A DNA stretch of 64,000 bases from an uncultured Alphaproteobacteria bacterium (GTDB taxonomy: Bacteria > Pseudomonadota > Alphaproteobacteria > Rs-D84), in NCBI GenBank assembly GCA_934232895.1, contig CAKQGH010000005.1:1422-65421 (forward strand), in the 5' to 3' direction. Each line of letters opens with the position of its first letter. Positions within the stretch are counted from its first letter, which is position 1. Positions 1 through 64,000 of the stretch are shown here, piece after piece. Both the position numbers and the translations under genes were made by a program. The notes under the pieces are model-generated. The model was not told the DNA's origin. It searched no databases and saw only the letters and a list, made by a program, of their open reading frames with translations.

Positions 1-33
1 TTTGACAATCCCTTTCAGTTCTTTTTTTGCCAT
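1..33 (-). CDS. rplK: 50S ribosomal protein L11, first 11 codons only (gene runs off the window)
   Basis: The reverse complement of 1-33 reads MAKKELKGIVK, an L11-like N-terminus. Its position downstream of secE-nusG on the same strand matches the conserved order. Confidence 0.5.
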   Translation of the reverse strand, partial: MAKKELKGIVK

Positions 34-132
34 TTGTTCACTCCATTTGTTTTGGTTAGTGCGGCGGTTCGATGTGGCGCATCTGCCGCCCAGATTTTTA
101 GCGAAACCATTTCGCAAAAATCCAAAAACTTT

Positions 133-273
133 CTATTGTTGGCGCGTCCGCAAATTCGCAACCATTTCTGCCACCCGCGCCGTACGTTCGGCTGCTATTT
201 TCTTGGCCAAATCCTGGGCGGCCGGTGTCGCACGCCATTTATTTACCGCGCGCACAACATCATCAATTGTCAT
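133..273 (-). CDS. Possible 46-aa small ORF between nusG and rplK
   Basis: The minus strand encodes MTIDDVVRAVNKWRATPAAQDLAKKIAAERTARVAEMVANLRTRQQ. The Shine-Dalgarno (aaagag) is weak. The peptide is hydrophilic and helical-looking and has no recognisable family. Confidence 0.25.
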   Translation of the reverse strand: MTIDDVVRAVNKWRATPAAQDLAKKIAAERTARVAEMVANLRTRQQ

Positions 274-291
274 AAACTCTTTCGCCAAGTG

Positions 292-825
292 TTATACCCT
301 TTCGACCTCGTTAAAATTCAGTTCGACACTGGTTTCACGGCCAAATACCAAAATTGTCGCGGTCATTTTTTGTTTCAGATTATCAACCTCGGCCACGATA
401 CCGTTAAACCCATTGAATGGACCATCAATAACATGCACTTCTTGACCAACCTCGTATTCAACCTCGTCCACGGAAACGGCACCCTCTTCGACCTGTTTCA
501 ACAGACGGCGTGCTTCTTCCTCGCTGACGGCGATTGGTTTGTTTTTTGCACCCAAGAACATAACAACCTGGGGCATCAATTTCACCAACGAAAACGTTTC
601 GTTATTCAAAACCATTTGGACAACGATGTAACCAGGAAAGAATTTCTTTTCAGATTTTACACGTTTGCCGCCCTTGATTTCAGTGACCTCGCGCGTAGGA
701 ACCAGAATTTCGCCAAACAACGCATTCAAACGACGTTTATCAATTTGTTCGCGCAGGCCGCGTGCAACCTTGTCTTCACAGCCAGTATGAACATTCACAA
801 CAAACCATTGCATTTTTTCTTCCAT
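292..825 (-). CDS. nusG: Transcription termination/antitermination factor NusG
   Basis: The ORF is 177 aa. It has an NGN-type N-terminus (WFVVNVHTGCEDKV) and a KOW-type C-terminus (GQEVHVIDGPFNGFNGIVAEVD), and lies between secE and rplK. Confidence 0.95.
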   Translation of the reverse strand: MEEKMQWFVVNVHTGCEDKVARGLREQIDKRRLNALFGEILVPTREVTEIKGGKRVKSEKKFFPGYIVVQMVLNNETFSLVKLMPQVVMFLGAKNKPIAVSEEEARRLLKQVEEGAVSVDEVEYEVGQEVHVIDGPFNGFNGIVAEVDNLKQKMTATILVFGRETSVELNFNEVERV

Positions 826-843
826 TTTGCACCCTCTGCCCGT

Positions 844-1023
844 TTAGAAAATCCAACTTACCAGCGCATTCAGCACACTGTCCACCGCAAAGAAGAACAA
901 TGCCGCCGCCGCCGAAAAAACCAGAATCATACCAGTCGCACGAATAACAGTATCACGCGAAGGCCACACAATTTTGAACCATTCGCCGCGTACCGAATTA
1001 ATATAATCAATAATCTTTTTCAT
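844..1023 (-). CDS. secE: Preprotein translocase subunit SecE
   Basis: The internal Met at 1023 gives MKKIIDYINSVRGEWFKIVWPSRDTV followed by one C-terminal TM helix. The longer 844-1104 ORF would run into the duplicated tRNA-Trp terminator sequence. Confidence 0.85.
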   Translation of the reverse strand: MKKIIDYINSVRGEWFKIVWPSRDTVIRATGMILVFSAAAALFFFAVDSVLNALVSWIF

Positions 1024-1051
1024 AAATTCGCCCACCGTGCTCGCTTCATTA

Positions 1052-1111
1052 TAAATTCCCGAAAATATGGACAAGCCATATTTTGGGGAATTTGGCAGAG
1101 GCAAAAGGAAT
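1052..1111 (-). repeat. Duplicate of the tRNA-Trp 3' end plus its downstream hairpin (copy A, no tRNA body)
   Basis: This 60-nt block is identical to 1231-1290 except for one base (a at 1099 vs g at 1278). It contains tggcagRggcaaaaggaat, the reverse complement of the tRNA acceptor/T-arm 3' strand, and the hairpin aaaatatgg-acaag-ccatatttt. Confidence 0.8.
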
Positions 1112-1230
1112 GTTCGGACTGCGCCTCACCACTCGTACGGATTTCGCCGCGCTGCGCTTGCAAAATCCAACTCGTACGCGAACACCATCTTATTTTATCC
1201 GGGTCCGCTTCCCTTTGCCACCACGTAATC

Positions 1231-1290
1231 TAAATTCCCGAAAATATGGACAAGCCATATTTTGGGGAATTTGGCAGGGGCAAAAGGAAT
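1231..1290 (-). repeat. Copy B of the 60-nt repeat, overlapping the genuine tRNA-Trp 3' end and its terminator hairpin
   Basis: See copy A. The two copies are direct repeats 179 nt apart. Confidence 0.8.
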
Positions 1291-1345
1291 CGAACCCTTA
1301 TCCGCGGTTTTGGAGACCGATATTCTACCGTTGAACTATGCCCCT
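1272..1345 (-). tRNA. trnW: tRNA-Trp (anticodon CCA)
   Basis: A 74-nt cloverleaf can be drawn by hand. The acceptor pairs AGGGGCA/TGCCCCT, the anticodon loop is CTCCAAA, the T-loop is TTCGATT, and CCA is encoded. It sits in the classic position upstream of secE-nusG. Confidence 0.93.
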
Positions 1346-1528
1346 GTTTCTACTGTCGTTTTGCCCGCATTTGTATATGCCGCAGCCCCCGATAGTCTGG
1401 CCCAGCATAGCATACCCGAACGAAAATGCAAGCATAAAAGCGCAAATATTATAAGATTTTAATAAAATATTCGCAAGCAAAATCTGAAACATACTTTTAT
1501 TAAAATATGATTTTGGCGCACTTTTTGC

Positions 1529-1558
1529 TTGCAAGGCGCGGCACTTTTTGTCTACAAT
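1529..1558 (+). promoter_or_regulatory. Putative sigma70-type promoter for the virB8 operon
   Basis: TTGCAA (1529-1534) and TACAAT (1553-1558) are separated by an 18-nt spacer, about 27 nt upstream of the virB8 start. Confidence 0.4.
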
Positions 1559-1584
1559 CCACCCATACCAAGGAGAGATTTTCG

Positions 1585-2262
1585 TTGCAAGACCGCATAG
1601 AACCGCCAATTTTGCTGTCACGACTGGTTGTGTTCCTGTTCGCAGGGGCGGTTGTTGTGCTGGCCGCGTTGGGATTCACATTGTATAAAATGTTCCCACT
1701 GAACCGGCCCCAGGTGTATTTTTTAATGACCCAACCACGGGAAAATTTGGAGATAACATTGACCGAATTGCCCCCAACGGACGAAAATATGAAATGGTTT
1801 ATGCGCGCATTCATTCGTGAATATATCAAGGCGCGCAATGAAATCACCCCAGACAGTCGCGCAATGTTGCGCAAATGGAACAATGACGAAAATGGCGTTG
1901 TTCATACCTGGTCGACACCTGATGTTTATGCGGCATTCACCCAAACGAATATGTGGACCGCGTTGATGAACAACACACCCGATTTTGAATTCAGTTGCAG
2001 TGTTGAATTTGAAAACGGTGCAATTACCCCACGCACGGCCGACACATTCGCGGCAAGTTTCAAGTATTTTTGTGAAGATAGTGGTGGACAGACCGATAAA
2101 AAAGATTATACAATCATAGTGAAATTACAAATGGACGATAATGCCACATTAAAGTGGTCTGATCGTTTGGATAACCCGTTGGGGTTGCGTGTGTCAGAAT
2201 ATAAAATTGAATCTGGCAATGGCGATCCGCTGAACACGGGTTATCTGGCCAGTGGGGAATAG
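1585..2262 (+). CDS. virB8: Type IV secretion system protein VirB8-like
   Basis: A TTG start at 1585 is preceded by AAGGAGAG (1570-1577). The protein has a short N-tail, one TM helix (LVVFLFAGAVVVLAALGF), and a periplasmic domain with FIREYIKARNEI. It ends RLDNPLGLRVSEYKI, matching the conserved VirB8 NPLGF-x-V-x-x-Y motif. Confidence 0.85.
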   Translation: MQDRIEPPILLSRLVVFLFAGAVVVLAALGFTLYKMFPLNRPQVYFLMTQPRENLEITLTELPPTDENMKWFMRAFIREYIKARNEITPDSRAMLRKWNNDENGVVHTWSTPDVYAAFTQTNMWTALMNNTPDFEFSCSVEFENGAITPRTADTFAASFKYFCEDSGGQTDKKDYTIIVKLQMDDNATLKWSDRLDNPLGLRVSEYKIESGNGDPLNTGYLASGE

Positions 2263-2290
2263 TCCCATACAAAAAGCGAAGGACAGGGTT

Positions 2291-3823
2291 ATGATTTTTA
2301 AGACTGCGATTAAATTAAACATTTCGATTTTGTGTTTGGCGGCGTTTTGTGCATCGGCACATGCGGCGGGCATTAATTATGGCGTACAAGACGCATGGGA
2401 CAACCCAACCGCAAACATGGCATCGGGCAGTACCAAACCCGGATATGCCCAATTGTCATGGACCGCAGGCAGTGTTTTACCAATTAAATTGCGCAATGGA
2501 ATGGTGACCATGGTGTCATTGCCAAATGGCGAACAAATTTCCGACGCCGTTATCGGGAACCAGGGTCTGTTCACGATTGAGGCGAACCAAGGCGACCGCA
2601 CAATGATTATCAGCCCGGAATCCAGCAACCAGGGTTCGGACACAAACCTGATTGTGACGGGAAAATCTGGCAATAAATACATATTCTATTTGCGCAGTGA
2701 ACCATCTAATTCCAGTGAAATTACATATTCCCAGGTTGATGTTGTTTTGGATGGAAACGCAACATTGCCAAACGCCACGGGGGCGACAACCGCAACCGGT
2801 GGTGCATCGTCTATATTCAAAAAATCGGCCCCGGCATCGACCGTTGTTGGCGCCGATGGCGAAGATTATGGTTGGATTAAATCGATGAAGATTGATCCAT
2901 CGGAATTCCGTTTTGATTTGGATATATTTGTTCCAAACCCCGATGATTATGTGATTGCGCCCGAACGCGTATGGCGCGACAAAATATTCACATACATTGA
3001 TTTTGGGGACAAGGTCATCGCCATGACCCAGCGCCCGGTCGTATCATTATTGGTCGAGGGCGGCGAATCCCCGGTTGGTTTCCGCACCGATGGCGAAGAT
3101 GGTCGCCTGTTGATTGTCGAGGCCGTGGGCGATATGGTTCTGCGCAGCGGTCAACGCATTGTGTGCATTAAAAAGCGCGCCAAACCGTTCTTGATTGCCG
3201 ACACGGCGTCCGTCATGGCATTGGCCGAGGCGAATGTTGCCCAATCGATGATGTCGGGCCAATCGTTGAACAATATGGCATATACGATGGATCAAAATGC
3301 CATAAATGCCGCGGGTATAAATTACACCGGCACACCGGTCTATGTTGGCAATAACGACGCAATCAGTGGCACGGGATATTACATGCCGGCGGGCACAATG
3401 GCGACCACCGTTGCAACAACCGTGTCGGGCACAACATCGGGCGTGAATATGATGCCAACCGAACGTTTAACGGCGGGTTCGTATTTACCACAATCAAACA
3501 TTCCATTGATTACCAGCAACCAATCCGGCGTTGCGGTTGAATTAAAATCTGACACATCGGTCAAGGCATTGGATGAATACTGGACCGGTCTGTTGGCGAA
3601 ATTCAGTGGCGACGATGGCCAGGGATTATTGACCCCATATAAAGATATGGTGTTCTTTGCGGTTGACGAACAGGGTGTTGGCGAACTGGGCGCGACATCG
3701 CGTGCGGCGCGCCTGTACCGTTTGCGCATTGGACCTATGTCTGATATTGATACGGCGCAAAAATTGTGCGACCAGTTGCTGAAATTCAGCGGGGCCAGTT
3801 GCAGCGTTGTTCGGATTCAATAA
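2291..3823 (+). CDS. virB9: VirB9/CagX/TrbG-like T4SS outer-membrane core protein with a C-terminal SPOR-like domain
   Basis: The start is ATG 2291 and the signal peptide ends ASAHAAG. The N-domain reads VTMVSLPNGEQISDAVIGNQGLFTIE...TNLIVTGKSGNKYIFYL. The C-domain reads ERVWRDKIFTYIDFGD...VSLLVEGGESPVGFR...LRSGQRIVCIKK. An extra tail ends LYRLRIGPMSDIDTAQKLCDQLLKFSGASCSVV. Confidence 0.85.
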   Translation: MIFKTAIKLNISILCLAAFCASAHAAGINYGVQDAWDNPTANMASGSTKPGYAQLSWTAGSVLPIKLRNGMVTMVSLPNGEQISDAVIGNQGLFTIEANQGDRTMIISPESSNQGSDTNLIVTGKSGNKYIFYLRSEPSNSSEITYSQVDVVLDGNATLPNATGATTATGGASSIFKKSAPASTVVGADGEDYGWIKSMKIDPSEFRFDLDIFVPNPDDYVIAPERVWRDKIFTYIDFGDKVIAMTQRPVVSLLVEGGESPVGFRTDGEDGRLLIVEAVGDMVLRSGQRIVCIKKRAKPFLIADTASVMALAEANVAQSMMSGQSLNNMAYTMDQNAINAAGINYTGTPVYVGNNDAISGTGYYMPAGTMATTVATTVSGTTSGVNMMPTERLTAGSYLPQSNIPLITSNQSGVAVELKSDTSVKALDEYWTGLLAKFSGDDGQGLLTPYKDMVFFAVDEQGVGELGATSRAARLYRLRIGPMSDIDTAQKLCDQLLKFSGASCSVVRIQ

Positions 3824-3842
3824 TTGATGGCGGATGTTATAA

Positions 3843-6344
3843 ATGAATCGCATAAAAAAACAAATTGTAAATTTGCGTAAATCCACACCGCAAAGTGTCC
3901 AGTGGTTGTTGCTGGGCGCGGCGTTTATTGTGGTGCTGATTTTAATGACCATGTTGATTGGTGGCCGCGGGAACAAGCAAATTGCGACCGACGATGATGC
4001 GCCAATCGCATTGCGCACGGTTCCGGAAACGGAATCTGTGAATTGGGGGAATATTCGCGTTGGTACCACCGAAAAAGACAGCATAAAAATATTTGCATCT
4101 GCCCCGGCCAAGGTTATCAAGGTGCGTCTGAACCAGGATGTGCCGGGTTTTCGTGTTTCTGAAACATGTGGTCGTATGGCGCAAATAAACGAAAACACAT
4201 CGTGCACGATATCAATGGAATATGCGCCAACCGCGGCGGCCGATGTAATAACAACCGCATTGTTTATTGATTGGCGCGGCGCGGATCAACCCGACAAAAT
4301 GCAGAAAACCGATAAAATCGTATTGGTGTTGGGCGCCACCGCCCCGGAACAATCAAAAACCACAACGACCGGTTCCAATGCCGATACCACCAAGGCCCCC
4401 AGCGCGGCCGCCACAAAAAGCGAGCCCGCCCCCGCCCCATTTATTGACACACCCGCACCGACCAAGGCCGATATAAAACAAGAAATTGCAACAATTGCCC
4501 CATCGGATCCATTTACCGATGATGACGATGACTATGTCGCGCCGGCGCCCGCGAAAAAGGCCGAGCCCGCGGTTGTTGAACGCACCAATACCAAAAAGAC
4601 CGAGGCATGTTCCGCGTTTGCATTCCCGGGATATAATTCAACCGGCACACAAATCGGGTGGATAAAGCCCGAAAATGGCGCGTACTATTTTCATCCGTTT
4701 TCGGATAAAGAATGCAAAAATCCAACCGGGACATATAATCCCGACACCGGTTTAATTACCGATATAAAAAATGCCGGTAAAAAAATTGGAACCGATGCCG
4801 AACATATTGGGTACACCGCAATTGCATCAAATGGTGCGTTGCCGCAATTATCAAACCCGGTCCAGAAAAATAAAAACCGCGCATATCAATTGACCACCGA
4901 TGAATTGATGGCAATGGATGGCGCCATGTCTGGGGCCGAGGACGCATCGCGTTTCCGCGCCGGCATTACCATGAACATAAAACCAGATGACACGGTGTTT
5001 GGCACCAGTGGTATGGACGCGGTATTTTCATCCGACCCATTTGACCGTACGTTTGTGTTGCGCCAGTATAAACCAATTCCGGCCACCATTGTGTCCGAGG
5101 TTCGTGCCGACCCATCGTTATATGATGGAAAAGAAAAAAGTTTACCGGTACGCGCGACGGTTGACCGAAATGTATATTCCGACAATGGTCGCACAGTTGT
5201 TATACCGGCGGGCACATTGATGTTGGGATATGTCACGGGTGATATTCCGGGGCCATATAAAACAATTGGTCGTATGGATATTCGTTGGTACCAATTTATA
5301 TTGCCCAGTGGCGTTGAATTCAATTTTGATGGTGGTGGCGACACCGACCCATTTTCGGGCGATTCCCAGGGGCGCGTTGGTGTTCCCGGATACGGCAGTA
5401 CCGATTATGTGGAACAATTTGTTATGCCATTGCTGACATCGCTGGTGCCGGCGGCGGTGAATATGATTGCGCCAATATCGGACCGTTTTGTAAACCAAAT
5501 TGATTTGGATAATAACACCGTTGTTCAATCGGGTACCGTGCGTTCATCGGAATTGGCGAAAAATGAAATCATTACCGCATGGAACCAGGTTGCCCAGAAA
5601 TTAGTTGTAGATATGATGGACAACACCGTTCCGCCGTTTTCAATTGCGGCCGGCACACGCATAACCGTGTTTCCACCAACCGATTTGGTTTTAACCTGTG
5701 GCAGTGACGCCAGTAAAAAATGTTCTGTATCGACATTGGAACAAACCACCGGTTATGCCAATTTGAATCGTCGCAATCAGCGCGCTGATTGGAAACACAG
5801 TGGCGAGGTCGATTATGCCGATGGTTCATGGGTTGGCCAGGTTCGTTCATTTAACCTGAGCAGTGATTACTGCAAACAGGACAAAGATGGTCTGTGGGAT
5901 GTGAACGAGGACAACATCAGCGGCCTCTATTCCGAAGGGTATGATTACAGAACGATATTGATGTATTGCAAATCGCTGAATTACCAGGCGAAAAACAATG
6001 CGCGCCAGGATGCGGTGTACAAAAACCAACAGGAACAGTTCAAATCGACATACGAGGCCAGCGGCAGCGCCGGCGGCGTGTCGGGGCAAACTGTGTCGGG
6101 CAATCAGACATATAACACTGAAATATTGGGACTGAAATATAACGATGATGGTTCAATTCAAAATCCATTTGAATCATCGGCCAAAGGCGAAGAACAAGCC
6201 GCCCAGGCCATCATTACGTGCGAGGATGGCACCGCCCCAGATGCAAACGGATGCTGTACCGGTGAAATCTACACCGACATGGGCGAAGCCGGATTCAATT
6301 GTTGTCCCGAAACGGGTGGCGATTGTTTCCCGCCGATATTGTAA
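3843..6344 (+). CDS. virB10: VirB10/TrbI-like T4SS protein, unusually long (833 aa)
   Basis: The N-terminal TM helix is WLLLGAAFIVVLILMTMLIGG, followed by a Pro/Ala/Thr-rich linker. The TrbI-type core reads PATIVSEVRADP...LPVRATVDRNVYSDNGRTVVIPAGTLMLGYV...RMDIRWYQFILPSGVEF...DSQGRVGVPGY...AAGTRITVF. Extra N- and C-terminal modules are present. Confidence 0.85.
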   Translation: MNRIKKQIVNLRKSTPQSVQWLLLGAAFIVVLILMTMLIGGRGNKQIATDDDAPIALRTVPETESVNWGNIRVGTTEKDSIKIFASAPAKVIKVRLNQDVPGFRVSETCGRMAQINENTSCTISMEYAPTAAADVITTALFIDWRGADQPDKMQKTDKIVLVLGATAPEQSKTTTTGSNADTTKAPSAAATKSEPAPAPFIDTPAPTKADIKQEIATIAPSDPFTDDDDDYVAPAPAKKAEPAVVERTNTKKTEACSAFAFPGYNSTGTQIGWIKPENGAYYFHPFSDKECKNPTGTYNPDTGLITDIKNAGKKIGTDAEHIGYTAIASNGALPQLSNPVQKNKNRAYQLTTDELMAMDGAMSGAEDASRFRAGITMNIKPDDTVFGTSGMDAVFSSDPFDRTFVLRQYKPIPATIVSEVRADPSLYDGKEKSLPVRATVDRNVYSDNGRTVVIPAGTLMLGYVTGDIPGPYKTIGRMDIRWYQFILPSGVEFNFDGGGDTDPFSGDSQGRVGVPGYGSTDYVEQFVMPLLTSLVPAAVNMIAPISDRFVNQIDLDNNTVVQSGTVRSSELAKNEIITAWNQVAQKLVVDMMDNTVPPFSIAAGTRITVFPPTDLVLTCGSDASKKCSVSTLEQTTGYANLNRRNQRADWKHSGEVDYADGSWVGQVRSFNLSSDYCKQDKDGLWDVNEDNISGLYSEGYDYRTILMYCKSLNYQAKNNARQDAVYKNQQEQFKSTYEASGSAGGVSGQTVSGNQTYNTEILGLKYNDDGSIQNPFESSAKGEEQAAQAIITCEDGTAPDANGCCTGEIYTDMGEAGFNCCPETGGDCFPPIL

Positions 6345-6384
6345 TTGGCCGCCTGTGAATTATATATTCGGCGTAATGAAATTA

Positions 6385-6410
6385 AACGCGCAAATTATTG
6401 CGCGTTTTTT
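6385..6410 (+). terminator. Rho-independent terminator after virB10
   Basis: A 9-bp stem pairs aacgcgcaa with ttgcgcgtt around loop atta, followed by a T-run. Confidence 0.7.
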
Positions 6411-6573
6411 ATTTGATTTTTCGATTCGAGCGACAAACACAAAAACACCGCAACGAATCGAAAAACCGAATCAAATTTCAACCGCGGGTTGTACCTTTTT
6501 ACACCCGTCTTGCATTTGATTATATATCATACCCACAGGGAGAATTTATTCCCATAAACCAAGGAGGAAAAAA

Positions 6574-6930
6574 ATGACATCACAACAACATATACACATC
6601 GAATATGCACCTGAAAAATTCCAGAACGCCGAACAATTGTGGTTTTGGTTTTTGTATTCCAAATCGGTGCAAAACGGGTTTATGCACGGGGCCACGCACG
6701 CCACGCGACGTTGCGCGGAATTGTTGGATGTGGAAATGCTGATAACAAAATTGTATCTGTGTGGGAAATTGACCGATGAACAATTGAATGTAATGAAAGA
6801 ATTTGGTGACCGCCGCCGCGCACCACATCACTATATTTGGGCGGAAAATCGCGCGGCAGATTTGTGGCGACGCGCAATGGAAACAATCGATGTCGCCGCA
6901 CGCGCACGCGGTTGGTTGGTAAATGAATAA
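6574..6930 (+). CDS. Hypothetical protein (118 aa)
   Basis: A strong RBS (aaggagga) lies 6-7 nt upstream of the ATG. The composition is plausibly coding. I recognise no family. Confidence 0.6.
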   Translation: MTSQQHIHIEYAPEKFQNAEQLWFWFLYSKSVQNGFMHGATHATRRCAELLDVEMLITKLYLCGKLTDEQLNVMKEFGDRRRAPHHYIWAENRAADLWRRAMETIDVAARARGWLVNE

Positions 6931-7273
6931 ATCGGGGGCGTACAATGATGATTATTGCATTTTCAACGCACACATCGAAAATGCTGCCACGCCTGTTGTG
7001 CCGGCGGTTTCGGCACTGTGCACCGATACTGTGCATGCGTGGCACGCGACCATTTGTTATGTATCAATTCGTGCGGCGTGGATGCGTGTCAAAAATACGA
7101 CTGGCACGACGCGATATAAATATACTGCGCGCGCACGGTTGGGAATTCATACGCGTGCCGCGCGCCCCAACCCCGCGCGAACATTGGCAACACGCGTTTT
7201 CGTGTGTTGATATGACAAAACGCGCCATCGGAATGCACGCGCCAATGGTTCAAACACCAAATGGCCTGTATAA

Positions 7274-7300
7274 AAAAACCGCCCCGTTGGGGCGGTTTTT
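7274..7300. terminator. Bidirectional intrinsic terminator
   Basis: The sequence is aaaaaccgcccc-gtt-ggggcggttttt, a GC-rich stem flanked by A- and T-runs. Confidence 0.7.
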
Positions 7301-7359
7301 AGAGCATAGATAAAAGAGCATAGAGAATAGATTGTGCGCCGTCTGGCGCACATGCCTTA

Positions 7360-7389
7360 TTGTCATTCCTGCGTAGGCAGGAATGACAA
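7360..7389. repeat. Perfect 13-bp inverted repeat (REP/terminator-like hairpin)
   Basis: ttgtcattcctgc and gcaggaatgacaa flank a gtag loop, downstream of the minus-strand gene ending at 7455. Confidence 0.7.
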
Positions 7390-7454
7390 GAGAAAAGTAT
7401 TGTTTTTTATTCTAAAACTCTATCACTAAATAACTTTATCACTTATTCACTATT

Positions 7455-8390
7455 CTAGTCGCTTCCGTACAGGAACTCGCCGGTGCCGGAATTGCCATAG
7501 AATTTTTGTTCAACTATGTCCCACATACCGTTTTGTGGCACCGTATAATCACCGATTTTTAACCCGCATGGCACCGGCACAAAATGATGCACCAGGGTAT
7601 CATCCTCGTATATTTTTACATCGTATACATACATAAAATCATTTGCGGAATATGGTACAACCCCATTAAATGTACTGTTGATGCGTCGATACCCAAATAA
7701 AACCATAGCGGCATCGTGCGAATTTTGAGGCGTTTGCCCCGACAGGCTGCGCGTAGTGGCGCCGTATTTGAATACTTTATTTTTTGCATCCAACACAACG
7801 GTTTGTCGGGTCGTTTTTTGCGTCAAACCGATACCGACCGAGACAACCGGACAATTTGCCCCCATTATACACAACCACGGAAATAACAGAGTTGCCTGGT
7901 TCGCACTGCCGCCAAAATTAATTTCGTATGACGAATTTGTAATTGCACTGGAAACGCCAAACAGACAAACATTAACACCCGATGGATGAAATACATCATT
8001 ACTGAACCGTACATCCATTTCTGTGCGCGTGGTTGTGGTTGGTATGTATTCGGTATCAATATATTGCGTGCCGGTTGATGCCAGGTATACTTCACCATTT
8101 ACGCCCGTCAATTTACCGTCGGATATATTGTAAAATTCGGCATCAGAATAAGCATAGTAATCGATGTCGCCCTGTTTTATATGCAGGTATTTATCGCTGG
8201 CTGCGTTTATTGTGCGGCGACATTGCGTCAGGTTCCCGTACCACATTTCATCGTCTATTTTTACATTCAACGCCGGTGTGGTGTTTTTTGTTTCGTATAA
8301 TTGCACCGTGTCATCGCCAACGTGCAATACGCGCGCATGCGCCGCAACGCACGCAAACAAACCAATAAAGATTAAACAACGCCGCCACAT
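7455..8390 (-). CDS. Secreted hypothetical protein (311 aa)
   Basis: It has an N-terminal signal peptide (LIFIGLFACVAAHA) and a beta-rich composition. The C-terminal pattern is GTQYIDTEYIP ... FYGNSGTGEFLYG. The family is not recognised with certainty. Confidence 0.75.
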   Translation of the reverse strand: MWRRCLIFIGLFACVAAHARVLHVGDDTVQLYETKNTTPALNVKIDDEMWYGNLTQCRRTINAASDKYLHIKQGDIDYYAYSDAEFYNISDGKLTGVNGEVYLASTGTQYIDTEYIPTTTTRTEMDVRFSNDVFHPSGVNVCLFGVSSAITNSSYEINFGGSANQATLLFPWLCIMGANCPVVSVGIGLTQKTTRQTVVLDAKNKVFKYGATTRSLSGQTPQNSHDAAMVLFGYRRINSTFNGVVPYSANDFMYVYDVKIYEDDTLVHHFVPVPCGLKIGDYTVPQNGMWDIVEQKFYGNSGTGEFLYGSD

Positions 8391-8413
8391 ACTGCTATTT
8401 TCTATTCCGTATG

Positions 8414-8523
8414 AAAAAATACCACCGGAACGAATTCAGGTGGTTGGAGTTTGATAACAATATTAGGAATTGCGTTGCTTATTCGGTATATTCACAACAC
8501 TCCAACCACATAACATGGTTGGA
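8414..8523 (-). promoter_or_regulatory. Structured leader RNA element L1 with terminator, upstream of the 7455-8390 gene
   Basis: In mRNA sense the segments are TCCAACCA (A), TGGTTGGAGT (B), ACTCCAACCA (C), then ACCACC-tGAAttcgTTCc-GGTGGT followed by a U-run. B can pair with either A or C, and C overlaps the terminator stem. It is homologous to 36951-37056. Confidence 0.5.
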
Positions 8524-8595
8524 ATTTTATCGTCTTGGATTGACGCCTAATATGGGTTATCAAGCCCAATGACAGAACGCCTGTCATCAAATAGA

Positions 8596-8624
8596 ATGAT
8601 AACGAATGTGCGTGAATATCACAA
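8596..8624 (-). promoter_or_regulatory. Putative sigma70-type promoter driving leader L1
   Basis: On the minus strand, TTGTGA (8624-8619) and TATCAT (8601-8596) are separated by a 17-nt spacer. Confidence 0.45.
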
Positions 8625-8627
8625 GAT

Positions 8628-8655
8628 AAAAAAACGCCCAAACGGGCGTTTTTTA
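8628..8655 (-). terminator. Intrinsic terminator after yidC
   Basis: The sequence is aaaaaacgccc-aaac-gggcgtttttt, immediately after the yidC stop codon. Confidence 0.75.
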
Positions 8656-10191
8656 TTATTTGGATTTATATTTGATTATTTGCATCTGGGCAATACCAAA
8701 CAGGTTCGACACCGTCCAATACAGTACCAATCCCGCCGGCATCCATGCAAACAATATTGTAAACATAACCGGCATCCATTTCATAACACGTTGGGTCTGG
8801 GCCACCGCATCATTGCCACCGGGCGCGTTTGGCGCCGATTGCAACCGCGATTGCCACCACATTGTTGCACCCATCAATATTGGCAATATGAAATATGGAT
8901 CCATTGCCGCCAAATCAGAAATCCACAAAAATCCGGCATTGCGCATTTGAACCGATACCAACAGCGCCTTGTACAATGCAAAGAATATTGGAATCTGAAT
9001 CAGCATTGGCAAACACCCCGACATAGGCGATGTTTTATGCGTCTGGTACAGGCGCACCATTTCCATTTGCTGGCGCGCACGATCGTTTGCGTACAGTTTC
9101 TGGATGCGTGCCATTTCTGGTTGCATTTTCTGCATGGCCAGCATTGATGTATACGATTTACGCGTCAATGGCCATATTGCCAGCCGCAATAGCAATGTGA
9201 ATATGATAATCGCAATGCCATAATTGCCAACAATCGCATACAGTCCGTTTAACGCCCACAACATTGGCCGTGCCAAGAACCAGAACCATCCATAATCAAC
9301 CGTTTTATCAACACCAACAATTGTTCCCGCCGCCGCATTTAATACATTTTGATCACGCGGGCCGGCAAATATACGCGTTGTGATTGTGTTTGTGGCATTT
9401 GGCGCAATGGTAATCGCCGCCGATGCCGCGTCTGTCTGGAATAATTCACCACCCAATTTTTTTGTGCGAATTGTCTGGTCGGGTGCGTCCAATTGCACAA
9501 CCGTTTCAGTATATTGGTCGGCAAATCCCGCAAAGCCATTTGTTGTGGAATATGCATACGATTTTTTCGCTAATTTATTCCAATCGGTATGTTCAACATC
9601 ACCGTTTACGTACGCAACCGCCCCAGTATAAACACCGGCCGACGATTTCGCATTTGCCGCACGAACTGTACGCGCAAACGGCGCCACCGCAATGTCACGC
9701 GGGGAATTATTTTTTATTTCGTCGGTGATTGTAATTACATATCCATCGACCGACACAGTGCGACGAAATTCCACACCGTCGGAATTGCGCCATGTGTATG
9801 CGTCGCCCGCGTTACGCCACACGGTCGCGGGGGTTGGTGCCGATGTGCCGGTTGCCATAACGCCCGTTTCAACAAAGCAATTTTCACAATCCAGCAAAAC
9901 CATCCCGTCGTCCAGTTTAATGTTCGACACACGCAGGCCGCGTACATCTGCCGTGATTTTATCGGATTTTATTTCCGACACAGGAACTGACGATACATCG
10001 ACAATATCGACCACTTCGGTATTTGTTGTGTCCTGGGGCGTGGTTTTTGTAAATGCGCCAAACGCCCACATTGCCAAGAAAAACAATGCGAGCCACCATA
10101 AAAAACCACCAAGCGGCGATTTTTTCGCCGTGGCGTTTTTGTTTGCATTCCACTGGGCAAAGCCCGAATTATTATCCATATATCGTACCAT
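8656..10191 (-). CDS. yidC: Membrane protein insertase YidC
   Basis: It has a large periplasmic N-domain. The conserved core reads NYGIAIIIFTLLLRLAIWPLT...MQKMQPEM...SPMSGCLPMLIQIPIFFALY. Confidence 0.95.
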   Translation of the reverse strand: MVRYMDNNSGFAQWNANKNATAKKSPLGGFLWWLALFFLAMWAFGAFTKTTPQDTTNTEVVDIVDVSSVPVSEIKSDKITADVRGLRVSNIKLDDGMVLLDCENCFVETGVMATGTSAPTPATVWRNAGDAYTWRNSDGVEFRRTVSVDGYVITITDEIKNNSPRDIAVAPFARTVRAANAKSSAGVYTGAVAYVNGDVEHTDWNKLAKKSYAYSTTNGFAGFADQYTETVVQLDAPDQTIRTKKLGGELFQTDAASAAITIAPNATNTITTRIFAGPRDQNVLNAAAGTIVGVDKTVDYGWFWFLARPMLWALNGLYAIVGNYGIAIIIFTLLLRLAIWPLTRKSYTSMLAMQKMQPEMARIQKLYANDRARQQMEMVRLYQTHKTSPMSGCLPMLIQIPIFFALYKALLVSVQMRNAGFLWISDLAAMDPYFILPILMGATMWWQSRLQSAPNAPGGNDAVAQTQRVMKWMPVMFTILFAWMPAGLVLYWTVSNLFGIAQMQIIKYKSK

Positions 10192-10193
10192 TT

Positions 10194-10739
10194 TTATTTA
10201 CCACCCTTTGATTTTACATTTTCCAGGCAACGACGACGCGCCACGCCCCAGTTCAATATATATAGTGCAACGCCCACACAAATACAAATGTCGGCAACAT
10301 TAAATGCCGGCCAATGCAATGCGCCAATATGAAAGTCCAAGAAATCAACCACCGCGCCAAACCGCACGCGGTCAATCAAATTTCCCAACGCCCCACCAAC
10401 AATCAATGCCAATGGCACGCGTTCATATTTTTCCGCACGCGCAAACAAATAATACCCAATCAGTCCGATAATAAACCCGGTGGCGATTACTATGACCAGG
10501 GGCGCGCCCTCGCCCACGGTGCGCAGCATTGAAAACGACGCGCCAGGATTCCATGTGAACACAATGTTAAACCAATCGGTCACATGCGCCATCAAATACG
10601 GCACCGGCACCAATTCCCACGCCGGACCGGCCACCGGCACAGTGCCCGTAATCATATACAGCAACGCGCCCTTGGTCAACAAATCGGCCAAGATAACGCC
10701 CACAATTATTCCAATACACGCCAATAATTTCTTTTTCAT
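10194..10739 (-). CDS. lspA: Lipoprotein signal peptidase II
   Basis: The start at MKKKLLAC (10739) is preferred. Motifs seen are WNPGASFS, GGALGNLIDR and FNVADICI. Confidence 0.9.
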   Translation of the reverse strand: MKKKLLACIGIIVGVILADLLTKGALLYMITGTVPVAGPAWELVPVPYLMAHVTDWFNIVFTWNPGASFSMLRTVGEGAPLVIVIATGFIIGLIGYYLFARAEKYERVPLALIVGGALGNLIDRVRFGAVVDFLDFHIGALHWPAFNVADICICVGVALYILNWGVARRRCLENVKSKGGK

Positions 10740-10830
10740 TTTTCCGTCCTTGTACGGTGCAATATACCAGTGCACGCGGCCAATTGCAAATAAAATGTCC
10801 CGGCGCACCGGGACAGGTTAAATATGCAAA

Positions 10831-12543
10831 TCAATTATCTGAAATTGCATCGGCAACACCACCATAATTGTTTGCCCGCATATCTGCCAACATTGCGGCG
10901 ATTTTATCTTCGCCTATGCCCAATTTGTCCAGGACACTGTATCCCAAAAACATCGAACTTTCGATTGTTTCGGGCAATGCAACGGCGACGCCGTCGTGCT
11001 GTAATAATTTTGATTCGGTTAAATTACGCGCGCGCGCAAATATGCGAACGCGTGGCGCAATTTCGTGTACGGTCGCCACCGCATCATGCGCGGTTGATGC
11101 GTTATCCAATGCAACAACGACCGCGCGCGTTTTGCGTGGCTGCAACCCCATATCGCGCAATACATCGGCATTTGTGGAATTGCCGTACACCACATTATAG
11201 CCATGCGCGCGCCCCATCATAACGATGTCGACATTCATATCTATGGCAACATACGATATGTTTTGATATTCCAACATTTGGGCAACTATTTGTCCAACGC
11301 GGCCAAATCCACAAATTATTACGGTTGGCGCGCGCGATGATTTTGCCATTGTGACCTGGGCCACCGATTGCGAGAATAATTTGCCAGACCGTTGCAGATA
11401 ATCATAAATCATCATCAAAATTGGCGTTATCATTATCGATAAAATGATTATTGCCGTTAAAATTTCTTGGTGATTGATTGGCAACGCGGCAATGCCAGAT
11501 TTACGCATAGTTTGCAACAACAGCAACCCGAATTCACCCGCCTGGGACAAAACCAATGCAATCATCGCCGCATCTGGCACCGCAACATGGCGCACGCGTG
11601 CAACCATAAATATGGCAACAAATTTCGCCGCCATCAATCCGACCAATCCACCCAAAACAATGTACCAATTTTCGGCCAAAACATTCAGATTTAATCCCAT
11701 CCCCAACGATATGAAAAAGAATGCCAGAAATAACATTGCATACGGACTGATTTCGGCATTGACCTGGTGATGATAAATTGTTTCAGACAACAACATACCC
11801 GCCAAAAACGCGCCCAATCCGGCGGACACGCCAACATAATCGGCAATAACCGCCCACAGAACTATGTTCAATAAAATCGCAAGCAAAAAAGCCTCTTTGG
11901 ATTTTAATTTTGCGACCAATCGCATTACCGGGTTTAACATAAACCGCCCGACAATCATCACACCAACAATCAATGTCACCGACCATACTAAAACATCAAT
12001 TGCGGTTGCGCCCAGGTTAAAACTTTTGCCCGATAACACCGGCAACATTGCCAACAATGGAATTGCCAATAAATCTTGGAATAATAAAATTGAAAATGTC
12101 TGGCGCCCCATGTCGGTGTTTATTTGATTTCGGTCGGCCAATAATTGCATATCTTCGGATGTGCTGGACATTGCCAACATCAATGCAACCATTATGCAAC
12201 CCATAATTGACCATCCGGTAATGCCAAACAACAGCGGGAACAACATTGCAACAACCATTAAAACCTGGGCCGCGCCAAATCCAAATATAGAATGCCGCAA
12301 TCCCCACAGACGCCGCATATTTATGCCCAGCCCCAATGTAAACCACAAAAATATAATTCCCAAATCACCCAACAGTGTCCATGTTTCATTCAATTGAAAC
12401 AAATTTAACACGTACGGCCCCGATATAATCCCCGCAAACAGAAATGCCACCAATGCCCCAATGCGTGCCATACGCATCATAAACACCAGCGCAAAAACCA
12501 CGCCAATAAACATTAAAATTGTGACAGACATTGTCATATTCAT
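10831..12543 (-). CDS. CPA2-family K+/H+ antiporter (KefB/KefC-like) with a TrkA-N domain
   Basis: The N-terminus is a multi-TM Na_H-exchanger-type region. The C-terminal Rossmann motif reads VIICGFGRVGQIVAQML. Confidence 0.9.
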   Translation of the reverse strand: MNMTMSVTILMFIGVVFALVFMMRMARIGALVAFLFAGIISGPYVLNLFQLNETWTLLGDLGIIFLWFTLGLGINMRRLWGLRHSIFGFGAAQVLMVVAMLFPLLFGITGWSIMGCIMVALMLAMSSTSEDMQLLADRNQINTDMGRQTFSILLFQDLLAIPLLAMLPVLSGKSFNLGATAIDVLVWSVTLIVGVMIVGRFMLNPVMRLVAKLKSKEAFLLAILLNIVLWAVIADYVGVSAGLGAFLAGMLLSETIYHHQVNAEISPYAMLFLAFFFISLGMGLNLNVLAENWYIVLGGLVGLMAAKFVAIFMVARVRHVAVPDAAMIALVLSQAGEFGLLLLQTMRKSGIAALPINHQEILTAIIILSIMITPILMMIYDYLQRSGKLFSQSVAQVTMAKSSRAPTVIICGFGRVGQIVAQMLEYQNISYVAIDMNVDIVMMGRAHGYNVVYGNSTNADVLRDMGLQPRKTRAVVVALDNASTAHDAVATVHEIAPRVRIFARARNLTESKLLQHDGVAVALPETIESSMFLGYSVLDKLGIGEDKIAAMLADMRANNYGGVADAISDN

Positions 12544-12567
12544 CCCCCCTGTTCTATGACACGAATA

Positions 12568-13392
12568 TTATACCAAATCGCGCGCCAATTGCGCAAATAT
12601 TTCGGGCGATAATTCTTCGGCACGTTCGGTGCCAGTTAAATTATATTTTGCCCAATCGACATTTGGCACTATGCCACGAATCATTTTGCGACGCTGGCCA
12701 AACAGTTTTGCCGTTATGCGTTCCAATTTTTCAACATCGGGCAACGCGGCGATTTTCGATTTATGTGGAATAACCCCAACCACGGCCGATTGCACACGCG
12801 GACGCGGAACAAACGCGGTATTTGGTACATCAAACAAAATTTTCGCATCGGCAATCAATGTTGTCAAAACCGCCAGGCGCCCATATTGTTCATCACCCAC
12901 GCGGGCGGTGATACGTTGTGCAACCTCGCGCTGGAACATCAATGTCATAGATTTAATTGGCGCACCAGATGCCACCGCGACCAACCAACGCGTAAATAAT
13001 TCCGTGCCGACATTGTATGGCAAATTTGCACAAATTGCATATTCACCCAACCCCAGTTCCGCGGTATTTACGCGTAATGCATCGCCATATATAACCGTTA
13101 AACGCCCCGCCGACGCGGCAACAATTTCATCAAGAATTGGTTTGGTCGCGGTATCTTTTTCAATTGCAATAACGCGGCGTGCGCCCGCCATCAATAATGC
13201 ACGCGTCAATCCCGCCGGGCCCGGCCCTATCTCCATAACATCGGTATTTTCAATGTCTGGTACACTGCGCGCAATGCGGCCCGTTAAATTCAAATCAAAT
13301 AAAAAGTTTTGACCAAATTGCTTTTTCGGTTCCAGCCCCGCCGCACGCATCATTTCGGCAACCGGCGGTAAAGATTTTATTTTATCAATCAT
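12568..13392 (-). CDS. rsmA: 16S rRNA (adenine1518/1519-N6)-dimethyltransferase
   Basis: Motifs KKQFGQNFL and EIGPGPAGLT are present, and the length is 274 aa. Confidence 0.93.
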   Translation of the reverse strand: MIDKIKSLPPVAEMMRAAGLEPKKQFGQNFLFDLNLTGRIARSVPDIENTDVMEIGPGPAGLTRALLMAGARRVIAIEKDTATKPILDEIVAASAGRLTVIYGDALRVNTAELGLGEYAICANLPYNVGTELFTRWLVAVASGAPIKSMTLMFQREVAQRITARVGDEQYGRLAVLTTLIADAKILFDVPNTAFVPRPRVQSAVVGVIPHKSKIAALPDVEKLERITAKLFGQRRKMIRGIVPNVDWAKYNLTGTERAEELSPEIFAQLARDLV

Positions 13393-13988
13393 ATTGTACG
13401 CCGCCCCCCAAACGCCAATGACAATGTGCCATCGTCCAAATAATCTAAATCGCCCCCCAGTGGCACGCCCGATGCCAATTCGGTGAATTTCACATTCGCC
13501 GCATCGCCAACCACAGACATCACATAATGCTGGGTTGTTTTGCCCTCGACCGTGTTGGGTAATGCAAATATGATTTCGGTAATATTTTCATCGCGAATTC
13601 GTGCGGGCAAATTTGCAATGTTCAAATCGTCGGGCGTTGTACCGGCCGCGCCCGATAGCAATCCTCCCAAAACATGATAACGCCCACGGAACACGCCCGA
13701 TTTTTCCAGTATCCAAACATCGGACATGTCGCGCACCATGCAAATGGCACCACACGCACGCGTTGCGTCACGACAAAATTCACATGCGGTTGCCCCCGCA
13801 TCGGTTAAAACGCCACAAATTGGACACGGGGCAACATTTTCAGATGCATCAAGCAATGCCGCCGCCAGTGCCGCACCCCGCCCGGTTTTGTCCTGTAATA
13901 ATGCCAATGTAATGCGTTGTGCCGCACGCGTGCCAATACGCGGCAGACGCGCAAACTGTTTTATCAATTTTTCTATTTTCGGATTCAT
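13389..13988 (-). CDS. recR: Recombination protein RecR
   Basis: It has LPRIGTRAAQRI, a Cys4 zinc finger (CPICG...CEFC) and a Toprim region. Its start overlaps the rsmA end... more precisely, its stop overlaps the rsmA start by 4 nt. Confidence 0.93.
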   Translation of the reverse strand: MNPKIEKLIKQFARLPRIGTRAAQRITLALLQDKTGRGAALAAALLDASENVAPCPICGVLTDAGATACEFCRDATRACGAICMVRDMSDVWILEKSGVFRGRYHVLGGLLSGAAGTTPDDLNIANLPARIRDENITEIIFALPNTVEGKTTQHYVMSVVGDAANVKFTELASGVPLGGDLDYLDDGTLSLAFGGRRTI

Positions 13989-14003
13989 TTTATTTTATGC
14001 CCA

Positions 14004-15152
14004 TCAATGAAATACATAGCAATCAATGCCCGCCGATTTTGCGCGCGCCCGAATGTCGGCGGCGGTCGCATCGGACAATTTATTTACACGCACGCGGTAC
14101 ATACCGTTGTCTGATTGTTCAATAACCGCGTTCAATCCCAATTTGTTTTTTACATTTGAAACCTGGTGCGATGCGGCATCGCGCGATGAAAATGCACCAA
14201 ATTGAACGCCCGCCGTGCCGCCCGATGTTGATGCCGTATATTTTGGCGCCGCGGCCGATGTTGCGGCATTATACGCCGCACTGATTGTGGGCGCCGCGGT
14301 TGCAACAACCGGTGTTGTTGGTGTTTGTTTTTTTACCATTGGCGCATTTTTCGCCGACATTTCAAACCCACGGTTTAATAAACGCGTTGCGGTATCGGCA
14401 CGCACATCTTTGGATTCAGCGCCCAACACAACCGCCATTAAATGCGTGTCGCCCCGCGCCGCGGTTGCGACCAATGAATATTTTGATTTATTTGTAAAAC
14501 CGGTTTTCATACCATCGCACCCCGGATATGTGGCCAGCAACCGATTCCCATTGGTGTATGTTTTGCCATTATATGTCCAGGTTTTAATACCAAAATATTT
14601 CCAATATTGCGGGAAATGTTTATATACCGCCATAGACAGCAACGCAATATCACGTGCGGTCGACAAATGGTCATCATTCGGCAAGCCCGACGAATTTTCA
14701 AAATTCGTTTGCGACAATCCGATTTCCGTTGCAACGCGCGTCATCAAATCGGCAAAGTTGCCTTCCTTGCCACCCTTCAAATTTTCGGCCAGAACGCGAG
14801 CTACATCATTCGCACTCATCACCGTGACGGCCTTTATCGCATCTTCGACGGTAATTTTACTGCCCGCAGGCAGTCCCAATTTCACGGGCGATGCCGCCGC
14901 CGCAACATTTGATACAATCAAATAATCATCCAAATGCAACCGGCCATGTTCCAGCGCATCAAATGTTAAATACACCGTCATAATTTTGGTCAATGATGCC
15001 GGGTAATTTAATTCATTTGCGTTTTCAGAATATAACACGCGTCCCGTATCCATATTGGCAATCAACGCCGCACGATACGGCGCCGCAAACGCCGCACCAC
15101 ACATAAACACACAACATAAAAATGAAAATATTGCCCTGGTCATTATGAACAA
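14004..15152 (-). CDS. dacA: D-alanyl-D-alanine carboxypeptidase (PBP5/6 class) with a C-terminal SPOR domain
   Basis: It has a signal peptide and the SxxK motif in PASLTKIMT. The C-terminus reads GVQFGAFSSRDAA...MYRVRVNKLSDATAADIRARAKSAGIDCYV. Confidence 0.9.
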   Translation of the reverse strand: MFIMTRAIFSFLCCVFMCGAAFAAPYRAALIANMDTGRVLYSENANELNYPASLTKIMTVYLTFDALEHGRLHLDDYLIVSNVAAAASPVKLGLPAGSKITVEDAIKAVTVMSANDVARVLAENLKGGKEGNFADLMTRVATEIGLSQTNFENSSGLPNDDHLSTARDIALLSMAVYKHFPQYWKYFGIKTWTYNGKTYTNGNRLLATYPGCDGMKTGFTNKSKYSLVATAARGDTHLMAVVLGAESKDVRADTATRLLNRGFEMSAKNAPMVKKQTPTTPVVATAAPTISAAYNAATSAAAPKYTASTSGGTAGVQFGAFSSRDAASHQVSNVKNKLGLNAVIEQSDNGMYRVRVNKLSDATAADIRARAKSAGIDCYVFH

Positions 15153-15232
15153 ATGTTAGTAAAAAACAGCGCACCCGGTCAACAAATAAGTGCGCCAAAA
15201 TGGCGCACCCATATTTTATTTTTATTTTATTT

Positions 15233-16603
15233 TTAATCCAATGTTCGCAGACTGATTTTTTCATCGTCTACAATCACCAATTTGCCGGCATTTATTCCAA
15301 ATGCACGCGCCGCACCAAACGCATCGCGCGGACCGAACAAATCGTCGTTGCAAATTGAACATACCCCACGCAACAGACACAATTGGTTTGCAATGACATC
15401 CTCGCGGCAAATGGCGATTATCGGCATATCGGGGCGCCGGCACGCAATTTGTGTTGCGATTGATGTATCACGCGCAAATACAACGATTGCCGCAGCATGA
15501 TTCAAATATGCCATTGATGCAACCGAACGCGACCAATCATTTTCAGGAACATTTTCCGTACGCAGCCAATCGTTCGGATGTGCGATTGCATCACCGTCCG
15601 CGTATGCCAAAATGCGCGCCATTGTTTCAATAACATTTACCGGATTGATACCGATTGTGGTTTCCTCGGATGTCATAGTTGAATCAGTACGCAAATACGC
15701 CGCGTTTGCAACATCGCTGATTTCGGCGCGGGTGGGGAATTCACTGGCCACCATGGTACCCAACATTTGCGTCGCCATAATTACCGGGCGGTTCAACATA
15801 CGGCAAGTACGAATAATATGGCGCGAAATTGCGGGAACTTGTTCAAATGGGACCTCGACCGCCAGGTCGCCACGCGCAACCATAATTCCATCGGCCGCCG
15901 ATGCAATTTCAGTTATGCGTTCAACCGCGTTTGGACGCTCTATCTTTGCAATTATTTTTATTGGGTGCGATGTGCGCGCAGTGATGAAATCGCGAACCTC
16001 GGCCACATCTTCGGCGCGCTGCACAAACGAAATTGCAACCCAATCTGGATTTTTAGTAATTGCGTATTCCAAATCGGCACGGTCTTTGGCCGTCAGCACC
16101 GATGTGGCGATTTCTGTGTCGGGCAAATTAAATCCGCGGCGCGACCAAATTTCATCGCCACGAACAACCGTTGCGACAATTTTATCTGGCGCGACACTGT
16201 CAACCGTCATTTCGATTTTGCCATCGTTTAATAATATTCTGTCGCCGGGGTTTAATGATTTCATTACATCGGCATCAGGCAACTGAACACGCGTTGCATC
16301 CCCGGGCGTGGGGTCACTGTCAAATGTGAATTTTTGACCAATGTGCAATGGGTATTTATCCTCGGTTGCAAAGTTTCCTATGCGATGTTTCGGTCCCTGC
16401 AAATCAATCATTATTGCGACCGGCATATTCAGGTCGCGTGCAACACGACGAATCAAATCAATTTTAGCCCCCTGGACATCGCCGGTATCGTGGCTGAAAT
16501 TTATACGCGCCACATTCATACCCGCGCGCATCATACGCGACAGGGTTTCATAATTTTCGCATTTTGGACCAATAGACGCCGTAATTTTTGTATATTTATT
16601 CAT
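15233..16603 (-). CDS. pyk: Pyruvate kinase
   Basis: It reads TKITASIGPKCE...MNVARINFSHD...MVARGDLAVE, and is 456 aa long. Confidence 0.93.
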   Translation of the reverse strand: MNKYTKITASIGPKCENYETLSRMMRAGMNVARINFSHDTGDVQGAKIDLIRRVARDLNMPVAIMIDLQGPKHRIGNFATEDKYPLHIGQKFTFDSDPTPGDATRVQLPDADVMKSLNPGDRILLNDGKIEMTVDSVAPDKIVATVVRGDEIWSRRGFNLPDTEIATSVLTAKDRADLEYAITKNPDWVAISFVQRAEDVAEVRDFITARTSHPIKIIAKIERPNAVERITEIASAADGIMVARGDLAVEVPFEQVPAISRHIIRTCRMLNRPVIMATQMLGTMVASEFPTRAEISDVANAAYLRTDSTMTSEETTIGINPVNVIETMARILAYADGDAIAHPNDWLRTENVPENDWSRSVASMAYLNHAAAIVVFARDTSIATQIACRRPDMPIIAICREDVIANQLCLLRGVCSICNDDLFGPRDAFGAARAFGINAGKLVIVDDEKISLRTLD

Positions 16604-16695
16604 ATTTTTCCGCTTTATTTCTTTATGTTGTTTCCCTTGATTTTTACGAATTATGATATATCATAAAAACATCATTTTAACAAGGGGAAAAGGAT

Positions 16696-16944
16696 ATGAA
16701 AAACGCAAATCATGGTGCCATTGACAACCAACAATTATTGACAATTATCCAACGCATTGAAAAATTGAACGAGGATTCTGCCGCAATTGCCGCCGACATC
16801 AAGGAAATTTACAGCGAGGCTAAATCCGCCGGGTTTGATCCGAAATATATCCGCCAGATGATACGTCTGCGCAAATTGGATCCAGATGAATTAGACGAAG
16901 CGGACGAATTGACACAAATGTACCGCAGCGCGCTGGGCCTGTAA
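16696..16944 (+). CDS. gapR: GapR/UPF0335 (DUF2312) family DNA-binding protein
   Basis: LLTIIQRIEKLNEDSAAIAADIKEIYSEAKSAGFDPKYIRQMIRLRKLD is typical of the alphaproteobacterial GapR family. Confidence 0.85.
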   Translation: MKNANHGAIDNQQLLTIIQRIEKLNEDSAAIAADIKEIYSEAKSAGFDPKYIRQMIRLRKLDPDELDEADELTQMYRSALGL

Positions 16945-17255
16945 TGAAACGCTTTACGCGAACGGTTGAAAATTTTACCTGTGCCCATTGTGGGGCCAGT
17001 GTTTTGGGCGATGGATATACAAACCATTGCCCAAATTGTTTATGGTCGCGCCATGTGGATAATAATCCGGGGGACCGCGCCGCAACCTGTGGCGGAATGA
17101 TGCGACCAATATCGGTTGAAACATCGGGCGGTCAATATATTATTACCCATAAATGCGAGGTGTGCGGTAAAACAATACGACAACGCGCGACCGATGCCGA
17201 TAATATGGATGCAATCATTGCATTGGCGGCCAATAATAAATTTATATTTGGTTAA
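16944..17255 (+). CDS. RNHCP domain-containing protein
   Basis: It reads FTCAHCGASV...YTNHCPNCLWSRHVD...CGGMM...HKCEVCG. Its start overlaps the gapR stop (TAATG). Confidence 0.75.
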   Translation: MKRFTRTVENFTCAHCGASVLGDGYTNHCPNCLWSRHVDNNPGDRAATCGGMMRPISVETSGGQYIITHKCEVCGKTIRQRATDADNMDAIIALAANNKFIFG

Positions 17256-17280
17256 AAAAAAACGCCCATTCGGGCGCTTT

Positions 17281-18852
17281 TCATTTTCGATGTGCCGCCG
17301 CGGCAACAAACGCGTTGAACATCGGGTGTCCGGTAAATGGACTGGATTCAAATTCCGGATGAAATTGTCCCGCAATAAAAAATGGATGCGATGGAATTTC
17401 AACTATTTCTGGCAGGCGCCCATCGGGACTGCGTCCGGAAATAATCATACCCGCATCGGCAAATTGTTTTTCAAACGATATATCCATTTCATAGCGATGA
17501 CGATGCCGCTCTGATATCTTATCCGCACCGTAAATACGCGCCGCCAATGTACCCGGCGCAATCATACATGGATACGATCCCAATCGCAATGTTCCGCCCA
17601 TATTTCCGGTATGGTCCGGCATAATATTTATAATGGGGGTACAGTCGGACGAAAACTCGGTTGAATCCGCGTTTTTTATTCCCAACACATTGCGTGCGAA
17701 TTCAATCACCGCGACCTGCATCCCCAGGCATATTCCCATATATGGTGTGCCTGTTGTGCGTGCATATTCGGCGGCGGCAATTTTACCCGAGGTGCCGCGC
17801 GTACCAAACCCGCCCGGCACCAATATGCCGTCTGTATCCGCACAATCGGCGGGCGTGAAAGTTTCGGCATTTATAGGCTTTATTTTAATATGCACATTAT
17901 TTTGAATGCCGGCGTGGAACAATGCATCGTTTAACGATTTGTACGCATCTGGCACATCAAAATATTTACCAACAACACCTATGCAAACGGTTGGAATATC
18001 GGCCGCCAGGTAATTTGATATGCGTTCAAATTTTGTCATATCGCCCGGCACAGATGGCAAACCAAAATGTTCGGCAATTATATCAAACACATGTTGCGCA
18101 TCGTACGCCAGTGGAATTTTGTATATATTATCAACATCAATACCACTGATTACATTTTTTGCCGGCATATTACAGAACATCCCGATTTTCGCGCGCTCGT
18201 CATCGGCCAGCATACGTGGCGTGCGCACAATCAGCATATCGGCCTGGATTCCATTTTCCAACAATCGGCGCACCGACATCTGTGTTGGTTTGGTTTTCAA
18301 TTCGCCACTTTTTTCCAAATATGGCGCCAATGTTAAATGCACAAACATTACATTGCGACGCCCAACATCATTTGCAAATTGACGAATTGATTCCAAGAAA
18401 ATTTTACCTTCGATGTCGCCAACCGTGCCACCAATTTCACACACGACAAAATCAGTACCGGTGGGTGCGGCGATATAGTCTTTGATGCGATTGCTGACAT
18501 GCGGAATCATTTGCACCGTTGCGCCCAAATAATCACCACGACGTTCGGCATTTAATACATCCCAATAAATACGACCCCCAGACACCGAATCATTGCGCGA
18601 CAATTTTATTCCCAAAAAACGCTCGTAATATCCCAAATCTAGATCGGTTTCAAATCCGTCACCGGTGACATATACCTCGCCATGCTGGAACGGCGACATG
18701 GTACCGGGGTCAACATTCAAATATGGGTCAAATTTACGCGCATGCACGGAATACCCGCGCGATTGAAGAAGGGCGCCACAACCTGCCGCCGCGACGCCCT
18801 TGCCTAAACTGGAAACAACACCACCCGTAATGAAAATATATTTGGTCATCAC
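17281..18852 (-). CDS. pyrG: CTP synthase
   Basis: It has MTKYIFITGGVVSSLGKG and the glutaminase motif GICLGMQ, then HRHRYE. Confidence 0.95.
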   Translation of the reverse strand: MMTKYIFITGGVVSSLGKGVAAAGCGALLQSRGYSVHARKFDPYLNVDPGTMSPFQHGEVYVTGDGFETDLDLGYYERFLGIKLSRNDSVSGGRIYWDVLNAERRGDYLGATVQMIPHVSNRIKDYIAAPTGTDFVVCEIGGTVGDIEGKIFLESIRQFANDVGRRNVMFVHLTLAPYLEKSGELKTKPTQMSVRRLLENGIQADMLIVRTPRMLADDERAKIGMFCNMPAKNVISGIDVDNIYKIPLAYDAQHVFDIIAEHFGLPSVPGDMTKFERISNYLAADIPTVCIGVVGKYFDVPDAYKSLNDALFHAGIQNNVHIKIKPINAETFTPADCADTDGILVPGGFGTRGTSGKIAAAEYARTTGTPYMGICLGMQVAVIEFARNVLGIKNADSTEFSSDCTPIINIMPDHTGNMGGTLRLGSYPCMIAPGTLAARIYGADKISERHRHRYEMDISFEKQFADAGMIISGRSPDGRLPEIVEIPSHPFFIAGQFHPEFESSPFTGHPMFNAFVAAAAHRK

Positions 18853-18890
18853 AATCTCCTTTACGGGATTCCATCATAGGAAATTTAGAC

Positions 18891-20894
18891 TTGCGACGCA
18901 ACGAAATAAATTCCTATAATTTCATTATGCGTGGGTTGTTGGATAACCAATTTGAAAATTTATTTTTGTGGGTGCCGTTTTTAATGGCGTTTGGTGCCGC
19001 GCTGTATTTTTCCATTGGGACCGAGCCCCACATTCCATACCCATTTATATTCGCCGCATTATTCGGCGTTGTGGCGGGCGCGCGACGTGCGCCAATACTG
19101 GTGCGGGCATGCGCATTGTTTGCATTTGGATTTATGTATGCCATGGCGTTCACGCATTTTGTGGCAACACCACAGATGCCACGCAATGTACATGATGCGT
19201 CTATTGTTGGCACAATTGAAAACATTGATTACACCGATACAAAAACGCGCGTTGTTATGCGCATAGATGGTCGGGACATAAATGCGGGCGACGCACATAC
19301 CACAATTCGCGCATCGATTATGCAAAATGATGCGCCGTTGCACATTGGCGATACGGTGCGCGCAACCGCAAATCTGAACCGGCCAAATCCACCCTATGCA
19401 CCTGGGGCGTTTGACTATGCGCGATGGGCATATTTTAATCATCTGACCGCGACCGGATTTATTACCGAATATGAAATATTGTCGCATAATGATGCCAACA
19501 ACATAAACACACTGCGCGAATATTTGCACGGTGCGGCAAATTCTTTTTTATCCGACGCGTTGGTGTTGGGATATAAAAACATTGTCCCACGCGAAGAAAA
19601 CGCAATTTGGACCGCCACCGGCGCGGGGCATGTTTGGTCAATCAGTGGATTTCACATGACATTGGTGTCCGGATGGTTGTTTGCAATATTTTACAGCATA
19701 TTCCGATTGATTGCGCCAATCACACGCCGCGTACCCGCGCGGGTGCCCGCGACCGTATGCGCATGGTTTGGGTTGTTGTTTTATCTGTTTCTGTCGGGAA
19801 TTGATGTTGCAACAATTCGCGCGTTTTTAATGGCAACATTGGTATTTGCGGCGTTTTTATGTGGCCGCAATGCAATTTCTATGCGCAATGTGTGCATTGC
19901 AATGATGATTATATTTCTGATAAATCCACATTATGTAATGCAAGCCGGATTTCAGTTATCATTTGCCGCAATATTTGGCCTGATTTGGTTTTGGGGCACG
20001 GTTAAACCACGCATTCCACAAAACAAGATATTAAAAATATTGTATACGGCAACCATGACATCAATTATTGCAACGGTGTTCACAGCCCCGTTTGTAATAT
20101 CACATTTTGGTGCGTTTCCGATATACAGTCTGATTGGCAATTTGGTATTACTGCCCATATTTTCAATTGCAATTATGCCACTGGTTATCGTTGGGACAAT
20201 TACCGCACCAATCGGGTGGCATTGGCCACTGGACGCGGGCAATGCCGTTTATAATTTTGCATTGCAAATTGCGACACACATAACCGATTTACCATTTGCC
20301 AGTATGAATATGCCATATATGTCGAACACGGCAATTGTACTGTTCATATTGGCATTTGCATCATTGATGTTCGTGCGGCCATTACGGGTAAAAATAAATT
20401 ACATTTTGTTCGCGGCGCTTGCCGCATTTGGGGTGATAAATGTAATATGCACACCGCGCCCGGTGTTCTATGCAACATACGATCATGAATTGGTTGGATT
20501 TGTTGAAAACGGCAAATTAGAATTTAACAAGGGACGCGCATCAAATCACTATTTTGCATTTGATACATGGAAACAATTAAATGGCGAACCCACCGGCACA
20601 AAAAACACGCGCCGCAAACACGACCATGGTCTGTACATATTTCACGCACCCAAATTTACATTGGCATACATTCAGAAATTTGTACCACTGTCGAAACACT
20701 TGGTTGATTTATGCCGTGACGACAATATTGACTATATCGTGTCGTATTTCAAAATAGACAGTCCGCAATGCAATCACAAAATATTAAACGATGGATTCGT
20801 AATCTATGGTTCGGGCCACGTTATTTATTCGCCGGCGCATCGCCCATGGCATAATCCGCCGAAACAAAATATAACCCCGCCGCCGGCGCCGTAG
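18891..20894 (+). CDS. comEC: ComEC/Rec2 family competence protein
   Basis: It is polytopic and carries GAGHVWSISGFHMTLVSGW. The start is uncertain, with an alternative Met at 18927. The 3' end overlaps convergent truA by 74 nt. Confidence 0.85.
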   Translation: MRRNEINSYNFIMRGLLDNQFENLFLWVPFLMAFGAALYFSIGTEPHIPYPFIFAALFGVVAGARRAPILVRACALFAFGFMYAMAFTHFVATPQMPRNVHDASIVGTIENIDYTDTKTRVVMRIDGRDINAGDAHTTIRASIMQNDAPLHIGDTVRATANLNRPNPPYAPGAFDYARWAYFNHLTATGFITEYEILSHNDANNINTLREYLHGAANSFLSDALVLGYKNIVPREENAIWTATGAGHVWSISGFHMTLVSGWLFAIFYSIFRLIAPITRRVPARVPATVCAWFGLLFYLFLSGIDVATIRAFLMATLVFAAFLCGRNAISMRNVCIAMMIIFLINPHYVMQAGFQLSFAAIFGLIWFWGTVKPRIPQNKILKILYTATMTSIIATVFTAPFVISHFGAFPIYSLIGNLVLLPIFSIAIMPLVIVGTITAPIGWHWPLDAGNAVYNFALQIATHITDLPFASMNMPYMSNTAIVLFILAFASLMFVRPLRVKINYILFAALAAFGVINVICTPRPVFYATYDHELVGFVENGKLEFNKGRASNHYFAFDTWKQLNGEPTGTKNTRRKHDHGLYIFHAPKFTLAYIQKFVPLSKHLVDLCRDDNIDYIVSYFKIDSPQCNHKILNDGFVIYGSGHVIYSPAHRPWHNPPKQNITPPPAP

Positions 20895-21579
20895 GTCCGG
20901 CCGCACTGCGCGCGTGCGCGGCAAATATTTCATCAATATCGTATGGTTTGCCCAATCCAATTTCAACCAATGTGCCAACCATATTGCGCACCTGGTGATG
21001 CAGAAAAGACCGCGCCGAAAATTCAAATAAGACCGCGTCGCCATGGCGCGTGATTTTACATGTGTCCAATGTTTTTATCGGACTTTTTGCCTGGCATTGG
21101 GTTGCACGGAAACTGGTAAAATCGTGTTGTCCGATTAAACGCGCCGCGGCCGCACGCATGGCACGCATATTTAATTTACGCGGCACCCACCACACACGAT
21201 TTTTATCCAACACCGGTGCCGCCGCACGGTTCAATACAATGTATTTATAATGCCGCGCGGTGCAATCAAAACGCGCACTGAAATCATCGGGCACAATTTC
21301 ACAACTCAACACGGAAACGGGCATATCGGTCAAATAAAAATTCATTGCGCGCATAACTGTGTTTGCATCCGCGCCCCCGTCCAAATCAAAATGCGCAACC
21401 ATGGCAATTGCATGAACGCCGGCATCGGTACGCCCCGCCGCGACAAACGCGGGACGCGCACCGCAAAATCTTTCAACAGCATCACGCAGAATAGATTGCA
21501 CCGACGGGCCCTGGCGGTTTTCTTGCCACCCGATAAGATTTGTGCCATCGTATTCAATTGTTATGCGATACCGCGTCAT
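20821..21579 (-). CDS. truA: tRNA pseudouridine(38-40) synthase
   Basis: It reads MTRYRITIEYDGTNLIGWQ...AAGRTDAGVHA, and is 252 aa long. Confidence 0.93.
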   Translation of the reverse strand: MTRYRITIEYDGTNLIGWQENRQGPSVQSILRDAVERFCGARPAFVAAGRTDAGVHAIAMVAHFDLDGGADANTVMRAMNFYLTDMPVSVLSCEIVPDDFSARFDCTARHYKYIVLNRAAAPVLDKNRVWWVPRKLNMRAMRAAAARLIGQHDFTSFRATQCQAKSPIKTLDTCKITRHGDAVLFEFSARSFLHHQVRNMVGTLVEIGLGKPYDIDEIFAAHARSAAGPTAPAAGLYFVSADYAMGDAPANK

Positions 21580-21750
21580 CTGTATGTTCCCGTTTTTACC
21601 CTAGCGCCGTTTTTCATTATTTGAGACAAAGCATTTACACACGCCATGGTTCAATAATTGCAACAGCGACCAATTTTGACACCACAACCACCGCACACAT
21701 TCCATGCACGATTTTGTGTTCATTTGGTTTTGTGTGCTCATACCGCGCCC

Positions 21751-21936
21751 CTATCGTTGATGCTCGTTTTTCTTGGCCATAAAACAGCGACATGTGTCGT
21801 TCCATGCAACCAATTTTGGTCCATAAAACAACCACCGAAACAGATTGCAATTGCCACACGCCAGCCAACGTTCATGCGATGTCAGATGGCCACAATTTAT
21901 ACAATATTTTTTATCCGAGATACCTTTGTCATTCAT
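21751..21936 (-). CDS. Possible small Cys-rich (zinc-ribbon-like) protein
   Basis: The start MNDKG (21936) has an aggggA RBS and lies 2 nt after the fmt stop. The Cys pattern is CINCGH...CGNC...CRC. Confidence 0.4.
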   Translation of the reverse strand: MNDKGISDKKYCINCGHLTSHERWLACGNCNLFRWLFYGPKLVAWNDTCRCFMAKKNEHQR

Positions 21937-21938
21937 AA

Positions 21939-22748
21939 TTATTCCCCTATTTTTATTGTTTGACCGCGCAGGCCGTTTACAAAACTTTTCCAATCCATTG
22001 GACGTCCACCCGCCGGTTGAATTTGCAAAATTTCCAGTTCGCCGTTTTGCGCAATGCTGGTGCGCAAAATTTTAACATCTGTGCCATTGATTTTGGTGCG
22101 CCCCGCCCCCAGTGCACGAATTTGGTTGTGTACCGCACGCGCGCCACGCGACCAGTCAATTATTTCATCGGCGCCTGTCCATTTGTGTGTAAATGTGGGC
22201 GTGCCCGTTTGTGGCACCGGTGCATATTCCGACGGATGCGACAAATATTCAACCAACATATCGGCACCAATTTTTGACACGCGCGATTCAATATTGTCGT
22301 TCGTTTCGTTTTCGCCGATTTCAAAATCGCGCCGCATATATACATCGCCCGCATCCATTTCCGGTGTAATTTGCATCAGGCAAACCGTACTGTGCACATC
22401 GCCATTATAAATTGCCGTTTTAATCGGCGACGCACCGCGATATTTTGGCAACGCGCTTGGGTGAATATTGATGCATGGCGCCGACGACAAAACATTGTCG
22501 CGCAATATCACACCATACGACACAACAACAACCATATCGGGTGAAAAATTATATTCAGACGCGCGATTATATACCGGAATATTTTTTGATTCCGCCCAAA
22601 CCTGCACGGGTGATTTTGTTAAAACCTGTTTACGTCCAACGGGTTTTGGACCGCGCGTAAACACCGCCATAATTTCATGACCGGCGTTATATATCGCATC
22701 AAACATTGGCACAACAAATTCGGGTGTGCCCATTAAAACCAATTTCAT
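21939..22748 (-). CDS. fmt: Methionyl-tRNA formyltransferase (short form, 269 aa)
   Basis: It reads MKLVLMGTPEFVVP...NIHPSALPKYRGASPI, and overlaps the def stop. Confidence 0.9.
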   Translation of the reverse strand: MKLVLMGTPEFVVPMFDAIYNAGHEIMAVFTRGPKPVGRKQVLTKSPVQVWAESKNIPVYNRASEYNFSPDMVVVVSYGVILRDNVLSSAPCINIHPSALPKYRGASPIKTAIYNGDVHSTVCLMQITPEMDAGDVYMRRDFEIGENETNDNIESRVSKIGADMLVEYLSHPSEYAPVPQTGTPTFTHKWTGADEIIDWSRGARAVHNQIRALGAGRTKINGTDVKILRTSIAQNGELEILQIQPAGGRPMDWKSFVNGLRGQTIKIGE

Positions 22749-23254
22749 GATTTGTGTTTCCTCACCTTGCGCATAACCATTTCGCGACGCACCGGCGACA
22801 GATAATCAATAAACAAAATTCCATCCAGATGGTCGGTTTCATGCTGAACAATTCGCGCCGGCAAACCGGACATTTCTGCGCCCTGGGGATTGCCATTTTC
22901 ATCGGTCCATTCAACAACGACCGATGCGGGACGCGTCACATTTGAATATACCGGCAAATTGTCGGGTCCCAGGACAGACAGGCAGCCCTCTTCCATAGTG
23001 CAGGTATCGGTACTGCGCGAAATGATTTTTGGATTTATCATTTTGAAAACGGTTTCCGTATCCGGATTCATCATAACCAAAAATCGTTGCAAAACGCCGA
23101 CCTGGGGCGCGGCCAAACCGACACCAGATTGATCGCGCATCATATCAATCATTTCATCCATTATTTTCAACATATCAGGCGTAATCTTTTCAACAGGTGC
23201 GCATTTTTCACGCAACACTAAATCGCCACAAAGTTTCATCTGCAATTTATTCAT
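22745..23254 (-). CDS. def: Peptide deformylase
   Basis: Motifs GVGLAAPQVG, EGCLS and HETDHLDG are present. Confidence 0.95.
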   Translation of the reverse strand: MNKLQMKLCGDLVLREKCAPVEKITPDMLKIMDEMIDMMRDQSGVGLAAPQVGVLQRFLVMMNPDTETVFKMINPKIISRSTDTCTMEEGCLSVLGPDNLPVYSNVTRPASVVVEWTDENGNPQGAEMSGLPARIVQHETDHLDGILFIDYLSPVRREMVMRKVRKHKS

Positions 23255-24482
23255 CTTTATATTCCAATGCGATTTTTTTATTAGTTGTTATTCCACTTTT
23301 TTCTTTGATTCTGTCGAACAATCTGGACATATTTCCGCGTCCATCGGTTAATTGCCCGCGCGCATTGTTATATGCCTTCATGGCTGTGTCTATGCTTCTG
23401 CCGACCGCGTTAAAGTTATCAACAAAACCAGAATATTTTTCATACAAATCGTTGACCAGCGCAATAACCTCGGTCACATTCTTGTTTTGTTTGTCCATCT
23501 TTAACAACAATTCCACGGTTTTCAACATCGGGAACAGCAGCGACGATGTGATAATCGCGACATTTTTATTTTGCGCACTGGAATACAATTCCGGCTTTCT
23601 GCGCATTGCCAAAACGTATGCAGATTCTAATGGCATAAACATAAACACGTAATCCAGGCCAGAATCTTTGACCTTTTTCTGGTAATCTTTGTCAGACAGT
23701 TCGTTTATGTGCGCCTCGGTTGCGGCGACAAAATCCTTGGCATATTTTTCACGTTCTTCGTCGGTTTCGGCGTTTTCATATTGCAGATAACTTTCCATAG
23801 AAACCTTGGAATCAATGATGATACGGCGATTTCCCGGCAGGTTCACGATAAAGTCAGGACGAATGTTTTTGCCATCATCGACACGGGTAAATTCTTCCTT
23901 GGTGTAATCAACACCTTCGACAAAGCCCAGCATTTCCAGAATGTTTTCCAGATACATTTCGCCCCAGCAACCCTGGCTCTTTTTATTTTTCAACGCATTG
24001 GCCAGGTTGGTCGCCTCTTGCTGTAAAGACTCGCTTTTACTCAGCATATTTTTGATTTGCTCATCTATGCTGGTTTTGTTTTCCGTCGTGGTCTTTAACA
24101 TTTCGGTGACTTTCTGTTCAAAGCCCTCTTTCAATGCCTTCATTTCGTTCTGGACGGGGGTCAAGACGATTTTCTGGGTTTCTTTGACGGATTCTTTTTG
24201 TTTTTCAATCAGTTCACTGGAAATCGCCTTGAAATCATTCAGCATTTTTTCGCGAACACGCGTCAGGGTTTCAACCTCTTGCTTTTTTTCGGCGGCACTC
24301 TGTTGCAATGCGCTGTTTTCGGTGCGCATGCGTTCGATTTCGCCACGTTGTTGCTGTAACAGTGCCTTTAACTGGGCAACCTCTATACGGCTGTCATCGG
24401 GATGTTTGGCAAACAATGCCACAACCAATGCGCCCAGCGCACAACCCACAACACACCCAACGAAAAAAGCGATAAAATCCAT
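23247..24482 (-). CDS. rmuC: DNA recombination protein RmuC
   Basis: It has an N-terminal TM helix, a long coiled coil, and RPDFIVNLPGNRRIIIDSKVSMESY. Confidence 0.9.
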   Translation of the reverse strand: MDFIAFFVGCVVGCALGALVVALFAKHPDDSRIEVAQLKALLQQQRGEIERMRTENSALQQSAAEKKQEVETLTRVREKMLNDFKAISSELIEKQKESVKETQKIVLTPVQNEMKALKEGFEQKVTEMLKTTTENKTSIDEQIKNMLSKSESLQQEATNLANALKNKKSQGCWGEMYLENILEMLGFVEGVDYTKEEFTRVDDGKNIRPDFIVNLPGNRRIIIDSKVSMESYLQYENAETDEEREKYAKDFVAATEAHINELSDKDYQKKVKDSGLDYVFMFMPLESAYVLAMRRKPELYSSAQNKNVAIITSSLLFPMLKTVELLLKMDKQNKNVTEVIALVNDLYEKYSGFVDNFNAVGRSIDTAMKAYNNARGQLTDGRGNMSRLFDRIKEKSGITTNKKIALEYKDE

Positions 24483-24540
24483 ACTGGAACCTCTTTTCGG
24501 GGATTATACAATAAAAAAACTAAATAGCAAGCCAACCGCA

Positions 24541-24804
24541 CTATTTCCCACGGCGTGGCATTTTTTCAGAATGCGCGTCCAAGATTTTCTTTTGTAATTC
24601 CAAGATTTGGGTTTCGCGTTCTTTGATTGCATCCAGCAATCGATTATTTTCCAGACGCAATGTTTCCAAATCTTGCCGGCGCAATACAATTTCACTGGTC
24701 AGGCGACGCGTCTTGCGGCGGGAGAAAATGGTGCTTATCAATGCGCCAACCAGGGCGCACGCAACACCGACCGAAAAATCATATAAAATATCCGTTATAA
24801 CCAT
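24541..24804 (-). CDS. Small membrane-anchored coiled-coil protein (hypothetical)
   Basis: The start at MVITD (24804) avoids overlap with the upstream HAD gene. It has one TM helix (VGVACALVGALISTIF) followed by a heptad-like region. Confidence 0.45.
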   Translation of the reverse strand: MVITDILYDFSVGVACALVGALISTIFSRRKTRRLTSEIVLRRQDLETLRLENNRLLDAIKERETQILELQKKILDAHSEKMPRRGK

Positions 24805-24838
24805 ACAATGATTATAACGGATTATGTTTTTATTTACC

Positions 24839-25441
24839 CTAGGCTTGTTTTCGCAGGCCCGTTTTTGCATCAACCCAAACCTGTTCGTCGGCGATTTCCA
24901 TCATTGGCATATCAGATTTGCTGTCGGAATAACTGCGCACGACACGCGGAATAATTTTGTTTTTAACCGCCCAGGCGTCCAGAGCAACAACCTTGTTCCG
25001 GCCCCAGCACAAGAATTTATATTTCCACGGCCGCGCAGCGTCCATTTGCGATGTCAACACCGCGTCAAATTTGATGTCACGCACCAATTGTGGCACCAGG
25101 TAATCCGCACTGGCTGAAACCAGGACAACTTTGCGGCCCGCCGCGCGTTCGGACGCAACCTGTTCTTTGGCCCAACCGAAACGTTCCATTTTATGTTGTT
25201 TAATAAAATCGGGGGCGAATTTTTTTACCATATCGGCCGTTAAAAACCGACGCATTTTTTCGCGCCACCAAATGCCCGCCGGGTTAAACATACGCACAAC
25301 CGCCGCAACCGCCATCAATGGCAAAAACAACCATGGACGCAGCGAGTGGCGAAAACAATACCGGCCAAATTCCACATTGGAATCACGCGCCGACAATGTG
25401 CCATCAAAATCAAAAACAACGACATCTTGTTTCATCAACAT
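24839..25441 (-). CDS. HAD-superfamily hydrolase (subfamily IB-like)
   Basis: HAD motif I is VVVFDFDGTLS. A later SDSKSD motif is also present. Confidence 0.8.
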   Translation of the reverse strand: MLMKQDVVVFDFDGTLSARDSNVEFGRYCFRHSLRPWLFLPLMAVAAVVRMFNPAGIWWREKMRRFLTADMVKKFAPDFIKQHKMERFGWAKEQVASERAAGRKVVLVSASADYLVPQLVRDIKFDAVLTSQMDAARPWKYKFLCWGRNKVVALDAWAVKNKIIPRVVRSYSDSKSDMPMMEIADEQVWVDAKTGLRKQA

Positions 25442-25501
25442 AATTAAATATCCTTTTAGTTTTCCGCGATATTATAAATAAGTTTTTTATATTCACAATA
25501 A

Positions 25502-25528
25502 AAAAGCGGGGGCACGCCCCGCTTTTAT
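25502..25528 (-). terminator. Intrinsic terminator after the RND pump gene
   Basis: The sequence aaaagcgggg-gcac-gccccgctttt lies just past the stop at 25530. Confidence 0.65.
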
Positions 25529-25529
25529 T

Positions 25530-28500
25530 TTATTTTTTACGCGATAATTTTTCGCGGGCGCGTTCAACGATAAAGAACAACGCCGGGGTCAGTGTGAATG
25601 TGAATATCAAACTGGCCATCATACCACCAATCATAACCGCAGCCATTGCGACCTTCATACCATCGGCGGACCATAACTGGGGCACCATACCAGTCATAAC
25701 GGCGATTGATGTCATCAACACCATGTACCGTTTATCATTCAATTCGGTCCACAATGCGTCGCGTGCATCTTCGCCATTTTTAATGCGCGCAATTGTTGGT
25801 TCCAACACCAGAATGTTGTTATTCACCACCAGACCAACCAACATAACGAATGCCAACATAGCACCGACATTCATTGATGCACCCGACAAGAACAGCATCA
25901 CAAACACGCCGGCGAACGATGTCAGAATTGATGTGGCAATCGTAAACGGATGCGCCAGTGAATTCATAATTGCCGCCAACAACATAAATGTCAGCACCGT
26001 TGCCAAGAAGAACGCCTGACCGATTTCACCGGTTGTTTCATCCTGAATTTCCGACATACCGCCAAATTCAGCGCTGTATCCAGGTTGCCAATCAATTGTG
26101 TTCAACGCGGCCTGAATTTTCGCCTGGACCGGTCCCATGGTCGATTTACCGATATTGATGTCAATTTCGGTAATTCTGTTTTTATCCAAACGACTGATGT
26201 TCGGGGTTGCCGATGTTTGTTCAATTTCACCCAGTGACGACAACGCAACCATACCCTTTTGTGAATTCACAAAAACATTGTCGAACATTTCGGCGGTCTT
26301 GAACGGTTTGGCAAATTCCAAAATAATTGGATATTCATTGCCATGTTCCTTGTATTTATAATCGTCATTTCCGAACAATGCCGTACGCAATGTGGAACCA
26401 GCATACGCGTTTTTCACACCCCAGAAATTCATTTTATCTTCGTCAGGTATGAATCTGATTTCATGGCCCGGTGTTTGCTGGGCACGAACGGCACTTTGGA
26501 CCTCGGGTATTTGGTTGATTAAACGCAACGCCTGGTCTGCGTATGCTTCACGCGTTGCATCATCTTCGCCGTTGATGTTCAGCACCATATCCGATGATAT
26601 AGATGACGACATTGCGGCACCCGCACGAATTTGAATTTCAACATCCGGAATCGCGGCCAGACGTGGCAACATACGACGAGCTAATTCCTTGTCCGACAAA
26701 CGACGATCATCAACACCAACCAATTCAACCTTGACCTTGATGTTTTGCAAACCGCGTTCACCGATTTTTACAGATGTGGATTTTACCTCTTTGAAATCTT
26801 TTAATTCATTTTCGATTTGCGACACAATATCGCGCGATTTTTCAAATGTCGCCCCCATTGGTGCACGCGCCGTGATATTGATTTCGTTATTGTCGGTGGC
26901 CGGTGTAAATTCGTTTCCAACAAATTTCATCAGCATGGCCGAACCAACCAATATTGCAAACGCCATTGCAACAACGCGCCAAGGATGTGCATTTTGAAAA
27001 TCAAACCATTTGCGCAGACGGCCAACCGATGCCGACATTGGTGCCGGTTTATTAGTCGATTTCTTGGATGGCTTTTTGCCGGTCAGACGCAAAATTTTTG
27101 CAATCATCATTGGTGTCAATGTAAAACTGAACAACAACGACAGCAACGTCAGATACACAACGGTCATACCAAATTGAACCATGAATTGGCCAACGATACC
27201 GCCCATAAACGCCAATGGTAAAAACACCACGACATTCGTTCCAACACCCGCCAGAACCGATACAGCGACTTTTTTCGTGCCATCGATTGCGGCGTTTTCT
27301 GGGTCTTTGCCCGCACGCATTTCTTGCAGTGCAGATTCAATCATAATAATTGCGTTCGACACCAATGTTCCCAACGCCGACGAATACGCCAACAGTGTCA
27401 TTGCATTGATGGTAAAACCACTGCCGTCCATAAAGAAGAATCCGGCAATCAATGATGCAGGAATCACAACACCCGCGATAATTGTTGAACGCCAATTGCG
27501 TGTGAATGCCAACAATACCAATATGGTGAATATAATACCCTGGATAATACCAATGATTGTGCTATTGGTTTCATCAGACACCGCGGTCGATGAATCAGAA
27601 ATTATTTCCATCGTTGCATTTGGGAAACGCGATTGCATGTCCGCCTGTAATTCAGGCATTTTTTTATGCAACGCCTGGGATATTTTAATTGCATTACCAT
27701 CAGATGCCTTGACCACAGATGCAATCACGACCGGTTCGCCATTATAACGCGCACCCGTTTCAATGTCGCGTGCGGCATCGGTAATTGTTGCAATATCAGA
27801 CAATTTGAAACGCGCGCCTTCGGCCGTGGTTAAATGCAGGTTTGCAATTTCATCAATTGACGCAAATTCACCAATAAAACGCACATTGGAGGAATCAACG
27901 CCGGTCTCGATTTTTCCCCCCGGCACATTCAAATTACGCGCCGCCAACGCCGATACAACATCGGTAATTGTTGCACCACGCGCCGCCATCAATTCTGGGT
28001 TCATTTGAACGCGTACCGCGCGTTGTTCACCACCGAACACCGATACACTGGCCACGCCCTTGGTCGCGGTGATTTTATTTGCCAAAATATCATCGACATA
28101 CTCCTGCATATCGCGGGCCGATGCGCCACGCAATACAATATCAACCACCGATTCCTGTAATGGGTTTAATTTTTCCACAACGGGCTGTTTCAACGCGTCT
28201 GGGAATTCAGATGACAACGCGTCGATTTTTGATTTAACCTCGCTCGATTTATCATTTACGTTCACGCCCAAATTAAATTCGGCCATAACATACCCGCCGT
28301 TTTCATACGCCTGGGATGTCAGTTTTTTCAGGCCTGCAACCTCGGACATGGCGTCTTCGGCCTTTTTAATAACCTGGGATTCAATTTCGGCGGGCGACGC
28401 ACCCGGATACACGAACGATGCCGTGACCATCGGAAAATCCAACGACGGCGTGCGTTCAACATTCATTTTTGGAAATGAAACCAAACCCAACACAACCCAC

Positions 28501-28553
28501 ATCAAAACAAACATAACTGTGGTGACTGGTCTGCGAACAAAAAACTTTAACAT
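25530..28553 (-). CDS. RND efflux transporter permease (AcrB/HAE1-like)
   Basis: It is 1007 aa and starts MLKFFVRRPVTTVMF. The organisation is two 6-TM bundles with large periplasmic loops. Confidence 0.95.
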   Translation of the reverse strand: MLKFFVRRPVTTVMFVLMWVVLGLVSFPKMNVERTPSLDFPMVTASFVYPGASPAEIESQVIKKAEDAMSEVAGLKKLTSQAYENGGYVMAEFNLGVNVNDKSSEVKSKIDALSSEFPDALKQPVVEKLNPLQESVVDIVLRGASARDMQEYVDDILANKITATKGVASVSVFGGEQRAVRVQMNPELMAARGATITDVVSALAARNLNVPGGKIETGVDSSNVRFIGEFASIDEIANLHLTTAEGARFKLSDIATITDAARDIETGARYNGEPVVIASVVKASDGNAIKISQALHKKMPELQADMQSRFPNATMEIISDSSTAVSDETNSTIIGIIQGIIFTILVLLAFTRNWRSTIIAGVVIPASLIAGFFFMDGSGFTINAMTLLAYSSALGTLVSNAIIMIESALQEMRAGKDPENAAIDGTKKVAVSVLAGVGTNVVVFLPLAFMGGIVGQFMVQFGMTVVYLTLLSLLFSFTLTPMMIAKILRLTGKKPSKKSTNKPAPMSASVGRLRKWFDFQNAHPWRVVAMAFAILVGSAMLMKFVGNEFTPATDNNEINITARAPMGATFEKSRDIVSQIENELKDFKEVKSTSVKIGERGLQNIKVKVELVGVDDRRLSDKELARRMLPRLAAIPDVEIQIRAGAAMSSSISSDMVLNINGEDDATREAYADQALRLINQIPEVQSAVRAQQTPGHEIRFIPDEDKMNFWGVKNAYAGSTLRTALFGNDDYKYKEHGNEYPIILEFAKPFKTAEMFDNVFVNSQKGMVALSSLGEIEQTSATPNISRLDKNRITEIDINIGKSTMGPVQAKIQAALNTIDWQPGYSAEFGGMSEIQDETTGEIGQAFFLATVLTFMLLAAIMNSLAHPFTIATSILTSFAGVFVMLFLSGASMNVGAMLAFVMLVGLVVNNNILVLEPTIARIKNGEDARDALWTELNDKRYMVLMTSIAVMTGMVPQLWSADGMKVAMAAVMIGGMMASLIFTFTLTPALFFIVERAREKLSRKK

Positions 28554-28571
28554 TTCTTTTCCCCCGTTTAA

Positions 28572-29180
28572 TTATTTTGCAATTTGAATTTTTTCACCAT
28601 CCTGGACACGTGTCAGAATTACAACATCGCCATTGTCCAGACCCGATTCTATCAATGCCATATCGGCATCTTGACGCGAAACAACGACATTACGCGCGCG
28701 CGCCACATCGCCATCGGCCACCATAACCACGCCATTATTTACGGCGTATACCGGCACAAAAATTCCGGTCGCGCGGTATTGCGCATAATGCAACCCATCT
28801 TCCACGCCGCGCGTACGCACAACATACATACCCGAATCCAAGTCAATTTTTGACGATACCGATACAATCACGCCATCGCCGACATGTTGACCAACACCAA
28901 ATTTATGTGCGCGTGCCGACGCAACATAGGCGCGATTGTTTTTTATCGCAATTGGTTCACGCAAAACACCCGACGCGCGTTGTACCGTCTGCACAACAAC
29001 CGGCACACCGTCGGTCACCGCATTGCGTGTGGCATTAAACACCGGGCGCGCGTTTTCAATACCAATCATGGTAAAACGAAACACAACCCATGCAACCAAC
29101 ACCGCAATCAACCCCGCCGCAATATATTTGCGTACGCGCGGTGTTTTAATTTTTTCAAATAACTGTTGTAATTTTTCCAT
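28572..29180 (-). CDS. Short periplasmic adaptor (membrane-fusion-protein-like, 202 aa)
   Basis: It has an N-terminal TM anchor followed by beta-rich barrel-type segments (VVVQTV..., GMYVVRTRG, VVILTRVQDGEKIQ). It sits between the tolC-like and RND genes. No coiled-coil hairpin segment is evident. Confidence 0.7.
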   Translation of the reverse strand: MEKLQQLFEKIKTPRVRKYIAAGLIAVLVAWVVFRFTMIGIENARPVFNATRNAVTDGVPVVVQTVQRASGVLREPIAIKNNRAYVASARAHKFGVGQHVGDGVIVSVSSKIDLDSGMYVVRTRGVEDGLHYAQYRATGIFVPVYAVNNGVVMVADGDVARARNVVVSRQDADMALIESGLDNGDVVILTRVQDGEKIQIAK

Positions 29181-29182
29181 AA

Positions 29183-30517
29183 TTATTCACCTAACTTTTT
29201 TACAGATTCCGCAGACATCAAAATGTTATATTTCGCGTTCAATAACGCCATATCCAACTGGTACAGACCGGCGGATACCTCGGCCAATTCAATTGCCGAT
29301 GTTTGACCGGCGGCGAAACGGTCACTGGAAATTCCGTATGCCTTGGCCGCCAAATTGCGCGCAGTTTCCAATGTTTTCAGATTTCCACGCAAATGGTTGT
29401 ATTTATCAATCGCACGATTGTATTCTTCGGTCGTCATCTTTTTCGCCTTGTCCAAATCCTGGTGCGCGGCCTCGGCATTCATGGCCTGGGCCGTGGCATT
29501 GGCACGATGCAGTCCGCCGCTGAAAATTGGCACCTGTAAAGACAATCCCCAATACGCCGATTGCGAATTAGATTTGTTGAACATATTGTTAAAATCTTTA
29601 TCCATCGCCAGGTAATTGTACGACCCCATTGCCGCCAATGTTGGGTATCCACCCGCGCGCTGGGACCGGGCCTGTTTTTCATACATGGCAACCTGTTCGC
29701 GCAACGCATCCCATTGCGGGGTATCTTTCAATTCACCCGCGTTCAAATCGGCAAAGGTCGCCGGAAAATCATCGGTCAAATTTAATTCTTCATCAATATC
29801 AATACCCGCCAATATTTTTAACATTCTGTGCGCGGTGTCACGATTGAATTCTGCGTCCGACAGGTTGATTTCTTTGGCCGCAATATCAGATTCGATTTTG
29901 ACCAAATTGCTGCGATTGGCACGGCCGGCCGCGGCCAGACTGGTTTTCGCATTGCGCGCGGCATTCAAATCTTTGCGTGCAATGTCAACAATTTCATCAG
30001 TCATTTTTGCCGTCCAATAGATATTGACCGCGCTGTATTTAACCTCGCGCAATGTGACCTCGCGACCAGATTCGGCCATTTTTATCGCACTGCGCACGCC
30101 ATCAACGGCATTGCCAATTTTACCAAATGTGTAAATAGGCTGTGTCACCGTGACACCCGCCATAAATATGTTATCTGGAATTTCAATACGATTACCCTCG
30201 CTGCCCAAATATGTGCTGACAATTCCACCAATTTCCGGTGGCAAATCAACGCCATACGATTTGAATGGCTGTTTCACATTTACCAGATTCATGTACGAAA
30301 CACTGCCATCAATCGAAAACCAACGATTGGCGTTCGCCGCATCCAATGACGCCTGGGCCTTTTTAACATTGACATCGGCCTTTTTTAAATCTTGGGATTC
30401 GGCGACAATTTTATCAACCGCGCCTTGCAACGATAAATCCATTGCACGCGCACCATTTGACGCAAACGCCCCAAATGTCCCCAGCAGAACCGCCGACAAC
30501 ATACCGATTTTACGCAT
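29183..30517 (-). CDS. TolC-family outer membrane efflux protein
   Basis: It has a signal peptide and two internal repeats with long helical segments (LNAARNA..., LETARNLAAKAY). Length is 444 aa. Confidence 0.9.
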   Translation of the reverse strand: MRKIGMLSAVLLGTFGAFASNGARAMDLSLQGAVDKIVAESQDLKKADVNVKKAQASLDAANANRWFSIDGSVSYMNLVNVKQPFKSYGVDLPPEIGGIVSTYLGSEGNRIEIPDNIFMAGVTVTQPIYTFGKIGNAVDGVRSAIKMAESGREVTLREVKYSAVNIYWTAKMTDEIVDIARKDLNAARNAKTSLAAAGRANRSNLVKIESDIAAKEINLSDAEFNRDTAHRMLKILAGIDIDEELNLTDDFPATFADLNAGELKDTPQWDALREQVAMYEKQARSQRAGGYPTLAAMGSYNYLAMDKDFNNMFNKSNSQSAYWGLSLQVPIFSGGLHRANATAQAMNAEAAHQDLDKAKKMTTEEYNRAIDKYNHLRGNLKTLETARNLAAKAYGISSDRFAAGQTSAIELAEVSAGLYQLDMALLNAKYNILMSAESVKKLGE

Positions 30518-30959
30518 TATTTAACTCCAATTTTTTCAAAATATTATTCATTGTTTTCAATGCATTCGTCATAGCCTCTTCGTCCTCGACACTGATTCTG
30601 TCGAACAGGCGACCAATCGCCTCGCGAAACGCATCCATAACCTTGCCCGCTATTTCAGCCCCAGCCGGTGTGCATTCATACCAAGTATTGCGACGGTCAA
30701 CATCGTCAATTGCGCGCGCAACCATTCCATCGCGTTCCAATTTACGAAATGTCGCACATAAATTTGGTGTCGGCACCATTTCACGACGCGCAATATCCTT
30801 TAACCGTGCGCGTCCGCCCAAATACAGACGCACCAATACCGTCATTTGATTTTTCGGATACACAACCGAGCCCAACGGCCCTTTTTTCAGCCTGTCGGCT
30901 AATTTATCCAGAACCAAAATGTTCGATTCAAACAGGTGAATAAAATCTTTGCGTGCCAT
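30510..30959 (-). CDS. MarR family transcriptional regulator
   Basis: The winged-helix region reads MTVLVRLYLGGRARLKDIARREMVPTPNLCATFRKLERDGMVAR. It is the first gene of the efflux operon. Confidence 0.88.
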   Translation of the reverse strand: MARKDFIHLFESNILVLDKLADRLKKGPLGSVVYPKNQMTVLVRLYLGGRARLKDIARREMVPTPNLCATFRKLERDGMVARAIDDVDRRNTWYECTPAGAEIAGKVMDAFREAIGRLFDRISVEDEEAMTNALKTMNNILKKLELNNA

Positions 30960-31162
30960 TTTTGCCTCCGCCAGGGTTAAAATTTACAATTTTTAATGAT
31001 TAAACGGCTTTTAATTATTAAAAACTTTAACGATTATATGTATTTAACATTTCAATTCAAGTGAAAAAATGAAAAAAATGTGATTTTTTTCACGAAATAT
31101 CCCCCAGCGCCAATTTTTGTTATTGCAAAAAATCAAAAGATATTTATAATCACTATCACTTT

Positions 31163-31236
31163 TGGGGTGTCGTCTAATGGTAGGACAAGAGATTTTGGTT
31201 CTCTTTATCATGGTTCGAATCCGTGCGCCCCAACCA
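31163..31236 (+). tRNA. trnQ: tRNA-Gln (anticodon UUG)
   Basis: The cloverleaf is 74 nt. The acceptor pairs TGGGGTG/CGCCCCA, the anticodon loop is TTTTGGT, the T-loop is TTCGAAT, and CCA is encoded. Confidence 0.92.
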
Positions 31237-31366
31237 CCCTTCGCGTCTGCGACGCTTCGGGCGGCAAGCCCAAGCGGAGCAGATACAAAAAGGAGTGCCA
31301 CACGTAGTTTTAACGAAGTGCGGCGAATTACTTGACGTTTATTTCCTGTTTTTTTATTATGGAATT

Positions 31367-31612
31367 ATGTTTTACGTTTATTTAATCAGAAGTATTTCAA
31401 ATCCGAGTCAACGGTACATTGGTATGACCGATGATTTACAAAAACGGATGAAACAACACAATTCTGGTTATTCGTTTCACACATCAAAGTACACACCATG
31501 GCAACTGATAAATTATTTTGCTTTTTCAAGTCGCCATGCCGCCGGCGAATTTGAAAAATACCTGAAAACGGGTTCTGGTCAGGCATTTGCAAACAGACAT
31601 TTTTGGAATTAG
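31367..31612 (+). CDS. GIY-YIG nuclease family protein (UPF0213-like, 81 aa)
   Basis: The sequence is MFYVYLIRSISNPSQRYIGMTDDLQKRMKQHNSG. Confidence 0.85.
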   Translation: MFYVYLIRSISNPSQRYIGMTDDLQKRMKQHNSGYSFHTSKYTPWQLINYFAFSSRHAAGEFEKYLKTGSGQAFANRHFWN

Positions 31613-31657
31613 GCATCCCCCATTTTGCAGCCACAACTGTACCGAGGGAACCCGGGA

Positions 31658-31709
31658 CACCCCCATCATAAAAGCCAAAACCGGCATTGTGCCGGTTTTA
31701 TTTTTGGTT
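31658..31709 (+). repeat. Repeated ~52-nt terminator module, copy R1
   Basis: The sequence is cacccccatcataaaagccaaaaccggcattgtgccggttttatttttggtt. It differs from 34530-34580 by one indel and two substitutions, and contains the hairpin aaaaccggc/gccggtttt plus a T-run. Confidence 0.75.
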
Positions 31710-31743
31710 GGGGACCGCGGAACGCCCCGAAGACATTTTTTCT

Positions 31744-31771
31744 TTGATTTATCATTTATGGCGGTTATAAT
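31744..31771 (+). promoter_or_regulatory. Putative sigma70-type promoter for the lipoprotein leader
   Basis: TTGATT (31744-31749) and TATAAT (31766-31771) are separated by a 16-nt spacer. Confidence 0.5.
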
Positions 31772-31886
31772 GGGAACTGAATCAGTGGGGACACTGGTTC
31801 GGGGCTGTAGCAAGCCTAATTATCCGGTGCAGACCAATTTGGAACATCGTTAGTCCGTGATTCCTGTGGTTTTGTGTCGTTATTTA

Positions 31887-32009
31887 TCCCTGACTTATAC
31901 AAGTCGGGGAGCTGTCTGTTATACAACAGGGTTTTACCCGAAAGCGACAGAATCATTGATAATTTGATTGCTAACTCCCCGACCGCCTGTCTTTGCTGGG
32001 CGGTTTTTT
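31887..32009 (+). promoter_or_regulatory. Structured leader element L3 with terminator, upstream of the lipoprotein pair
   Basis: The segments are TCCCTGAC (A), GTCGGGGAG (B) and CTCCCCGAC (C, a perfect complement of B). They are followed by ACCGCC-tgtctttgct-GGCGGT and a T-run ending 22 nt before the ATG. The layout matches L1 and L2. Confidence 0.4.
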
Positions 32010-32031
32010 CATTATAAAAAAGGATCCAGGA

Positions 32032-33315
32032 ATGAAAAAAATAACAATTTTGACATCAATCCTAGCATTGGCCGCATGTGGCGGCGGTTCTGGCGGGAAA
32101 GCGCCTGATATACAAATACCAAAAGAATTACAAACAAGTGCAATCAATAGTGTCACTATTGATCAAGCTGCCGCAAATAAGTCAATGGTAAATTTTGTAG
32201 GAAACCGCATTCCTGAGGCATACACCGCCGATGCCACAGACGAAGAAAAATTGACCATCGCAACAAATCTACTAAATAATATGCACACTACATTACAGGC
32301 TTTATCCGATCTGCAGGTCTCTGGAGACGCGGACGCATTGCGCCAGTATATAGCCAATCATCAAACAGATGTAAAAAATGCACTTAGCCTGTATTTTGCA
32401 GATTTTACACCATCAAGCGATCCAGACCATTTTTATATGAATAACTACAACCGGATTTCATCGGATAAATTGAACAACTTTGAAAAAAAGAATGGTTTTG
32501 TGTCCGGCACACTTGGACATAACGACATGGACTTTTACAACACAAGTGACCAACCAGTAAAAATACAATTTAGCAACGGAAAAATCACTGGTATAGATTT
32601 TGATAACGGTCTATTCAAACAACTAAGCCCAGATGGCACCATACGAATAGAAGAAGATTACACAAAAAATCCAGATTATGACCCGACCACAGATCCAGTA
32701 TATGGTGCGTTTACCGGCAAGGCCACATTATTGGGGAACACGGTAGGGCTGCAATATTCTGATTTTGGCTACGTTCTGTCCAATGGCACAACAACATATT
32801 CAGATGGACATACAGAACAAAATAATGATGGCCATATATTTTTTGGCGGATATATACCACATGAAATAAAGGCCACAGAAAGCGGTACAATGACATTCAA
32901 TGGGACCGCCATAGCAGTTATAAATTCGCATACATACGACAGCGACAGTGGCGTTGACAATTTTGACACAATGACATCCACAGTAAACGATGCAAAATTA
33001 ACCGTCAATAATGGGAATGAAGTATTAACCGCAAATTTCTCAAAAGCACAAAATCCATGGTATGACGTGATTATAAGCAAAGACAGTGCAACACTTGTAA
33101 ATTCAGACAGCGAAATTCCTGTTGAATATCAGGTAAAAAATACCACTGGTTCAACCAGCCCAGAAAATGATTTTTTGCGCGCTAAATATTATGGGGACAA
33201 TGGCCAAATATCAGAAGCGGTTGCAGGTTCACATTTTTATACCACTGGCGCACTTTCTGACGAACGCATAACGCATGAAATTGATGCCGACATTGGGTTC
33301 GGCGGAAAATTATAA
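32032..33315 (+). CDS. Surface lipoprotein with a TbpB/fHbp-like C-terminal beta-barrel pattern (427 aa)
   Basis: The lipobox is LALAAC followed by GGGSGG. C-terminal patterns are YSDFGYV, MTFNGTAIAV, AKLTVNNGNEVLTANF and AKYYGDNGQISEAVAGSHFY, ending IGFGGKL. Confidence 0.85.
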   Translation: MKKITILTSILALAACGGGSGGKAPDIQIPKELQTSAINSVTIDQAAANKSMVNFVGNRIPEAYTADATDEEKLTIATNLLNNMHTTLQALSDLQVSGDADALRQYIANHQTDVKNALSLYFADFTPSSDPDHFYMNNYNRISSDKLNNFEKKNGFVSGTLGHNDMDFYNTSDQPVKIQFSNGKITGIDFDNGLFKQLSPDGTIRIEEDYTKNPDYDPTTDPVYGAFTGKATLLGNTVGLQYSDFGYVLSNGTTTYSDGHTEQNNDGHIFFGGYIPHEIKATESGTMTFNGTAIAVINSHTYDSDSGVDNFDTMTSTVNDAKLTVNNGNEVLTANFSKAQNPWYDVIISKDSATLVNSDSEIPVEYQVKNTTGSTSPENDFLRAKYYGDNGQISEAVAGSHFYTTGALSDERITHEIDADIGFGGKL

Positions 33316-33329
33316 AAAAGGAGCAAATA

Positions 33330-34523
33330 ATGAAAAAAATAACAATTTTGACATCAATATTGGCATTGGCTGCATGTGGTGGGGTTTCTGGCGGGAACGG
33401 GCCAATTCCCCCATCAACAACAATTTCAGAACCAGAAACCCCAAATATAACAGTGCCAGCAGGGGCGCAAAACAGTAATCGGGCAATTACTTCTATGAAA
33501 TCCGAAATATTAGTTCCGAATAATTCCGGCACACACAGTATGACAGGTCGTTCATCAACCACACATATAAACGGTAAAGACTATACATCATACAGATTGG
33601 ATGATGTCAAATTTGAACAGTCTGGTTTTGACGGCGATTCTACAGATGAAACATATCTGAAATTTGGGCTGGACGAAAACGGAAAAATCATAAGATTGGA
33701 TGTGTTTAATGGGGATGAATCAAGAACACAAACCATCACTCGCGATTCAGACGATGCAAAAACTTTTTCTGAAACGTCCAAAAAATATACAATCAATTAC
33801 GGAGATAATGCCTCATACGAGATAAATACATCTATGGATACAAATCTGGATGATGACCTGGAATTTATATTAACGAAAGAAAACAATCCAGATAAAGACG
33901 CAATCCTGGCGGCCTATAAAGACAAAAAGTACACAACAGCAGATGTAAAAATAACTACAACATCAGACATGTATGGAAAAACATTATCCAAACCACTAAG
34001 TTATGCGGATTTTGGTTATGTCACACAAGTTTATGGAAACGACACAAACGGTGTTCATACAGTAATAACTGGTGGATACGAAATCAAAGCAATCGCCGAA
34101 GAAAATTTTGCATCAACAGATATGACTTTTACGGGCACGGCCATCGGGGCAATATCTGCCGAGACCAGCGACGGATACGATTCAAAACGAATAAAAACAG
34201 AAAATGGCACGGCAACTTTAACGTTCCAGGACGGCAAAGAAACTCTGACCATGCCATTTGACGATTACTACACGGTCACAGCCACCCGTGCACGTGGGGA
34301 ATCAGACCCGACACTGGAATTCACGGATTATAAAGGAACCGATGATAAATTTAAGTTTAACGAAACAACCCTAAACAACCGAGAAAATACCAGACTTCAC
34401 TTCCGTACGGGGTACTATGGCAACAATAACAATCCAACTGAAGCCATCGGTACTATATCCGTAGAACAAAACAACAACGGGGCACGCATTGGCTTTGATG
34501 CCGCATTTGGTGGCACAAGATAA
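33330..34523 (+). CDS. Paralogous surface lipoprotein with a TbpB/fHbp-like C-terminal pattern (397 aa)
   Basis: The first 18 residues (MKKITILTSILALAACGG) are identical to the upstream gene. Patterns are YADFGYV, MTFTGTAIGA, ATLTFQDGKETLTMPF and GYYGNNNNPTEAIGTISV, ending AAFGGTR. Confidence 0.85.
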   Translation: MKKITILTSILALAACGGVSGGNGPIPPSTTISEPETPNITVPAGAQNSNRAITSMKSEILVPNNSGTHSMTGRSSTTHINGKDYTSYRLDDVKFEQSGFDGDSTDETYLKFGLDENGKIIRLDVFNGDESRTQTITRDSDDAKTFSETSKKYTINYGDNASYEINTSMDTNLDDDLEFILTKENNPDKDAILAAYKDKKYTTADVKITTTSDMYGKTLSKPLSYADFGYVTQVYGNDTNGVHTVITGGYEIKAIAEENFASTDMTFTGTAIGAISAETSDGYDSKRIKTENGTATLTFQDGKETLTMPFDDYYTVTATRARGESDPTLEFTDYKGTDDKFKFNETTLNNRENTRLHFRTGYYGNNNNPTEAIGTISVEQNNNGARIGFDAAFGGTR

Positions 34524-34529
34524 ACCAAA

Positions 34530-34580
34530 CACCCCATCATAAAAGCAAAAACCGGCCTTGTGCCGGTTTTATTTTTGGTT
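34530..34580 (+). repeat. Repeated terminator module, copy R2
   Basis: The sequence is caccccatcataaaagcaaaaaccggccttgtgccggttttatttttggtt (see R1). Confidence 0.75.
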
Positions 34581-34601
34581 CCATAAAGCATAGCGCCCAT
34601 C

Positions 34602-34973
34602 TTATTTGCATCCAACGAACGCCCAATTATCGGCACTTGGCCCTTTTAACATTGTGCGCATTGTGTATTTTTCCTTGCATGTGTGATTCCAACCTGGTTT
34701 ATCAAATGCAAATTCAACATAAACATGTTCTGTATCTTTCGCCATGTCAAGCACCGCTGTTTCACCCAAGCCAGAAAAATCAACCCATTGTCCATTAGGT
34801 TCAAGACTTTTTACCTGTGCCACCCATGGCTGTTCAGCTGGACATTTATAAACAACGTGACTTTTTGTAGATGCTATTTTTTCGCAACCCTGCATCGTTT
34901 GGTCTATGTCTTTTACATCAGAACTGCACCCCATCACTAACAGCATTGGAAACGCGAGCAAAATTTTTTTCAT
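34602..34973 (-). CDS. Lipoprotein, hypothetical
   Basis: It starts MKKILLAFPMLLVMGC (lipobox). The mature part contains several Cys residues. Confidence 0.7.
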   Translation of the reverse strand: MKKILLAFPMLLVMGCSSDVKDIDQTMQGCEKIASTKSHVVYKCPAEQPWVAQVKSLEPNGQWVDFSGLGETAVLDMAKDTEHVYVEFAFDKPGWNHTCKEKYTMRTMLKGPSADNWAFVGCK

Positions 34974-35022
34974 CTGTGGCAACTCCTTGTTTAACGCACG
35001 GTATTATAACATATATCGACAT

Positions 35023-35054
35023 AAAAAACACCTGTTTAACACAGGTGTTTTTTT
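35023..35054. terminator. Bidirectional intrinsic terminator
   Basis: The sequence is aaaaaacacctgt-ttaac-acaggtgttttttt. Confidence 0.7.
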
Positions 35055-35416
35055 CAACACGAATACGAGTATGTTGATGGCATTTTATACAGATTGTTTG
35101 ACACAGCATCAACCAGTATAGGGATTATCCCCAGGAAAAATCCCGGGAAAACATCCAATATTACCGCGGGCGTATTTAATTGCCGCACGACGTTTGCCTG
35201 TGAACAGTTTTCACCAGCACTGTTTATGGTCAGGTTTTCTGCGGAATAAATATTCAGCGCGCTGTCCGGTTTTATCTTATATATTCCGCTGTCAGCTGAC
35301 ACGGTTATAACATCTGTGGAATTATTGTAAACCATTGTGTTATGGTTGCTGCCGACGCCAATCGCGCCACACCCGGCCAGCACAACGCAAATGGCAATGC
35401 ACAATAAATTTTTCAT
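35054..35416 (-). CDS. Lipoprotein, hypothetical
   Basis: It starts MKNLLCIAICVVLAGC (lipobox). A hydrophobic segment lies near the C-terminus. Confidence 0.7.
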   Translation of the reverse strand: MKNLLCIAICVVLAGCGAIGVGSNHNTMVYNNSTDVITVSADSGIYKIKPDSALNIYSAENLTINSAGENCSQANVVRQLNTPAVILDVFPGFFLGIIPILVDAVSNNLYKMPSTYSYSC

Positions 35417-35425
35417 AGTTCATCC

Positions 35426-36472
35426 TTATTTTCTGTTGGAAATTTTGTATGCAATGCGGAATATCATACCAATGGCCAGGCATGAAATAAACGCATAGAA
35501 AACCCAGGTCACACAATCACGACCCTTGGTCGACAGAATATCGCGCGCCCACCATTCTTCCATTAATTCGCGTTTTGGGCCAACAAAATCAATGTACGAT
35601 GGCTCAACACTTTTTATGCCATTGCGGCCTATTTTCAATGTGACATACCCCCAACGCGGTTCGGTTTTGTCGCGCACTGATTGACCGCTGGATGGGATTG
35701 TGTAAATCGGAATACCTGCGAATTTCCCGGTTGAAAAATAATGTACATGACCAAAGAACATTGCGTCTATTTTATGTCCACGCAAAACGGATGCCAATTT
35801 ATCGGCCGATTCCGGGTTCATCGTATGATCTTCGAAAAAGTCTGGTCGGGTGTTGATTGGTGGCATGTGATTGAATATCACGCAATTACGAAACATTGGA
35901 CGAATATTTTTCAATGTATCTGCCAACCATTGAAATTGCGCATCATCAATATCGGGCGTGGATGTATCCAGCGCAATGAACAATGTATTACCATACCCAA
36001 ACCAATAATATGCCGCACCCATAACGGTGGTGTAAAACGCCTTGTTCACGACTGGTTGCTTGGACAAACCTTCGCGACGCATAACATCGTGATTGCCTGG
36101 AATTGCATACATGGGCAGGCCTGTTAATTTCGGCAAGATTTCTTCCAGCATCCAATAATACCCGGTGATTGACCCAGTTGTTGCCATATCACCCAGATAC
36201 ATCATAAAATCGTATTCTGGATGCGATTTGCGGGCGGTCCCTATAACACTTTCCAGTATACGATCATACGAGCCAGAATCCGACACCAACAGCACAGTGA
36301 TGTCTTTGGCCCCAGGGTTCAAGAATTTTGACGCCGGGTGGTCAAACGCCTGGATTGAATCAAAGAAGCAGTCATCAAAATATGCATGTGCGGCCAGCAC
36401 TCCAACCCCAGCAAAAAAACATACAACGGATAATCCAATAAATATTTGTGACAATCGTTTTAATATTATCAT
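35426..36472 (-). CDS. Membrane-anchored metallophosphoesterase (calcineurin-like)
   Basis: Motifs LLVSDSG, YLGDMAT, IPGNHD, FNHMPP and GHVH are present, with N- and C-terminal TM helices. The ORF could extend to 36529. Confidence 0.85.
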   Translation of the reverse strand: MIILKRLSQIFIGLSVVCFFAGVGVLAAHAYFDDCFFDSIQAFDHPASKFLNPGAKDITVLLVSDSGSYDRILESVIGTARKSHPEYDFMMYLGDMATTGSITGYYWMLEEILPKLTGLPMYAIPGNHDVMRREGLSKQPVVNKAFYTTVMGAAYYWFGYGNTLFIALDTSTPDIDDAQFQWLADTLKNIRPMFRNCVIFNHMPPINTRPDFFEDHTMNPESADKLASVLRGHKIDAMFFGHVHYFSTGKFAGIPIYTIPSSGQSVRDKTEPRWGYVTLKIGRNGIKSVEPSYIDFVGPKRELMEEWWARDILSTKGRDCVTWVFYAFISCLAIGMIFRIAYKISNRK

Positions 36473-36580
36473 GTTTTTCCTTTCTTTCTGGGCACCCAAA
36501 ACTTTATCTGTAAAAATTCCCATTCGCAAGTCCTATTTATTTGCAAAATATAAAAAAGCCTGTTATGATGTCGCCGTATT

Positions 36581-36655
36581 GGTCCCATCGTCTAGCGGTC
36601 AGGACACCAGATTCTCATTCTGGGAACAGGGGTTCGATTCCCCTTGGGACTGCCA
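36581..36655 (+). tRNA. trnE: tRNA-Glu (anticodon CUC)
   Basis: The cloverleaf is 75 nt. The acceptor pairs GGTCCCA/TGGGACT, the anticodon loop is TTCTCAT, the T-arm is AGGGG-TTCGATT-CCCCT, and CCA is encoded. Confidence 0.92.
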
Positions 36656-36847
36656 AAATAAAAGTGCCCTGCGACAGCGGGGTAATTTTATTTTGCTGTA
36701 TGTCACATGGGGAATCGAACCCTTTGCCGCGCCACGGCATGCCCCACCACAATACCAATGAATATATCCGCCAATGATGAATATTTCTTATTCGCCTTGG
36801 GTTTCGGGCAAGCCCCACCCAACCCATCCGGCGATTTTTATTTTGCG

Positions 36848-36877
36848 TTGGATTTTTTGATTATTTTATTCTAGAAT
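36848..36877 (+). promoter_or_regulatory. Putative sigma70-type promoter for leader L2 and the XRE gene
   Basis: TTGGAT (36848-36853) and TAGAAT (36872-36877) are separated by an 18-nt spacer. Confidence 0.4.
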
Positions 36878-36950
36878 ATCCGCTGTAATAGGCGACCTAT
36901 TATACGAGAATGATAAGCTCGGCAAAAACCGCCTGCGCAGGCGTAAAATG

Positions 36951-37056
36951 CTCCAACATCGTCGGTTGGAGGGTGGTCGAATATATTGAATAGACCAACA
37001 TGTGTTTTTGCATGCTTATCAACTCCAACCGCCTTGATACATCGGGCGGTGTTTTT
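36951..37056 (+). promoter_or_regulatory. Structured leader RNA element L2 with terminator, upstream of the XRE regulator gene
   Basis: The segments are CTCCAAC (A), GGTTGGAG (B) and CTCCAACC (C), then ACCGCC-loop-GGCGGT and a T-run. Long blocks are shared with L1: GTTGGAG, GAATATA..GAATA, and TTATCAA(A)CTCCAACC. Confidence 0.5.
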
Positions 37057-37080
37057 ATATATAACCCCAAGGAGCAAAAT

Positions 37081-37425
37081 ATGTCTGGGCAAACACGCAA
37101 TGCAAACGATTTCAACACCAGGCTGGGTCGCGCCATAGCCGTGCAACGCGCACGTATGGGCATGTCACAGAAAGATTTATCTAAATTACTGGAGGTGTCG
37201 TTTCAACAAATTCAAAAATATGAATCCGGCGGCAATCGTTTCCCGGTTGCGCGCTTGCATGAACTGTGCAAATTATGGGACATTGGCATCGGCACCATTA
37301 TTGGCGAGACCGAACAAGAATACGCCCACGACAAACAAATGACCATGCTGATTCAAAATATATATAAACTGTCGCGGGACAATCGGAAAATAATTACCAC
37401 ACTGGTTGATGCATTGGCGAAATAG
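37081..37425 (+). CDS. XRE-family helix-turn-helix transcriptional regulator
   Basis: The RBS is aaggag. The HTH reads MSQKDLSKLLEVSFQQIQKYESGGNR. Confidence 0.85.
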   Translation: MSGQTRNANDFNTRLGRAIAVQRARMGMSQKDLSKLLEVSFQQIQKYESGGNRFPVARLHELCKLWDIGIGTIIGETEQEYAHDKQMTMLIQNIYKLSRDNRKIITTLVDALAK

Positions 37426-37428
37426 TAT

Positions 37429-38157
37429 TTATTTCGCGTTATACAGTTTATCGTATTCGACTTTCACCGCATCCATTAACTCGCGTTGTGGCGAGCGATA
37501 TTCGGTATGAAATATTTCAGAAAAATCACGAAATGCGCAATCCTCCCAATCAATAAACGATGTTATGTTCATTGTTTTTGGGTCAATCATAAAATTATCA
37601 ACTATATCACCCTGGAACCATCCGTATGCATATCCTGGTTTTGCATCGGGCGATGGTTTTAAATCACGAATTTCAACTGGATCGACACTGGCAATTTCAA
37701 AGATAAATTTTGCAATTTGGCGCGCCAATTTTGTTTTATGTTTTAATATCTTTTCCGCCGGGAATGTGCGCAGCCCGCGTCCAGACACAAAATCATATTT
37801 GCGAACAATATCGTCACCGTTATGCAACAATTCAACCGATGGTGTGTATGTCGTGCTGTATGGAGCCAGTGCATCGACCACGCGTTTTTCGCGTACCGCC
37901 AACTCGCGATAATCCGCACGTTTTAACGGGAATTTGAACACATATTTGTCATTTGCACTGATTATCAAACTGCGTGCCATAAATCCAACAAACACGCGCA
38001 CACGGCGAATACGTTCGGGCGTACACCGACGAACGAAATGCAATTCTGCAACAAATGGCGAATTCAATATCGCGCGAACTTTTTTACGACGCGCAACACC
38101 CGGGATAAAACCACAGATTGCGTTGGTAATAAAATGCGGCAATGAACGAAAAAACAT
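37429..38157 (-). CDS. Phosphotransferase (APH/choline-kinase-like) family protein
   Basis: The kinase-like catalytic region reads WFQGDIVDNFMID...SFIDWEDCAF. Confidence 0.7.
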   Translation of the reverse strand: MFFRSLPHFITNAICGFIPGVARRKKVRAILNSPFVAELHFVRRCTPERIRRVRVFVGFMARSLIISANDKYVFKFPLKRADYRELAVREKRVVDALAPYSTTYTPSVELLHNGDDIVRKYDFVSGRGLRTFPAEKILKHKTKLARQIAKFIFEIASVDPVEIRDLKPSPDAKPGYAYGWFQGDIVDNFMIDPKTMNITSFIDWEDCAFRDFSEIFHTEYRSPQRELMDAVKVEYDKLYNAK

Positions 38158-38164
38158 ATTTCAC

Positions 38165-38554
38165 CTATCCAATGGTCAAAATTTGTTTTGCATCCATCAA
38201 CATATCGATAACATCGGAAATTTCAGATGCCGATGCAACGGCGCGTGGCTGTGCATCAGTGCGGGGCCCCGCAACCGGCGCGACCGGGGATATGGTCGAC
38301 GCATCATCTGGGAACACGCCATCACGCATCATTTTTTTTACGCCCGCAATGGTCATACCACGGTTATACAATAAATCCTTGATAACGACCAGGCGATTTA
38401 CCGTTTCGGTTCGATAATACCGGCGCCCACCCGCGCCCGTTGTCGGCTTTATCGCCACCGGGAATTGTTTTTCCCAATAACGCAGGGTATGCGCCGGTAC
38501 ATTCAACCGTTTTGAAACATCGTTTATAGATGCAAAATATTCATTGTTTTCCAT
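38165..38554 (-). CDS. MerR family transcriptional regulator
   Basis: The sequence is SINDVSKRLNVPAHTLRYWEKQFP...RRYYRTETV. Confidence 0.88.
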   Translation of the reverse strand: MENNEYFASINDVSKRLNVPAHTLRYWEKQFPVAIKPTTGAGGRRYYRTETVNRLVVIKDLLYNRGMTIAGVKKMMRDGVFPDDASTISPVAPVAGPRTDAQPRAVASASEISDVIDMLMDAKQILTIG

Positions 38555-38572
38555 GTACCGGCCCCCACATTA

Positions 38573-41317
38573 TTATTCGGATATAGCGGCGGCGTCGGCT
38601 TCGACCTCGGCCGCTTCGCCTTCGTCACTGACGATTGAAATTGCCGACACAACGCGTTCATTTTCGCCCGTGCGGAACAATGTCACACCCGCCGTACTGC
38701 GTCCGGCAATGCGAACATCATCAACCGGTGTGCGAATGATTTTGCCGCCATCGGTCACCATCATAACATCGTGACCATTTTCAACCGGGAACGAACCCGC
38801 AACCGCGGTGTTTTTACCGCCCAGTTTGATGTTGGTAAATCCGTTACCGCCACGATGTGTTGTGCGATATTCGTATGCACTGGTGCGTTTACCAAAACCA
38901 TTTTCAGATATGGTCAAAATAAACTGTTCGTCCGCCGCCATACGCGCCATTTGTTCATCAGACAGCACCAACGATGTTGTGGTATCTTCGTCATCAGATG
39001 CCTCTTCTTCGACGCCAGTTGCGGCACGACGCAATGCGCGCGACTGTTTAATATACGCGGCGCGAACGGTTGCATCCGATTCGCCGTGCGTCAACATTGC
39101 CATACCGATAATACGGTCATCTGCGCCCAGGTTCATACCACGAACACCCGTCGAATTACGGCCCGCAAACACGCGGATTTCATTTACCGGGAATCGGATA
39201 CAGCGGCCACGATATGTTGCCAAGAACACATCCTGGGATTCATTGCACGGCAAAACAGAAATCAAACTGTCACCATCGTCCAATTTCATTGCAATTTTAC
39301 CGTTTGCACGAATTGAATCAAAATCAGACATCCGGTTACGACGCACCGTGCCCGACGCGGTTGCAAACATCAGATAATGTTCCGTACCCGATGCGCGAAC
39401 GCGTTCAACTTCTTCCTCGGGTACTGGCAAGATTGCGGTTATTGTTTCGCCATTTTCCAACGGCAACAGGTTGACCAGCGGACGTCCCTTGGCCGCGGCG
39501 GCGGCTTCTGGCAACTTATAGGTTTTCAGTTTATAGCACAAACCCTTGGAGCTGAAGAACAACAGCGGTGTATGCGTGTTTGCCACGAACACCTGGACAA
39601 CATAGTCGTCGTCCTTGGTCGTCATTGCATTGCGGCCCTTGCCCCCGCGTTTTTGTGCGCGATATGTATCCAACGACACGCGTTTGATGTACCCAGTGTT
39701 CGACACGGTGATAACCATATCTTCGCGTGCAATCAAATCTTCGACATCAATATCAATTTCTGCATCGGAAATTTCGGTACGACGTGGCGATGCCCAGTTA
39801 TCACGCACCGATGCGGTTTCATCGCGAATAATTTGGATGATGCGCTCGTGGCTGCCCAGAATATCCAACAGGTCTTTAATCAGTGCGCCCAGTTCGGTCA
39901 AATCGGCATGAATCTTGTCACGTTCCAACCCGGTCAGACGATGCAATTGCAATTCCAGAATCGCGCGCGCCTGGTCTTCGGACATATAGAACATGCCATC
40001 TTTGTATTCTGTATTCGGATCGTCAATCAGTTGAATATACGATTCAATATCCGACGCACGCCAACCGCGTGAAATCAATGCCTCGCGCGCGGCGTCTGGA
40101 TTCGGACTGGATTTAATCAGTTCAATGACATCGTCCAGATTACCAACCGCCACCGACAGCCCCAGTAACGTGTGTGCACGCGCACGCGCCTTGTTCAAAT
40201 CGAAAATCGTGCGACGACGAATAACCTCGCACCGGAAATCAATGAACGCGTCCAGAACGCCACGGATATTGAACAACATCGGGCGACCACGATTTAACGC
40301 CATCATGTTGACCGGGAAATTCGTCTGCATTTCTGTGTATTGAAACAAATGATTCAATACAACATCAGCAATCGCGTCGCGTTTTAATTCGATAACGATG
40401 CGCAGTCCTTCCTTGGATGATTCATCGCGGATTTCAGAAATCCCTTCGATGCGTTTATCTTTTATCAATTCGGCGATTTTGATAATCATTTGCGCCTTGT
40501 TGACCTGGTATGGAATCTCATCAACAACAATCGCATCGTGATCATGGAATTTTTCCATGTGTGTTTTTGCACGAACAATAATAGAACCACGTCCGGTCGT
40601 ATGCGCCTTGTATGCGCCAGCACGCCCCATGATTACCGCACCTGTCGGGAAATCAGGTCCCGGGATAATGCCAAACAATTCGTCATCCGACAAATCCTTG
40701 TTATCCAGGATTGCCAAAATACCATTACAAATTTCGCCCAGGTTATATGTCGGAACATTTGTCGCCATACCAACCGCAATACCAGAACCACCATTTACCA
40801 AGAAATTCGGGAACTTGGTTGGCAGGACAACAGGCTCTTGCAATGAACCATCAAAGTTTGGTTGCCAATCAACGGTGTCTTTGTCCATATCGTCCATCAG
40901 CGACGCACCCAGTTTGGACAGGCGTGCCTCGGTATAACGCATGGCCGCGGGCTTATCGCCATCGCGCGAACCAAAGTTACCTTGGCCCTGGACCAGCGTT
41001 TCGCCCATGGAAAAATCCTGGGCCATACGGGCCATTGCGTCATAAATAGAACTGTCCCCATGGGGATGGTATTTACCCATAACCTCGCCCACGATACGGG
41101 CCGATTTAACGGTTGGCTTGGTTGCCGGGGCAACATCGTTCATAACATACAAAATACGGCGATGCACCGGTTTGCAACCGTCGCGAACATCAGGCAACGC
41201 GCGGTCAACAATAACCGACATGGCGTAATCCAGAAAGCTGGTCCGCATTTCATGTTCAATCGAAGACTGCGGAATTTTCATCGCGCCGTTTTCATTATTA
41301 TTGATAATTTCGTCCAT
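38573..41317 (-). CDS. gyrA: DNA gyrase subunit A
   Basis: The start at MDEIINN (41317) is preferred. It reads FLDYAMSVIVDRALPDVRDGCKPVHRRILY, has the active-site region AAMRYTEARL, and has C-terminal beta-pinwheel repeats. Confidence 0.96.
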   Translation of the reverse strand: MDEIINNNENGAMKIPQSSIEHEMRTSFLDYAMSVIVDRALPDVRDGCKPVHRRILYVMNDVAPATKPTVKSARIVGEVMGKYHPHGDSSIYDAMARMAQDFSMGETLVQGQGNFGSRDGDKPAAMRYTEARLSKLGASLMDDMDKDTVDWQPNFDGSLQEPVVLPTKFPNFLVNGGSGIAVGMATNVPTYNLGEICNGILAILDNKDLSDDELFGIIPGPDFPTGAVIMGRAGAYKAHTTGRGSIIVRAKTHMEKFHDHDAIVVDEIPYQVNKAQMIIKIAELIKDKRIEGISEIRDESSKEGLRIVIELKRDAIADVVLNHLFQYTEMQTNFPVNMMALNRGRPMLFNIRGVLDAFIDFRCEVIRRRTIFDLNKARARAHTLLGLSVAVGNLDDVIELIKSSPNPDAAREALISRGWRASDIESYIQLIDDPNTEYKDGMFYMSEDQARAILELQLHRLTGLERDKIHADLTELGALIKDLLDILGSHERIIQIIRDETASVRDNWASPRRTEISDAEIDIDVEDLIAREDMVITVSNTGYIKRVSLDTYRAQKRGGKGRNAMTTKDDDYVVQVFVANTHTPLLFFSSKGLCYKLKTYKLPEAAAAAKGRPLVNLLPLENGETITAILPVPEEEVERVRASGTEHYLMFATASGTVRRNRMSDFDSIRANGKIAMKLDDGDSLISVLPCNESQDVFLATYRGRCIRFPVNEIRVFAGRNSTGVRGMNLGADDRIIGMAMLTHGESDATVRAAYIKQSRALRRAATGVEEEASDDEDTTTSLVLSDEQMARMAADEQFILTISENGFGKRTSAYEYRTTHRGGNGFTNIKLGGKNTAVAGSFPVENGHDVMMVTDGGKIIRTPVDDVRIAGRSTAGVTLFRTGENERVVSAISIVSDEGEAAEVEADAAAISE

Positions 41318-41399
41318 ACTAATTTTTCCCCTATTTTCGATAGTGACAACATAGCAAATTTTTAGGCTTTTGGTCAAGAAATAAACCCCAAAAAACACA

Positions 41400-41427
41400 T
41401 TGACAAAAGCGGTCTTTGTGATATTCT
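41400..41427 (+). promoter_or_regulatory. Putative sigma70-type promoter very close to the 41438 ATG
   Basis: TTGACA (41400-41405) and TATTCT (41422-41427) are separated by a 16-nt spacer. The ATG lies only 10 nt past the -10 element. Confidence 0.45.
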
Positions 41428-41437
41428 GAAAATCGCT

Positions 41438-41623
41438 ATGGGAAAACTGAAAAACGCAATTCAACGAATTCATGACGACGCCGATCGCGCGTTGGACGAT
41501 GTGGATTCAAACGATTACATGAGCCGCAGTCATCTATGTATGACATATTTGAACACGGAATTGTGCCTGCGTATTTTCGACAAATTTTCCGCAATTGCAA
41601 AAAAAATGCAACGTACCAGATAA
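41438..41623 (+). CDS. Hypothetical small protein (61 aa), possibly leaderless
   Basis: The ORF starts MGKLKNAIQRIHDDADRALDD... It has no SD but a near-consensus promoter directly upstream. Confidence 0.35.
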   Translation: MGKLKNAIQRIHDDADRALDDVDSNDYMSRSHLCMTYLNTELCLRIFDKFSAIAKKMQRTR

Positions 41624-41793
41624 AAAACCGGGGAATAAACAGATGTTTTTACCATTTTGGCGGCTGTTTTCATTGCTTTTCACATATTACCTGATGATGG
41701 AGGGCTTGGCCAAACTGGGATTGGTAAAATCTAAATAAAAAGGTTGCGTTTTATAAAAACCTGTGGTTAAATATACGCGCAAAAGGATTTATT

Positions 41794-41946
41794 ATGGCAA
41801 CAAAACGTACATATCAACCGTCAAAAACTCGTCGCGTGCATACGCACGGTTTTCGCGAAAGAATGGCAACCAAGGGCGGACGCGAGGTTTTGAATCGTCG
41901 TCGTGCGACGGGGCGTAAACGCCTGGCCGTCAGTGCTGCTAATTAA
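41794..41946 (+). CDS. rpmH: 50S ribosomal protein L34
   Basis: Hand translation gives [50 protein letters not shown]. It is below the ORF-track length cut-off. Confidence 0.9.
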
Positions 41947-41972
41947 AAAATCCGCCAATCGGCGGTTTTTTT
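41945..41972 (+). terminator. Intrinsic terminator after rpmH
   Basis: The sequence is aaaaaatccgcc-aatc-ggcggttttttt. Confidence 0.7.
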
Positions 41973-41975
41973 ATT

Positions 41976-42072
41976 AAAGTTCAAATAGCAAAGTGCAAAG
42001 TTCAAATAATGTGTGCACCATTCGGCGCACTGCTTTATTCATTTGAACTTTGAACTCTGAACTTTGAACTTT
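41976..42072. repeat. Heptamer-repeat inverted repeat (about 97 nt)
   Basis: The left arm is GTTCAAA TAGCAAA GTGCAAA GTTCAAA. The right arm is TTTGAAC TTTGAAC TCTGAAC TTTGAAC. A central hairpin GTGCACC-attc-GGCGCAC lies between them. Confidence 0.7.
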
Positions 42073-42074
42073 AT

Positions 42075-42100
42075 AAAAACGGGGCAGTGCCCCGTTTTTA
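42075..42100. terminator. Bidirectional intrinsic terminator after the thioesterase gene
   Basis: The sequence is aaaaacgggg-cagtg-ccccgttttt. Confidence 0.7.
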
Positions 42101-42823
42101 TTTTTCCCATGTACAAATAACAGATGCGTGTTCGGTGTCACCCGTGCGAATTTTATGATATGACACATCGCCATCTATTTTGACATCTATTTCAACCTGG
42201 GGCGTGTCGGGGTTGATTTCCTTTTTGAAATTTAATTCAATCGCGCGCAATTTATGTTCGTTGCGGTACGCATACCCAACACTTTCGGTTGCCCACACGG
42301 CGTAAACCGCATTGTTTATATGCTGGTTCACATCAATATCATCAAACCGGCATTTGAACACATGCGTTTTTTCGGGCATGAAATCGGGGAATTTACAAAA
42401 TATGCGGTCCCATGCGCGTGCACCGTTTTGCACCAGCGTTGGCACGGCATCATCCAGACGCACCGGGCGGCGCGTTGCCATATCAATTAAAACCCACTGG
42501 GATGTTGCACGCACCATCAGGCGCCCGTCCGACCCACGAATTTCAAAATCGCGTGTGGCACGCAGCAATTCCTTCATTGATGGCCATGTTGAAAATGTCA
42601 GTTCCTCGCCCTCGCGTGGTAATTCAATGATGTCGACCAAATAATGCGTGACGACCCACGCCATATTGTGCTCGGTCAAAAAAGTACGACCACACCCCAA
42701 CATTTCGGCATGCGTATCGGCACAACCCTGTAATTCATTCATCAAAATCAACGGACGAACAAATCCATATCGGTCGCACTGGTATGTTTGCAAAATGCGT
42801 TTTACAATCAGTTTTTCAGACAC
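42098..42823 (-). CDS. Acyl-ACP thioesterase family protein
   Basis: The double hot-dog pattern reads MNELQGCADTHAEMLG...HNMAWVVTHY...DIDVNQHINNAVYAVW. A GTG at 42823, just after the valS stop, is the likely start. The ATG-initiated ORF extends to 42886. Confidence 0.8.
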   Translation of the reverse strand: MSEKLIVKRILQTYQCDRYGFVRPLILMNELQGCADTHAEMLGCGRTFLTEHNMAWVVTHYLVDIIELPREGEELTFSTWPSMKELLRATRDFEIRGSDGRLMVRATSQWVLIDMATRRPVRLDDAVPTLVQNGARAWDRIFCKFPDFMPEKTHVFKCRFDDIDVNQHINNAVYAVWATESVGYAYRNEHKLRAIELNFKKEINPDTPQVEIDVKIDGDVSYHKIRTGDTEHASVICTWEK

Positions 42824-42827
42824 CGCA

Positions 42828-45230
42828 TTACCCCTGGATATTCTGTGCAACAACAAAATCAACCGCGTCGCCCAACACGATTTCATTCGCGCGCGCGGCG
42901 GATTTAATCACACCATGCAGTGCCGCGGGCGTTGTCGCCGGAATTGTCAATGTTTCCAATTTTGCACCGTTGCCAACCTTGCGATCGGTCCGCAGGCCAC
43001 GAACACTGCGCAATATATCCAGCGCAACCTGCATGTCGTGAACATCGGTGTCGCGCGCCGCGTCCACCGCCGGGAATGCCGTCAGGTGCAATGTTTCGCC
43101 GCCCTCGTACTGTTTATAAATTTTTTGCCACAGTTCCTCGGTCAGGAACGGGATAAACGGTGCATATAATCCGATGATGGCGCGTAAAACCTCGAACAAA
43201 GTCCATTGCGCGGCCAATTTTGAATTCGCATCGTATTTTTCTGGTGACCAGAAACGATCCTTGATAAATTCCAAATACTGGTCACAGAACACCTCGTAAA
43301 AGAATGTGTCAATGGCGGCACGAGAATTATAGTTATCATATTTATCCAAATTGCGACGGACATCTGCGATTGTTTTGTTCAATTCCGACAACACCCATCT
43401 GTCTTCGATATGGCGATTGGCGGGCGCAATTTGCGCGGCCGTTTTCGGATCAAAATCGGTCAGGTTCATCAATGTGTATTTTGCCGCATTCCACAATTTG
43501 GTCAGCAGTTTTGAACCACGTTTAACCTCGTCATCACTGTAACGAATATCGGTTCCAATTGGTGCCGTTGCAATCCAATAACGCAACGCATCCACACCGA
43601 ATTTATCAACCGTGGTCAGGGGATCCGTGCCATTGCCCTTGGTCTTGGACATCTTTTGCCCCTTGGCATCACGAACCAGGCCGTGGAAATTCACCGTATG
43701 GAACGGAACATCGCCCATAACATAGATGCCCATCATAATCATACGCGCAACCCAGAAGAAAATAATATCCGCGCCGGTGTACAGCAAATCGGTCGGATAA
43801 TATTTTGCCAATTCTGGTGTCTTTTCCGGCCAACCCAATGTTGAAAATGGCCACAATGATGACGAGAACCATGTATCCAGACATGACGCATCGCGGGTCA
43901 GTTCTTTGCCCCCCGATTGCGCAATGGCGTCTGCCTCGGTCTCGGCAACATAGATATTGCCATCGGCATCATACCATGCCGGAATCTGGTGTCCCCACCA
44001 CAGTTGGCGCGAAATTGACCATTCGTGAATATCACGCATCCACGCCATAAACAGGTTATAGCGGTGTTCGGGCATAAATTTAACCTGGCCGGCCTCGACC
44101 GCGGCGATGGCTTTCTCGGCCAATTTTGGTGCATCAACGAACCATTCATCACGCACCATATATTCGATAACAACATTACCGCGTTCGGAATATGGGGTTG
44201 GAATAATTTTGTCGTCAATTTTAATCATCAATCCGGCCGCATCCAAATCATTTATAATTTCGGCGCGTGCGGTAAAGCGGTCCATTCCGCGATATTTTTC
44301 GGGTACAACATCAATGTCCGCCATTTTGGCATCGCCGGTCAAAACGCACACCACCGGCAAATTGTGACGCAGACCAACCGCCCAGTCGTCCTTGTCATGC
44401 GCGGGGGTGATTTTCACCGCACCGGTACCCTTGTCCGGGTCGGCGTGCACATCGGCAATAACTGGGATTTCAATATTGGTCAATGGAATAATTGCCGTTT
44501 TACCAATCAAGTGTTTTAACTTTTCATTATCGGGATGAATTGCAATCGCCTGGTCGCCGAACAGCGTTTCCGGACGCGTTGTTGCAATGTCAATAAAACC
44601 ACCATCTTTTAATGGGTATTTGAAATAATAGAATTTACCGTGTTCTTCGCGAACCTCTACCTCCAAATCAGAAATAGATGTTTGCTGTTTTGGGCACCAG
44701 TTGACCAGACGACGCGCACGATAAATCAGCCCCTCGTTATACATTTTGACGAACAGTTTGTTCACCGCCGCCGATAATCCCGCATCCATTGTAAAGCGTT
44801 CACGCGACCACACCGGCGTCACGCCCAGTGTATGCAACTGTTTCATAATCTGGCCGCCCTTGTCCGCCTTCCATGCCCAGGCAATGTCCAATAATTCCTG
44901 TTTGGTTTTTGTACGGGGATTTATACCACGTTTAGACAGGTCGCGTTCCACCAACAATTGGGTTGCAATTGATGCATGGTCGGTCCCAGGTTGCCACAAA
45001 ACATCATAACCGCACATACGTTTATAGCGGCAAACTATATCGGTCAAAACATTGTCCAGCGCGTGCCCCATGTGCAGATTGCCCGTCACATTTGGTGGTG
45101 GCATCATGATGCAAAATGCCGGCTTGGTCGACGCGACATCATTATCCCAGAAATGGTTATTGTCCCAAAATTCCTGGATTTTCGTTTCAATTTCGCGTGC
45201 ATTGATGTTTTTGCCCAATTCAATATTCAT
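42828..45230 (-). CDS. valS: Valine--tRNA ligase (short form, about 800 aa)
   Basis: The HIGH region is PPPNVTGNLHMGHAL and KMSKS is KMSKTKGN. The start at MNIELGKN (45230) is preferred. Confidence 0.95.
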   Translation of the reverse strand: MNIELGKNINAREIETKIQEFWDNNHFWDNDVASTKPAFCIMMPPPNVTGNLHMGHALDNVLTDIVCRYKRMCGYDVLWQPGTDHASIATQLLVERDLSKRGINPRTKTKQELLDIAWAWKADKGGQIMKQLHTLGVTPVWSRERFTMDAGLSAAVNKLFVKMYNEGLIYRARRLVNWCPKQQTSISDLEVEVREEHGKFYYFKYPLKDGGFIDIATTRPETLFGDQAIAIHPDNEKLKHLIGKTAIIPLTNIEIPVIADVHADPDKGTGAVKITPAHDKDDWAVGLRHNLPVVCVLTGDAKMADIDVVPEKYRGMDRFTARAEIINDLDAAGLMIKIDDKIIPTPYSERGNVVIEYMVRDEWFVDAPKLAEKAIAAVEAGQVKFMPEHRYNLFMAWMRDIHEWSISRQLWWGHQIPAWYDADGNIYVAETEADAIAQSGGKELTRDASCLDTWFSSSLWPFSTLGWPEKTPELAKYYPTDLLYTGADIIFFWVARMIMMGIYVMGDVPFHTVNFHGLVRDAKGQKMSKTKGNGTDPLTTVDKFGVDALRYWIATAPIGTDIRYSDDEVKRGSKLLTKLWNAAKYTLMNLTDFDPKTAAQIAPANRHIEDRWVLSELNKTIADVRRNLDKYDNYNSRAAIDTFFYEVFCDQYLEFIKDRFWSPEKYDANSKLAAQWTLFEVLRAIIGLYAPFIPFLTEELWQKIYKQYEGGETLHLTAFPAVDAARDTDVHDMQVALDILRSVRGLRTDRKVGNGAKLETLTIPATTPAALHGVIKSAARANEIVLGDAVDFVVAQNIQG

Positions 45231-45388
45231 ATTTTTACCCCGAATAAATTTGTTCACATTTACCCGCAAATCGTATCAGATTTATTTCGGAATTCAAGCA
45301 CATACATACACCACAAGAACAGTGTTTTTACACACTTGACAAAAATAAAATATGTATTATATTATTCGCACATAAACAGGAAATGTAA

Positions 45389-45802
45389 ATGGACGAAGAA
45401 ACACTGGCCGGTTTGGAATATATTATCAAGCACGCACCGATATCCGTGCTGAACACAAACGGTCAAACATACTATTTGGCGGAATTTATCGACGACGATG
45501 GCGTCGAGACATCGGTAATGTTTTGCAGTGCCTTTTCCCATGTCGGCGCGACCGCCGTGTATGCAAAATACGCCGTATATATCAATGAAATGGAATTATT
45601 TTCGGTTGTAAAAAAAATACAGGAAATAAAATCGACCACGCGCAAGCCAAACCTGAATTCCCAGCAAGAACTGCTGGCCGAGGCGATACAATACCTGTTG
45701 TTCCTGTGTTCCCAAAAGGTTATCGCCCAAGAAGCAGAAGCCCAACGCAATGATATGGTAAAGGGCTTTTTTATGCAAAACAGTCAAAACATATACAATT
45801 AA
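45389..45802 (+). CDS. Hypothetical protein (137 aa)
   Basis: The ORF is clean with a plausible composition. I recognise no family. Confidence 0.55.
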   Translation: MDEETLAGLEYIIKHAPISVLNTNGQTYYLAEFIDDDGVETSVMFCSAFSHVGATAVYAKYAVYINEMELFSVVKKIQEIKSTTRKPNLNSQQELLAEAIQYLLFLCSQKVIAQEAEAQRNDMVKGFFMQNSQNIYN

Positions 45803-46527
45803 ATTGCACGCACCACGCGACAGAAACTGACCGCGTATACGGCCGCGGCGCCCGCGCGAACCAGTGCATCGCGCAATTCGTTAAATGTCGCGCCAGTTGT
45901 CATAACATCATCAACCAATAAAATATTTTTCCCACGAATTTTGTCGGGCCGCACAACGCGAAACACACCGTGAATATTTTCGGCGCGTTGGCGCGCGTTT
46001 TTGTGTCCCATACTGGGGCGATGCGTGCGGCGAACACTGGTTAGATCCATGGGCACACCGTATGCACGTGCAATCGGACGCGCCAGTAATGTCGCCTGGT
46101 TATATGTACGATGACACAGTCGCAAATACGCCAATGGCACCGGCATTACTATATCGGGCCGAATATTGGCATCACGCAATGCCCAAATACACCCACGCGC
46201 CATAAAACGCGCGTATTGTGTACGACCACCATGTTTGAACGGCAACATTGCCGCACGTGACGCATCGTCGTATGCGCATGCACTGCGCACCAAATCCAAT
46301 TTACATGCGCCTGACGCGCATTTTGGACACAGCGGGCGCGGCCCCAAATCCAAATTTGCCGGGAACGGGTACCCACATCGCACACACTTTGGATCGGCAA
46401 TCCAATTAAATGCCGCCCAACAATCGGCGCATAATTCACCATGATTTGATACCGCCGCCGCACACAATGGGCACGACGGCGGGAACAGAAAGTCAACAAT
46501 GGAATAAAATATTTTACGAATTACCAA
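45799..46527 (-). CDS. comF: ComF family protein (double zinc ribbon plus phosphoribosyltransferase domain)
   Basis: The Cys pattern is CPLC...CADC...CVRCG...CPKC. The PRTase motif is ILLVDDVMTTGAT. Confidence 0.85.
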   Translation of the reverse strand: MVIRKIFYSIVDFLFPPSCPLCAAAVSNHGELCADCWAAFNWIADPKCVRCGYPFPANLDLGPRPLCPKCASGACKLDLVRSACAYDDASRAAMLPFKHGGRTQYARFMARGCIWALRDANIRPDIVMPVPLAYLRLCHRTYNQATLLARPIARAYGVPMDLTSVRRTHRPSMGHKNARQRAENIHGVFRVVRPDKIRGKNILLVDDVMTTGATFNELRDALVRAGAAAVYAVSFCRVVRAI

Positions 46528-47852
46528 GTCATACTTTTATATGTTTTCTTGCCCAATGTATCGCCAAACATATCGCGACGTTTTTGGGTCAATGTTTCAT
46601 ATTGGTCGTTTGAAATCATACGCAAAACAAATCCGTCTTCGTTCCGACTGGACAGAACCGGCAATATACGTTGTTCGGAAACACCGCTGTCACGCAAGAC
46701 TTGTTCTACAATTGCCAAACGGCGCGCCGCCAATTTGCGCGCATCGGAACCGGTTGTCACATTTTGCGGTATGGCAACCTGAATCGCACGGGTCGGGTTT
46801 GCCAAAACAATTCCCGCATATTCAGACAGCAAATTGTAATTATCACGCGACAGCGCCGCGTCGTCATTACGGAATTTGATTTTTATTTCCAACGGACGAA
46901 TTCCACCGCTTTCCGATAAATCACGTGATGATGTAAAATTCCCAGTTGAAACCGACATATCACTGACAACATCAAAACGGTCATCAATTTGATATGTGGA
47001 CAGATGTTTATTTTCTGACAAGAATGTTTTACGGAAAGCCTTGCGCAATTCGGTTGGTGTCATTTTTGTCATATCGTCACGCACCGCGGCAATACGCGGC
47101 GATTCGGATTTTTCGACCGCGCGAATTATCACATCGTTTTCCATTGGCACAACCATACGCGATAATTTTACTGGCGCATCATCTGCAACGGGCGTGGCAC
47201 TTGCAACACGGGCAACCGGTGCGACATTTTTGCTGACTATGTTGACATCGGCGGTGGTGGTGGCGGGCACAGTATCGGCACGGGCCACAACATCACGTAC
47301 AGGCGCGGATTTAACACTTTCGTCGGCACGACGTTGTAATTCATTCAGATATGCAATCTGTGCATCAATTTCAGACATTGGTGCAACATCACGTGCGACA
47401 ACATTCGTGGCGGCACGCGGTGCAACATTTTTACGCGGCGCGGCGTCTAAATCTTCCTCGGGTAAAATGGCATCACTGCGAATAACGGCGAATTCCGATG
47501 CCGATGGCATACGCAATGGGGCATCGCTGCGCGCCCATAAATCGGCACTGGGGCGGTTGGGCACCAAAACATCGGCGCGGGCGGCAATTTTTTCACCCGT
47601 ATCAACCGACGCCTTTGCCGGTGTGGCAACCGGCGCGACCGTTTTTTTCGAACTGCGCGCGACAACCTTTTTATTTTTTACAACCGGTATTGCCGATGAC
47701 TGGGCGGCCGGCGCCGCGACGGGCGCAGCCTCGCCAAACATGGAACGCGCGGAAACACCGCCTGCGGCGATGTTCACAACCGGCAGACGGGCGTCCCCAA
47801 ATGCCGGCAACATAACAAATAATGATAATACAGAAACAGCGATTTTACGCAT
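46521..47852 (-). CDS. Secreted protein with a possible OmpA/MotB-like C-terminal domain
   Basis: The start at MRKIAVSVLSLFVMLPAFG (signal peptide) is preferred. The middle is Ala/Pro/Val-rich. The C-terminus, LSRDNYNLL...ARKLAARRLAIVEQVLRDSGVSEQRI, loosely fits an OmpA-like pattern. Confidence 0.55.
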   Translation of the reverse strand: MRKIAVSVLSLFVMLPAFGDARLPVVNIAAGGVSARSMFGEAAPVAAPAAQSSAIPVVKNKKVVARSSKKTVAPVATPAKASVDTGEKIAARADVLVPNRPSADLWARSDAPLRMPSASEFAVIRSDAILPEEDLDAAPRKNVAPRAATNVVARDVAPMSEIDAQIAYLNELQRRADESVKSAPVRDVVARADTVPATTTADVNIVSKNVAPVARVASATPVADDAPVKLSRMVVPMENDVIIRAVEKSESPRIAAVRDDMTKMTPTELRKAFRKTFLSENKHLSTYQIDDRFDVVSDMSVSTGNFTSSRDLSESGGIRPLEIKIKFRNDDAALSRDNYNLLSEYAGIVLANPTRAIQVAIPQNVTTGSDARKLAARRLAIVEQVLRDSGVSEQRILPVLSSRNEDGFVLRMISNDQYETLTQKRRDMFGDTLGKKTYKSMTW

Positions 47853-47922
47853 TTTCCTTTCCTTCCTGATCCAATCATAGAACAAATGACGAATCGGGCG
47901 CAAGCGGAAAATGCGTTTCGCC

Positions 47923-48969
47923 CTATTTTGTTATTTCATTGGCGATTTTTTCAACCGCGGTATTTTCCACACGCGATTTTTCCGCCATTTTAACCAGGCG
48001 CGCCGGGTTATCAAATAAATCGGACAATGTGGCCGTCAACCACCGCGGCGTAAACTTGGACTGTTCAATGGAAAACCCACCACCCAGCGACGCAAAACTG
48101 GTCGCGTTTGCCGCCTGGTCCGGGTTTATCCCCAGCGGCACCAGTATTGCCGCGCGACCAATTGTTTCCAATTCTATGACCGTGCTGGCCCCACTGCGCC
48201 CGATTACCAAATCAGACGCGGCGATTGTTCCCGCCATATCGTGAATAAACGACAACACATTTGCGCGAATTTTGTTGTCGGCATAAAATTTTTGCAACCG
48301 CGCGACATTTTCAGGCCGCGTTTGATGCGTGACGAAAATCTTTTTATTTTTCATTGCCGCAATTGCTGCCGGCACAACATCATCCAAAATTTGTGCGCCC
48401 TGGGAACCACCGGTGACCAAAATTTTACCGGCATTGGGAATTGGCGCACCCGCCAAATCCAAAAATTCGTGTCGCACCGGCAGACCCGTATACACCACGC
48501 GTGCCGCACAATTTTTTGGAACACCGTTTACGGTTGGGAAACTGGTCATCAATGTTTTTACCCACCGAAGTGCAAATTTATTTGCACGACCAATCGCCGC
48601 ATTTTGTTCATGCAAAAATGTTGGCACATGCCACAGGTGCGCCGCGAACACCGCTGGCACCGACGCATACCCGCCAAACGCAACCAATTTATCGGGGCGC
48701 GAAAACATAAAACGCAACGACAACGCCGCCGCCGACACACCAATTTTGGATAATGCAATCACCTGGTGCAGGCGACTTTTGGCACCAACGCCCGACGCCC
48801 AAACATGTGCAATTTTTGCCCCATGGGGTGCACCATCGCGCACCATTTTATCAACGCGACCATCGGCCGATATTGTAATTTTATGACCACGCGCGGCCAA
48901 TTCGGTCGCCACACTCAACGCCGGAAAAACATGTCCACCCGTACCACCTGTTGCAATCCATATTTTCAT
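47923..48969 (-). CDS. murG: UDP-N-acetylglucosamine--N-acetylmuramyl-(pentapeptide) pyrophosphoryl-undecaprenol GlcNAc transferase
   Basis: It starts MKIWIATGGTGGHVFPALSVA and is 348 aa. It lies downstream of ftsW. Confidence 0.95.
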   Translation of the reverse strand: MKIWIATGGTGGHVFPALSVATELAARGHKITISADGRVDKMVRDGAPHGAKIAHVWASGVGAKSRLHQVIALSKIGVSAAALSLRFMFSRPDKLVAFGGYASVPAVFAAHLWHVPTFLHEQNAAIGRANKFALRWVKTLMTSFPTVNGVPKNCAARVVYTGLPVRHEFLDLAGAPIPNAGKILVTGGSQGAQILDDVVPAAIAAMKNKKIFVTHQTRPENVARLQKFYADNKIRANVLSFIHDMAGTIAASDLVIGRSGASTVIELETIGRAAILVPLGINPDQAANATSFASLGGGFSIEQSKFTPRWLTATLSDLFDNPARLVKMAEKSRVENTAVEKIANEITK

Positions 48970-48981
48970 GTTATGTTTCCT

Positions 48982-50121
48982 TTATCTCCATTTATCCTCG
49001 CGTACCAATGCCAACACCATACCGAACAACAGACAAAACGCCACAAACGAACTGCCCCCGTATGATATGAATGGCAATGTCATACCCTTGGCCGGCATCA
49101 AACGCAAAGTCGTTGCCAGGTTTATGCACACCTGGGTTCCGAACAGTGCCGCCGCACCGCCCGCCGCATAAAATACGAACGGGTCACGCGCATGCAATGC
49201 GTCGGTCGTTAAACGCTTTAACACATAAATCAACAATCCCAACACCGCACACGCCATAATTGCACCCAAATCTTCGGCGATTGTTGCAAATATAAAATCG
49301 GTATGTGCGTCGGGCAAATATTCTTTGACAAATGCGTCGTCGCCACTGCCCAACAAACCACCGTGCTGTATAGATTGAACCGATTGGCGAACCTGGTATG
49401 TATTTCCGGTACCGGTTAAAAACGCCAGCACACGACCGTGTACATGCGACATGGTAAAAAATGCAACCACACCGCCAAGGCCAACAATACCAACCGCCCC
49501 CCATACCAGCATCGCGGGCAACCCCGCCATAAACATCATTGCGCCCAATACCGCACAATACAACAACGATGTCCCAACATCGGGGTGTTTGAATATAATC
49601 AGCAATGCAGGCACGAACACCGCCAGATATGTCCACCAACTGATTTTTTTGAATTGCCACGCCTGTTTATTGGTGAATATGTCCGCCCCATACAGCGATT
49701 TCATTCGCGCCAAAAACCACGCGGTAATAATGATAAAACCGGGCTTCATAATATCAGACGGCATAATGTTAAACGGCCCAATTGACACAAACCGGGCCGA
49801 GCCCTTGATAACATGGGGCGCTGCAAATGTCACCAACAGCAACAACAACCCGACCATTACATTCAATGCCGATATACCCAAAACCCATTTTTTGTTCAAC
49901 ATACTGACCCCGAACAAAGTGGTCAATCCAATCAGGTAAAACGGTATCGCCTTTTTCAAGAAAAAGTACCACGGCATGTGAATACGGTCGGCGGCAACAC
50001 TGCCCGCGGAAATTACATACATAACGCCAATTGCAACCAATACCAGCACCGTACCCAACAGACGCCGGTCTATTTCAAAATGCCAATTGGTAAATTTGCT
50101 GTCTTCTGTTCTTGCGACCAT
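48982..50121 (-). CDS. ftsW: SEDS-family cell division protein FtsW
   Basis: It is a polytopic SEDS-type protein in dcw context between mraY and murG. The start is uncertain, as the ORF extends to 50202. Confidence 0.9.
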   Translation of the reverse strand: MVARTEDSKFTNWHFEIDRRLLGTVLVLVAIGVMYVISAGSVAADRIHMPWYFFLKKAIPFYLIGLTTLFGVSMLNKKWVLGISALNVMVGLLLLLVTFAAPHVIKGSARFVSIGPFNIMPSDIMKPGFIIITAWFLARMKSLYGADIFTNKQAWQFKKISWWTYLAVFVPALLIIFKHPDVGTSLLYCAVLGAMMFMAGLPAMLVWGAVGIVGLGGVVAFFTMSHVHGRVLAFLTGTGNTYQVRQSVQSIQHGGLLGSGDDAFVKEYLPDAHTDFIFATIAEDLGAIMACAVLGLLIYVLKRLTTDALHARDPFVFYAAGGAAALFGTQVCINLATTLRLMPAKGMTLPFISYGGSSFVAFCLLFGMVLALVREDKWR

Positions 50122-50208
50122 AGTGGTATTATACCACGATTTTTGTGAAAATATACTGGAACAAATATATTTTATTAAAAAGCCCCGCACGCGGCGGGGC
50201 AACCATAT

Positions 50209-51297
50209 TTATGCGAATTTTAATAACACCAGTGCCAATCCCGAAAACAGTACCGACATTATGAAAAATCTGTCGACTATTTTTGTTTCGACCCAACCCA
50301 ATTCTTCGAAATGGTGGTGCAATGGCGCGCGCAGGAATATACGACGCCCGGTCCCGGTAATTTTACGCGTAATTTTGAAATACATGGTTTGTGTAAACGA
50401 CGACAGCAATATGATAACCATCATCCCCGCGGCAATGCCCATAATGATTTCTGATTTTAACAACATTGCAACCGTGCCCATAAATCCGCCCAGTGCCAGC
50501 GACCCCACATCGCCCATAAATATTGCGGCCGGACGCGCGTTGTACCATAAAAAGCCCAGCACCGCGCCAAACGCCGCACCCAATGGCGCATACAGCCCCG
50601 ATGCCCCAGGCAAAAACATAACCGTATCCATAAACCCGATGCGCGTTGCACCATACAGTGCCACGACCAATACCACCAACACCGGCAGATATAGTTTAGC
50701 AAGCATTCCATCCAAACCATCGGTGATATTAGTGGCATTTGCCGACCCACAAATTACAAAGTATGCAAATACATAATACAACACCCCAAGTGGCAGAATA
50801 ATTCCCGCCCCCAGTGCAACCGAATATTCCGGAATATATGGCGGCATTGTACGGTTTATCATATACGCCAATGCGATGACGCATATTCCTTCGACCACCA
50901 GACGGGTCAACGGCGACAGGCCGTTTGCCGCCTTTTTCGATTGCGATGTGACCTTTTTATAATCGTCGATAAAGCCAATCAAACCGAACATAACCAATGC
51001 GGCCAGCGCAATCCACGCCGACGCATTGCCGGTTGGCATAAACAATACCGATGGAATTAAAATTGCCAACACAACCAAAATTCCACCCATGGTTGGCGTT
51101 CCCGCCTTTTGCCGGTGTGATTCGGGCACATTTTCACTGATGGGCTGGCCCTTTTTCTGCCACGCATGCATGGCCGCAATAAACGGTCGCCCAAACAACA
51201 GCATTATCAAAAATGCCACACCAAACGCCGCGGCAAATTGGGTCCAACCACTGGCAAAAAAAGAATAGCCATGCGCCAGAAAAAAATTAGTCAGCAT
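50209..51297 (-). CDS. mraY: Phospho-N-acetylmuramoyl-pentapeptide transferase
   Basis: It is 362 aa with 10-TM-type organisation. It reads GTPTMGG...NATNITDGLDG...FMGDVGSLALGG. Confidence 0.96.
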   Translation of the reverse strand: MLTNFFLAHGYSFFASGWTQFAAAFGVAFLIMLLFGRPFIAAMHAWQKKGQPISENVPESHRQKAGTPTMGGILVVLAILIPSVLFMPTGNASAWIALAALVMFGLIGFIDDYKKVTSQSKKAANGLSPLTRLVVEGICVIALAYMINRTMPPYIPEYSVALGAGIILPLGVLYYVFAYFVICGSANATNITDGLDGMLAKLYLPVLVVLVVALYGATRIGFMDTVMFLPGASGLYAPLGAAFGAVLGFLWYNARPAAIFMGDVGSLALGGFMGTVAMLLKSEIIMGIAAGMMVIILLSSFTQTMYFKITRKITGTGRRIFLRAPLHHHFEELGWVETKIVDRFFIMSVLFSGLALVLLKFA

Positions 51298-51353
51298 AAA
51301 AATCTCCTTCTTATGCCGACCATTTTATCACAAACTGGGTATAAAATAAAAAA

Positions 51354-51668
51354 CTATTTAGCGTTGCATTCCATTGAAACGGCCGTATCATCATCGCCAA
51401 TAAACAGTGTCCATGCCGCCCCCTTGTTCCACAGGGTGATAGGCGTATCGTTTAACACCCCAACAAAACGCGCGCCCGATGCCGATATGGCATGCGTCAA
51501 CACAACATCGTCGCCATTTATGTTGGCATTGATACCGTCACCAGCGTCAGATAATTTTATTTCAACATCATATTCGCCGCATTTTTGTGAAATAACATTT
51601 GTATCGGCCTGTTTATCACATGCCGCAACACAACCAACCGCAAATAATGCAAAAAATATTTTTTTCAT
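51354..51668 (-). CDS. MliC-like lipoprotein (putative C-type lysozyme inhibitor)
   Basis: The lipobox is FAVGC. The two-Cys frame reads CGEYDVEIKL...SASGARFVG...LWNKGAAWTL...MEC. Confidence 0.7.
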   Translation of the reverse strand: MKKIFFALFAVGCVAACDKQADTNVISQKCGEYDVEIKLSDAGDGINANINGDDVVLTHAISASGARFVGVLNDTPITLWNKGAAWTLFIGDDDTAVSMECNAK

Positions 51669-51706
51669 CTGTCCCTCCCATTCACATATTATATCAGAAT
51701 TTGTTA

Positions 51707-53764
51707 TTAAAACACACCACCAACCACAGGTTTTTTATCCGTACGCGCCCGCACAGGTGCCGGGTTTGGCGATTGGCCGGGCTTGAAAGCCTCGGTAATA
51801 ATGGTGCCATCGGGATCGGCGGCGGCGGATGCGCCACTGCGCCGATTGACACGCATAAATGTCAACCCATCGGGCACCGCAAATGGTTGGTTTTTCTGGC
51901 CCGCCAATGCCACCCGCATAAAATCGGCAAATACGCGTGCGGCCTGGTGACTGCCCGCGCCACGGCCCAGCGGCCGCGGTGTATCAAACCCCAAATACAC
52001 GCCAGCAATCAGGTTTTTAGAAAAACCGACAAACCATACATCCTTGACATCATTTGTTGTGCCCGTTTTGCCGGCAATCGTGTGACCCGGGACGCGCGCC
52101 TGTTTACCCGTGCCGCGTTCAACGGTGCCCTGTAATATAGAAACCAATTGATATAAACTCTGTGGATCAGACAATGGTTCTGATTCGGCGACCTGTTCTG
52201 GTGGCAACATATCTGGCGACCATTCAACAATTTGTGGGGCGGCGCCATTTATGACACGCCCATATCTGTCCTCGACATAATCGACCAATTTTGGTTTTAT
52301 CACGCGCCCACCGTTTACAAATGCCGAATAGCCCAACACCAGGTTTTCCAATGTTGTTTCACCCGACCCCAACGCCAACGACAAATTTACATTACGCAAA
52401 TTTTCCGGATACACGCCGAAACGTTGTGCAACCTCGATAGCATTTTGTGTGCCAATTTTTTCAACCAAACGCACGGCCGGCACATTGCGCGATGTTTCCA
52501 ACGCCAACCGCAATGGCACATCACCCAAGAATTTTTTATCATAGTTTTCGGGTTTCCATAAACTGTCATCTTCGCGCCAACCAACAATTGGTGCATCCAA
52601 AATCATACTTTCGGGCGACATACCGCGTTCCAGTGCCGCCAGGTATACAAACGGTTTTATTGTGGAACCAATTTGACGCATTGCCTGGGTCGCACGGTTA
52701 AACGAACTGTCCGCAAACGAACGGCCGCCGGCCATCGCAACAATGCGCCCCGTATGCGGATTCATGGCAATTATTGCGCCCTGTAATTTTGGTTCATGTT
52801 CACCACGATTCGTATTGTACCGGTCCAATTCCTTGTTCAATGCCGCCGATGCCGCGCGTTGTAATTCCGGGACAATGGTTGTTTTTATATACAGACCATC
52901 GTTGTATAATTTTTCGCGTCCCAATTCATTCACCAATTGACGACGCACATCTTCGGCAAAATATTGGAATTCCGGTTCCATTTGCGCGGTAAAACCACTG
53001 TTTATATTCAACGGTTCTGCCGCCGCGTCCGCCGCCTGGTCACGCGTTATATATTTTTCTTCGACCATACGGCGCAAAACATAGTTGCGGCGTTCAACCG
53101 CACGGTCGCGATTATTTGGTGCCTTGGGCAAAGATGCCAAAAACGCGCATTCGGCCAACGATAATTCCGACACCGGTTTGTTAAAATACATCAATGCCGC
53201 CGAACCCACGCCATACGCACGCGCGCCCAAGAATATTTGATTCAAATACAATGTCATTATATGTTGTTTTGAAAATGTGCGTTCCAGACGCAGCGCCAAT
53301 ATAGCCTCTTTAATCTTGCGCGAAATTGTGCGTTCTGATGTCAGAAAGAAATTTTTTGCAACCTGTTGCGTGATGGTCGATGCACCGGAAAAACTGGCAT
53401 GGAACCCCAGTGCGCCCAATGTATTGTTTGCCAATGCACGAATTATACCCTGGATATCAATGCCGGGGTGTGTCCAGAAATTTTGATCCTCGGCCGCGAC
53501 AAAGGCATTCACCAACATCGGCGGCATATCGGCGAAATCGATAAAAACACGACGTTCTTCGGCATATTCAATCAACAACGCCCCATCCGATGCATACAGG
53601 CGCGTCGCCACCGGTGGCGCGTATGTGGCCAATTTTTTATAGTCCGGCAAATCATTGCCATAAATCAAAACCGCCGCGGCCAACGCAGCAACCCCGGCCG
53701 TTAAACACCAGAAAAATATATTCAATAAAATGCGAAAAATTTTTTTGAATTTCATATCGTGCAA
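51707..53764 (-). CDS. mrcA: Penicillin-binding protein 1A (bifunctional transglycosylase/transpeptidase)
   Basis: The glycosyltransferase motifs are EDQNFWTHPGID and RKIKEAILA. The transpeptidase motifs are STIKPF (SxxK) and KTGTTN. Confidence 0.93.
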   Translation of the reverse strand: MHDMKFKKIFRILLNIFFWCLTAGVAALAAAVLIYGNDLPDYKKLATYAPPVATRLYASDGALLIEYAEERRVFIDFADMPPMLVNAFVAAEDQNFWTHPGIDIQGIIRALANNTLGALGFHASFSGASTITQQVAKNFFLTSERTISRKIKEAILALRLERTFSKQHIMTLYLNQIFLGARAYGVGSAALMYFNKPVSELSLAECAFLASLPKAPNNRDRAVERRNYVLRRMVEEKYITRDQAADAAAEPLNINSGFTAQMEPEFQYFAEDVRRQLVNELGREKLYNDGLYIKTTIVPELQRAASAALNKELDRYNTNRGEHEPKLQGAIIAMNPHTGRIVAMAGGRSFADSSFNRATQAMRQIGSTIKPFVYLAALERGMSPESMILDAPIVGWREDDSLWKPENYDKKFLGDVPLRLALETSRNVPAVRLVEKIGTQNAIEVAQRFGVYPENLRNVNLSLALGSGETTLENLVLGYSAFVNGGRVIKPKLVDYVEDRYGRVINGAAPQIVEWSPDMLPPEQVAESEPLSDPQSLYQLVSILQGTVERGTGKQARVPGHTIAGKTGTTNDVKDVWFVGFSKNLIAGVYLGFDTPRPLGRGAGSHQAARVFADFMRVALAGQKNQPFAVPDGLTFMRVNRRSGASAAADPDGTIITEAFKPGQSPNPAPVRARTDKKPVVGGVF

Positions 53765-53832
53765 AGTTTAAGATATTTATTTTCACTTTGCAAGTACGCA
53801 TAGTCACAAAAAAATGGGGCGGCGCCCCATTT

Positions 53833-54537
53833 TTACAATTCGACTTTACCATTTGTGGCAATTAAATCCGCACCCATGGCGATTTGACCGCCGGCCTCGC
53901 GCACTAATAAATCACCCGCGGCAATTTCGGCGAAATCCAATGGTTCGGATACAAACCCATCAAATTTACCCGACGCGACCCACGCCAAATCCAATGCCGG
54001 GCATCCCGTACGACGCACCGCCGCACCAATATTGCGCGCATCGTTTGTGTTCAACGCAACCGTCGCATCCGACAAATCGACAATATTTGATACCTTGACC
54101 CGGGCGGAATGGAATGCCGAAAACGCGTACGCACCGCGACCATCCTCGGCATAATACAGGCGTTCATCAATTGGGGAATAAACCAATGCGATTTTTGTTT
54201 CGTCATTCGTGCGCAACGCCAACGATATTGCAAAATGTGGATTTGCACGTACAAAATTCGCCGCACCAGACAACGACAGCACAAATTCGTCGCGCCCATC
54301 ACCACTGCGCGAAACATTTGGCGTCAACAATCCGGCCGACGGACGCACCAACAACAGGTCCGACAGAATGCTTTCTTCGATACGGGCGGATGCCTTTTGA
54401 ACAAAATCGCGCGCCCCATGCAGGGATTGTTGCAGGTTTTCAACCTCGCCAAAATCGTGGCGCAGGCCCGACGCCGTGCGTTGCAGGGCCATAAACATTT
54501 TGTTTAATTCGGTTGAACCTTTGATCAGCAATTCCAT
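53833..54537 (-). CDS. Inositol monophosphatase/SuhB-family protein with a degenerate metal-binding motif
   Basis: The family pattern LDFAEIAAGDLLVREAGG is retained. The usual (W/F)xxDPxDGTxNF motif reads FVLSLSGAANF instead. Confidence 0.7.
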   Translation of the reverse strand: MELLIKGSTELNKMFMALQRTASGLRHDFGEVENLQQSLHGARDFVQKASARIEESILSDLLLVRPSAGLLTPNVSRSGDGRDEFVLSLSGAANFVRANPHFAISLALRTNDETKIALVYSPIDERLYYAEDGRGAYAFSAFHSARVKVSNIVDLSDATVALNTNDARNIGAAVRRTGCPALDLAWVASGKFDGFVSEPLDFAEIAAGDLLVREAGGQIAMGADLIATNGKVEL

Positions 54538-54558
54538 TTTGGCGCCCCACCAGGTTTA

Positions 54559-54771
54559 TTAAAAATTGAATCCAGCAAATTTGCCCTTGAACTTTTCGAC
54601 GCGTTGGCCCTTTTCACCGGCGTTGTTGCGTTGGCCAGTCCATGCACTGTGGTTCAAATTATCGGTCGACAAAATCAAGTCTTTTTTAACAGATGAATAC
54701 ATTTTCACAGTTTTGCCATCTGTGCGTGTGACATTGATTTCATGATATTCTGGATGAATTCCTTTTTTCAT
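54559..54771 (-). CDS. rpmE: 50S ribosomal protein L31
   Basis: It starts MKKGIHPEYHEINV and is 70 aa. Confidence 0.93.
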   Translation of the reverse strand: MKKGIHPEYHEINVTRTDGKTVKMYSSVKKDLILSTDNLNHSAWTGQRNNAGEKGQRVEKFKGKFAGFNF

Positions 54772-54839
54772 CGTATTACCCTTTATTTAATTTTTTAGCC
54801 TGTGGATTATACAAGGATTTTTGCCGATTGCAAGAATTA

Positions 54840-55358
54840 TTAGTATCGACCGATGCACCCCAGGTATGAATTTCCAGTTGATTCCAGTATATTTATGAAC
54901 TGGCTTTGGTTTTTACCAGAAAACAGCGCCAATATCGTTCCGGCATCTGTGGCCAGCATATCGGCAACCGTCGCAATTCCCGAATTCATTTTCTTGAAAA
55001 AACCACTGGTCGGGTGAATTTCGGCGGCCAACAATTGATTTTGGCCATTTTTATGGCCACCCGCCACCGCATCACGCGATTGAATGACCATCAATTGACA
55101 TTCCGGGGAAATAATCAGTTTATCCGTCACAATTGCATCCGACCCCAGCAATTCGCCCCACCAACCCGTCGATTCACAAAAAACCGGGTAATATATTGTG
55201 GCATTCGGGTTATTGCGCATAATTTCCGCCACATCCAAATCATCGGTCATAACATCCGGCATAATACCCGTTGCCGTATTTATCACCCGTCGCGCCAAGC
55301 GGTAATCATTATCGCCGGTCGTTCTGCGTGGCCAATAAAGAATCGGAAACTGCTTCAT
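54840..55358 (-). CDS. Hypothetical protein (172 aa) downstream of the divergent VirB6-like paralog
   Basis: The ORF is clean, with no signal peptide or TM helix. I recognise no family. Confidence 0.55.
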   Translation of the reverse strand: MKQFPILYWPRRTTGDNDYRLARRVINTATGIMPDVMTDDLDVAEIMRNNPNATIYYPVFCESTGWWGELLGSDAIVTDKLIISPECQLMVIQSRDAVAGGHKNGQNQLLAAEIHPTSGFFKKMNSGIATVADMLATDAGTILALFSGKNQSQFINILESTGNSYLGCIGRY

Positions 55359-55426
55359 CAGTGTGAATTATATCAGATTCGGAATGCACAAAAAAGGGGG
55401 CCGCGTTAAATAAAGCACTTGATTTT

Positions 55427-56716
55427 TTATTTTTTTATCGCGGCGTACCATTTTTTCAGGTTTCCCCATACAACATCGATGTTCTTTTTCGTGGTTTCAT
55501 AGAACGATGTTGGTATGGTTACATTTGCAAACAAAGTCTTGACCAGTGCGGGTATCATCGTCATAAACATGGCGATAAATATGCCCATCAATATGATTGT
55601 AATCAGACTGTCGTTGCGCATCATCAGCCCGTCCATCAAAATATGCGAATCGTTTTGTGCCAATGCCGCCGCCAACCGATTCGCACCGTTCCAACGCCCA
55701 AATATGGCATTCAAAAACATAACTGCGAATGTGATAAACACGCCAACCATTGCAATTCCCGCGGTACCACGCACAACATCGTCAATAATAGCCTTGATAT
55801 TTTTTCCACCATTTGGGAATATCGGCCACCCGGCGAACAACCACGACAGCAACATAAACGGAATCATTATCAAATCCATGGACAATTTGATAAATATTTC
55901 CAAAAAATACAGCGGTATTGGCAACAGCGCCGCAAAAAACAACACCAGCACCAACAGCCCCGCGAAAAATATTGGCACATTCGGGAACACTGGGACATCC
56001 CACATAATTTTGTGCATATATTGTTCGTTAAACGCCATATTTAACATGGTCCATCCAACGGTCATACCCAATCCGGTCATTTGGTGAACATTGCCAACCT
56101 CGCACGCCAAGTTATGGCGCAGGCGCGGCGAATATGCCCCAGCAGCGGCGGCGGTCGCATCAACCGATACCGGATCCGCAATTGCGGTTGCAACCACACA
56201 ATTTGAAAACGCATCATTACCCGCAACCACACGATTCAGCGACAGTCCAATATTAAAAACAGGCTCAATAACAATCGACGACAGCATTCGCGGCAATGGC
56301 ACCGCCAACAATGCGCACACCACGCCCAATTTTATAATTTGCGTACCGAACATACCAGCCAATGACCATGGGGTATCAACCTTGGCATTCATAAAACCGT
56401 TTAATAATTTCCAAGCGAACCAAACCGCAGTCAATCCCGCTGCGAATGGAATTATTACCGTGCCAATTGCATGATATATGCCGGGCAAAATATTTGACAT
56501 AGTTTGCATAATGTCTGCAAACATCTGGCACGACCAACACGATGAAAAGAAATTCATTGCATCCGCCATATTCGTTGGTGCCGCCGTGCGATATATTGAA
56601 AAACCCGCAATCACTCCCAGACCCGCAATACCGCCAACAACCAATGGCGCAACGGCCCCAGCCGAAAAAGGCAGGAATGATAAAAAAATCATCCAAAAAT
56701 TTTTTAGCTTGTTCAT
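55427..56716 (-). CDS. Polytopic membrane protein, paralog 1 (VirB6/TrbL-like by architecture)
   Basis: The start at MNKLKNFW (56716) avoids overlap with the divergent gene. It has about 8 hydrophobic helices, an N-proximal CWSC motif, a loop Cys pair, and a C-terminal tail IDVVWGNLKKWYAAIKK shared with paralogs 2 and 5. The functional call is an inference. Confidence 0.6.
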   Translation of the reverse strand: MNKLKNFWMIFLSFLPFSAGAVAPLVVGGIAGLGVIAGFSIYRTAAPTNMADAMNFFSSCWSCQMFADIMQTMSNILPGIYHAIGTVIIPFAAGLTAVWFAWKLLNGFMNAKVDTPWSLAGMFGTQIIKLGVVCALLAVPLPRMLSSIVIEPVFNIGLSLNRVVAGNDAFSNCVVATAIADPVSVDATAAAAGAYSPRLRHNLACEVGNVHQMTGLGMTVGWTMLNMAFNEQYMHKIMWDVPVFPNVPIFFAGLLVLVLFFAALLPIPLYFLEIFIKLSMDLIMIPFMLLSWLFAGWPIFPNGGKNIKAIIDDVVRGTAGIAMVGVFITFAVMFLNAIFGRWNGANRLAAALAQNDSHILMDGLMMRNDSLITIILMGIFIAMFMTMIPALVKTLFANVTIPTSFYETTKKNIDVVWGNLKKWYAAIKK

Positions 56717-56725
56717 CGCTTTAAG

Positions 56726-56755
56726 TATATCACATTTTGTCCCAAATGTGATATA
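56726..56755. promoter_or_regulatory. Perfect 12-bp palindrome in the divergent promoter region
   Basis: tatatcacattt and aaatgtgatata flank a tgtccc spacer. The right arm overlaps TGaTATAAT (56749-56757), an extended -10 facing paralog 2. Confidence 0.8.
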
Positions 56756-56787
56756 ATTGAACAGATAAATTAAATCGCAGTCAGAGA

Positions 56788-58089
56788 ATGTATTTCGCAC
56801 CACGCAAATTTTTACACCGCATCGCACGTGCCACGGCCATGTTGGCGGCGGCACTGTGCCTGGTAGGCGCGCCATCGGCGGCATTTGCACAGTATGAAAT
56901 TGTCGATGCGTTTAACCTGGCGCCGTTTGTACCGATGGTGCTTGATGCACTGATGGCGGTCGCAACCGGCGGTTACGAATTTTTTGTTGGGTCCGGGGAC
57001 GGCATTATTTATGTTTTGGTGTGGGGCTTCCTGGCGGTGTCGGTTGCGCTGTATTTGGTGAAATTATATTTCCCAAAAATATGGGTTTCATTTTTTGGTT
57101 TTTCGGGTGGTGGCGATATGGCGGGCGGCAAGGTCGGCGGTCAAACCATTGTTATGAATGTTCTGCATCCCGGGTTTCGCGCATTGATTGCGGCCGTGTT
57201 GTTATTACAAATCAGACCCGTATTTTTAACACAATGGCTGGTAAATCCATTTTTACAATTTGGCGCATTATATACGCACGCAATTACCGAAACAGTGAAT
57301 GCAACCGGCACCGCCACACCGCGAGTGGAATGTCCCGAGGCGATTGTGCAAAAGGCATGGATAAGTAAATCATCGTGCGAGTTTCTGGTTCAACCGGTAT
57401 CGGATATTTCATACGCCAATAACCGCGTTATCAAAAGCGGATTTGAATTTATCAATCGGGGGCTGCGCGGGCTGGTCACATTGGTGCCACATGGGGGCGA
57501 AGATTTCTTGAACATAATCACCGGTATATTGTTGGTATCTGCATTTGTTGGGTCCAACCTGTTTATGGCGTTGTTGATTATCCAGGGTATATTTAATTTT
57601 GGCATGGCGTTGGTTCTGTACCCGTTCCAAGTTTTAACTTGGGTTGCCAAACCAAAAAATCCAGACAAATGGTTTGATATACTGCCGGCGTTTTCTGGAA
57701 TTACAAAATCATTACAGCAATTGATTATCACCATGATTGCATGCGCGTTTATACTGTGCATAAATGTGGCGGTGATAAAATCGCTGTTCAGTTGGAACAG
57801 TTCCGTGTTTGTTGTTGCGGCGGGCGGCACGGCCACAAGCAATGTTCCACAAATGTCTGGGGCAATGGGATTTGGCGCACATTCAATATTGTGGTTGTCG
57901 TCAATAATGACATTCTATTTGATGTTTCGCATATTTGAATTGACGCGTAAACAATTGGATTCCTATGTCGGCAGTGGTATGGACGATTTGTACAAGAAAG
58001 CAACCGGCGACACCAAACGCGTTTGGGCAAACACCAAAGATTGGGGTAAAAAAATCGGCAAAGCAATTGGATGGTTGGGCAAGAAATGA
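56788..58089 (+). CDS. Polytopic membrane protein, paralog 2 (VirB6/TrbL-like by architecture)
   Basis: It has a signal-like N-terminus (MLAAALCLVGAPSAAFA), multiple TM helices, and the loop Cys pair VECPEA...SSCEF. The tail reads TKRVWANTKDWGKKIGKAI. Confidence 0.6.
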   Translation: MYFAPRKFLHRIARATAMLAAALCLVGAPSAAFAQYEIVDAFNLAPFVPMVLDALMAVATGGYEFFVGSGDGIIYVLVWGFLAVSVALYLVKLYFPKIWVSFFGFSGGGDMAGGKVGGQTIVMNVLHPGFRALIAAVLLLQIRPVFLTQWLVNPFLQFGALYTHAITETVNATGTATPRVECPEAIVQKAWISKSSCEFLVQPVSDISYANNRVIKSGFEFINRGLRGLVTLVPHGGEDFLNIITGILLVSAFVGSNLFMALLIIQGIFNFGMALVLYPFQVLTWVAKPKNPDKWFDILPAFSGITKSLQQLIITMIACAFILCINVAVIKSLFSWNSSVFVVAAGGTATSNVPQMSGAMGFGAHSILWLSSIMTFYLMFRIFELTRKQLDSYVGSGMDDLYKKATGDTKRVWANTKDWGKKIGKAIGWLGKK

Positions 58090-59282
58090 ATAACTGGATG
58101 AATTCTTTGGTTGATTCTTCGGTTCAGTGTTGGGGCTGTGGCGTGTTTGACCGACTGTTTCAAATTGTGTCGGTGGCGGCCGCATCGGTGTACAAACAAT
58201 TTGCAATAATTTGTGCGATTATATTTTGCGTGCTGTTTGCGTTCTTTGCCGTAAATGCCGTGTGGCAAAATATCAAGGGCGGCGTCGGCGACCCGTGGTA
58301 TAAAAAATCAATTCGTCCCGTGTTTATAAATGCTTTGGTTGCAATGGCATTTTTGGGCATGGGCGTTATGTTGCCACGCGCCATGACACAAATTACATTT
58401 GAACCCACGGCGCAAATTGCATTGATATATACGCAAAGTATGTTACAGACGAATTCCGACACCGTAAATGCCAAGGTGACATATCAACCCACAAAAATGG
58501 ATGACAACGGATTTTTCCGCCCGCAATTGCGCGATACAATTATATTGCTGATGAAAACAACCATTACACAATTTCAATCGTATATGAAACTGGGCATTGC
58601 GATGATGGACAACGCATTTTCATGGCGCGCAATTTTGGACATTGGCACATTGATTAAACATATAATTATGTTCGCCATTGGATTGTATCTGTTTTATGGA
58701 TTTTTCAAATTGTTCGTGCGTTTTTGTTTCTATTTCGCCGATATTATCATAGCAATGACATTCTTTGCATTTTTCTTTCCACTGTCGTTGGTTATGATGT
58801 CGTTTCGTGGTGCATCCGATATTCCAAAATGGATGTCGGGCATTGGCGCAAAATTAGGCACCGGGCAATTCAAAAATTTGATAAACGCAATCATTGCATT
58901 GGCGGCGGCGGTTTTAACATATACCGTTATGATGGTGGTTATTGCAAAATTCTTTTCCGCACCTGGTGCGTCGGCCGCCGAATTGATGCAAAACATTTTG
59001 TCGGGCAATGTATTTGCGGGCGACCTGTCCGATGCAAATGTTGCAACATTGACCATTACCAGCAGTGTCGTTTTGGTATATGTATTAAATTTCATATACG
59101 GCCAAATACCCAAGGTCACAAAAATGGTTTTGTCGGCGTTTGATGTTGATGCCGACCATAAACTGGGCGACCAATTGGCCGATGACGCATTGGGCGTATC
59201 CAAGAAAATAATAGACGCATTGGCAACCACCGGAAAAACTATTCTGGCGGGCGGCGAAACAAAATCAGGTGGCACAAAATGA
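58086..59282 (+). CDS. Polytopic membrane protein, paralog 3
   Basis: An ATGA overlap joins it to the paralog 2 stop. It has an N-proximal CWGC motif followed by FDRLF, and multiple TM helices. Confidence 0.6.
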   Translation: MNNWMNSLVDSSVQCWGCGVFDRLFQIVSVAAASVYKQFAIICAIIFCVLFAFFAVNAVWQNIKGGVGDPWYKKSIRPVFINALVAMAFLGMGVMLPRAMTQITFEPTAQIALIYTQSMLQTNSDTVNAKVTYQPTKMDDNGFFRPQLRDTIILLMKTTITQFQSYMKLGIAMMDNAFSWRAILDIGTLIKHIIMFAIGLYLFYGFFKLFVRFCFYFADIIIAMTFFAFFFPLSLVMMSFRGASDIPKWMSGIGAKLGTGQFKNLINAIIALAAAVLTYTVMMVVIAKFFSAPGASAAELMQNILSGNVFAGDLSDANVATLTITSSVVLVYVLNFIYGQIPKVTKMVLSAFDVDADHKLGDQLADDALGVSKKIIDALATTGKTILAGGETKSGGTK

Positions 59283-60712
59283 TGAAAGCAAAATTGATTT
59301 CCATTGCCATCAAATTTGTTATGGGTGCAATCGCACTGGGGTTGGGAATTTGGTATTTATCATCGTCAATCAGTGGCGCCGCATTGACATACACCAGTAT
59401 GGATAATTTTATGACCGCAATTGGCGCGGGGGGTGGCGATATTGCCGGGGCAAACGGATGCTTTATGTGCAAATATGTTGCCGAATTATTTGGTGTTATT
59501 GGGCGCGCTGCGGAAATGTTCTGGGTGGCGATGTTGGACAACATTTGGATATTGCTGGCGGTTGGGTTTGGAATATTTCTGTTTATATATACCGCGCAAT
59601 ATATTTTTGATGCCGCTAAAAAGACCGCCGCATTGGACGCCAAAGAAAAAAAATTGGAATTCGCCGGATGGTTCGACAAAGTATGGCGCCAGGCCGCCCG
59701 CATAATGTTGGTGGGCGCGGTACTAGGCACATTGGGTATGGGCGGCACGGGCGCGTTGCGCGCAATATCAAACATCACAATCACGCCTGTATTATATGTT
59801 GGTGCCGAATTATCCATGGCGGCATCGGGCGTCAATGACGCCAGCAAATGCGTGGCGGCAAATGTTGAAACCGACGATTTATTAAATCCAATACTGCAAC
59901 CATTTATGTGCACCATGGGCAATTTGAACAGCGTTATGCTGGCGGGCGCCGCAGGCGGATTTGCAATGATGAATTATGCGTGGCTGGGCATGGGCGGTGG
60001 CGCATTTACATGGATTGCGGGACTGGCGTTGGTTATAATGTTTTTAATTATTGGATTCGATTTATTTTTCCAGGTATTATCTGTCATATTCAAACTGGTG
60101 TTTTTAATTGTGTTTATGCCGTTGCTGATTGCGGCCACCGCATTCGAAGGCACATGGAAATTGGCCAGTGGTGTTGTGGCGAATGCGGTCAGTATGCTGG
60201 TTAAATCGGCCGTACGCATTGTGGCAATTTCACTGAAAATTTTAATTATCTATGCAACGGTATCTTTTGCCGCCGACGAATTTTTCCCCGGCCCCCACGA
60301 TGGGTACAGTGCGATATTGCCACCATTGATGGGGCGCACCGCACAAAACCCAGGCGCCCAAACATTATCGGTAATGAATGTATTTGCAACATGTGAACGC
60401 GTTGCATTGTCCGACGGCAAAATGGATGCGGCGAAATTCAAGGACTGTTTCACGGCCCAGCGCAATATGGTTGAACGCAAATATCCCGGCGCATTTGATT
60501 TTATGGGTGACGGATTTGAATTCTTGATAATGATGATATTTATGTTCGTGTTATATTTCCATATTGTGTCGCCACGCGTTGATGCAATTTTGGGCAAGGA
60601 TTCCAAAGAGCAATTTGATTTCGGCGCCTGGACCCGCGATCTGGGTAAAAAGATTTGGTCTGCGCCACAACAAATATTTGATGCCATATCTAAATCAATG
60701 GGGAACAAATAG
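59279..60712 (+). CDS. Polytopic membrane protein, paralog 4
   Basis: An ATGA overlap joins it to the paralog 3 stop. It has the CFMC motif followed by YVAELF, and the loop Cys pair SKCVAA...FMCTMG. Confidence 0.6.
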   Translation: MMKAKLISIAIKFVMGAIALGLGIWYLSSSISGAALTYTSMDNFMTAIGAGGGDIAGANGCFMCKYVAELFGVIGRAAEMFWVAMLDNIWILLAVGFGIFLFIYTAQYIFDAAKKTAALDAKEKKLEFAGWFDKVWRQAARIMLVGAVLGTLGMGGTGALRAISNITITPVLYVGAELSMAASGVNDASKCVAANVETDDLLNPILQPFMCTMGNLNSVMLAGAAGGFAMMNYAWLGMGGGAFTWIAGLALVIMFLIIGFDLFFQVLSVIFKLVFLIVFMPLLIAATAFEGTWKLASGVVANAVSMLVKSAVRIVAISLKILIIYATVSFAADEFFPGPHDGYSAILPPLMGRTAQNPGAQTLSVMNVFATCERVALSDGKMDAAKFKDCFTAQRNMVERKYPGAFDFMGDGFEFLIMMIFMFVLYFHIVSPRVDAILGKDSKEQFDFGAWTRDLGKKIWSAPQQIFDAISKSMGNK

Positions 60713-60714
60713 TA

Positions 60715-62016
60715 ATGAACCATATAGTGCGATTTTTATCAAAAATAATTCTGTGTGCCGCATTGATGTTTTGCACCCCACTGCATGCCGCGTCGAACAT
60801 TCCGACAACGGGCGACATCGGTGAATACGGCGCATGGACCACGCAACATAATCTGGATTTGGTCACGAATAATTTAACAACCGATTTAACCGAATTCCAA
60901 TCGGGGTTTGAATCGAAACAATTGGTAAAAAACTATGTCCCAATCGAGGCCAAAGTTGGTATGGCGTTTATGAATGCGCTGTCGTTGGTTGGTGAAATTT
61001 TGGATTCATCACTGGTGCGTTTTGTCGTGATATTTATTATTGCGGCATACATATTCTGGATTATGTTCGATACATATCAAATGATGACCACCAAATCCAA
61101 TGTGCGTGATTTGGTAAAAAGCATTGTAAAGCGCGGCATCACAATTGCGATATGGATTATTATATTGGAAATGGGTCCGGCACGCGTGTTTATGTGGGTG
61201 ATGGGGCCGATTATTATGGTGGGAACATACCTGTCCGATTTAATATTAAATTCGGTTGCAGGTATTGCCGGCGTGTCATTGCCCGACACATGTGGCGCCA
61301 TTCGCGAATATGCCGCGGCGCATACATCAACGCGGATGCTGGTTGATGCTAATGCCGCCGCCGATATGATGTGTGTGCCAACGCGTTTGTCCGGATTTTT
61401 CTATACCGCGGTTGCGGCCGGGTTCAAATGGATGATTGCCGGCATCGGGCACAGCGCATTTACATTTGTTGTTGGTGCGGTATTCGTTGTGATATTTACA
61501 TATAACGCGTTCAAGTTTGCTTTTATGGCATTGGGCGTGATTGCCGATTTGTTTATGTCGGTATTGATGTTGCCGTTTACCGCAATTGCCGAAACCGTTG
61601 GTAAAACATCGTACAAGGGTATTGCCGGCACAATATTCAATGGATTTTTGGGCCTGTTCAAGGTTGAATCTTTGTCCGCACAAATTCAACGCTTTATAAA
61701 CGCGGCGCTGTATTTCGTATCACTGTCTATTGTGGTGGCATTGTGTGCGGGTCTGTTGTCGGGCACAATCAGCACGAACATGGCATCAGACATCCCGACA
61801 TTGGAACATGGTGATTTTATGATAACATTGCTGACCGGGGCATTGGTTGCGTACCTGGCCAACCGTGCGGGTGAAATTGCCAAAAACCTGGGTGGCAGTA
61901 TAAACGACAGTTTCGGCACCCAATTCAAGAAAGATGTCGCCCGCGTATGGAACGACACATATACCACGGTGAAAAAATTTGCCGAAATTGTTCGCAAGGA
62001 TGGCGAGACAAAATAA
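60715..62016 (+). CDS. Polytopic membrane protein, paralog 5
   Basis: It starts 2 nt after the paralog 4 stop. It has a signal-like N-terminus (LCAALMFCTPLHA) and the loop Cys pair DTCGAI...MMCVPT. The tail reads VARVWNDTYTTVKKFAEIV. Confidence 0.6.
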   Translation: MNHIVRFLSKIILCAALMFCTPLHAASNIPTTGDIGEYGAWTTQHNLDLVTNNLTTDLTEFQSGFESKQLVKNYVPIEAKVGMAFMNALSLVGEILDSSLVRFVVIFIIAAYIFWIMFDTYQMMTTKSNVRDLVKSIVKRGITIAIWIIILEMGPARVFMWVMGPIIMVGTYLSDLILNSVAGIAGVSLPDTCGAIREYAAAHTSTRMLVDANAAADMMCVPTRLSGFFYTAVAAGFKWMIAGIGHSAFTFVVGAVFVVIFTYNAFKFAFMALGVIADLFMSVLMLPFTAIAETVGKTSYKGIAGTIFNGFLGLFKVESLSAQIQRFINAALYFVSLSIVVALCAGLLSGTISTNMASDIPTLEHGDFMITLLTGALVAYLANRAGEIAKNLGGSINDSFGTQFKKDVARVWNDTYTTVKKFAEIVRKDGETK

Positions 62017-62018
62017 TC

Positions 62019-64000
62019 TTAATCAACGAAAATAATATAATTGCGTGCGACCTTTTTTATACCGGTGCGCCGAAACGCAATGGTCAATATGTCGCCCGCA
62101 TCTTCGATAACAACGCCGCGTCCCATTTCCGCATGTTCAACCAGGCGCCCAACCGAATTTTTTTGAACAACCGGTTTTACCACGCGTGGCGTTGCGCGCG
62201 GAATTTGATTTGAATGCGCATATCGCGATGACGCGCCACCACCGAATTCCAAAAAATGATTATCCATTTCAGTTATAAAACGGCTGGGCGAATTATATTG
62301 TCGTGAACCAAATACCATACGCGACATTGCATTGGTGATAATTGCACGACGACGCGCACGCGTTATCGCAACATAGCCCAGACGGCGTTCCTCTTCCAAT
62401 CCGCCACCATCGATTGCCATATCGTTCGGGAAAATTCCATCCTCCCACGCGGGCAGAAACACCGTATCAAATTCCAATCCCTTGGCCGCGTGAATGGTCA
62501 TAATGCTGACCGCGGGGGCGGCGGGCGCCGCATCGTTATCATTATCGTCGGCGGTCATCAATGCCGCATGTTCCAAAAATTCCGGCAAAGTATCGTATTT
62601 CGCAATAACATTTGTCATCAATTCGCGAATGTTATCCAACCGGTCGGCGGCATCGGTATCCTTGGACGTGCGCCAATAATTTATATATCCCGATGCGTCC
62701 AATATTTTACGCGCCGCATCCATTGGTGGCATTGCCGCCCAATCAAAATCAAACGCCGACAAAAATTCCCCACGCGCCGCATCCATTTTTCCGGACAACT
62801 GTGCATTACGCAAACCCGACATCAGGTTGTCGCCCGCACTGCGCAATTTCTGTAATGCCGACGGTCCAAACCCGCGACGCGGTTTACCAATTATGCGCAT
62901 AAACGACATATCATCAAACGGGTATACCAACAGACGCAAATATGCAATTGCGTCGCGAATTTCCATACGGTCATAAAATTTGGTCGCACCAACCAATTTG
63001 TATGGAATGCCGCGCGATGTAAATTCTTCTTCGAACAGGCGCGACAAACTGCCCGCGCGAATTAAAACCGCAAACGACGAATATTCCGCGCCAGCACCCA
63101 CGCCACGGGCAATAGTATCGGCAATGACGCGCGTTTCATCCCAATCAGATGGCAATGTTAAAACATAAACCGGTTCGCCATTTTCCACACCAGATGCGGT
63201 ATGTAAATCCTTGCCCAGGCGGCCCTGGTTATGCCGTATCAACGAATTTGCCGCACCCAAAATGTTTGGCGTACTGCGATAATTTGTTTCCAGACGAATA
63301 ATTTGCGCATTTGGAAATTTTTTTTCAAAACCTAAAATGTTTTTTATTTCCGCCCCACGCCAAGAATATATTGATTGGTCATCATCACCAACACAGCAAA
63401 TATTCGGATTATCGTTATCACGCGTCAGCATTTCCAGGAACTGCATCTGGGCGCGATTCGTATCTTGGAATTCATCAACCATAATGTATTTGAATTGCCG
63501 CGAATACCGCGCCAATATTTCCGGATTTTTATCAAACAGATGTAATACATGCAATATAATGTCACCAAAATCAACCGCGCCCATACGCGCCAATTCGGCA
63601 TTATATGCATCCAGTATTTTTTGTGTTGATGCACCAATCATTGCATCATCGGTGGTGGCCAGGCCGCGATCCTTTATCGCCGATATGCGTTCCACCCAAT
63701 CAGACGGATTATAATCTTTGGCATCCAACGATAAATCGGCAAAAACATTTTTCAATGCAGATTTCTGGTCATCTTCGCCATAAATTAAAAAATCACGACG
63801 CAGGCCCGCGGCCGCCGCATTTGCCCGCAATATGCGCAGACAAATTGAATGGAATGTCCCACACCACAGGTCGCGCACATTCCACACGGAACCATCACCC
63901 GCAAATTCGGCAATACGGGTTTTCATTTCGTTTGCTGCACGGTTTGTAAATGTCAGTGCCAAAACCTGCCACGGCATGGCCAGACCGCGATTTAATATAT
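62019..64000 (-). CDS. uvrD: UvrD/Rep/PcrA-family DNA helicase II (N-terminus beyond the window end)
   Basis: Motifs LALTFTNRAANEM, MVDEFQDTN, VGDDDQSIYSWRGA, TIHAAKGLEFD and YVAITRAR are present. The reading frame stays open upstream of the first Met (…ILNRGLA-MPW). Confidence 0.93.
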   Translation of the reverse strand, partial: ILNRGLAMPWQVLALTFTNRAANEMKTRIAEFAGDGSVWNVRDLWCGTFHSICLRILRANAAAAGLRRDFLIYGEDDQKSALKNVFADLSLDAKDYNPSDWVERISAIKDRGLATTDDAMIGASTQKILDAYNAELARMGAVDFGDIILHVLHLFDKNPEILARYSRQFKYIMVDEFQDTNRAQMQFLEMLTRDNDNPNICCVGDDDQSIYSWRGAEIKNILGFEKKFPNAQIIRLETNYRSTPNILGAANSLIRHNQGRLGKDLHTASGVENGEPVYVLTLPSDWDETRVIADTIARGVGAGAEYSSFAVLIRAGSLSRLFEEEFTSRGIPYKLVGATKFYDRMEIRDAIAYLRLLVYPFDDMSFMRIIGKPRRGFGPSALQKLRSAGDNLMSGLRNAQLSGKMDAARGEFLSAFDFDWAAMPPMDAARKILDASGYINYWRTSKDTDAADRLDNIRELMTNVIAKYDTLPEFLEHAALMTADDNDNDAAPAAPAVSIMTIHAAKGLEFDTVFLPAWEDGIFPNDMAIDGGGLEEERRLGYVAITRARRRAIITNAMSRMVFGSRQYNSPSRFITEMDNHFLEFGGGASSRYAHSNQIPRATPRVVKPVVQKNSVGRLVEHAEMGRGVVIEDAGDILTIAFRRTGIKKVARNYIIFVD

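What the first reader, a model, noticed from the sequence alone, without database searches (positions are those of the whole stretch)
55427..62016. Five paralogous polytopic membrane proteins: one divergent gene plus a four-gene translationally coupled array
Five ORFs of about 400-477 aa each have 6-9 hydrophobic helices. Three carry an N-proximal C-x-x-C followed by an aromatic-rich helix: CWSCQMFADIM, CWGCGVFDRLF and CFMCKYVAELF. Four carry a Cys pair in a central soluble loop. Three share a basic amphipathic C-terminal tail with (V/I)W.N.K.W. Paralogs 2-5 are joined by ATGA overlaps or 2-nt gaps. Multiplied VirB6/TrbL-like genes are known from Rickettsiales rvh systems. Those proteins are much larger, however, and the usual upstream virB3-virB4 is absent here. 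Either this is a compact VirB6 expansion belonging to the virB8-10 genes 49 kb away, or it is a distinct, undescribed membrane-protein family.
Basis: partly seen in the sequence, partly recalled or inferred. Interest (0 to 1): 0.7.

Follow-up and report, generated by a model that had tools for sequence, protein, structure and literature searches.

The report
Five hidden VirB6-like secretion-channel paralogs
A gut bacterium with a tiny genome (Candidatus Enterousia) carries five very divergent copies of VirB6, the membrane protein at the base of type IV secretion machines; standard annotation models miss all five, and the arrangement resembles the five-copy VirB6 array so far treated as a Rickettsiales hallmark.

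Summary
Five adjacent genes encode polytopic membrane proteins of 398-477 aa: P1 on the minus strand, and P2-P5 on the plus strand joined by two ATGA overlaps and one 2-nt gap. The layout is kept in all 80 Enterousia-like species loci that are long enough. All five are under purifying selection (dN/dS about 0.06-0.2). The N-proximal CxxC (P1, P3, P4) and the central Cys pair (P1, P2, P4, P5) are invariant in about 70-80 orthologs each.

Pfam, NCBIfam and PDB sequence searches give nothing directly. Three indirect lines point to TrbL/VirB6:
- A P1 profile finds 146 remote relatives, and 28 of 72 scanned hit Pfam TrbL in the matching region.
- A superfamily profile matches genuine VirB6 proteins (hhalign 82%, up to 26 bits; at most 10 bits for reversed, shuffled or unrelated membrane controls).
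- AlphaFold models of P1 and P3 both return R388 TrwI/VirB6 as the top PDB hits.

These are therefore a divergent, unannotated "CWxC" branch of the VirB6 superfamily. They most likely form the stalk base of the equally divergent VirB8-10 system 49 kb away. That functional link is inferred, not shown: no VirB4, VirB11 or VirD4 could be located. I rate it a new variant of a known kind.

The parts
55427..56716 (-). P1: VirB6-like paralog, 429 aa, transcribed divergently from the other four. N-terminal signal or anchor segment, CWSC at 60-63, central-loop Cys173/Cys205, basic C-terminal tail.
   Evidence: ORF and start codon. 897 homologs, none with a Pfam domain or a name among the best 120 listed. 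Cys residues invariant. AF2 pLDDT 76, with R388 TrwI/VirB6 as top Foldseek hits. dN/dS 0.07-0.10.
56788..58089 (+). P2: VirB6-like paralog, 433 aa. Cleavable-looking signal peptide (..SAAFA|QYE), no CxxC, Cys182/Cys197 pair, basic tail KRVWANTKDW. First gene of the four-gene operon.
   Evidence: Linked to the family through P5 (hhalign 92.5%) and through outgroup proteins that hit the P2 HMM at 28-35 bits. Superfamily HMM 171 bits. The signal-peptide cleavage site was read by eye.
58086..59282 (+). P3: VirB6-like paralog, 398 aa. No N-terminal extension, CWGC at 15-18 at the N-cap of a long first helix. Invariant F240 and W249 after the core Pro, resembling the canonical VirB6 F-x9-W spacing.
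   Evidence: ATGA overlap with P2. Invariant columns. AF2 pLDDT 86, pTM 0.81, about seven long helices plus several short ones. TrwI/VirB6 takes ranks 1-4 and 7 in Foldseek.
59279..60712 (+). P4: VirB6-like paralog, 477 aa. N-terminal anchor, CFMC at 61-64, Cys191/Cys211 and an extra Cys372/Cys390 pair.
   Evidence: ATGA overlap with P3. Cys residues invariant in 76 sequences. hhalign to P5 89%. The outgroup protein L088_13174 hits the P4 HMM at 66 bits.
60715..62016 (+). P5: VirB6-like paralog, 433 aa. Signal peptide (..PLHA|AS), no CxxC, Cys193/Cys220 pair. Fastest-evolving copy. Its stop lies 2 nt from the convergent uvrD-like stop.
   Evidence: dN/dS 0.12-0.22. The signal-peptide cleavage site was read by eye.
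56724..56757 (.). Shared control region in the 71-bp divergent spacer. The palindrome TATATCACATTT-N6-AAATGTGATATA reads as two back-to-back extended -10 boxes: TGATATAAT towards P2 and TGATATACT towards P1. Each box overlaps the other's -35 position.
   Evidence: Best promoter-like matches in the region, 10/12 and 9/12, both with TG. Sequence. In most of the 79 loci compared the arms are conserved while the 6-bp spacer varies. Function is inferred.
54840..55358 (-). orf172: soluble 172-aa protein of unknown family, directly downstream of P1 on the same strand. Possibly co-transcribed with P1.
   Evidence: Conserved in this position in 80 of 80 loci at 63-99% identity. No Pfam, NCBIfam or PDB sequence match. 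Whether it belongs to the system is unknown.
1507..6344 (+). virB8 (1507-2262), virB9 with a C-terminal SPOR domain (2252-3823) and an 833-aa virB10 (3843-6344). This is the only other T4SS locus in the window and the presumed partner machinery.
   Evidence: Pfam VirB8 1.4e-11, CagX 9.6e-21, TrbI 9.5e-16. NCBIfam scores are far below the curated cut-offs: 23.5 against 188, 50.9 against 218 and 57.4 against 220. The whole system is therefore highly divergent. The flanks are housekeeping genes.

Best explanation
The five genes encode paralogous, very divergent members of the TrbL/VirB6 superfamily. They belong to a branch marked by a periplasm-facing C-W-x-C at the start of the first long helix.

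Most likely they are the VirB6 component of a chromosomal, highly diverged VirB/D4-type (P-type) type IV secretion system in Candidatus Enterousia. That organism is a gut alphaproteobacterium of order Rs-D84 with a genome of about 0.9 Mb. Its virB8-virB9-virB10 genes lie 49 kb away.

By analogy with R388 TrwI/VirB6, each protein would anchor in the inner membrane by its first two hydrophobic helices. The remaining helices would contribute to a periplasmic stalk base or proto-channel that passes substrate, or pilin, towards the VirB9/VirB10 outer-membrane complex. The conserved Cys motifs would form periplasmic disulfides that stabilise this assembly.

The back-to-back promoters and the translational coupling would deliver the five proteins together and in fixed ratios.

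Shown: five real, conserved, selected paralogs; invariant Cys motifs; remote VirB6 homology; an unannotated clade; virB8-10 in the same genome.

Inferred: that they work with virB8-10; topology; disulfides; stoichiometry; co-regulation.
For: Homology to VirB6:
- A P1 profile search of 1.84 billion representatives gave 146 hits at E<=1e-3.
- Of 72 full-length remote hits, 28 match Pfam TrbL PF04610 (best 1.2e-8). No other membrane-protein family recurs among these hits; the only other family matched by more than two members is Peptidase_M23, in 8.
- In P0171, P0176 and P0181 the TrbL match (model positions about 76-191) lies inside the stretch aligned to P1 residues about 235-345.
- A profile built from 93 remote domains plus the five paralogs aligns to an Agrobacterium-type VirB6 family at 82% probability, E 1.1e-5. 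The aligned stretch is the core P-x4-(G/S)(Y/W)xF(D/E)xT(R/K) region.
- That profile scores up to 25.9 bits on 117 real VirB6 proteins, with 31 above 15 bits. It always maps HMM positions about 237-384 to VirB6 residues about 153-290.
- Controls stay low: reversed sequences peak at 4.6 bits, locally shuffled ones at 9.7, and six other polytopic proteins from this window at -2.6.
- Two independent AF2 models return R388 TrwI/VirB6 chains as the top PDB hits out of 350,542 chains. P1 (pLDDT 76) gives ranks 1-4 and 6, probability 0.97-1.0. P3 (pLDDT 86) gives ranks 1-4 and 7.
- The P3 model has about seven long helices plus several short ones, comparable with the seven described for TrwI (PMC9259494).

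Real, functional genes:
- Five-gene synteny holds across 80 species loci.
- dN/dS is 0.06-0.22.
- The Cys residues are invariant.

Context:
- virB8, virB9 and virB10 are in the same window and are themselves far below the NCBIfam cut-offs. A VirB6 that escapes the models is therefore expected.
- No other VirB6 candidate lies in the 64 kb.

Precedent:
- A review cites a report that the four Ehrlichia VirB6 paralogs are expressed and interact (Bao et al. 2009, reference list of PMC12857230). I did not read that paper.
Against: - None of the five hits TrbL, TraG_N or any other Pfam or NCBIfam model, even at E<=1.
- Family profiles A2, A3, A4 and A7 do not find TrwI or any other VirB6 among PDB sequences.
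- Narrow family-against-family hhalign to VirB6 is null.
- Foldseek E-values are only 0.007-0.2 and TM-scores 0.23-0.50.
- The essential VirB6 Trp is not aligned or conserved in P1 and P5.
- No virB3 or virB4 lies next to the array, here or within 10 kb of related arrays in seven other MAG contigs.
- No VirB4, VirB11, VirD4 or VirB2 is present in the window. I could not search the rest of the genome for them.
Confidence: 0.62

Rival explanations
1. The proteins descend from VirB6 but no longer serve a type IV secretion system. The array would be a separate envelope module, for example a membrane platform that anchors or exports periplasmic enzymes, or a DNA or nutrient uptake channel. The virB8-10 genes would be unrelated or a remnant.
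For: - Related arrays never sit next to virB4 or virB3 within 10 kb. They are flanked by housekeeping genes instead.
- In 8 of 72 relatives the domain is fused to an M23 peptidoglycan peptidase.
- virB11 and virD4 do not follow virB10 in the window.
- Enterousia reportedly lacks standard sugar, amino-acid and peptide transporters and encodes many unexplained membrane proteins (PMC12306168).
Against: - To my knowledge the TrbL/VirB6 domain is known only from T4SSs.
- Scattered T4SS genes are normal in reduced alphaproteobacterial genomes; Rickettsia has five islets.
- An M23 fusion fits the T4SS need for a VirB1-like cell-wall hydrolase.
- In L089 a 71-aa two-helix gene just upstream of the array gives a weak TrbC/VirB2 pilin match, E 0.011.
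- virB8-10 are intact, long ORFs.
Confidence: 0.22
2. This is a distinct, unrelated family of polytopic membrane proteins. The resemblance to VirB6 would come from hydrophobic composition and from all-helical folds matching each other.
For: - There are no direct Pfam, NCBIfam or PDB sequence hits.
- The three TrbL hits whose scores I inspected (25.6, 21.2 and 17.3 bits) are below the 25.9-bit gathering score.
- Foldseek E-values are above 0.001 and RMSD is 9-12 A.
- The hhalign match covers only 73 columns.
Against: - Reversed, shuffled and unrelated-membrane-protein controls score at most 9.7 bits against 25.9 for real VirB6.
- 28 of 72 relatives hit the same Pfam family in the same register, and no other membrane family recurs.
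- Two separate models each rank VirB6 chains first among 350,542 chains.
- A shared sequence motif is visible by eye.
Confidence: 0.08
3. Only one copy is the working VirB6. The others are redundant duplicates drifting towards loss.
For: - P5 evolves fastest, at 46-70% identity across the genus.
- R. massiliae has lost virB6e.
Against: - All five are intact in every locus long enough to show them.
- dN/dS is 0.06-0.22 for each gene.
- Copy-specific Cys patterns are invariant.
- The genome is strongly reduced and about 90% coding, so dispensable genes should already have been lost.
Confidence: 0.03

Closest known systems
Rickettsia RvhB6a-e (five tandem VirB6 paralogs of the Rickettsiales vir homolog T4SS; Gillespie et al. 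2009, PMC2653234)
   Same: - Five paralogs in one chromosomal array in a reduced alphaproteobacterial genome.
- The copies are about 80% divergent from each other and recognisably similar only in a short hydrophobic core.
- The VirB6 domain is about 413 aa, close to the 398-477 aa here.
- T4SS genes are scattered in islets away from virB8-10.
   Different: - RvhB6 proteins are 668-1154 aa with large flanking regions, and several of them are annotated TrbL/VirB6 in the R. typhi records listed in PMC2653234. I did not scan them myself.
- They follow virB3-virB4 and are all in one orientation.
- Here there are no flanks and no virB3/4, one copy is divergent, and standard models miss all five.
- The CWxC and loop Cys pairs define this clade. 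I could not check whether RvhB6 has them.
- The host is an Rs-D84 gut bacterium, not a member of Rickettsiales.
- Shared ancestry against independent expansion was not tested.
R388 TrwI/VirB6 and A. tumefaciens VirB6 (canonical VirB6; PDB 7O3V, 8RT9, 8RTD; PMC9259494)
   Same: - Top structural match for both AF2 models.
- About seven long helices, with hydrophobic helices at the N-terminus and in the C-terminal half.
- A large central soluble segment.
- The core motif P-x4-(G/S)(Y/W)xF(D/E)xT(R/K) is recognisable in the clade.
   Different: - Canonical proteins are about 260-350 aa, single-copy, encoded between virB5 and virB7, and have no CxxC (0 of 117).
- They carry an essential Trp after the core motif that is not conserved in P1 and P5.
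- Sequence identity is about 10-13%.
Anaplasmataceae VirB6-1 to VirB6-4 (Ehrlichia, Anaplasma, Wolbachia)
   Same: Multiple tandem VirB6 paralogs. A review cites a report that the paralogs are expressed and interact (Bao et al. 2009, cited in PMC12857230). That supports the idea that several paralogs work in one machine.
   Different: There are four copies, of the extended type (about 800 to over 2000 aa, from my own knowledge), and they follow virB3-virB4. They are from obligate intracellular bacteria.
Unannotated CWxC VirB6-like arrays in other alphaproteobacterial MAGs (loci L082, L084, L086-L091 fetched here)
   Same: - Same superfamily by direct HMM hits of 40-110 bits.
- A nearly invariant CWxC.
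- Tandem, translationally coupled arrays, five members in L084 and in L088.
- Chromosomal, with housekeeping flanks.
   Different: - Most members are larger, 600-1500 aa, with N-terminal extensions.
- Some are fused to an M23 peptidase.
- In L082, L084 and L088 an 86-91-aa two-helix gene comes directly before the array; L089 has an unrelated 71-aa one. The window has no homolog of these small proteins.

Membership tests
TrbL/VirB6 (Pfam PF04610) | Match to the family HMM at or above the gathering score (25.9 bits) | tested here: not met
   None of the five proteins gives any Pfam or NCBIfam hit at E<=1. Of 72 remote relatives found with the P1 profile, 28 do match (best 1.2e-8; three inspected at 25.6, 21.2 and 17.3 bits).
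TrbL/VirB6 (Pfam PF04610) | Detectable homology to bona fide VirB6 by profile methods | tested here: met
   The superfamily profile against the Agrobacterium-type VirB6 family gives hhalign 82%, E 1.1e-5. hmmsearch reaches 25.9 bits, against 4.6 for reversed, 9.7 for shuffled and -2.6 for other membrane proteins. Narrow profiles alone give nothing.
TrbL/VirB6 (Pfam PF04610) | VirB6 fold: about seven long helices, with an N-terminal hydrophobic hairpin plus C-terminal hydrophobic helices | tested here: met
   AF2 models of P1 (pLDDT 76) and P3 (pLDDT 86) both have TrwI/VirB6 chains as top Foldseek PDB hits, probability up to 1.0. E-values are weak (0.007-0.2) and TM-scores are 0.23-0.50.
TrbL/VirB6 (Pfam PF04610) | Conserved core motif around the Pro-containing helix, followed by the essential Trp | tested here: inconclusive
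   The motif is clear in remote clade members, for example P0171 MPLLVVSWVFDYTKK against At GPLILTGYIFDRTRD. It is degenerate in P1-P5. A possible equivalent Trp is invariant in P3 (W249) and present in P2, but it is not aligned in P1 or P5.
TrbL/VirB6 (Pfam PF04610) | Encoded with other T4SS genes (virB3/virB4/virB5 or virB7-11) | tested here: not met
   The flanks are the inositol monophosphatase gene and orf172 on one side and a UvrD-like helicase on the other. virB8-10 are 49 kb away. No virB4, virB11 or virD4 is in the window. Genome-wide presence could not be tested.
TrbL/VirB6 (Pfam PF04610) | Pentameric assembly at the stalk base, contacting VirB5, VirB2 and VirB8 | not testable with these tools
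   No multimer prediction was available. The pentamer is known from R388 (PMC9259494).
Rickettsiales vir homolog (rvh) T4SS | Multicopy VirB6 | tested here: met
   Five paralogs, conserved across the genus.
Rickettsiales vir homolog (rvh) T4SS | Duplicated VirB4, VirB8 and VirB9, and no VirB5 analog (hallmarks listed in PMC11077975) | not testable with these tools
   The window shows one virB8 and one virB9. The rest of the genome could not be searched.
Rickettsiales vir homolog (rvh) T4SS | Islet organisation: virB3-virB4-virB6(n) and virB8-virB9-virB10-virB11-virD4 | tested here: not met
   No virB3 or virB4 lies before the array. virB10 is followed by a 1.1-kb stretch with only short unannotated ORFs and then an unrelated minus-strand gene, not by virB11-virD4.
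Rickettsiales vir homolog (rvh) T4SS | Host belongs to the order Rickettsiales | tested here: not met
   The nearest genomes are Candidatus Enterousia, which PMC12306168 places in the uncultured order Rs-D84. Some NCBI records label relatives 'Rickettsiales bacterium'. No phylogeny was made here.
F-type TraG_N / T4BSS DotA (other VirB6-like families) | Match to the TraG_N (Pfam) or DotA/TraY (NCBIfam) models | tested here: not met
   No hits in Pfam or NCBIfam at E<=1. Neither family is among the 12 listed for the 72 relatives.

The most novel reading that the evidence does not exclude
The five paralogs assemble one-of-each into a hetero-pentameric VirB6 stalk base. The homo-pentamer seen in R388 would have been replaced by five specialised subunits locked together by periplasmic disulfides (CxxC and loop Cys pairs). 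The translational coupling and the shared back-to-back promoters would exist to enforce 1:1:1:1:1 stoichiometry. The same logic would explain the unexplained five RvhB6 of Rickettsia and the five-member arrays in L084 and L088. It would also mean that multicopy VirB6, treated as a Rickettsiales signature, is older or more widespread than that order.
Probability: 0.2. Interest if true: 0.8.

Novelty: new variant of a known kind. Interest (0 to 1): 0.55.

Why it matters
VirB6 is the least understood core part of type IV secretion machines. Why Rickettsiales keep four or five very different copies has been an open question since 2009.

This locus shows the same five-copy pattern in compact form, about 400-480 aa with essentially no flanking regions. 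It comes from a different lineage that is abundant in animal and human guts, and it has about 80 species-level orthologs per copy for co-evolution analysis. That makes the hetero-pentamer idea directly testable with multimer prediction and covariation.

It also shows that current Pfam and NCBIfam models miss a whole VirB6 branch. All 30 relatives I looked up are unnamed, hypothetical, or in one case labelled only as an M23 metallopeptidase. T4SSs are therefore probably under-counted in reduced-genome alphaproteobacterial MAGs.

A secretion system in a bacterium of about 0.9 Mb that lacks a TCA cycle, respiration and standard transporters hints at a host- or partner-dependent lifestyle for Enterousia. 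That is speculation until the ATPases are found.

Tried and rejected
- Direct Pfam and NCBIfam scans of the five proteins gave nothing useful. The only rows were two chance prenyl-synthase hits for P2 at E 0.03-0.3.
- PDB sequence searches with profiles of P1, P3 and P5 and with the mixed alignment A7 found no VirB6, only chance hits.
- hhalign of A7 against the single A. tumefaciens VirB6 gave 1.2%. Each narrow family against the VirB6 family gave below 1%. The signal appeared only after broadening the query profile with 93 remote domains.
- tblastn of a TrbL-positive relative (P0171) against 72,556 plasmids found no match. The clade does not look plasmid-borne.
- The R388 accession BR000038 is not in the plasmid collection. 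I used pTiC58 VirB6 instead.
I used alignments of window proteins plus database proteins instead (A7, A8).
- I looked in the window for a homolog of the small two-helix gene that precedes related arrays and found none.
- I looked for VirB4, VirB11 and VirD4 among all ORFs of at least 150 aa in the window. All are housekeeping or efflux genes.
- I found no tool route to search the rest of an Enterousia genome.
- Pseudogene or decay explanation: rejected on synteny and dN/dS.
- Tandem-repeat or assembly artefact: rejected, because the copies are only about 20% identical and each has its own orthologs.

Full report
**1. What is there**

The region holds five long ORFs. After correcting two starts against orthologs and the raw sequence, the genes are:

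| Gene | Coordinates | Strand | Length |
|---|---|---|---|
| P1 | 55427-56716 | - | 429 aa |
| P2 | 56788-58089 | + | 433 aa |
| P3 | 58086-59282 | + | 398 aa |
| P4 | 59279-60712 | + | 477 aa |
| P5 | 60715-62016 | + | 433 aa |

- P2/P3 and P3/P4 share ATGA start-stop overlaps. P4/P5 are 2 nt apart.
- P5's stop lies 2 nt from the stop of a convergent UvrD-like helicase gene.
- Each protein has 6-9 hydrophobic segments.
- No other ORF in the 64 kb belongs to the family.

**2. Organism and conservation**

- A P1 search returned 897 homologs. None of the best 120 listed carries a Pfam domain or a source name.
- A scan of one genome per GTDB species returned 80 loci. They come from gut MAGs labelled Candidatus Enterousia, 'uncultured Alphaproteobacteria' or 'Rickettsiales bacterium'. 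One Hadza gut MAG is 98% identical.
- Enterousia belongs to the uncultured order Rs-D84. Its genomes are 0.75-1.0 Mb and lack a TCA cycle, a respiratory chain and standard transporters (PMC12306168).
- Every locus long enough shows the same layout, P1 divergent and P2-P5 tandem, at 46-83% protein identity.
- dN/dS against five orthologs is 0.06-0.22 for each gene. dS is saturated, so the values are approximate.
- These are five functional genes, not debris.

**3.

- The CxxC of P1 (C60/C63), P3 (C15/C18) and P4 (C61/C64) is invariant in about 70-80 orthologs per gene.
- So is the central pair of P1 (C173/C205), P2 (C182/C197), P4 (C191/C211) and P5 (C193/C220).
- P1 positions are one lower because Met1 was left out.
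- P2 and P5, the two copies without CxxC, instead begin with cleavable-looking signal peptides. P1 and P4 begin with a hydrophobic anchor or signal segment. P3 has only 14 residues before its CxxC. These N-terminal assignments were read from the sequences by eye.

**4. Paralogy**

- Pairwise identity is only about 20%, at 37-45 bits.
- Profile-profile comparison of the five ortholog alignments links P1-P3 (97%), P2-P5 (92.5%), P1-P5 (92%) and P4-P5 (89%). The first three matches are collinear over about 290-340 columns and the P4-P5 match covers 141.
- Proteins from related arrays in other MAGs hit several of the five HMMs in register. One 457-aa protein scores 66, 66, 48 and 45 bits on P1, P4, P3 and P5. 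A 640-aa protein adds P2 at 35 bits.
- The five are one family.

**5. What family: direct tests fail**

- Pfam and NCBIfam give nothing for any of the five at E<=1.
- PDB sequence searches with family profiles miss VirB6.
- Narrow profile-profile comparisons with A. tumefaciens VirB6 and its family are null.

**6. Three indirect lines converge on TrbL/VirB6**

(a) Intermediate sequences.
- A P1 profile search of 1.84 billion representatives found 146 proteins at E<=1e-3. Many are 600-1500 aa, with the matching domain internal.
- Of 72 scanned, 28 match Pfam TrbL (best 1.2e-8) and 8 carry Peptidase_M23. No other membrane family recurs.
- In three inspected cases the TrbL match lies inside the stretch aligned to P1.

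(b) A broadened profile.
- I built a profile from 93 remote domains plus the five paralogs.
- It aligns to the VirB6 family at 82% probability, E 1.1e-5, over the core helix and loop.
- It scores up to 25.9 bits on 117 real VirB6 proteins, always in the same register.
- Reversed sequences reach 4.6 bits, locally shuffled ones 9.7, and six unrelated polytopic proteins from this window -2.6.
- The shared motif is visible by eye: clade MPLLVVSWVFDYTKK against VirB6 GPLILTGYIFDRTRD. It is degenerate in the five window proteins, which explains why the models miss them.

(c) Predicted structure.
- AF2 models of P1 (pLDDT 75.9, pTM 0.70) and P3 (pLDDT 86.3, pTM 0.81) each return R388 TrwI/VirB6 chains as the best hits among 350,542 PDB chains.
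- Probabilities are 0.77-1.0, but E-values are only 0.007-0.2 and TM-scores 0.23-0.50.
- A low TM-score is expected when a monomer model is compared with the splayed subunit of an assembled pentamer.
- The P3 model has about seven long helices plus several short ones, comparable with the seven described for TrwI (PMC9259494).

I take membership of the VirB6 superfamily as likely (about 0.85). The family's own model threshold is not met.

**7. What is different from known VirB6**

- The clade carries a nearly invariant C-W-x-C at the start of the first long helix: 89 of 98 domains have CxxC there and 59 have CWxC. None of 117 canonical VirB6 proteins has any CxxC.
- In the P3 model C15 sits at the helix N-cap and C18 in the first turn.
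- In R388 only helices 1 and 2 cross the membrane and the rest lies in the periplasm. If that topology holds here, both the CxxC and the loop pair face the periplasm. The signal peptides of P2 and P5 and the anchors of P1 and P4 fit this.
- Disulfide formation is an inference. A redox or metal-binding role of the CxxC is not excluded.
- All 30 relatives looked up are unnamed, 'hypothetical', or in one case 'M23 family metallopeptidase', from alphaproteobacterial MAGs. None lies on a known plasmid.

**8. Context and the T4SS link**

- The window encodes virB8, virB9 (with a SPOR domain) and an 833-aa virB10 at 1507-6344, flanked by nusG, secE and tRNA-Trp.
- They score far below the NCBIfam cut-offs. 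The whole system is very diverged.
- Nothing else in the window is T4SS-related.
- Related arrays in seven other MAG contigs are also chromosomal, are translationally coupled and have no virB4 within 10 kb. Two of them (L084, L088) have exactly five tandem members.
- In one of these arrays (L089) a 71-aa two-helix gene upstream gives a weak TrbC/VirB2 match, E 0.011. L082, L084 and L088 have an unrelated 86-91-aa two-helix gene in the same position. The window has no homolog of these small proteins.
- The link to the virB8-10 machine therefore rests on homology and on presence in the same genome, not on synteny. I could not check for VirB4, VirB11 or VirD4 elsewhere in the genome.

**9. Expression signals**

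- The 71-bp P1/P2 spacer holds the palindrome TATATCACATTT-N6-AAATGTGATATA.
- Each arm reads as an extended -10 box, TGATATAAT towards P2 and TGATATACT towards P1. These are the two best promoter-like matches locally.
- In most of the 79 loci compared the arms are conserved and the spacer is free.
- The P1-side box ends about 7 nt before the ATG, so P1 may be leaderless.
- This suggests joint control of all five genes. It is not shown.

**10. Comparison with what is known**

- The closest analogue is the Rickettsia rvh system. It has five RvhB6 about 80% divergent from each other, a VirB6 domain of about 413 aa, conservation only in a short region, and genes scattered in five islets (PMC2653234).
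- Multicopy RvhB6 is listed as an rvh hallmark, and rvh is called 'a bona fide rickettsial signature' (PMC11077975).
- Differences here: no large flanking regions, no virB3-virB4, one inverted copy, no virB11-virD4 after virB10, and a different order of bacteria.
- Whether the quintuplication is shared with Rickettsiales or convergent is untested.
- VirB6 forms a pentamer in R388. Five paralogs made in fixed ratios invite a one-of-each hetero-pentamer. I rate that at about 0.2.

**11. Verdict**

- It is a new variant of a known kind, and an annotation blind spot.
- Interest is moderate to good, mainly because it offers a compact, ortholog-rich system for asking why some T4SSs need five VirB6 proteins.

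Noticed in passing
window 56724-56757: Palindrome TATATCACATTT-N6-AAATGTGATATA in the 71-bp P1/P2 spacer. It reads as two back-to-back extended -10 promoters, each overlapping the other's -35 position. In most of the 79 loci compared the arms are conserved while the spacer varies. It could equally be an operator for a dimeric regulator. The P1-side box ends about 7 nt before the ATG, so P1 may be leaderless.
   Followed up: partly
window 54840-55358 (-): A 172-aa soluble protein with no Pfam, NCBIfam or PDB sequence match lies directly downstream of P1 on the same strand. It is conserved there in 80 of 80 loci at 63-99% identity. It may be a sixth member of the module.
   Followed up: partly
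window 31993-34523 (+): Two tandem paralogous lipoproteins of 440 and 397 aa share the signal MKKITILTSILALAACGG and a C-terminal ..GFGG motif. They have no family match and sit in the lowest-GC stretch of the window (39% against about 46%). They may be surface lipoproteins.
   Followed up: no
window 2252-6344 (+): VirB9 carries a C-terminal SPOR (peptidoglycan-binding) domain. VirB10 is 833 aa, with a weak N-terminal 'choice-of-anchor D' match and a Cys-rich C-terminal tail (..CEDGTAPDANGCCTGEIYTDMGEAGFNCCPETGGDCFPPIL). All three Vir proteins score far below the NCBIfam cut-offs.
   Followed up: partly
L085 731-4609; L089 8479-12474 (relatives P0207, P0400): In 8 of 72 remote relatives the VirB6-like domain occurs in a protein that also carries an M23 peptidoglycan peptidase domain, in proteins of about 1000-1330 aa. 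This could be a built-in VirB1-like cell-wall hydrolase.
   Followed up: partly
L084 4967-5227; L088 7780-8055; L082 1015-1275; L089 1762-1977: A small 71-91-aa gene with two hydrophobic helices comes directly before the VirB6-like arrays in other MAGs. The L089 one has a weak TrbC/VirB2 pilin match (E 0.011). The window has no counterpart.
   Followed up: partly
L087 15409-16404; L089 12610-13581; L091 16021-17013: A protein of about 330 aa with two HTH_3 domains, followed by large proteins with no family (719-1061 aa), recurs just downstream of VirB6-like arrays in three unrelated MAG contigs.
   Followed up: no
window 62014-62021: The P5 stop (TAA) and the stop of the convergent UvrD-like helicase gene are 2 nt apart. 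That leaves no room for a terminator between the two convergent transcription units.
   Followed up: no
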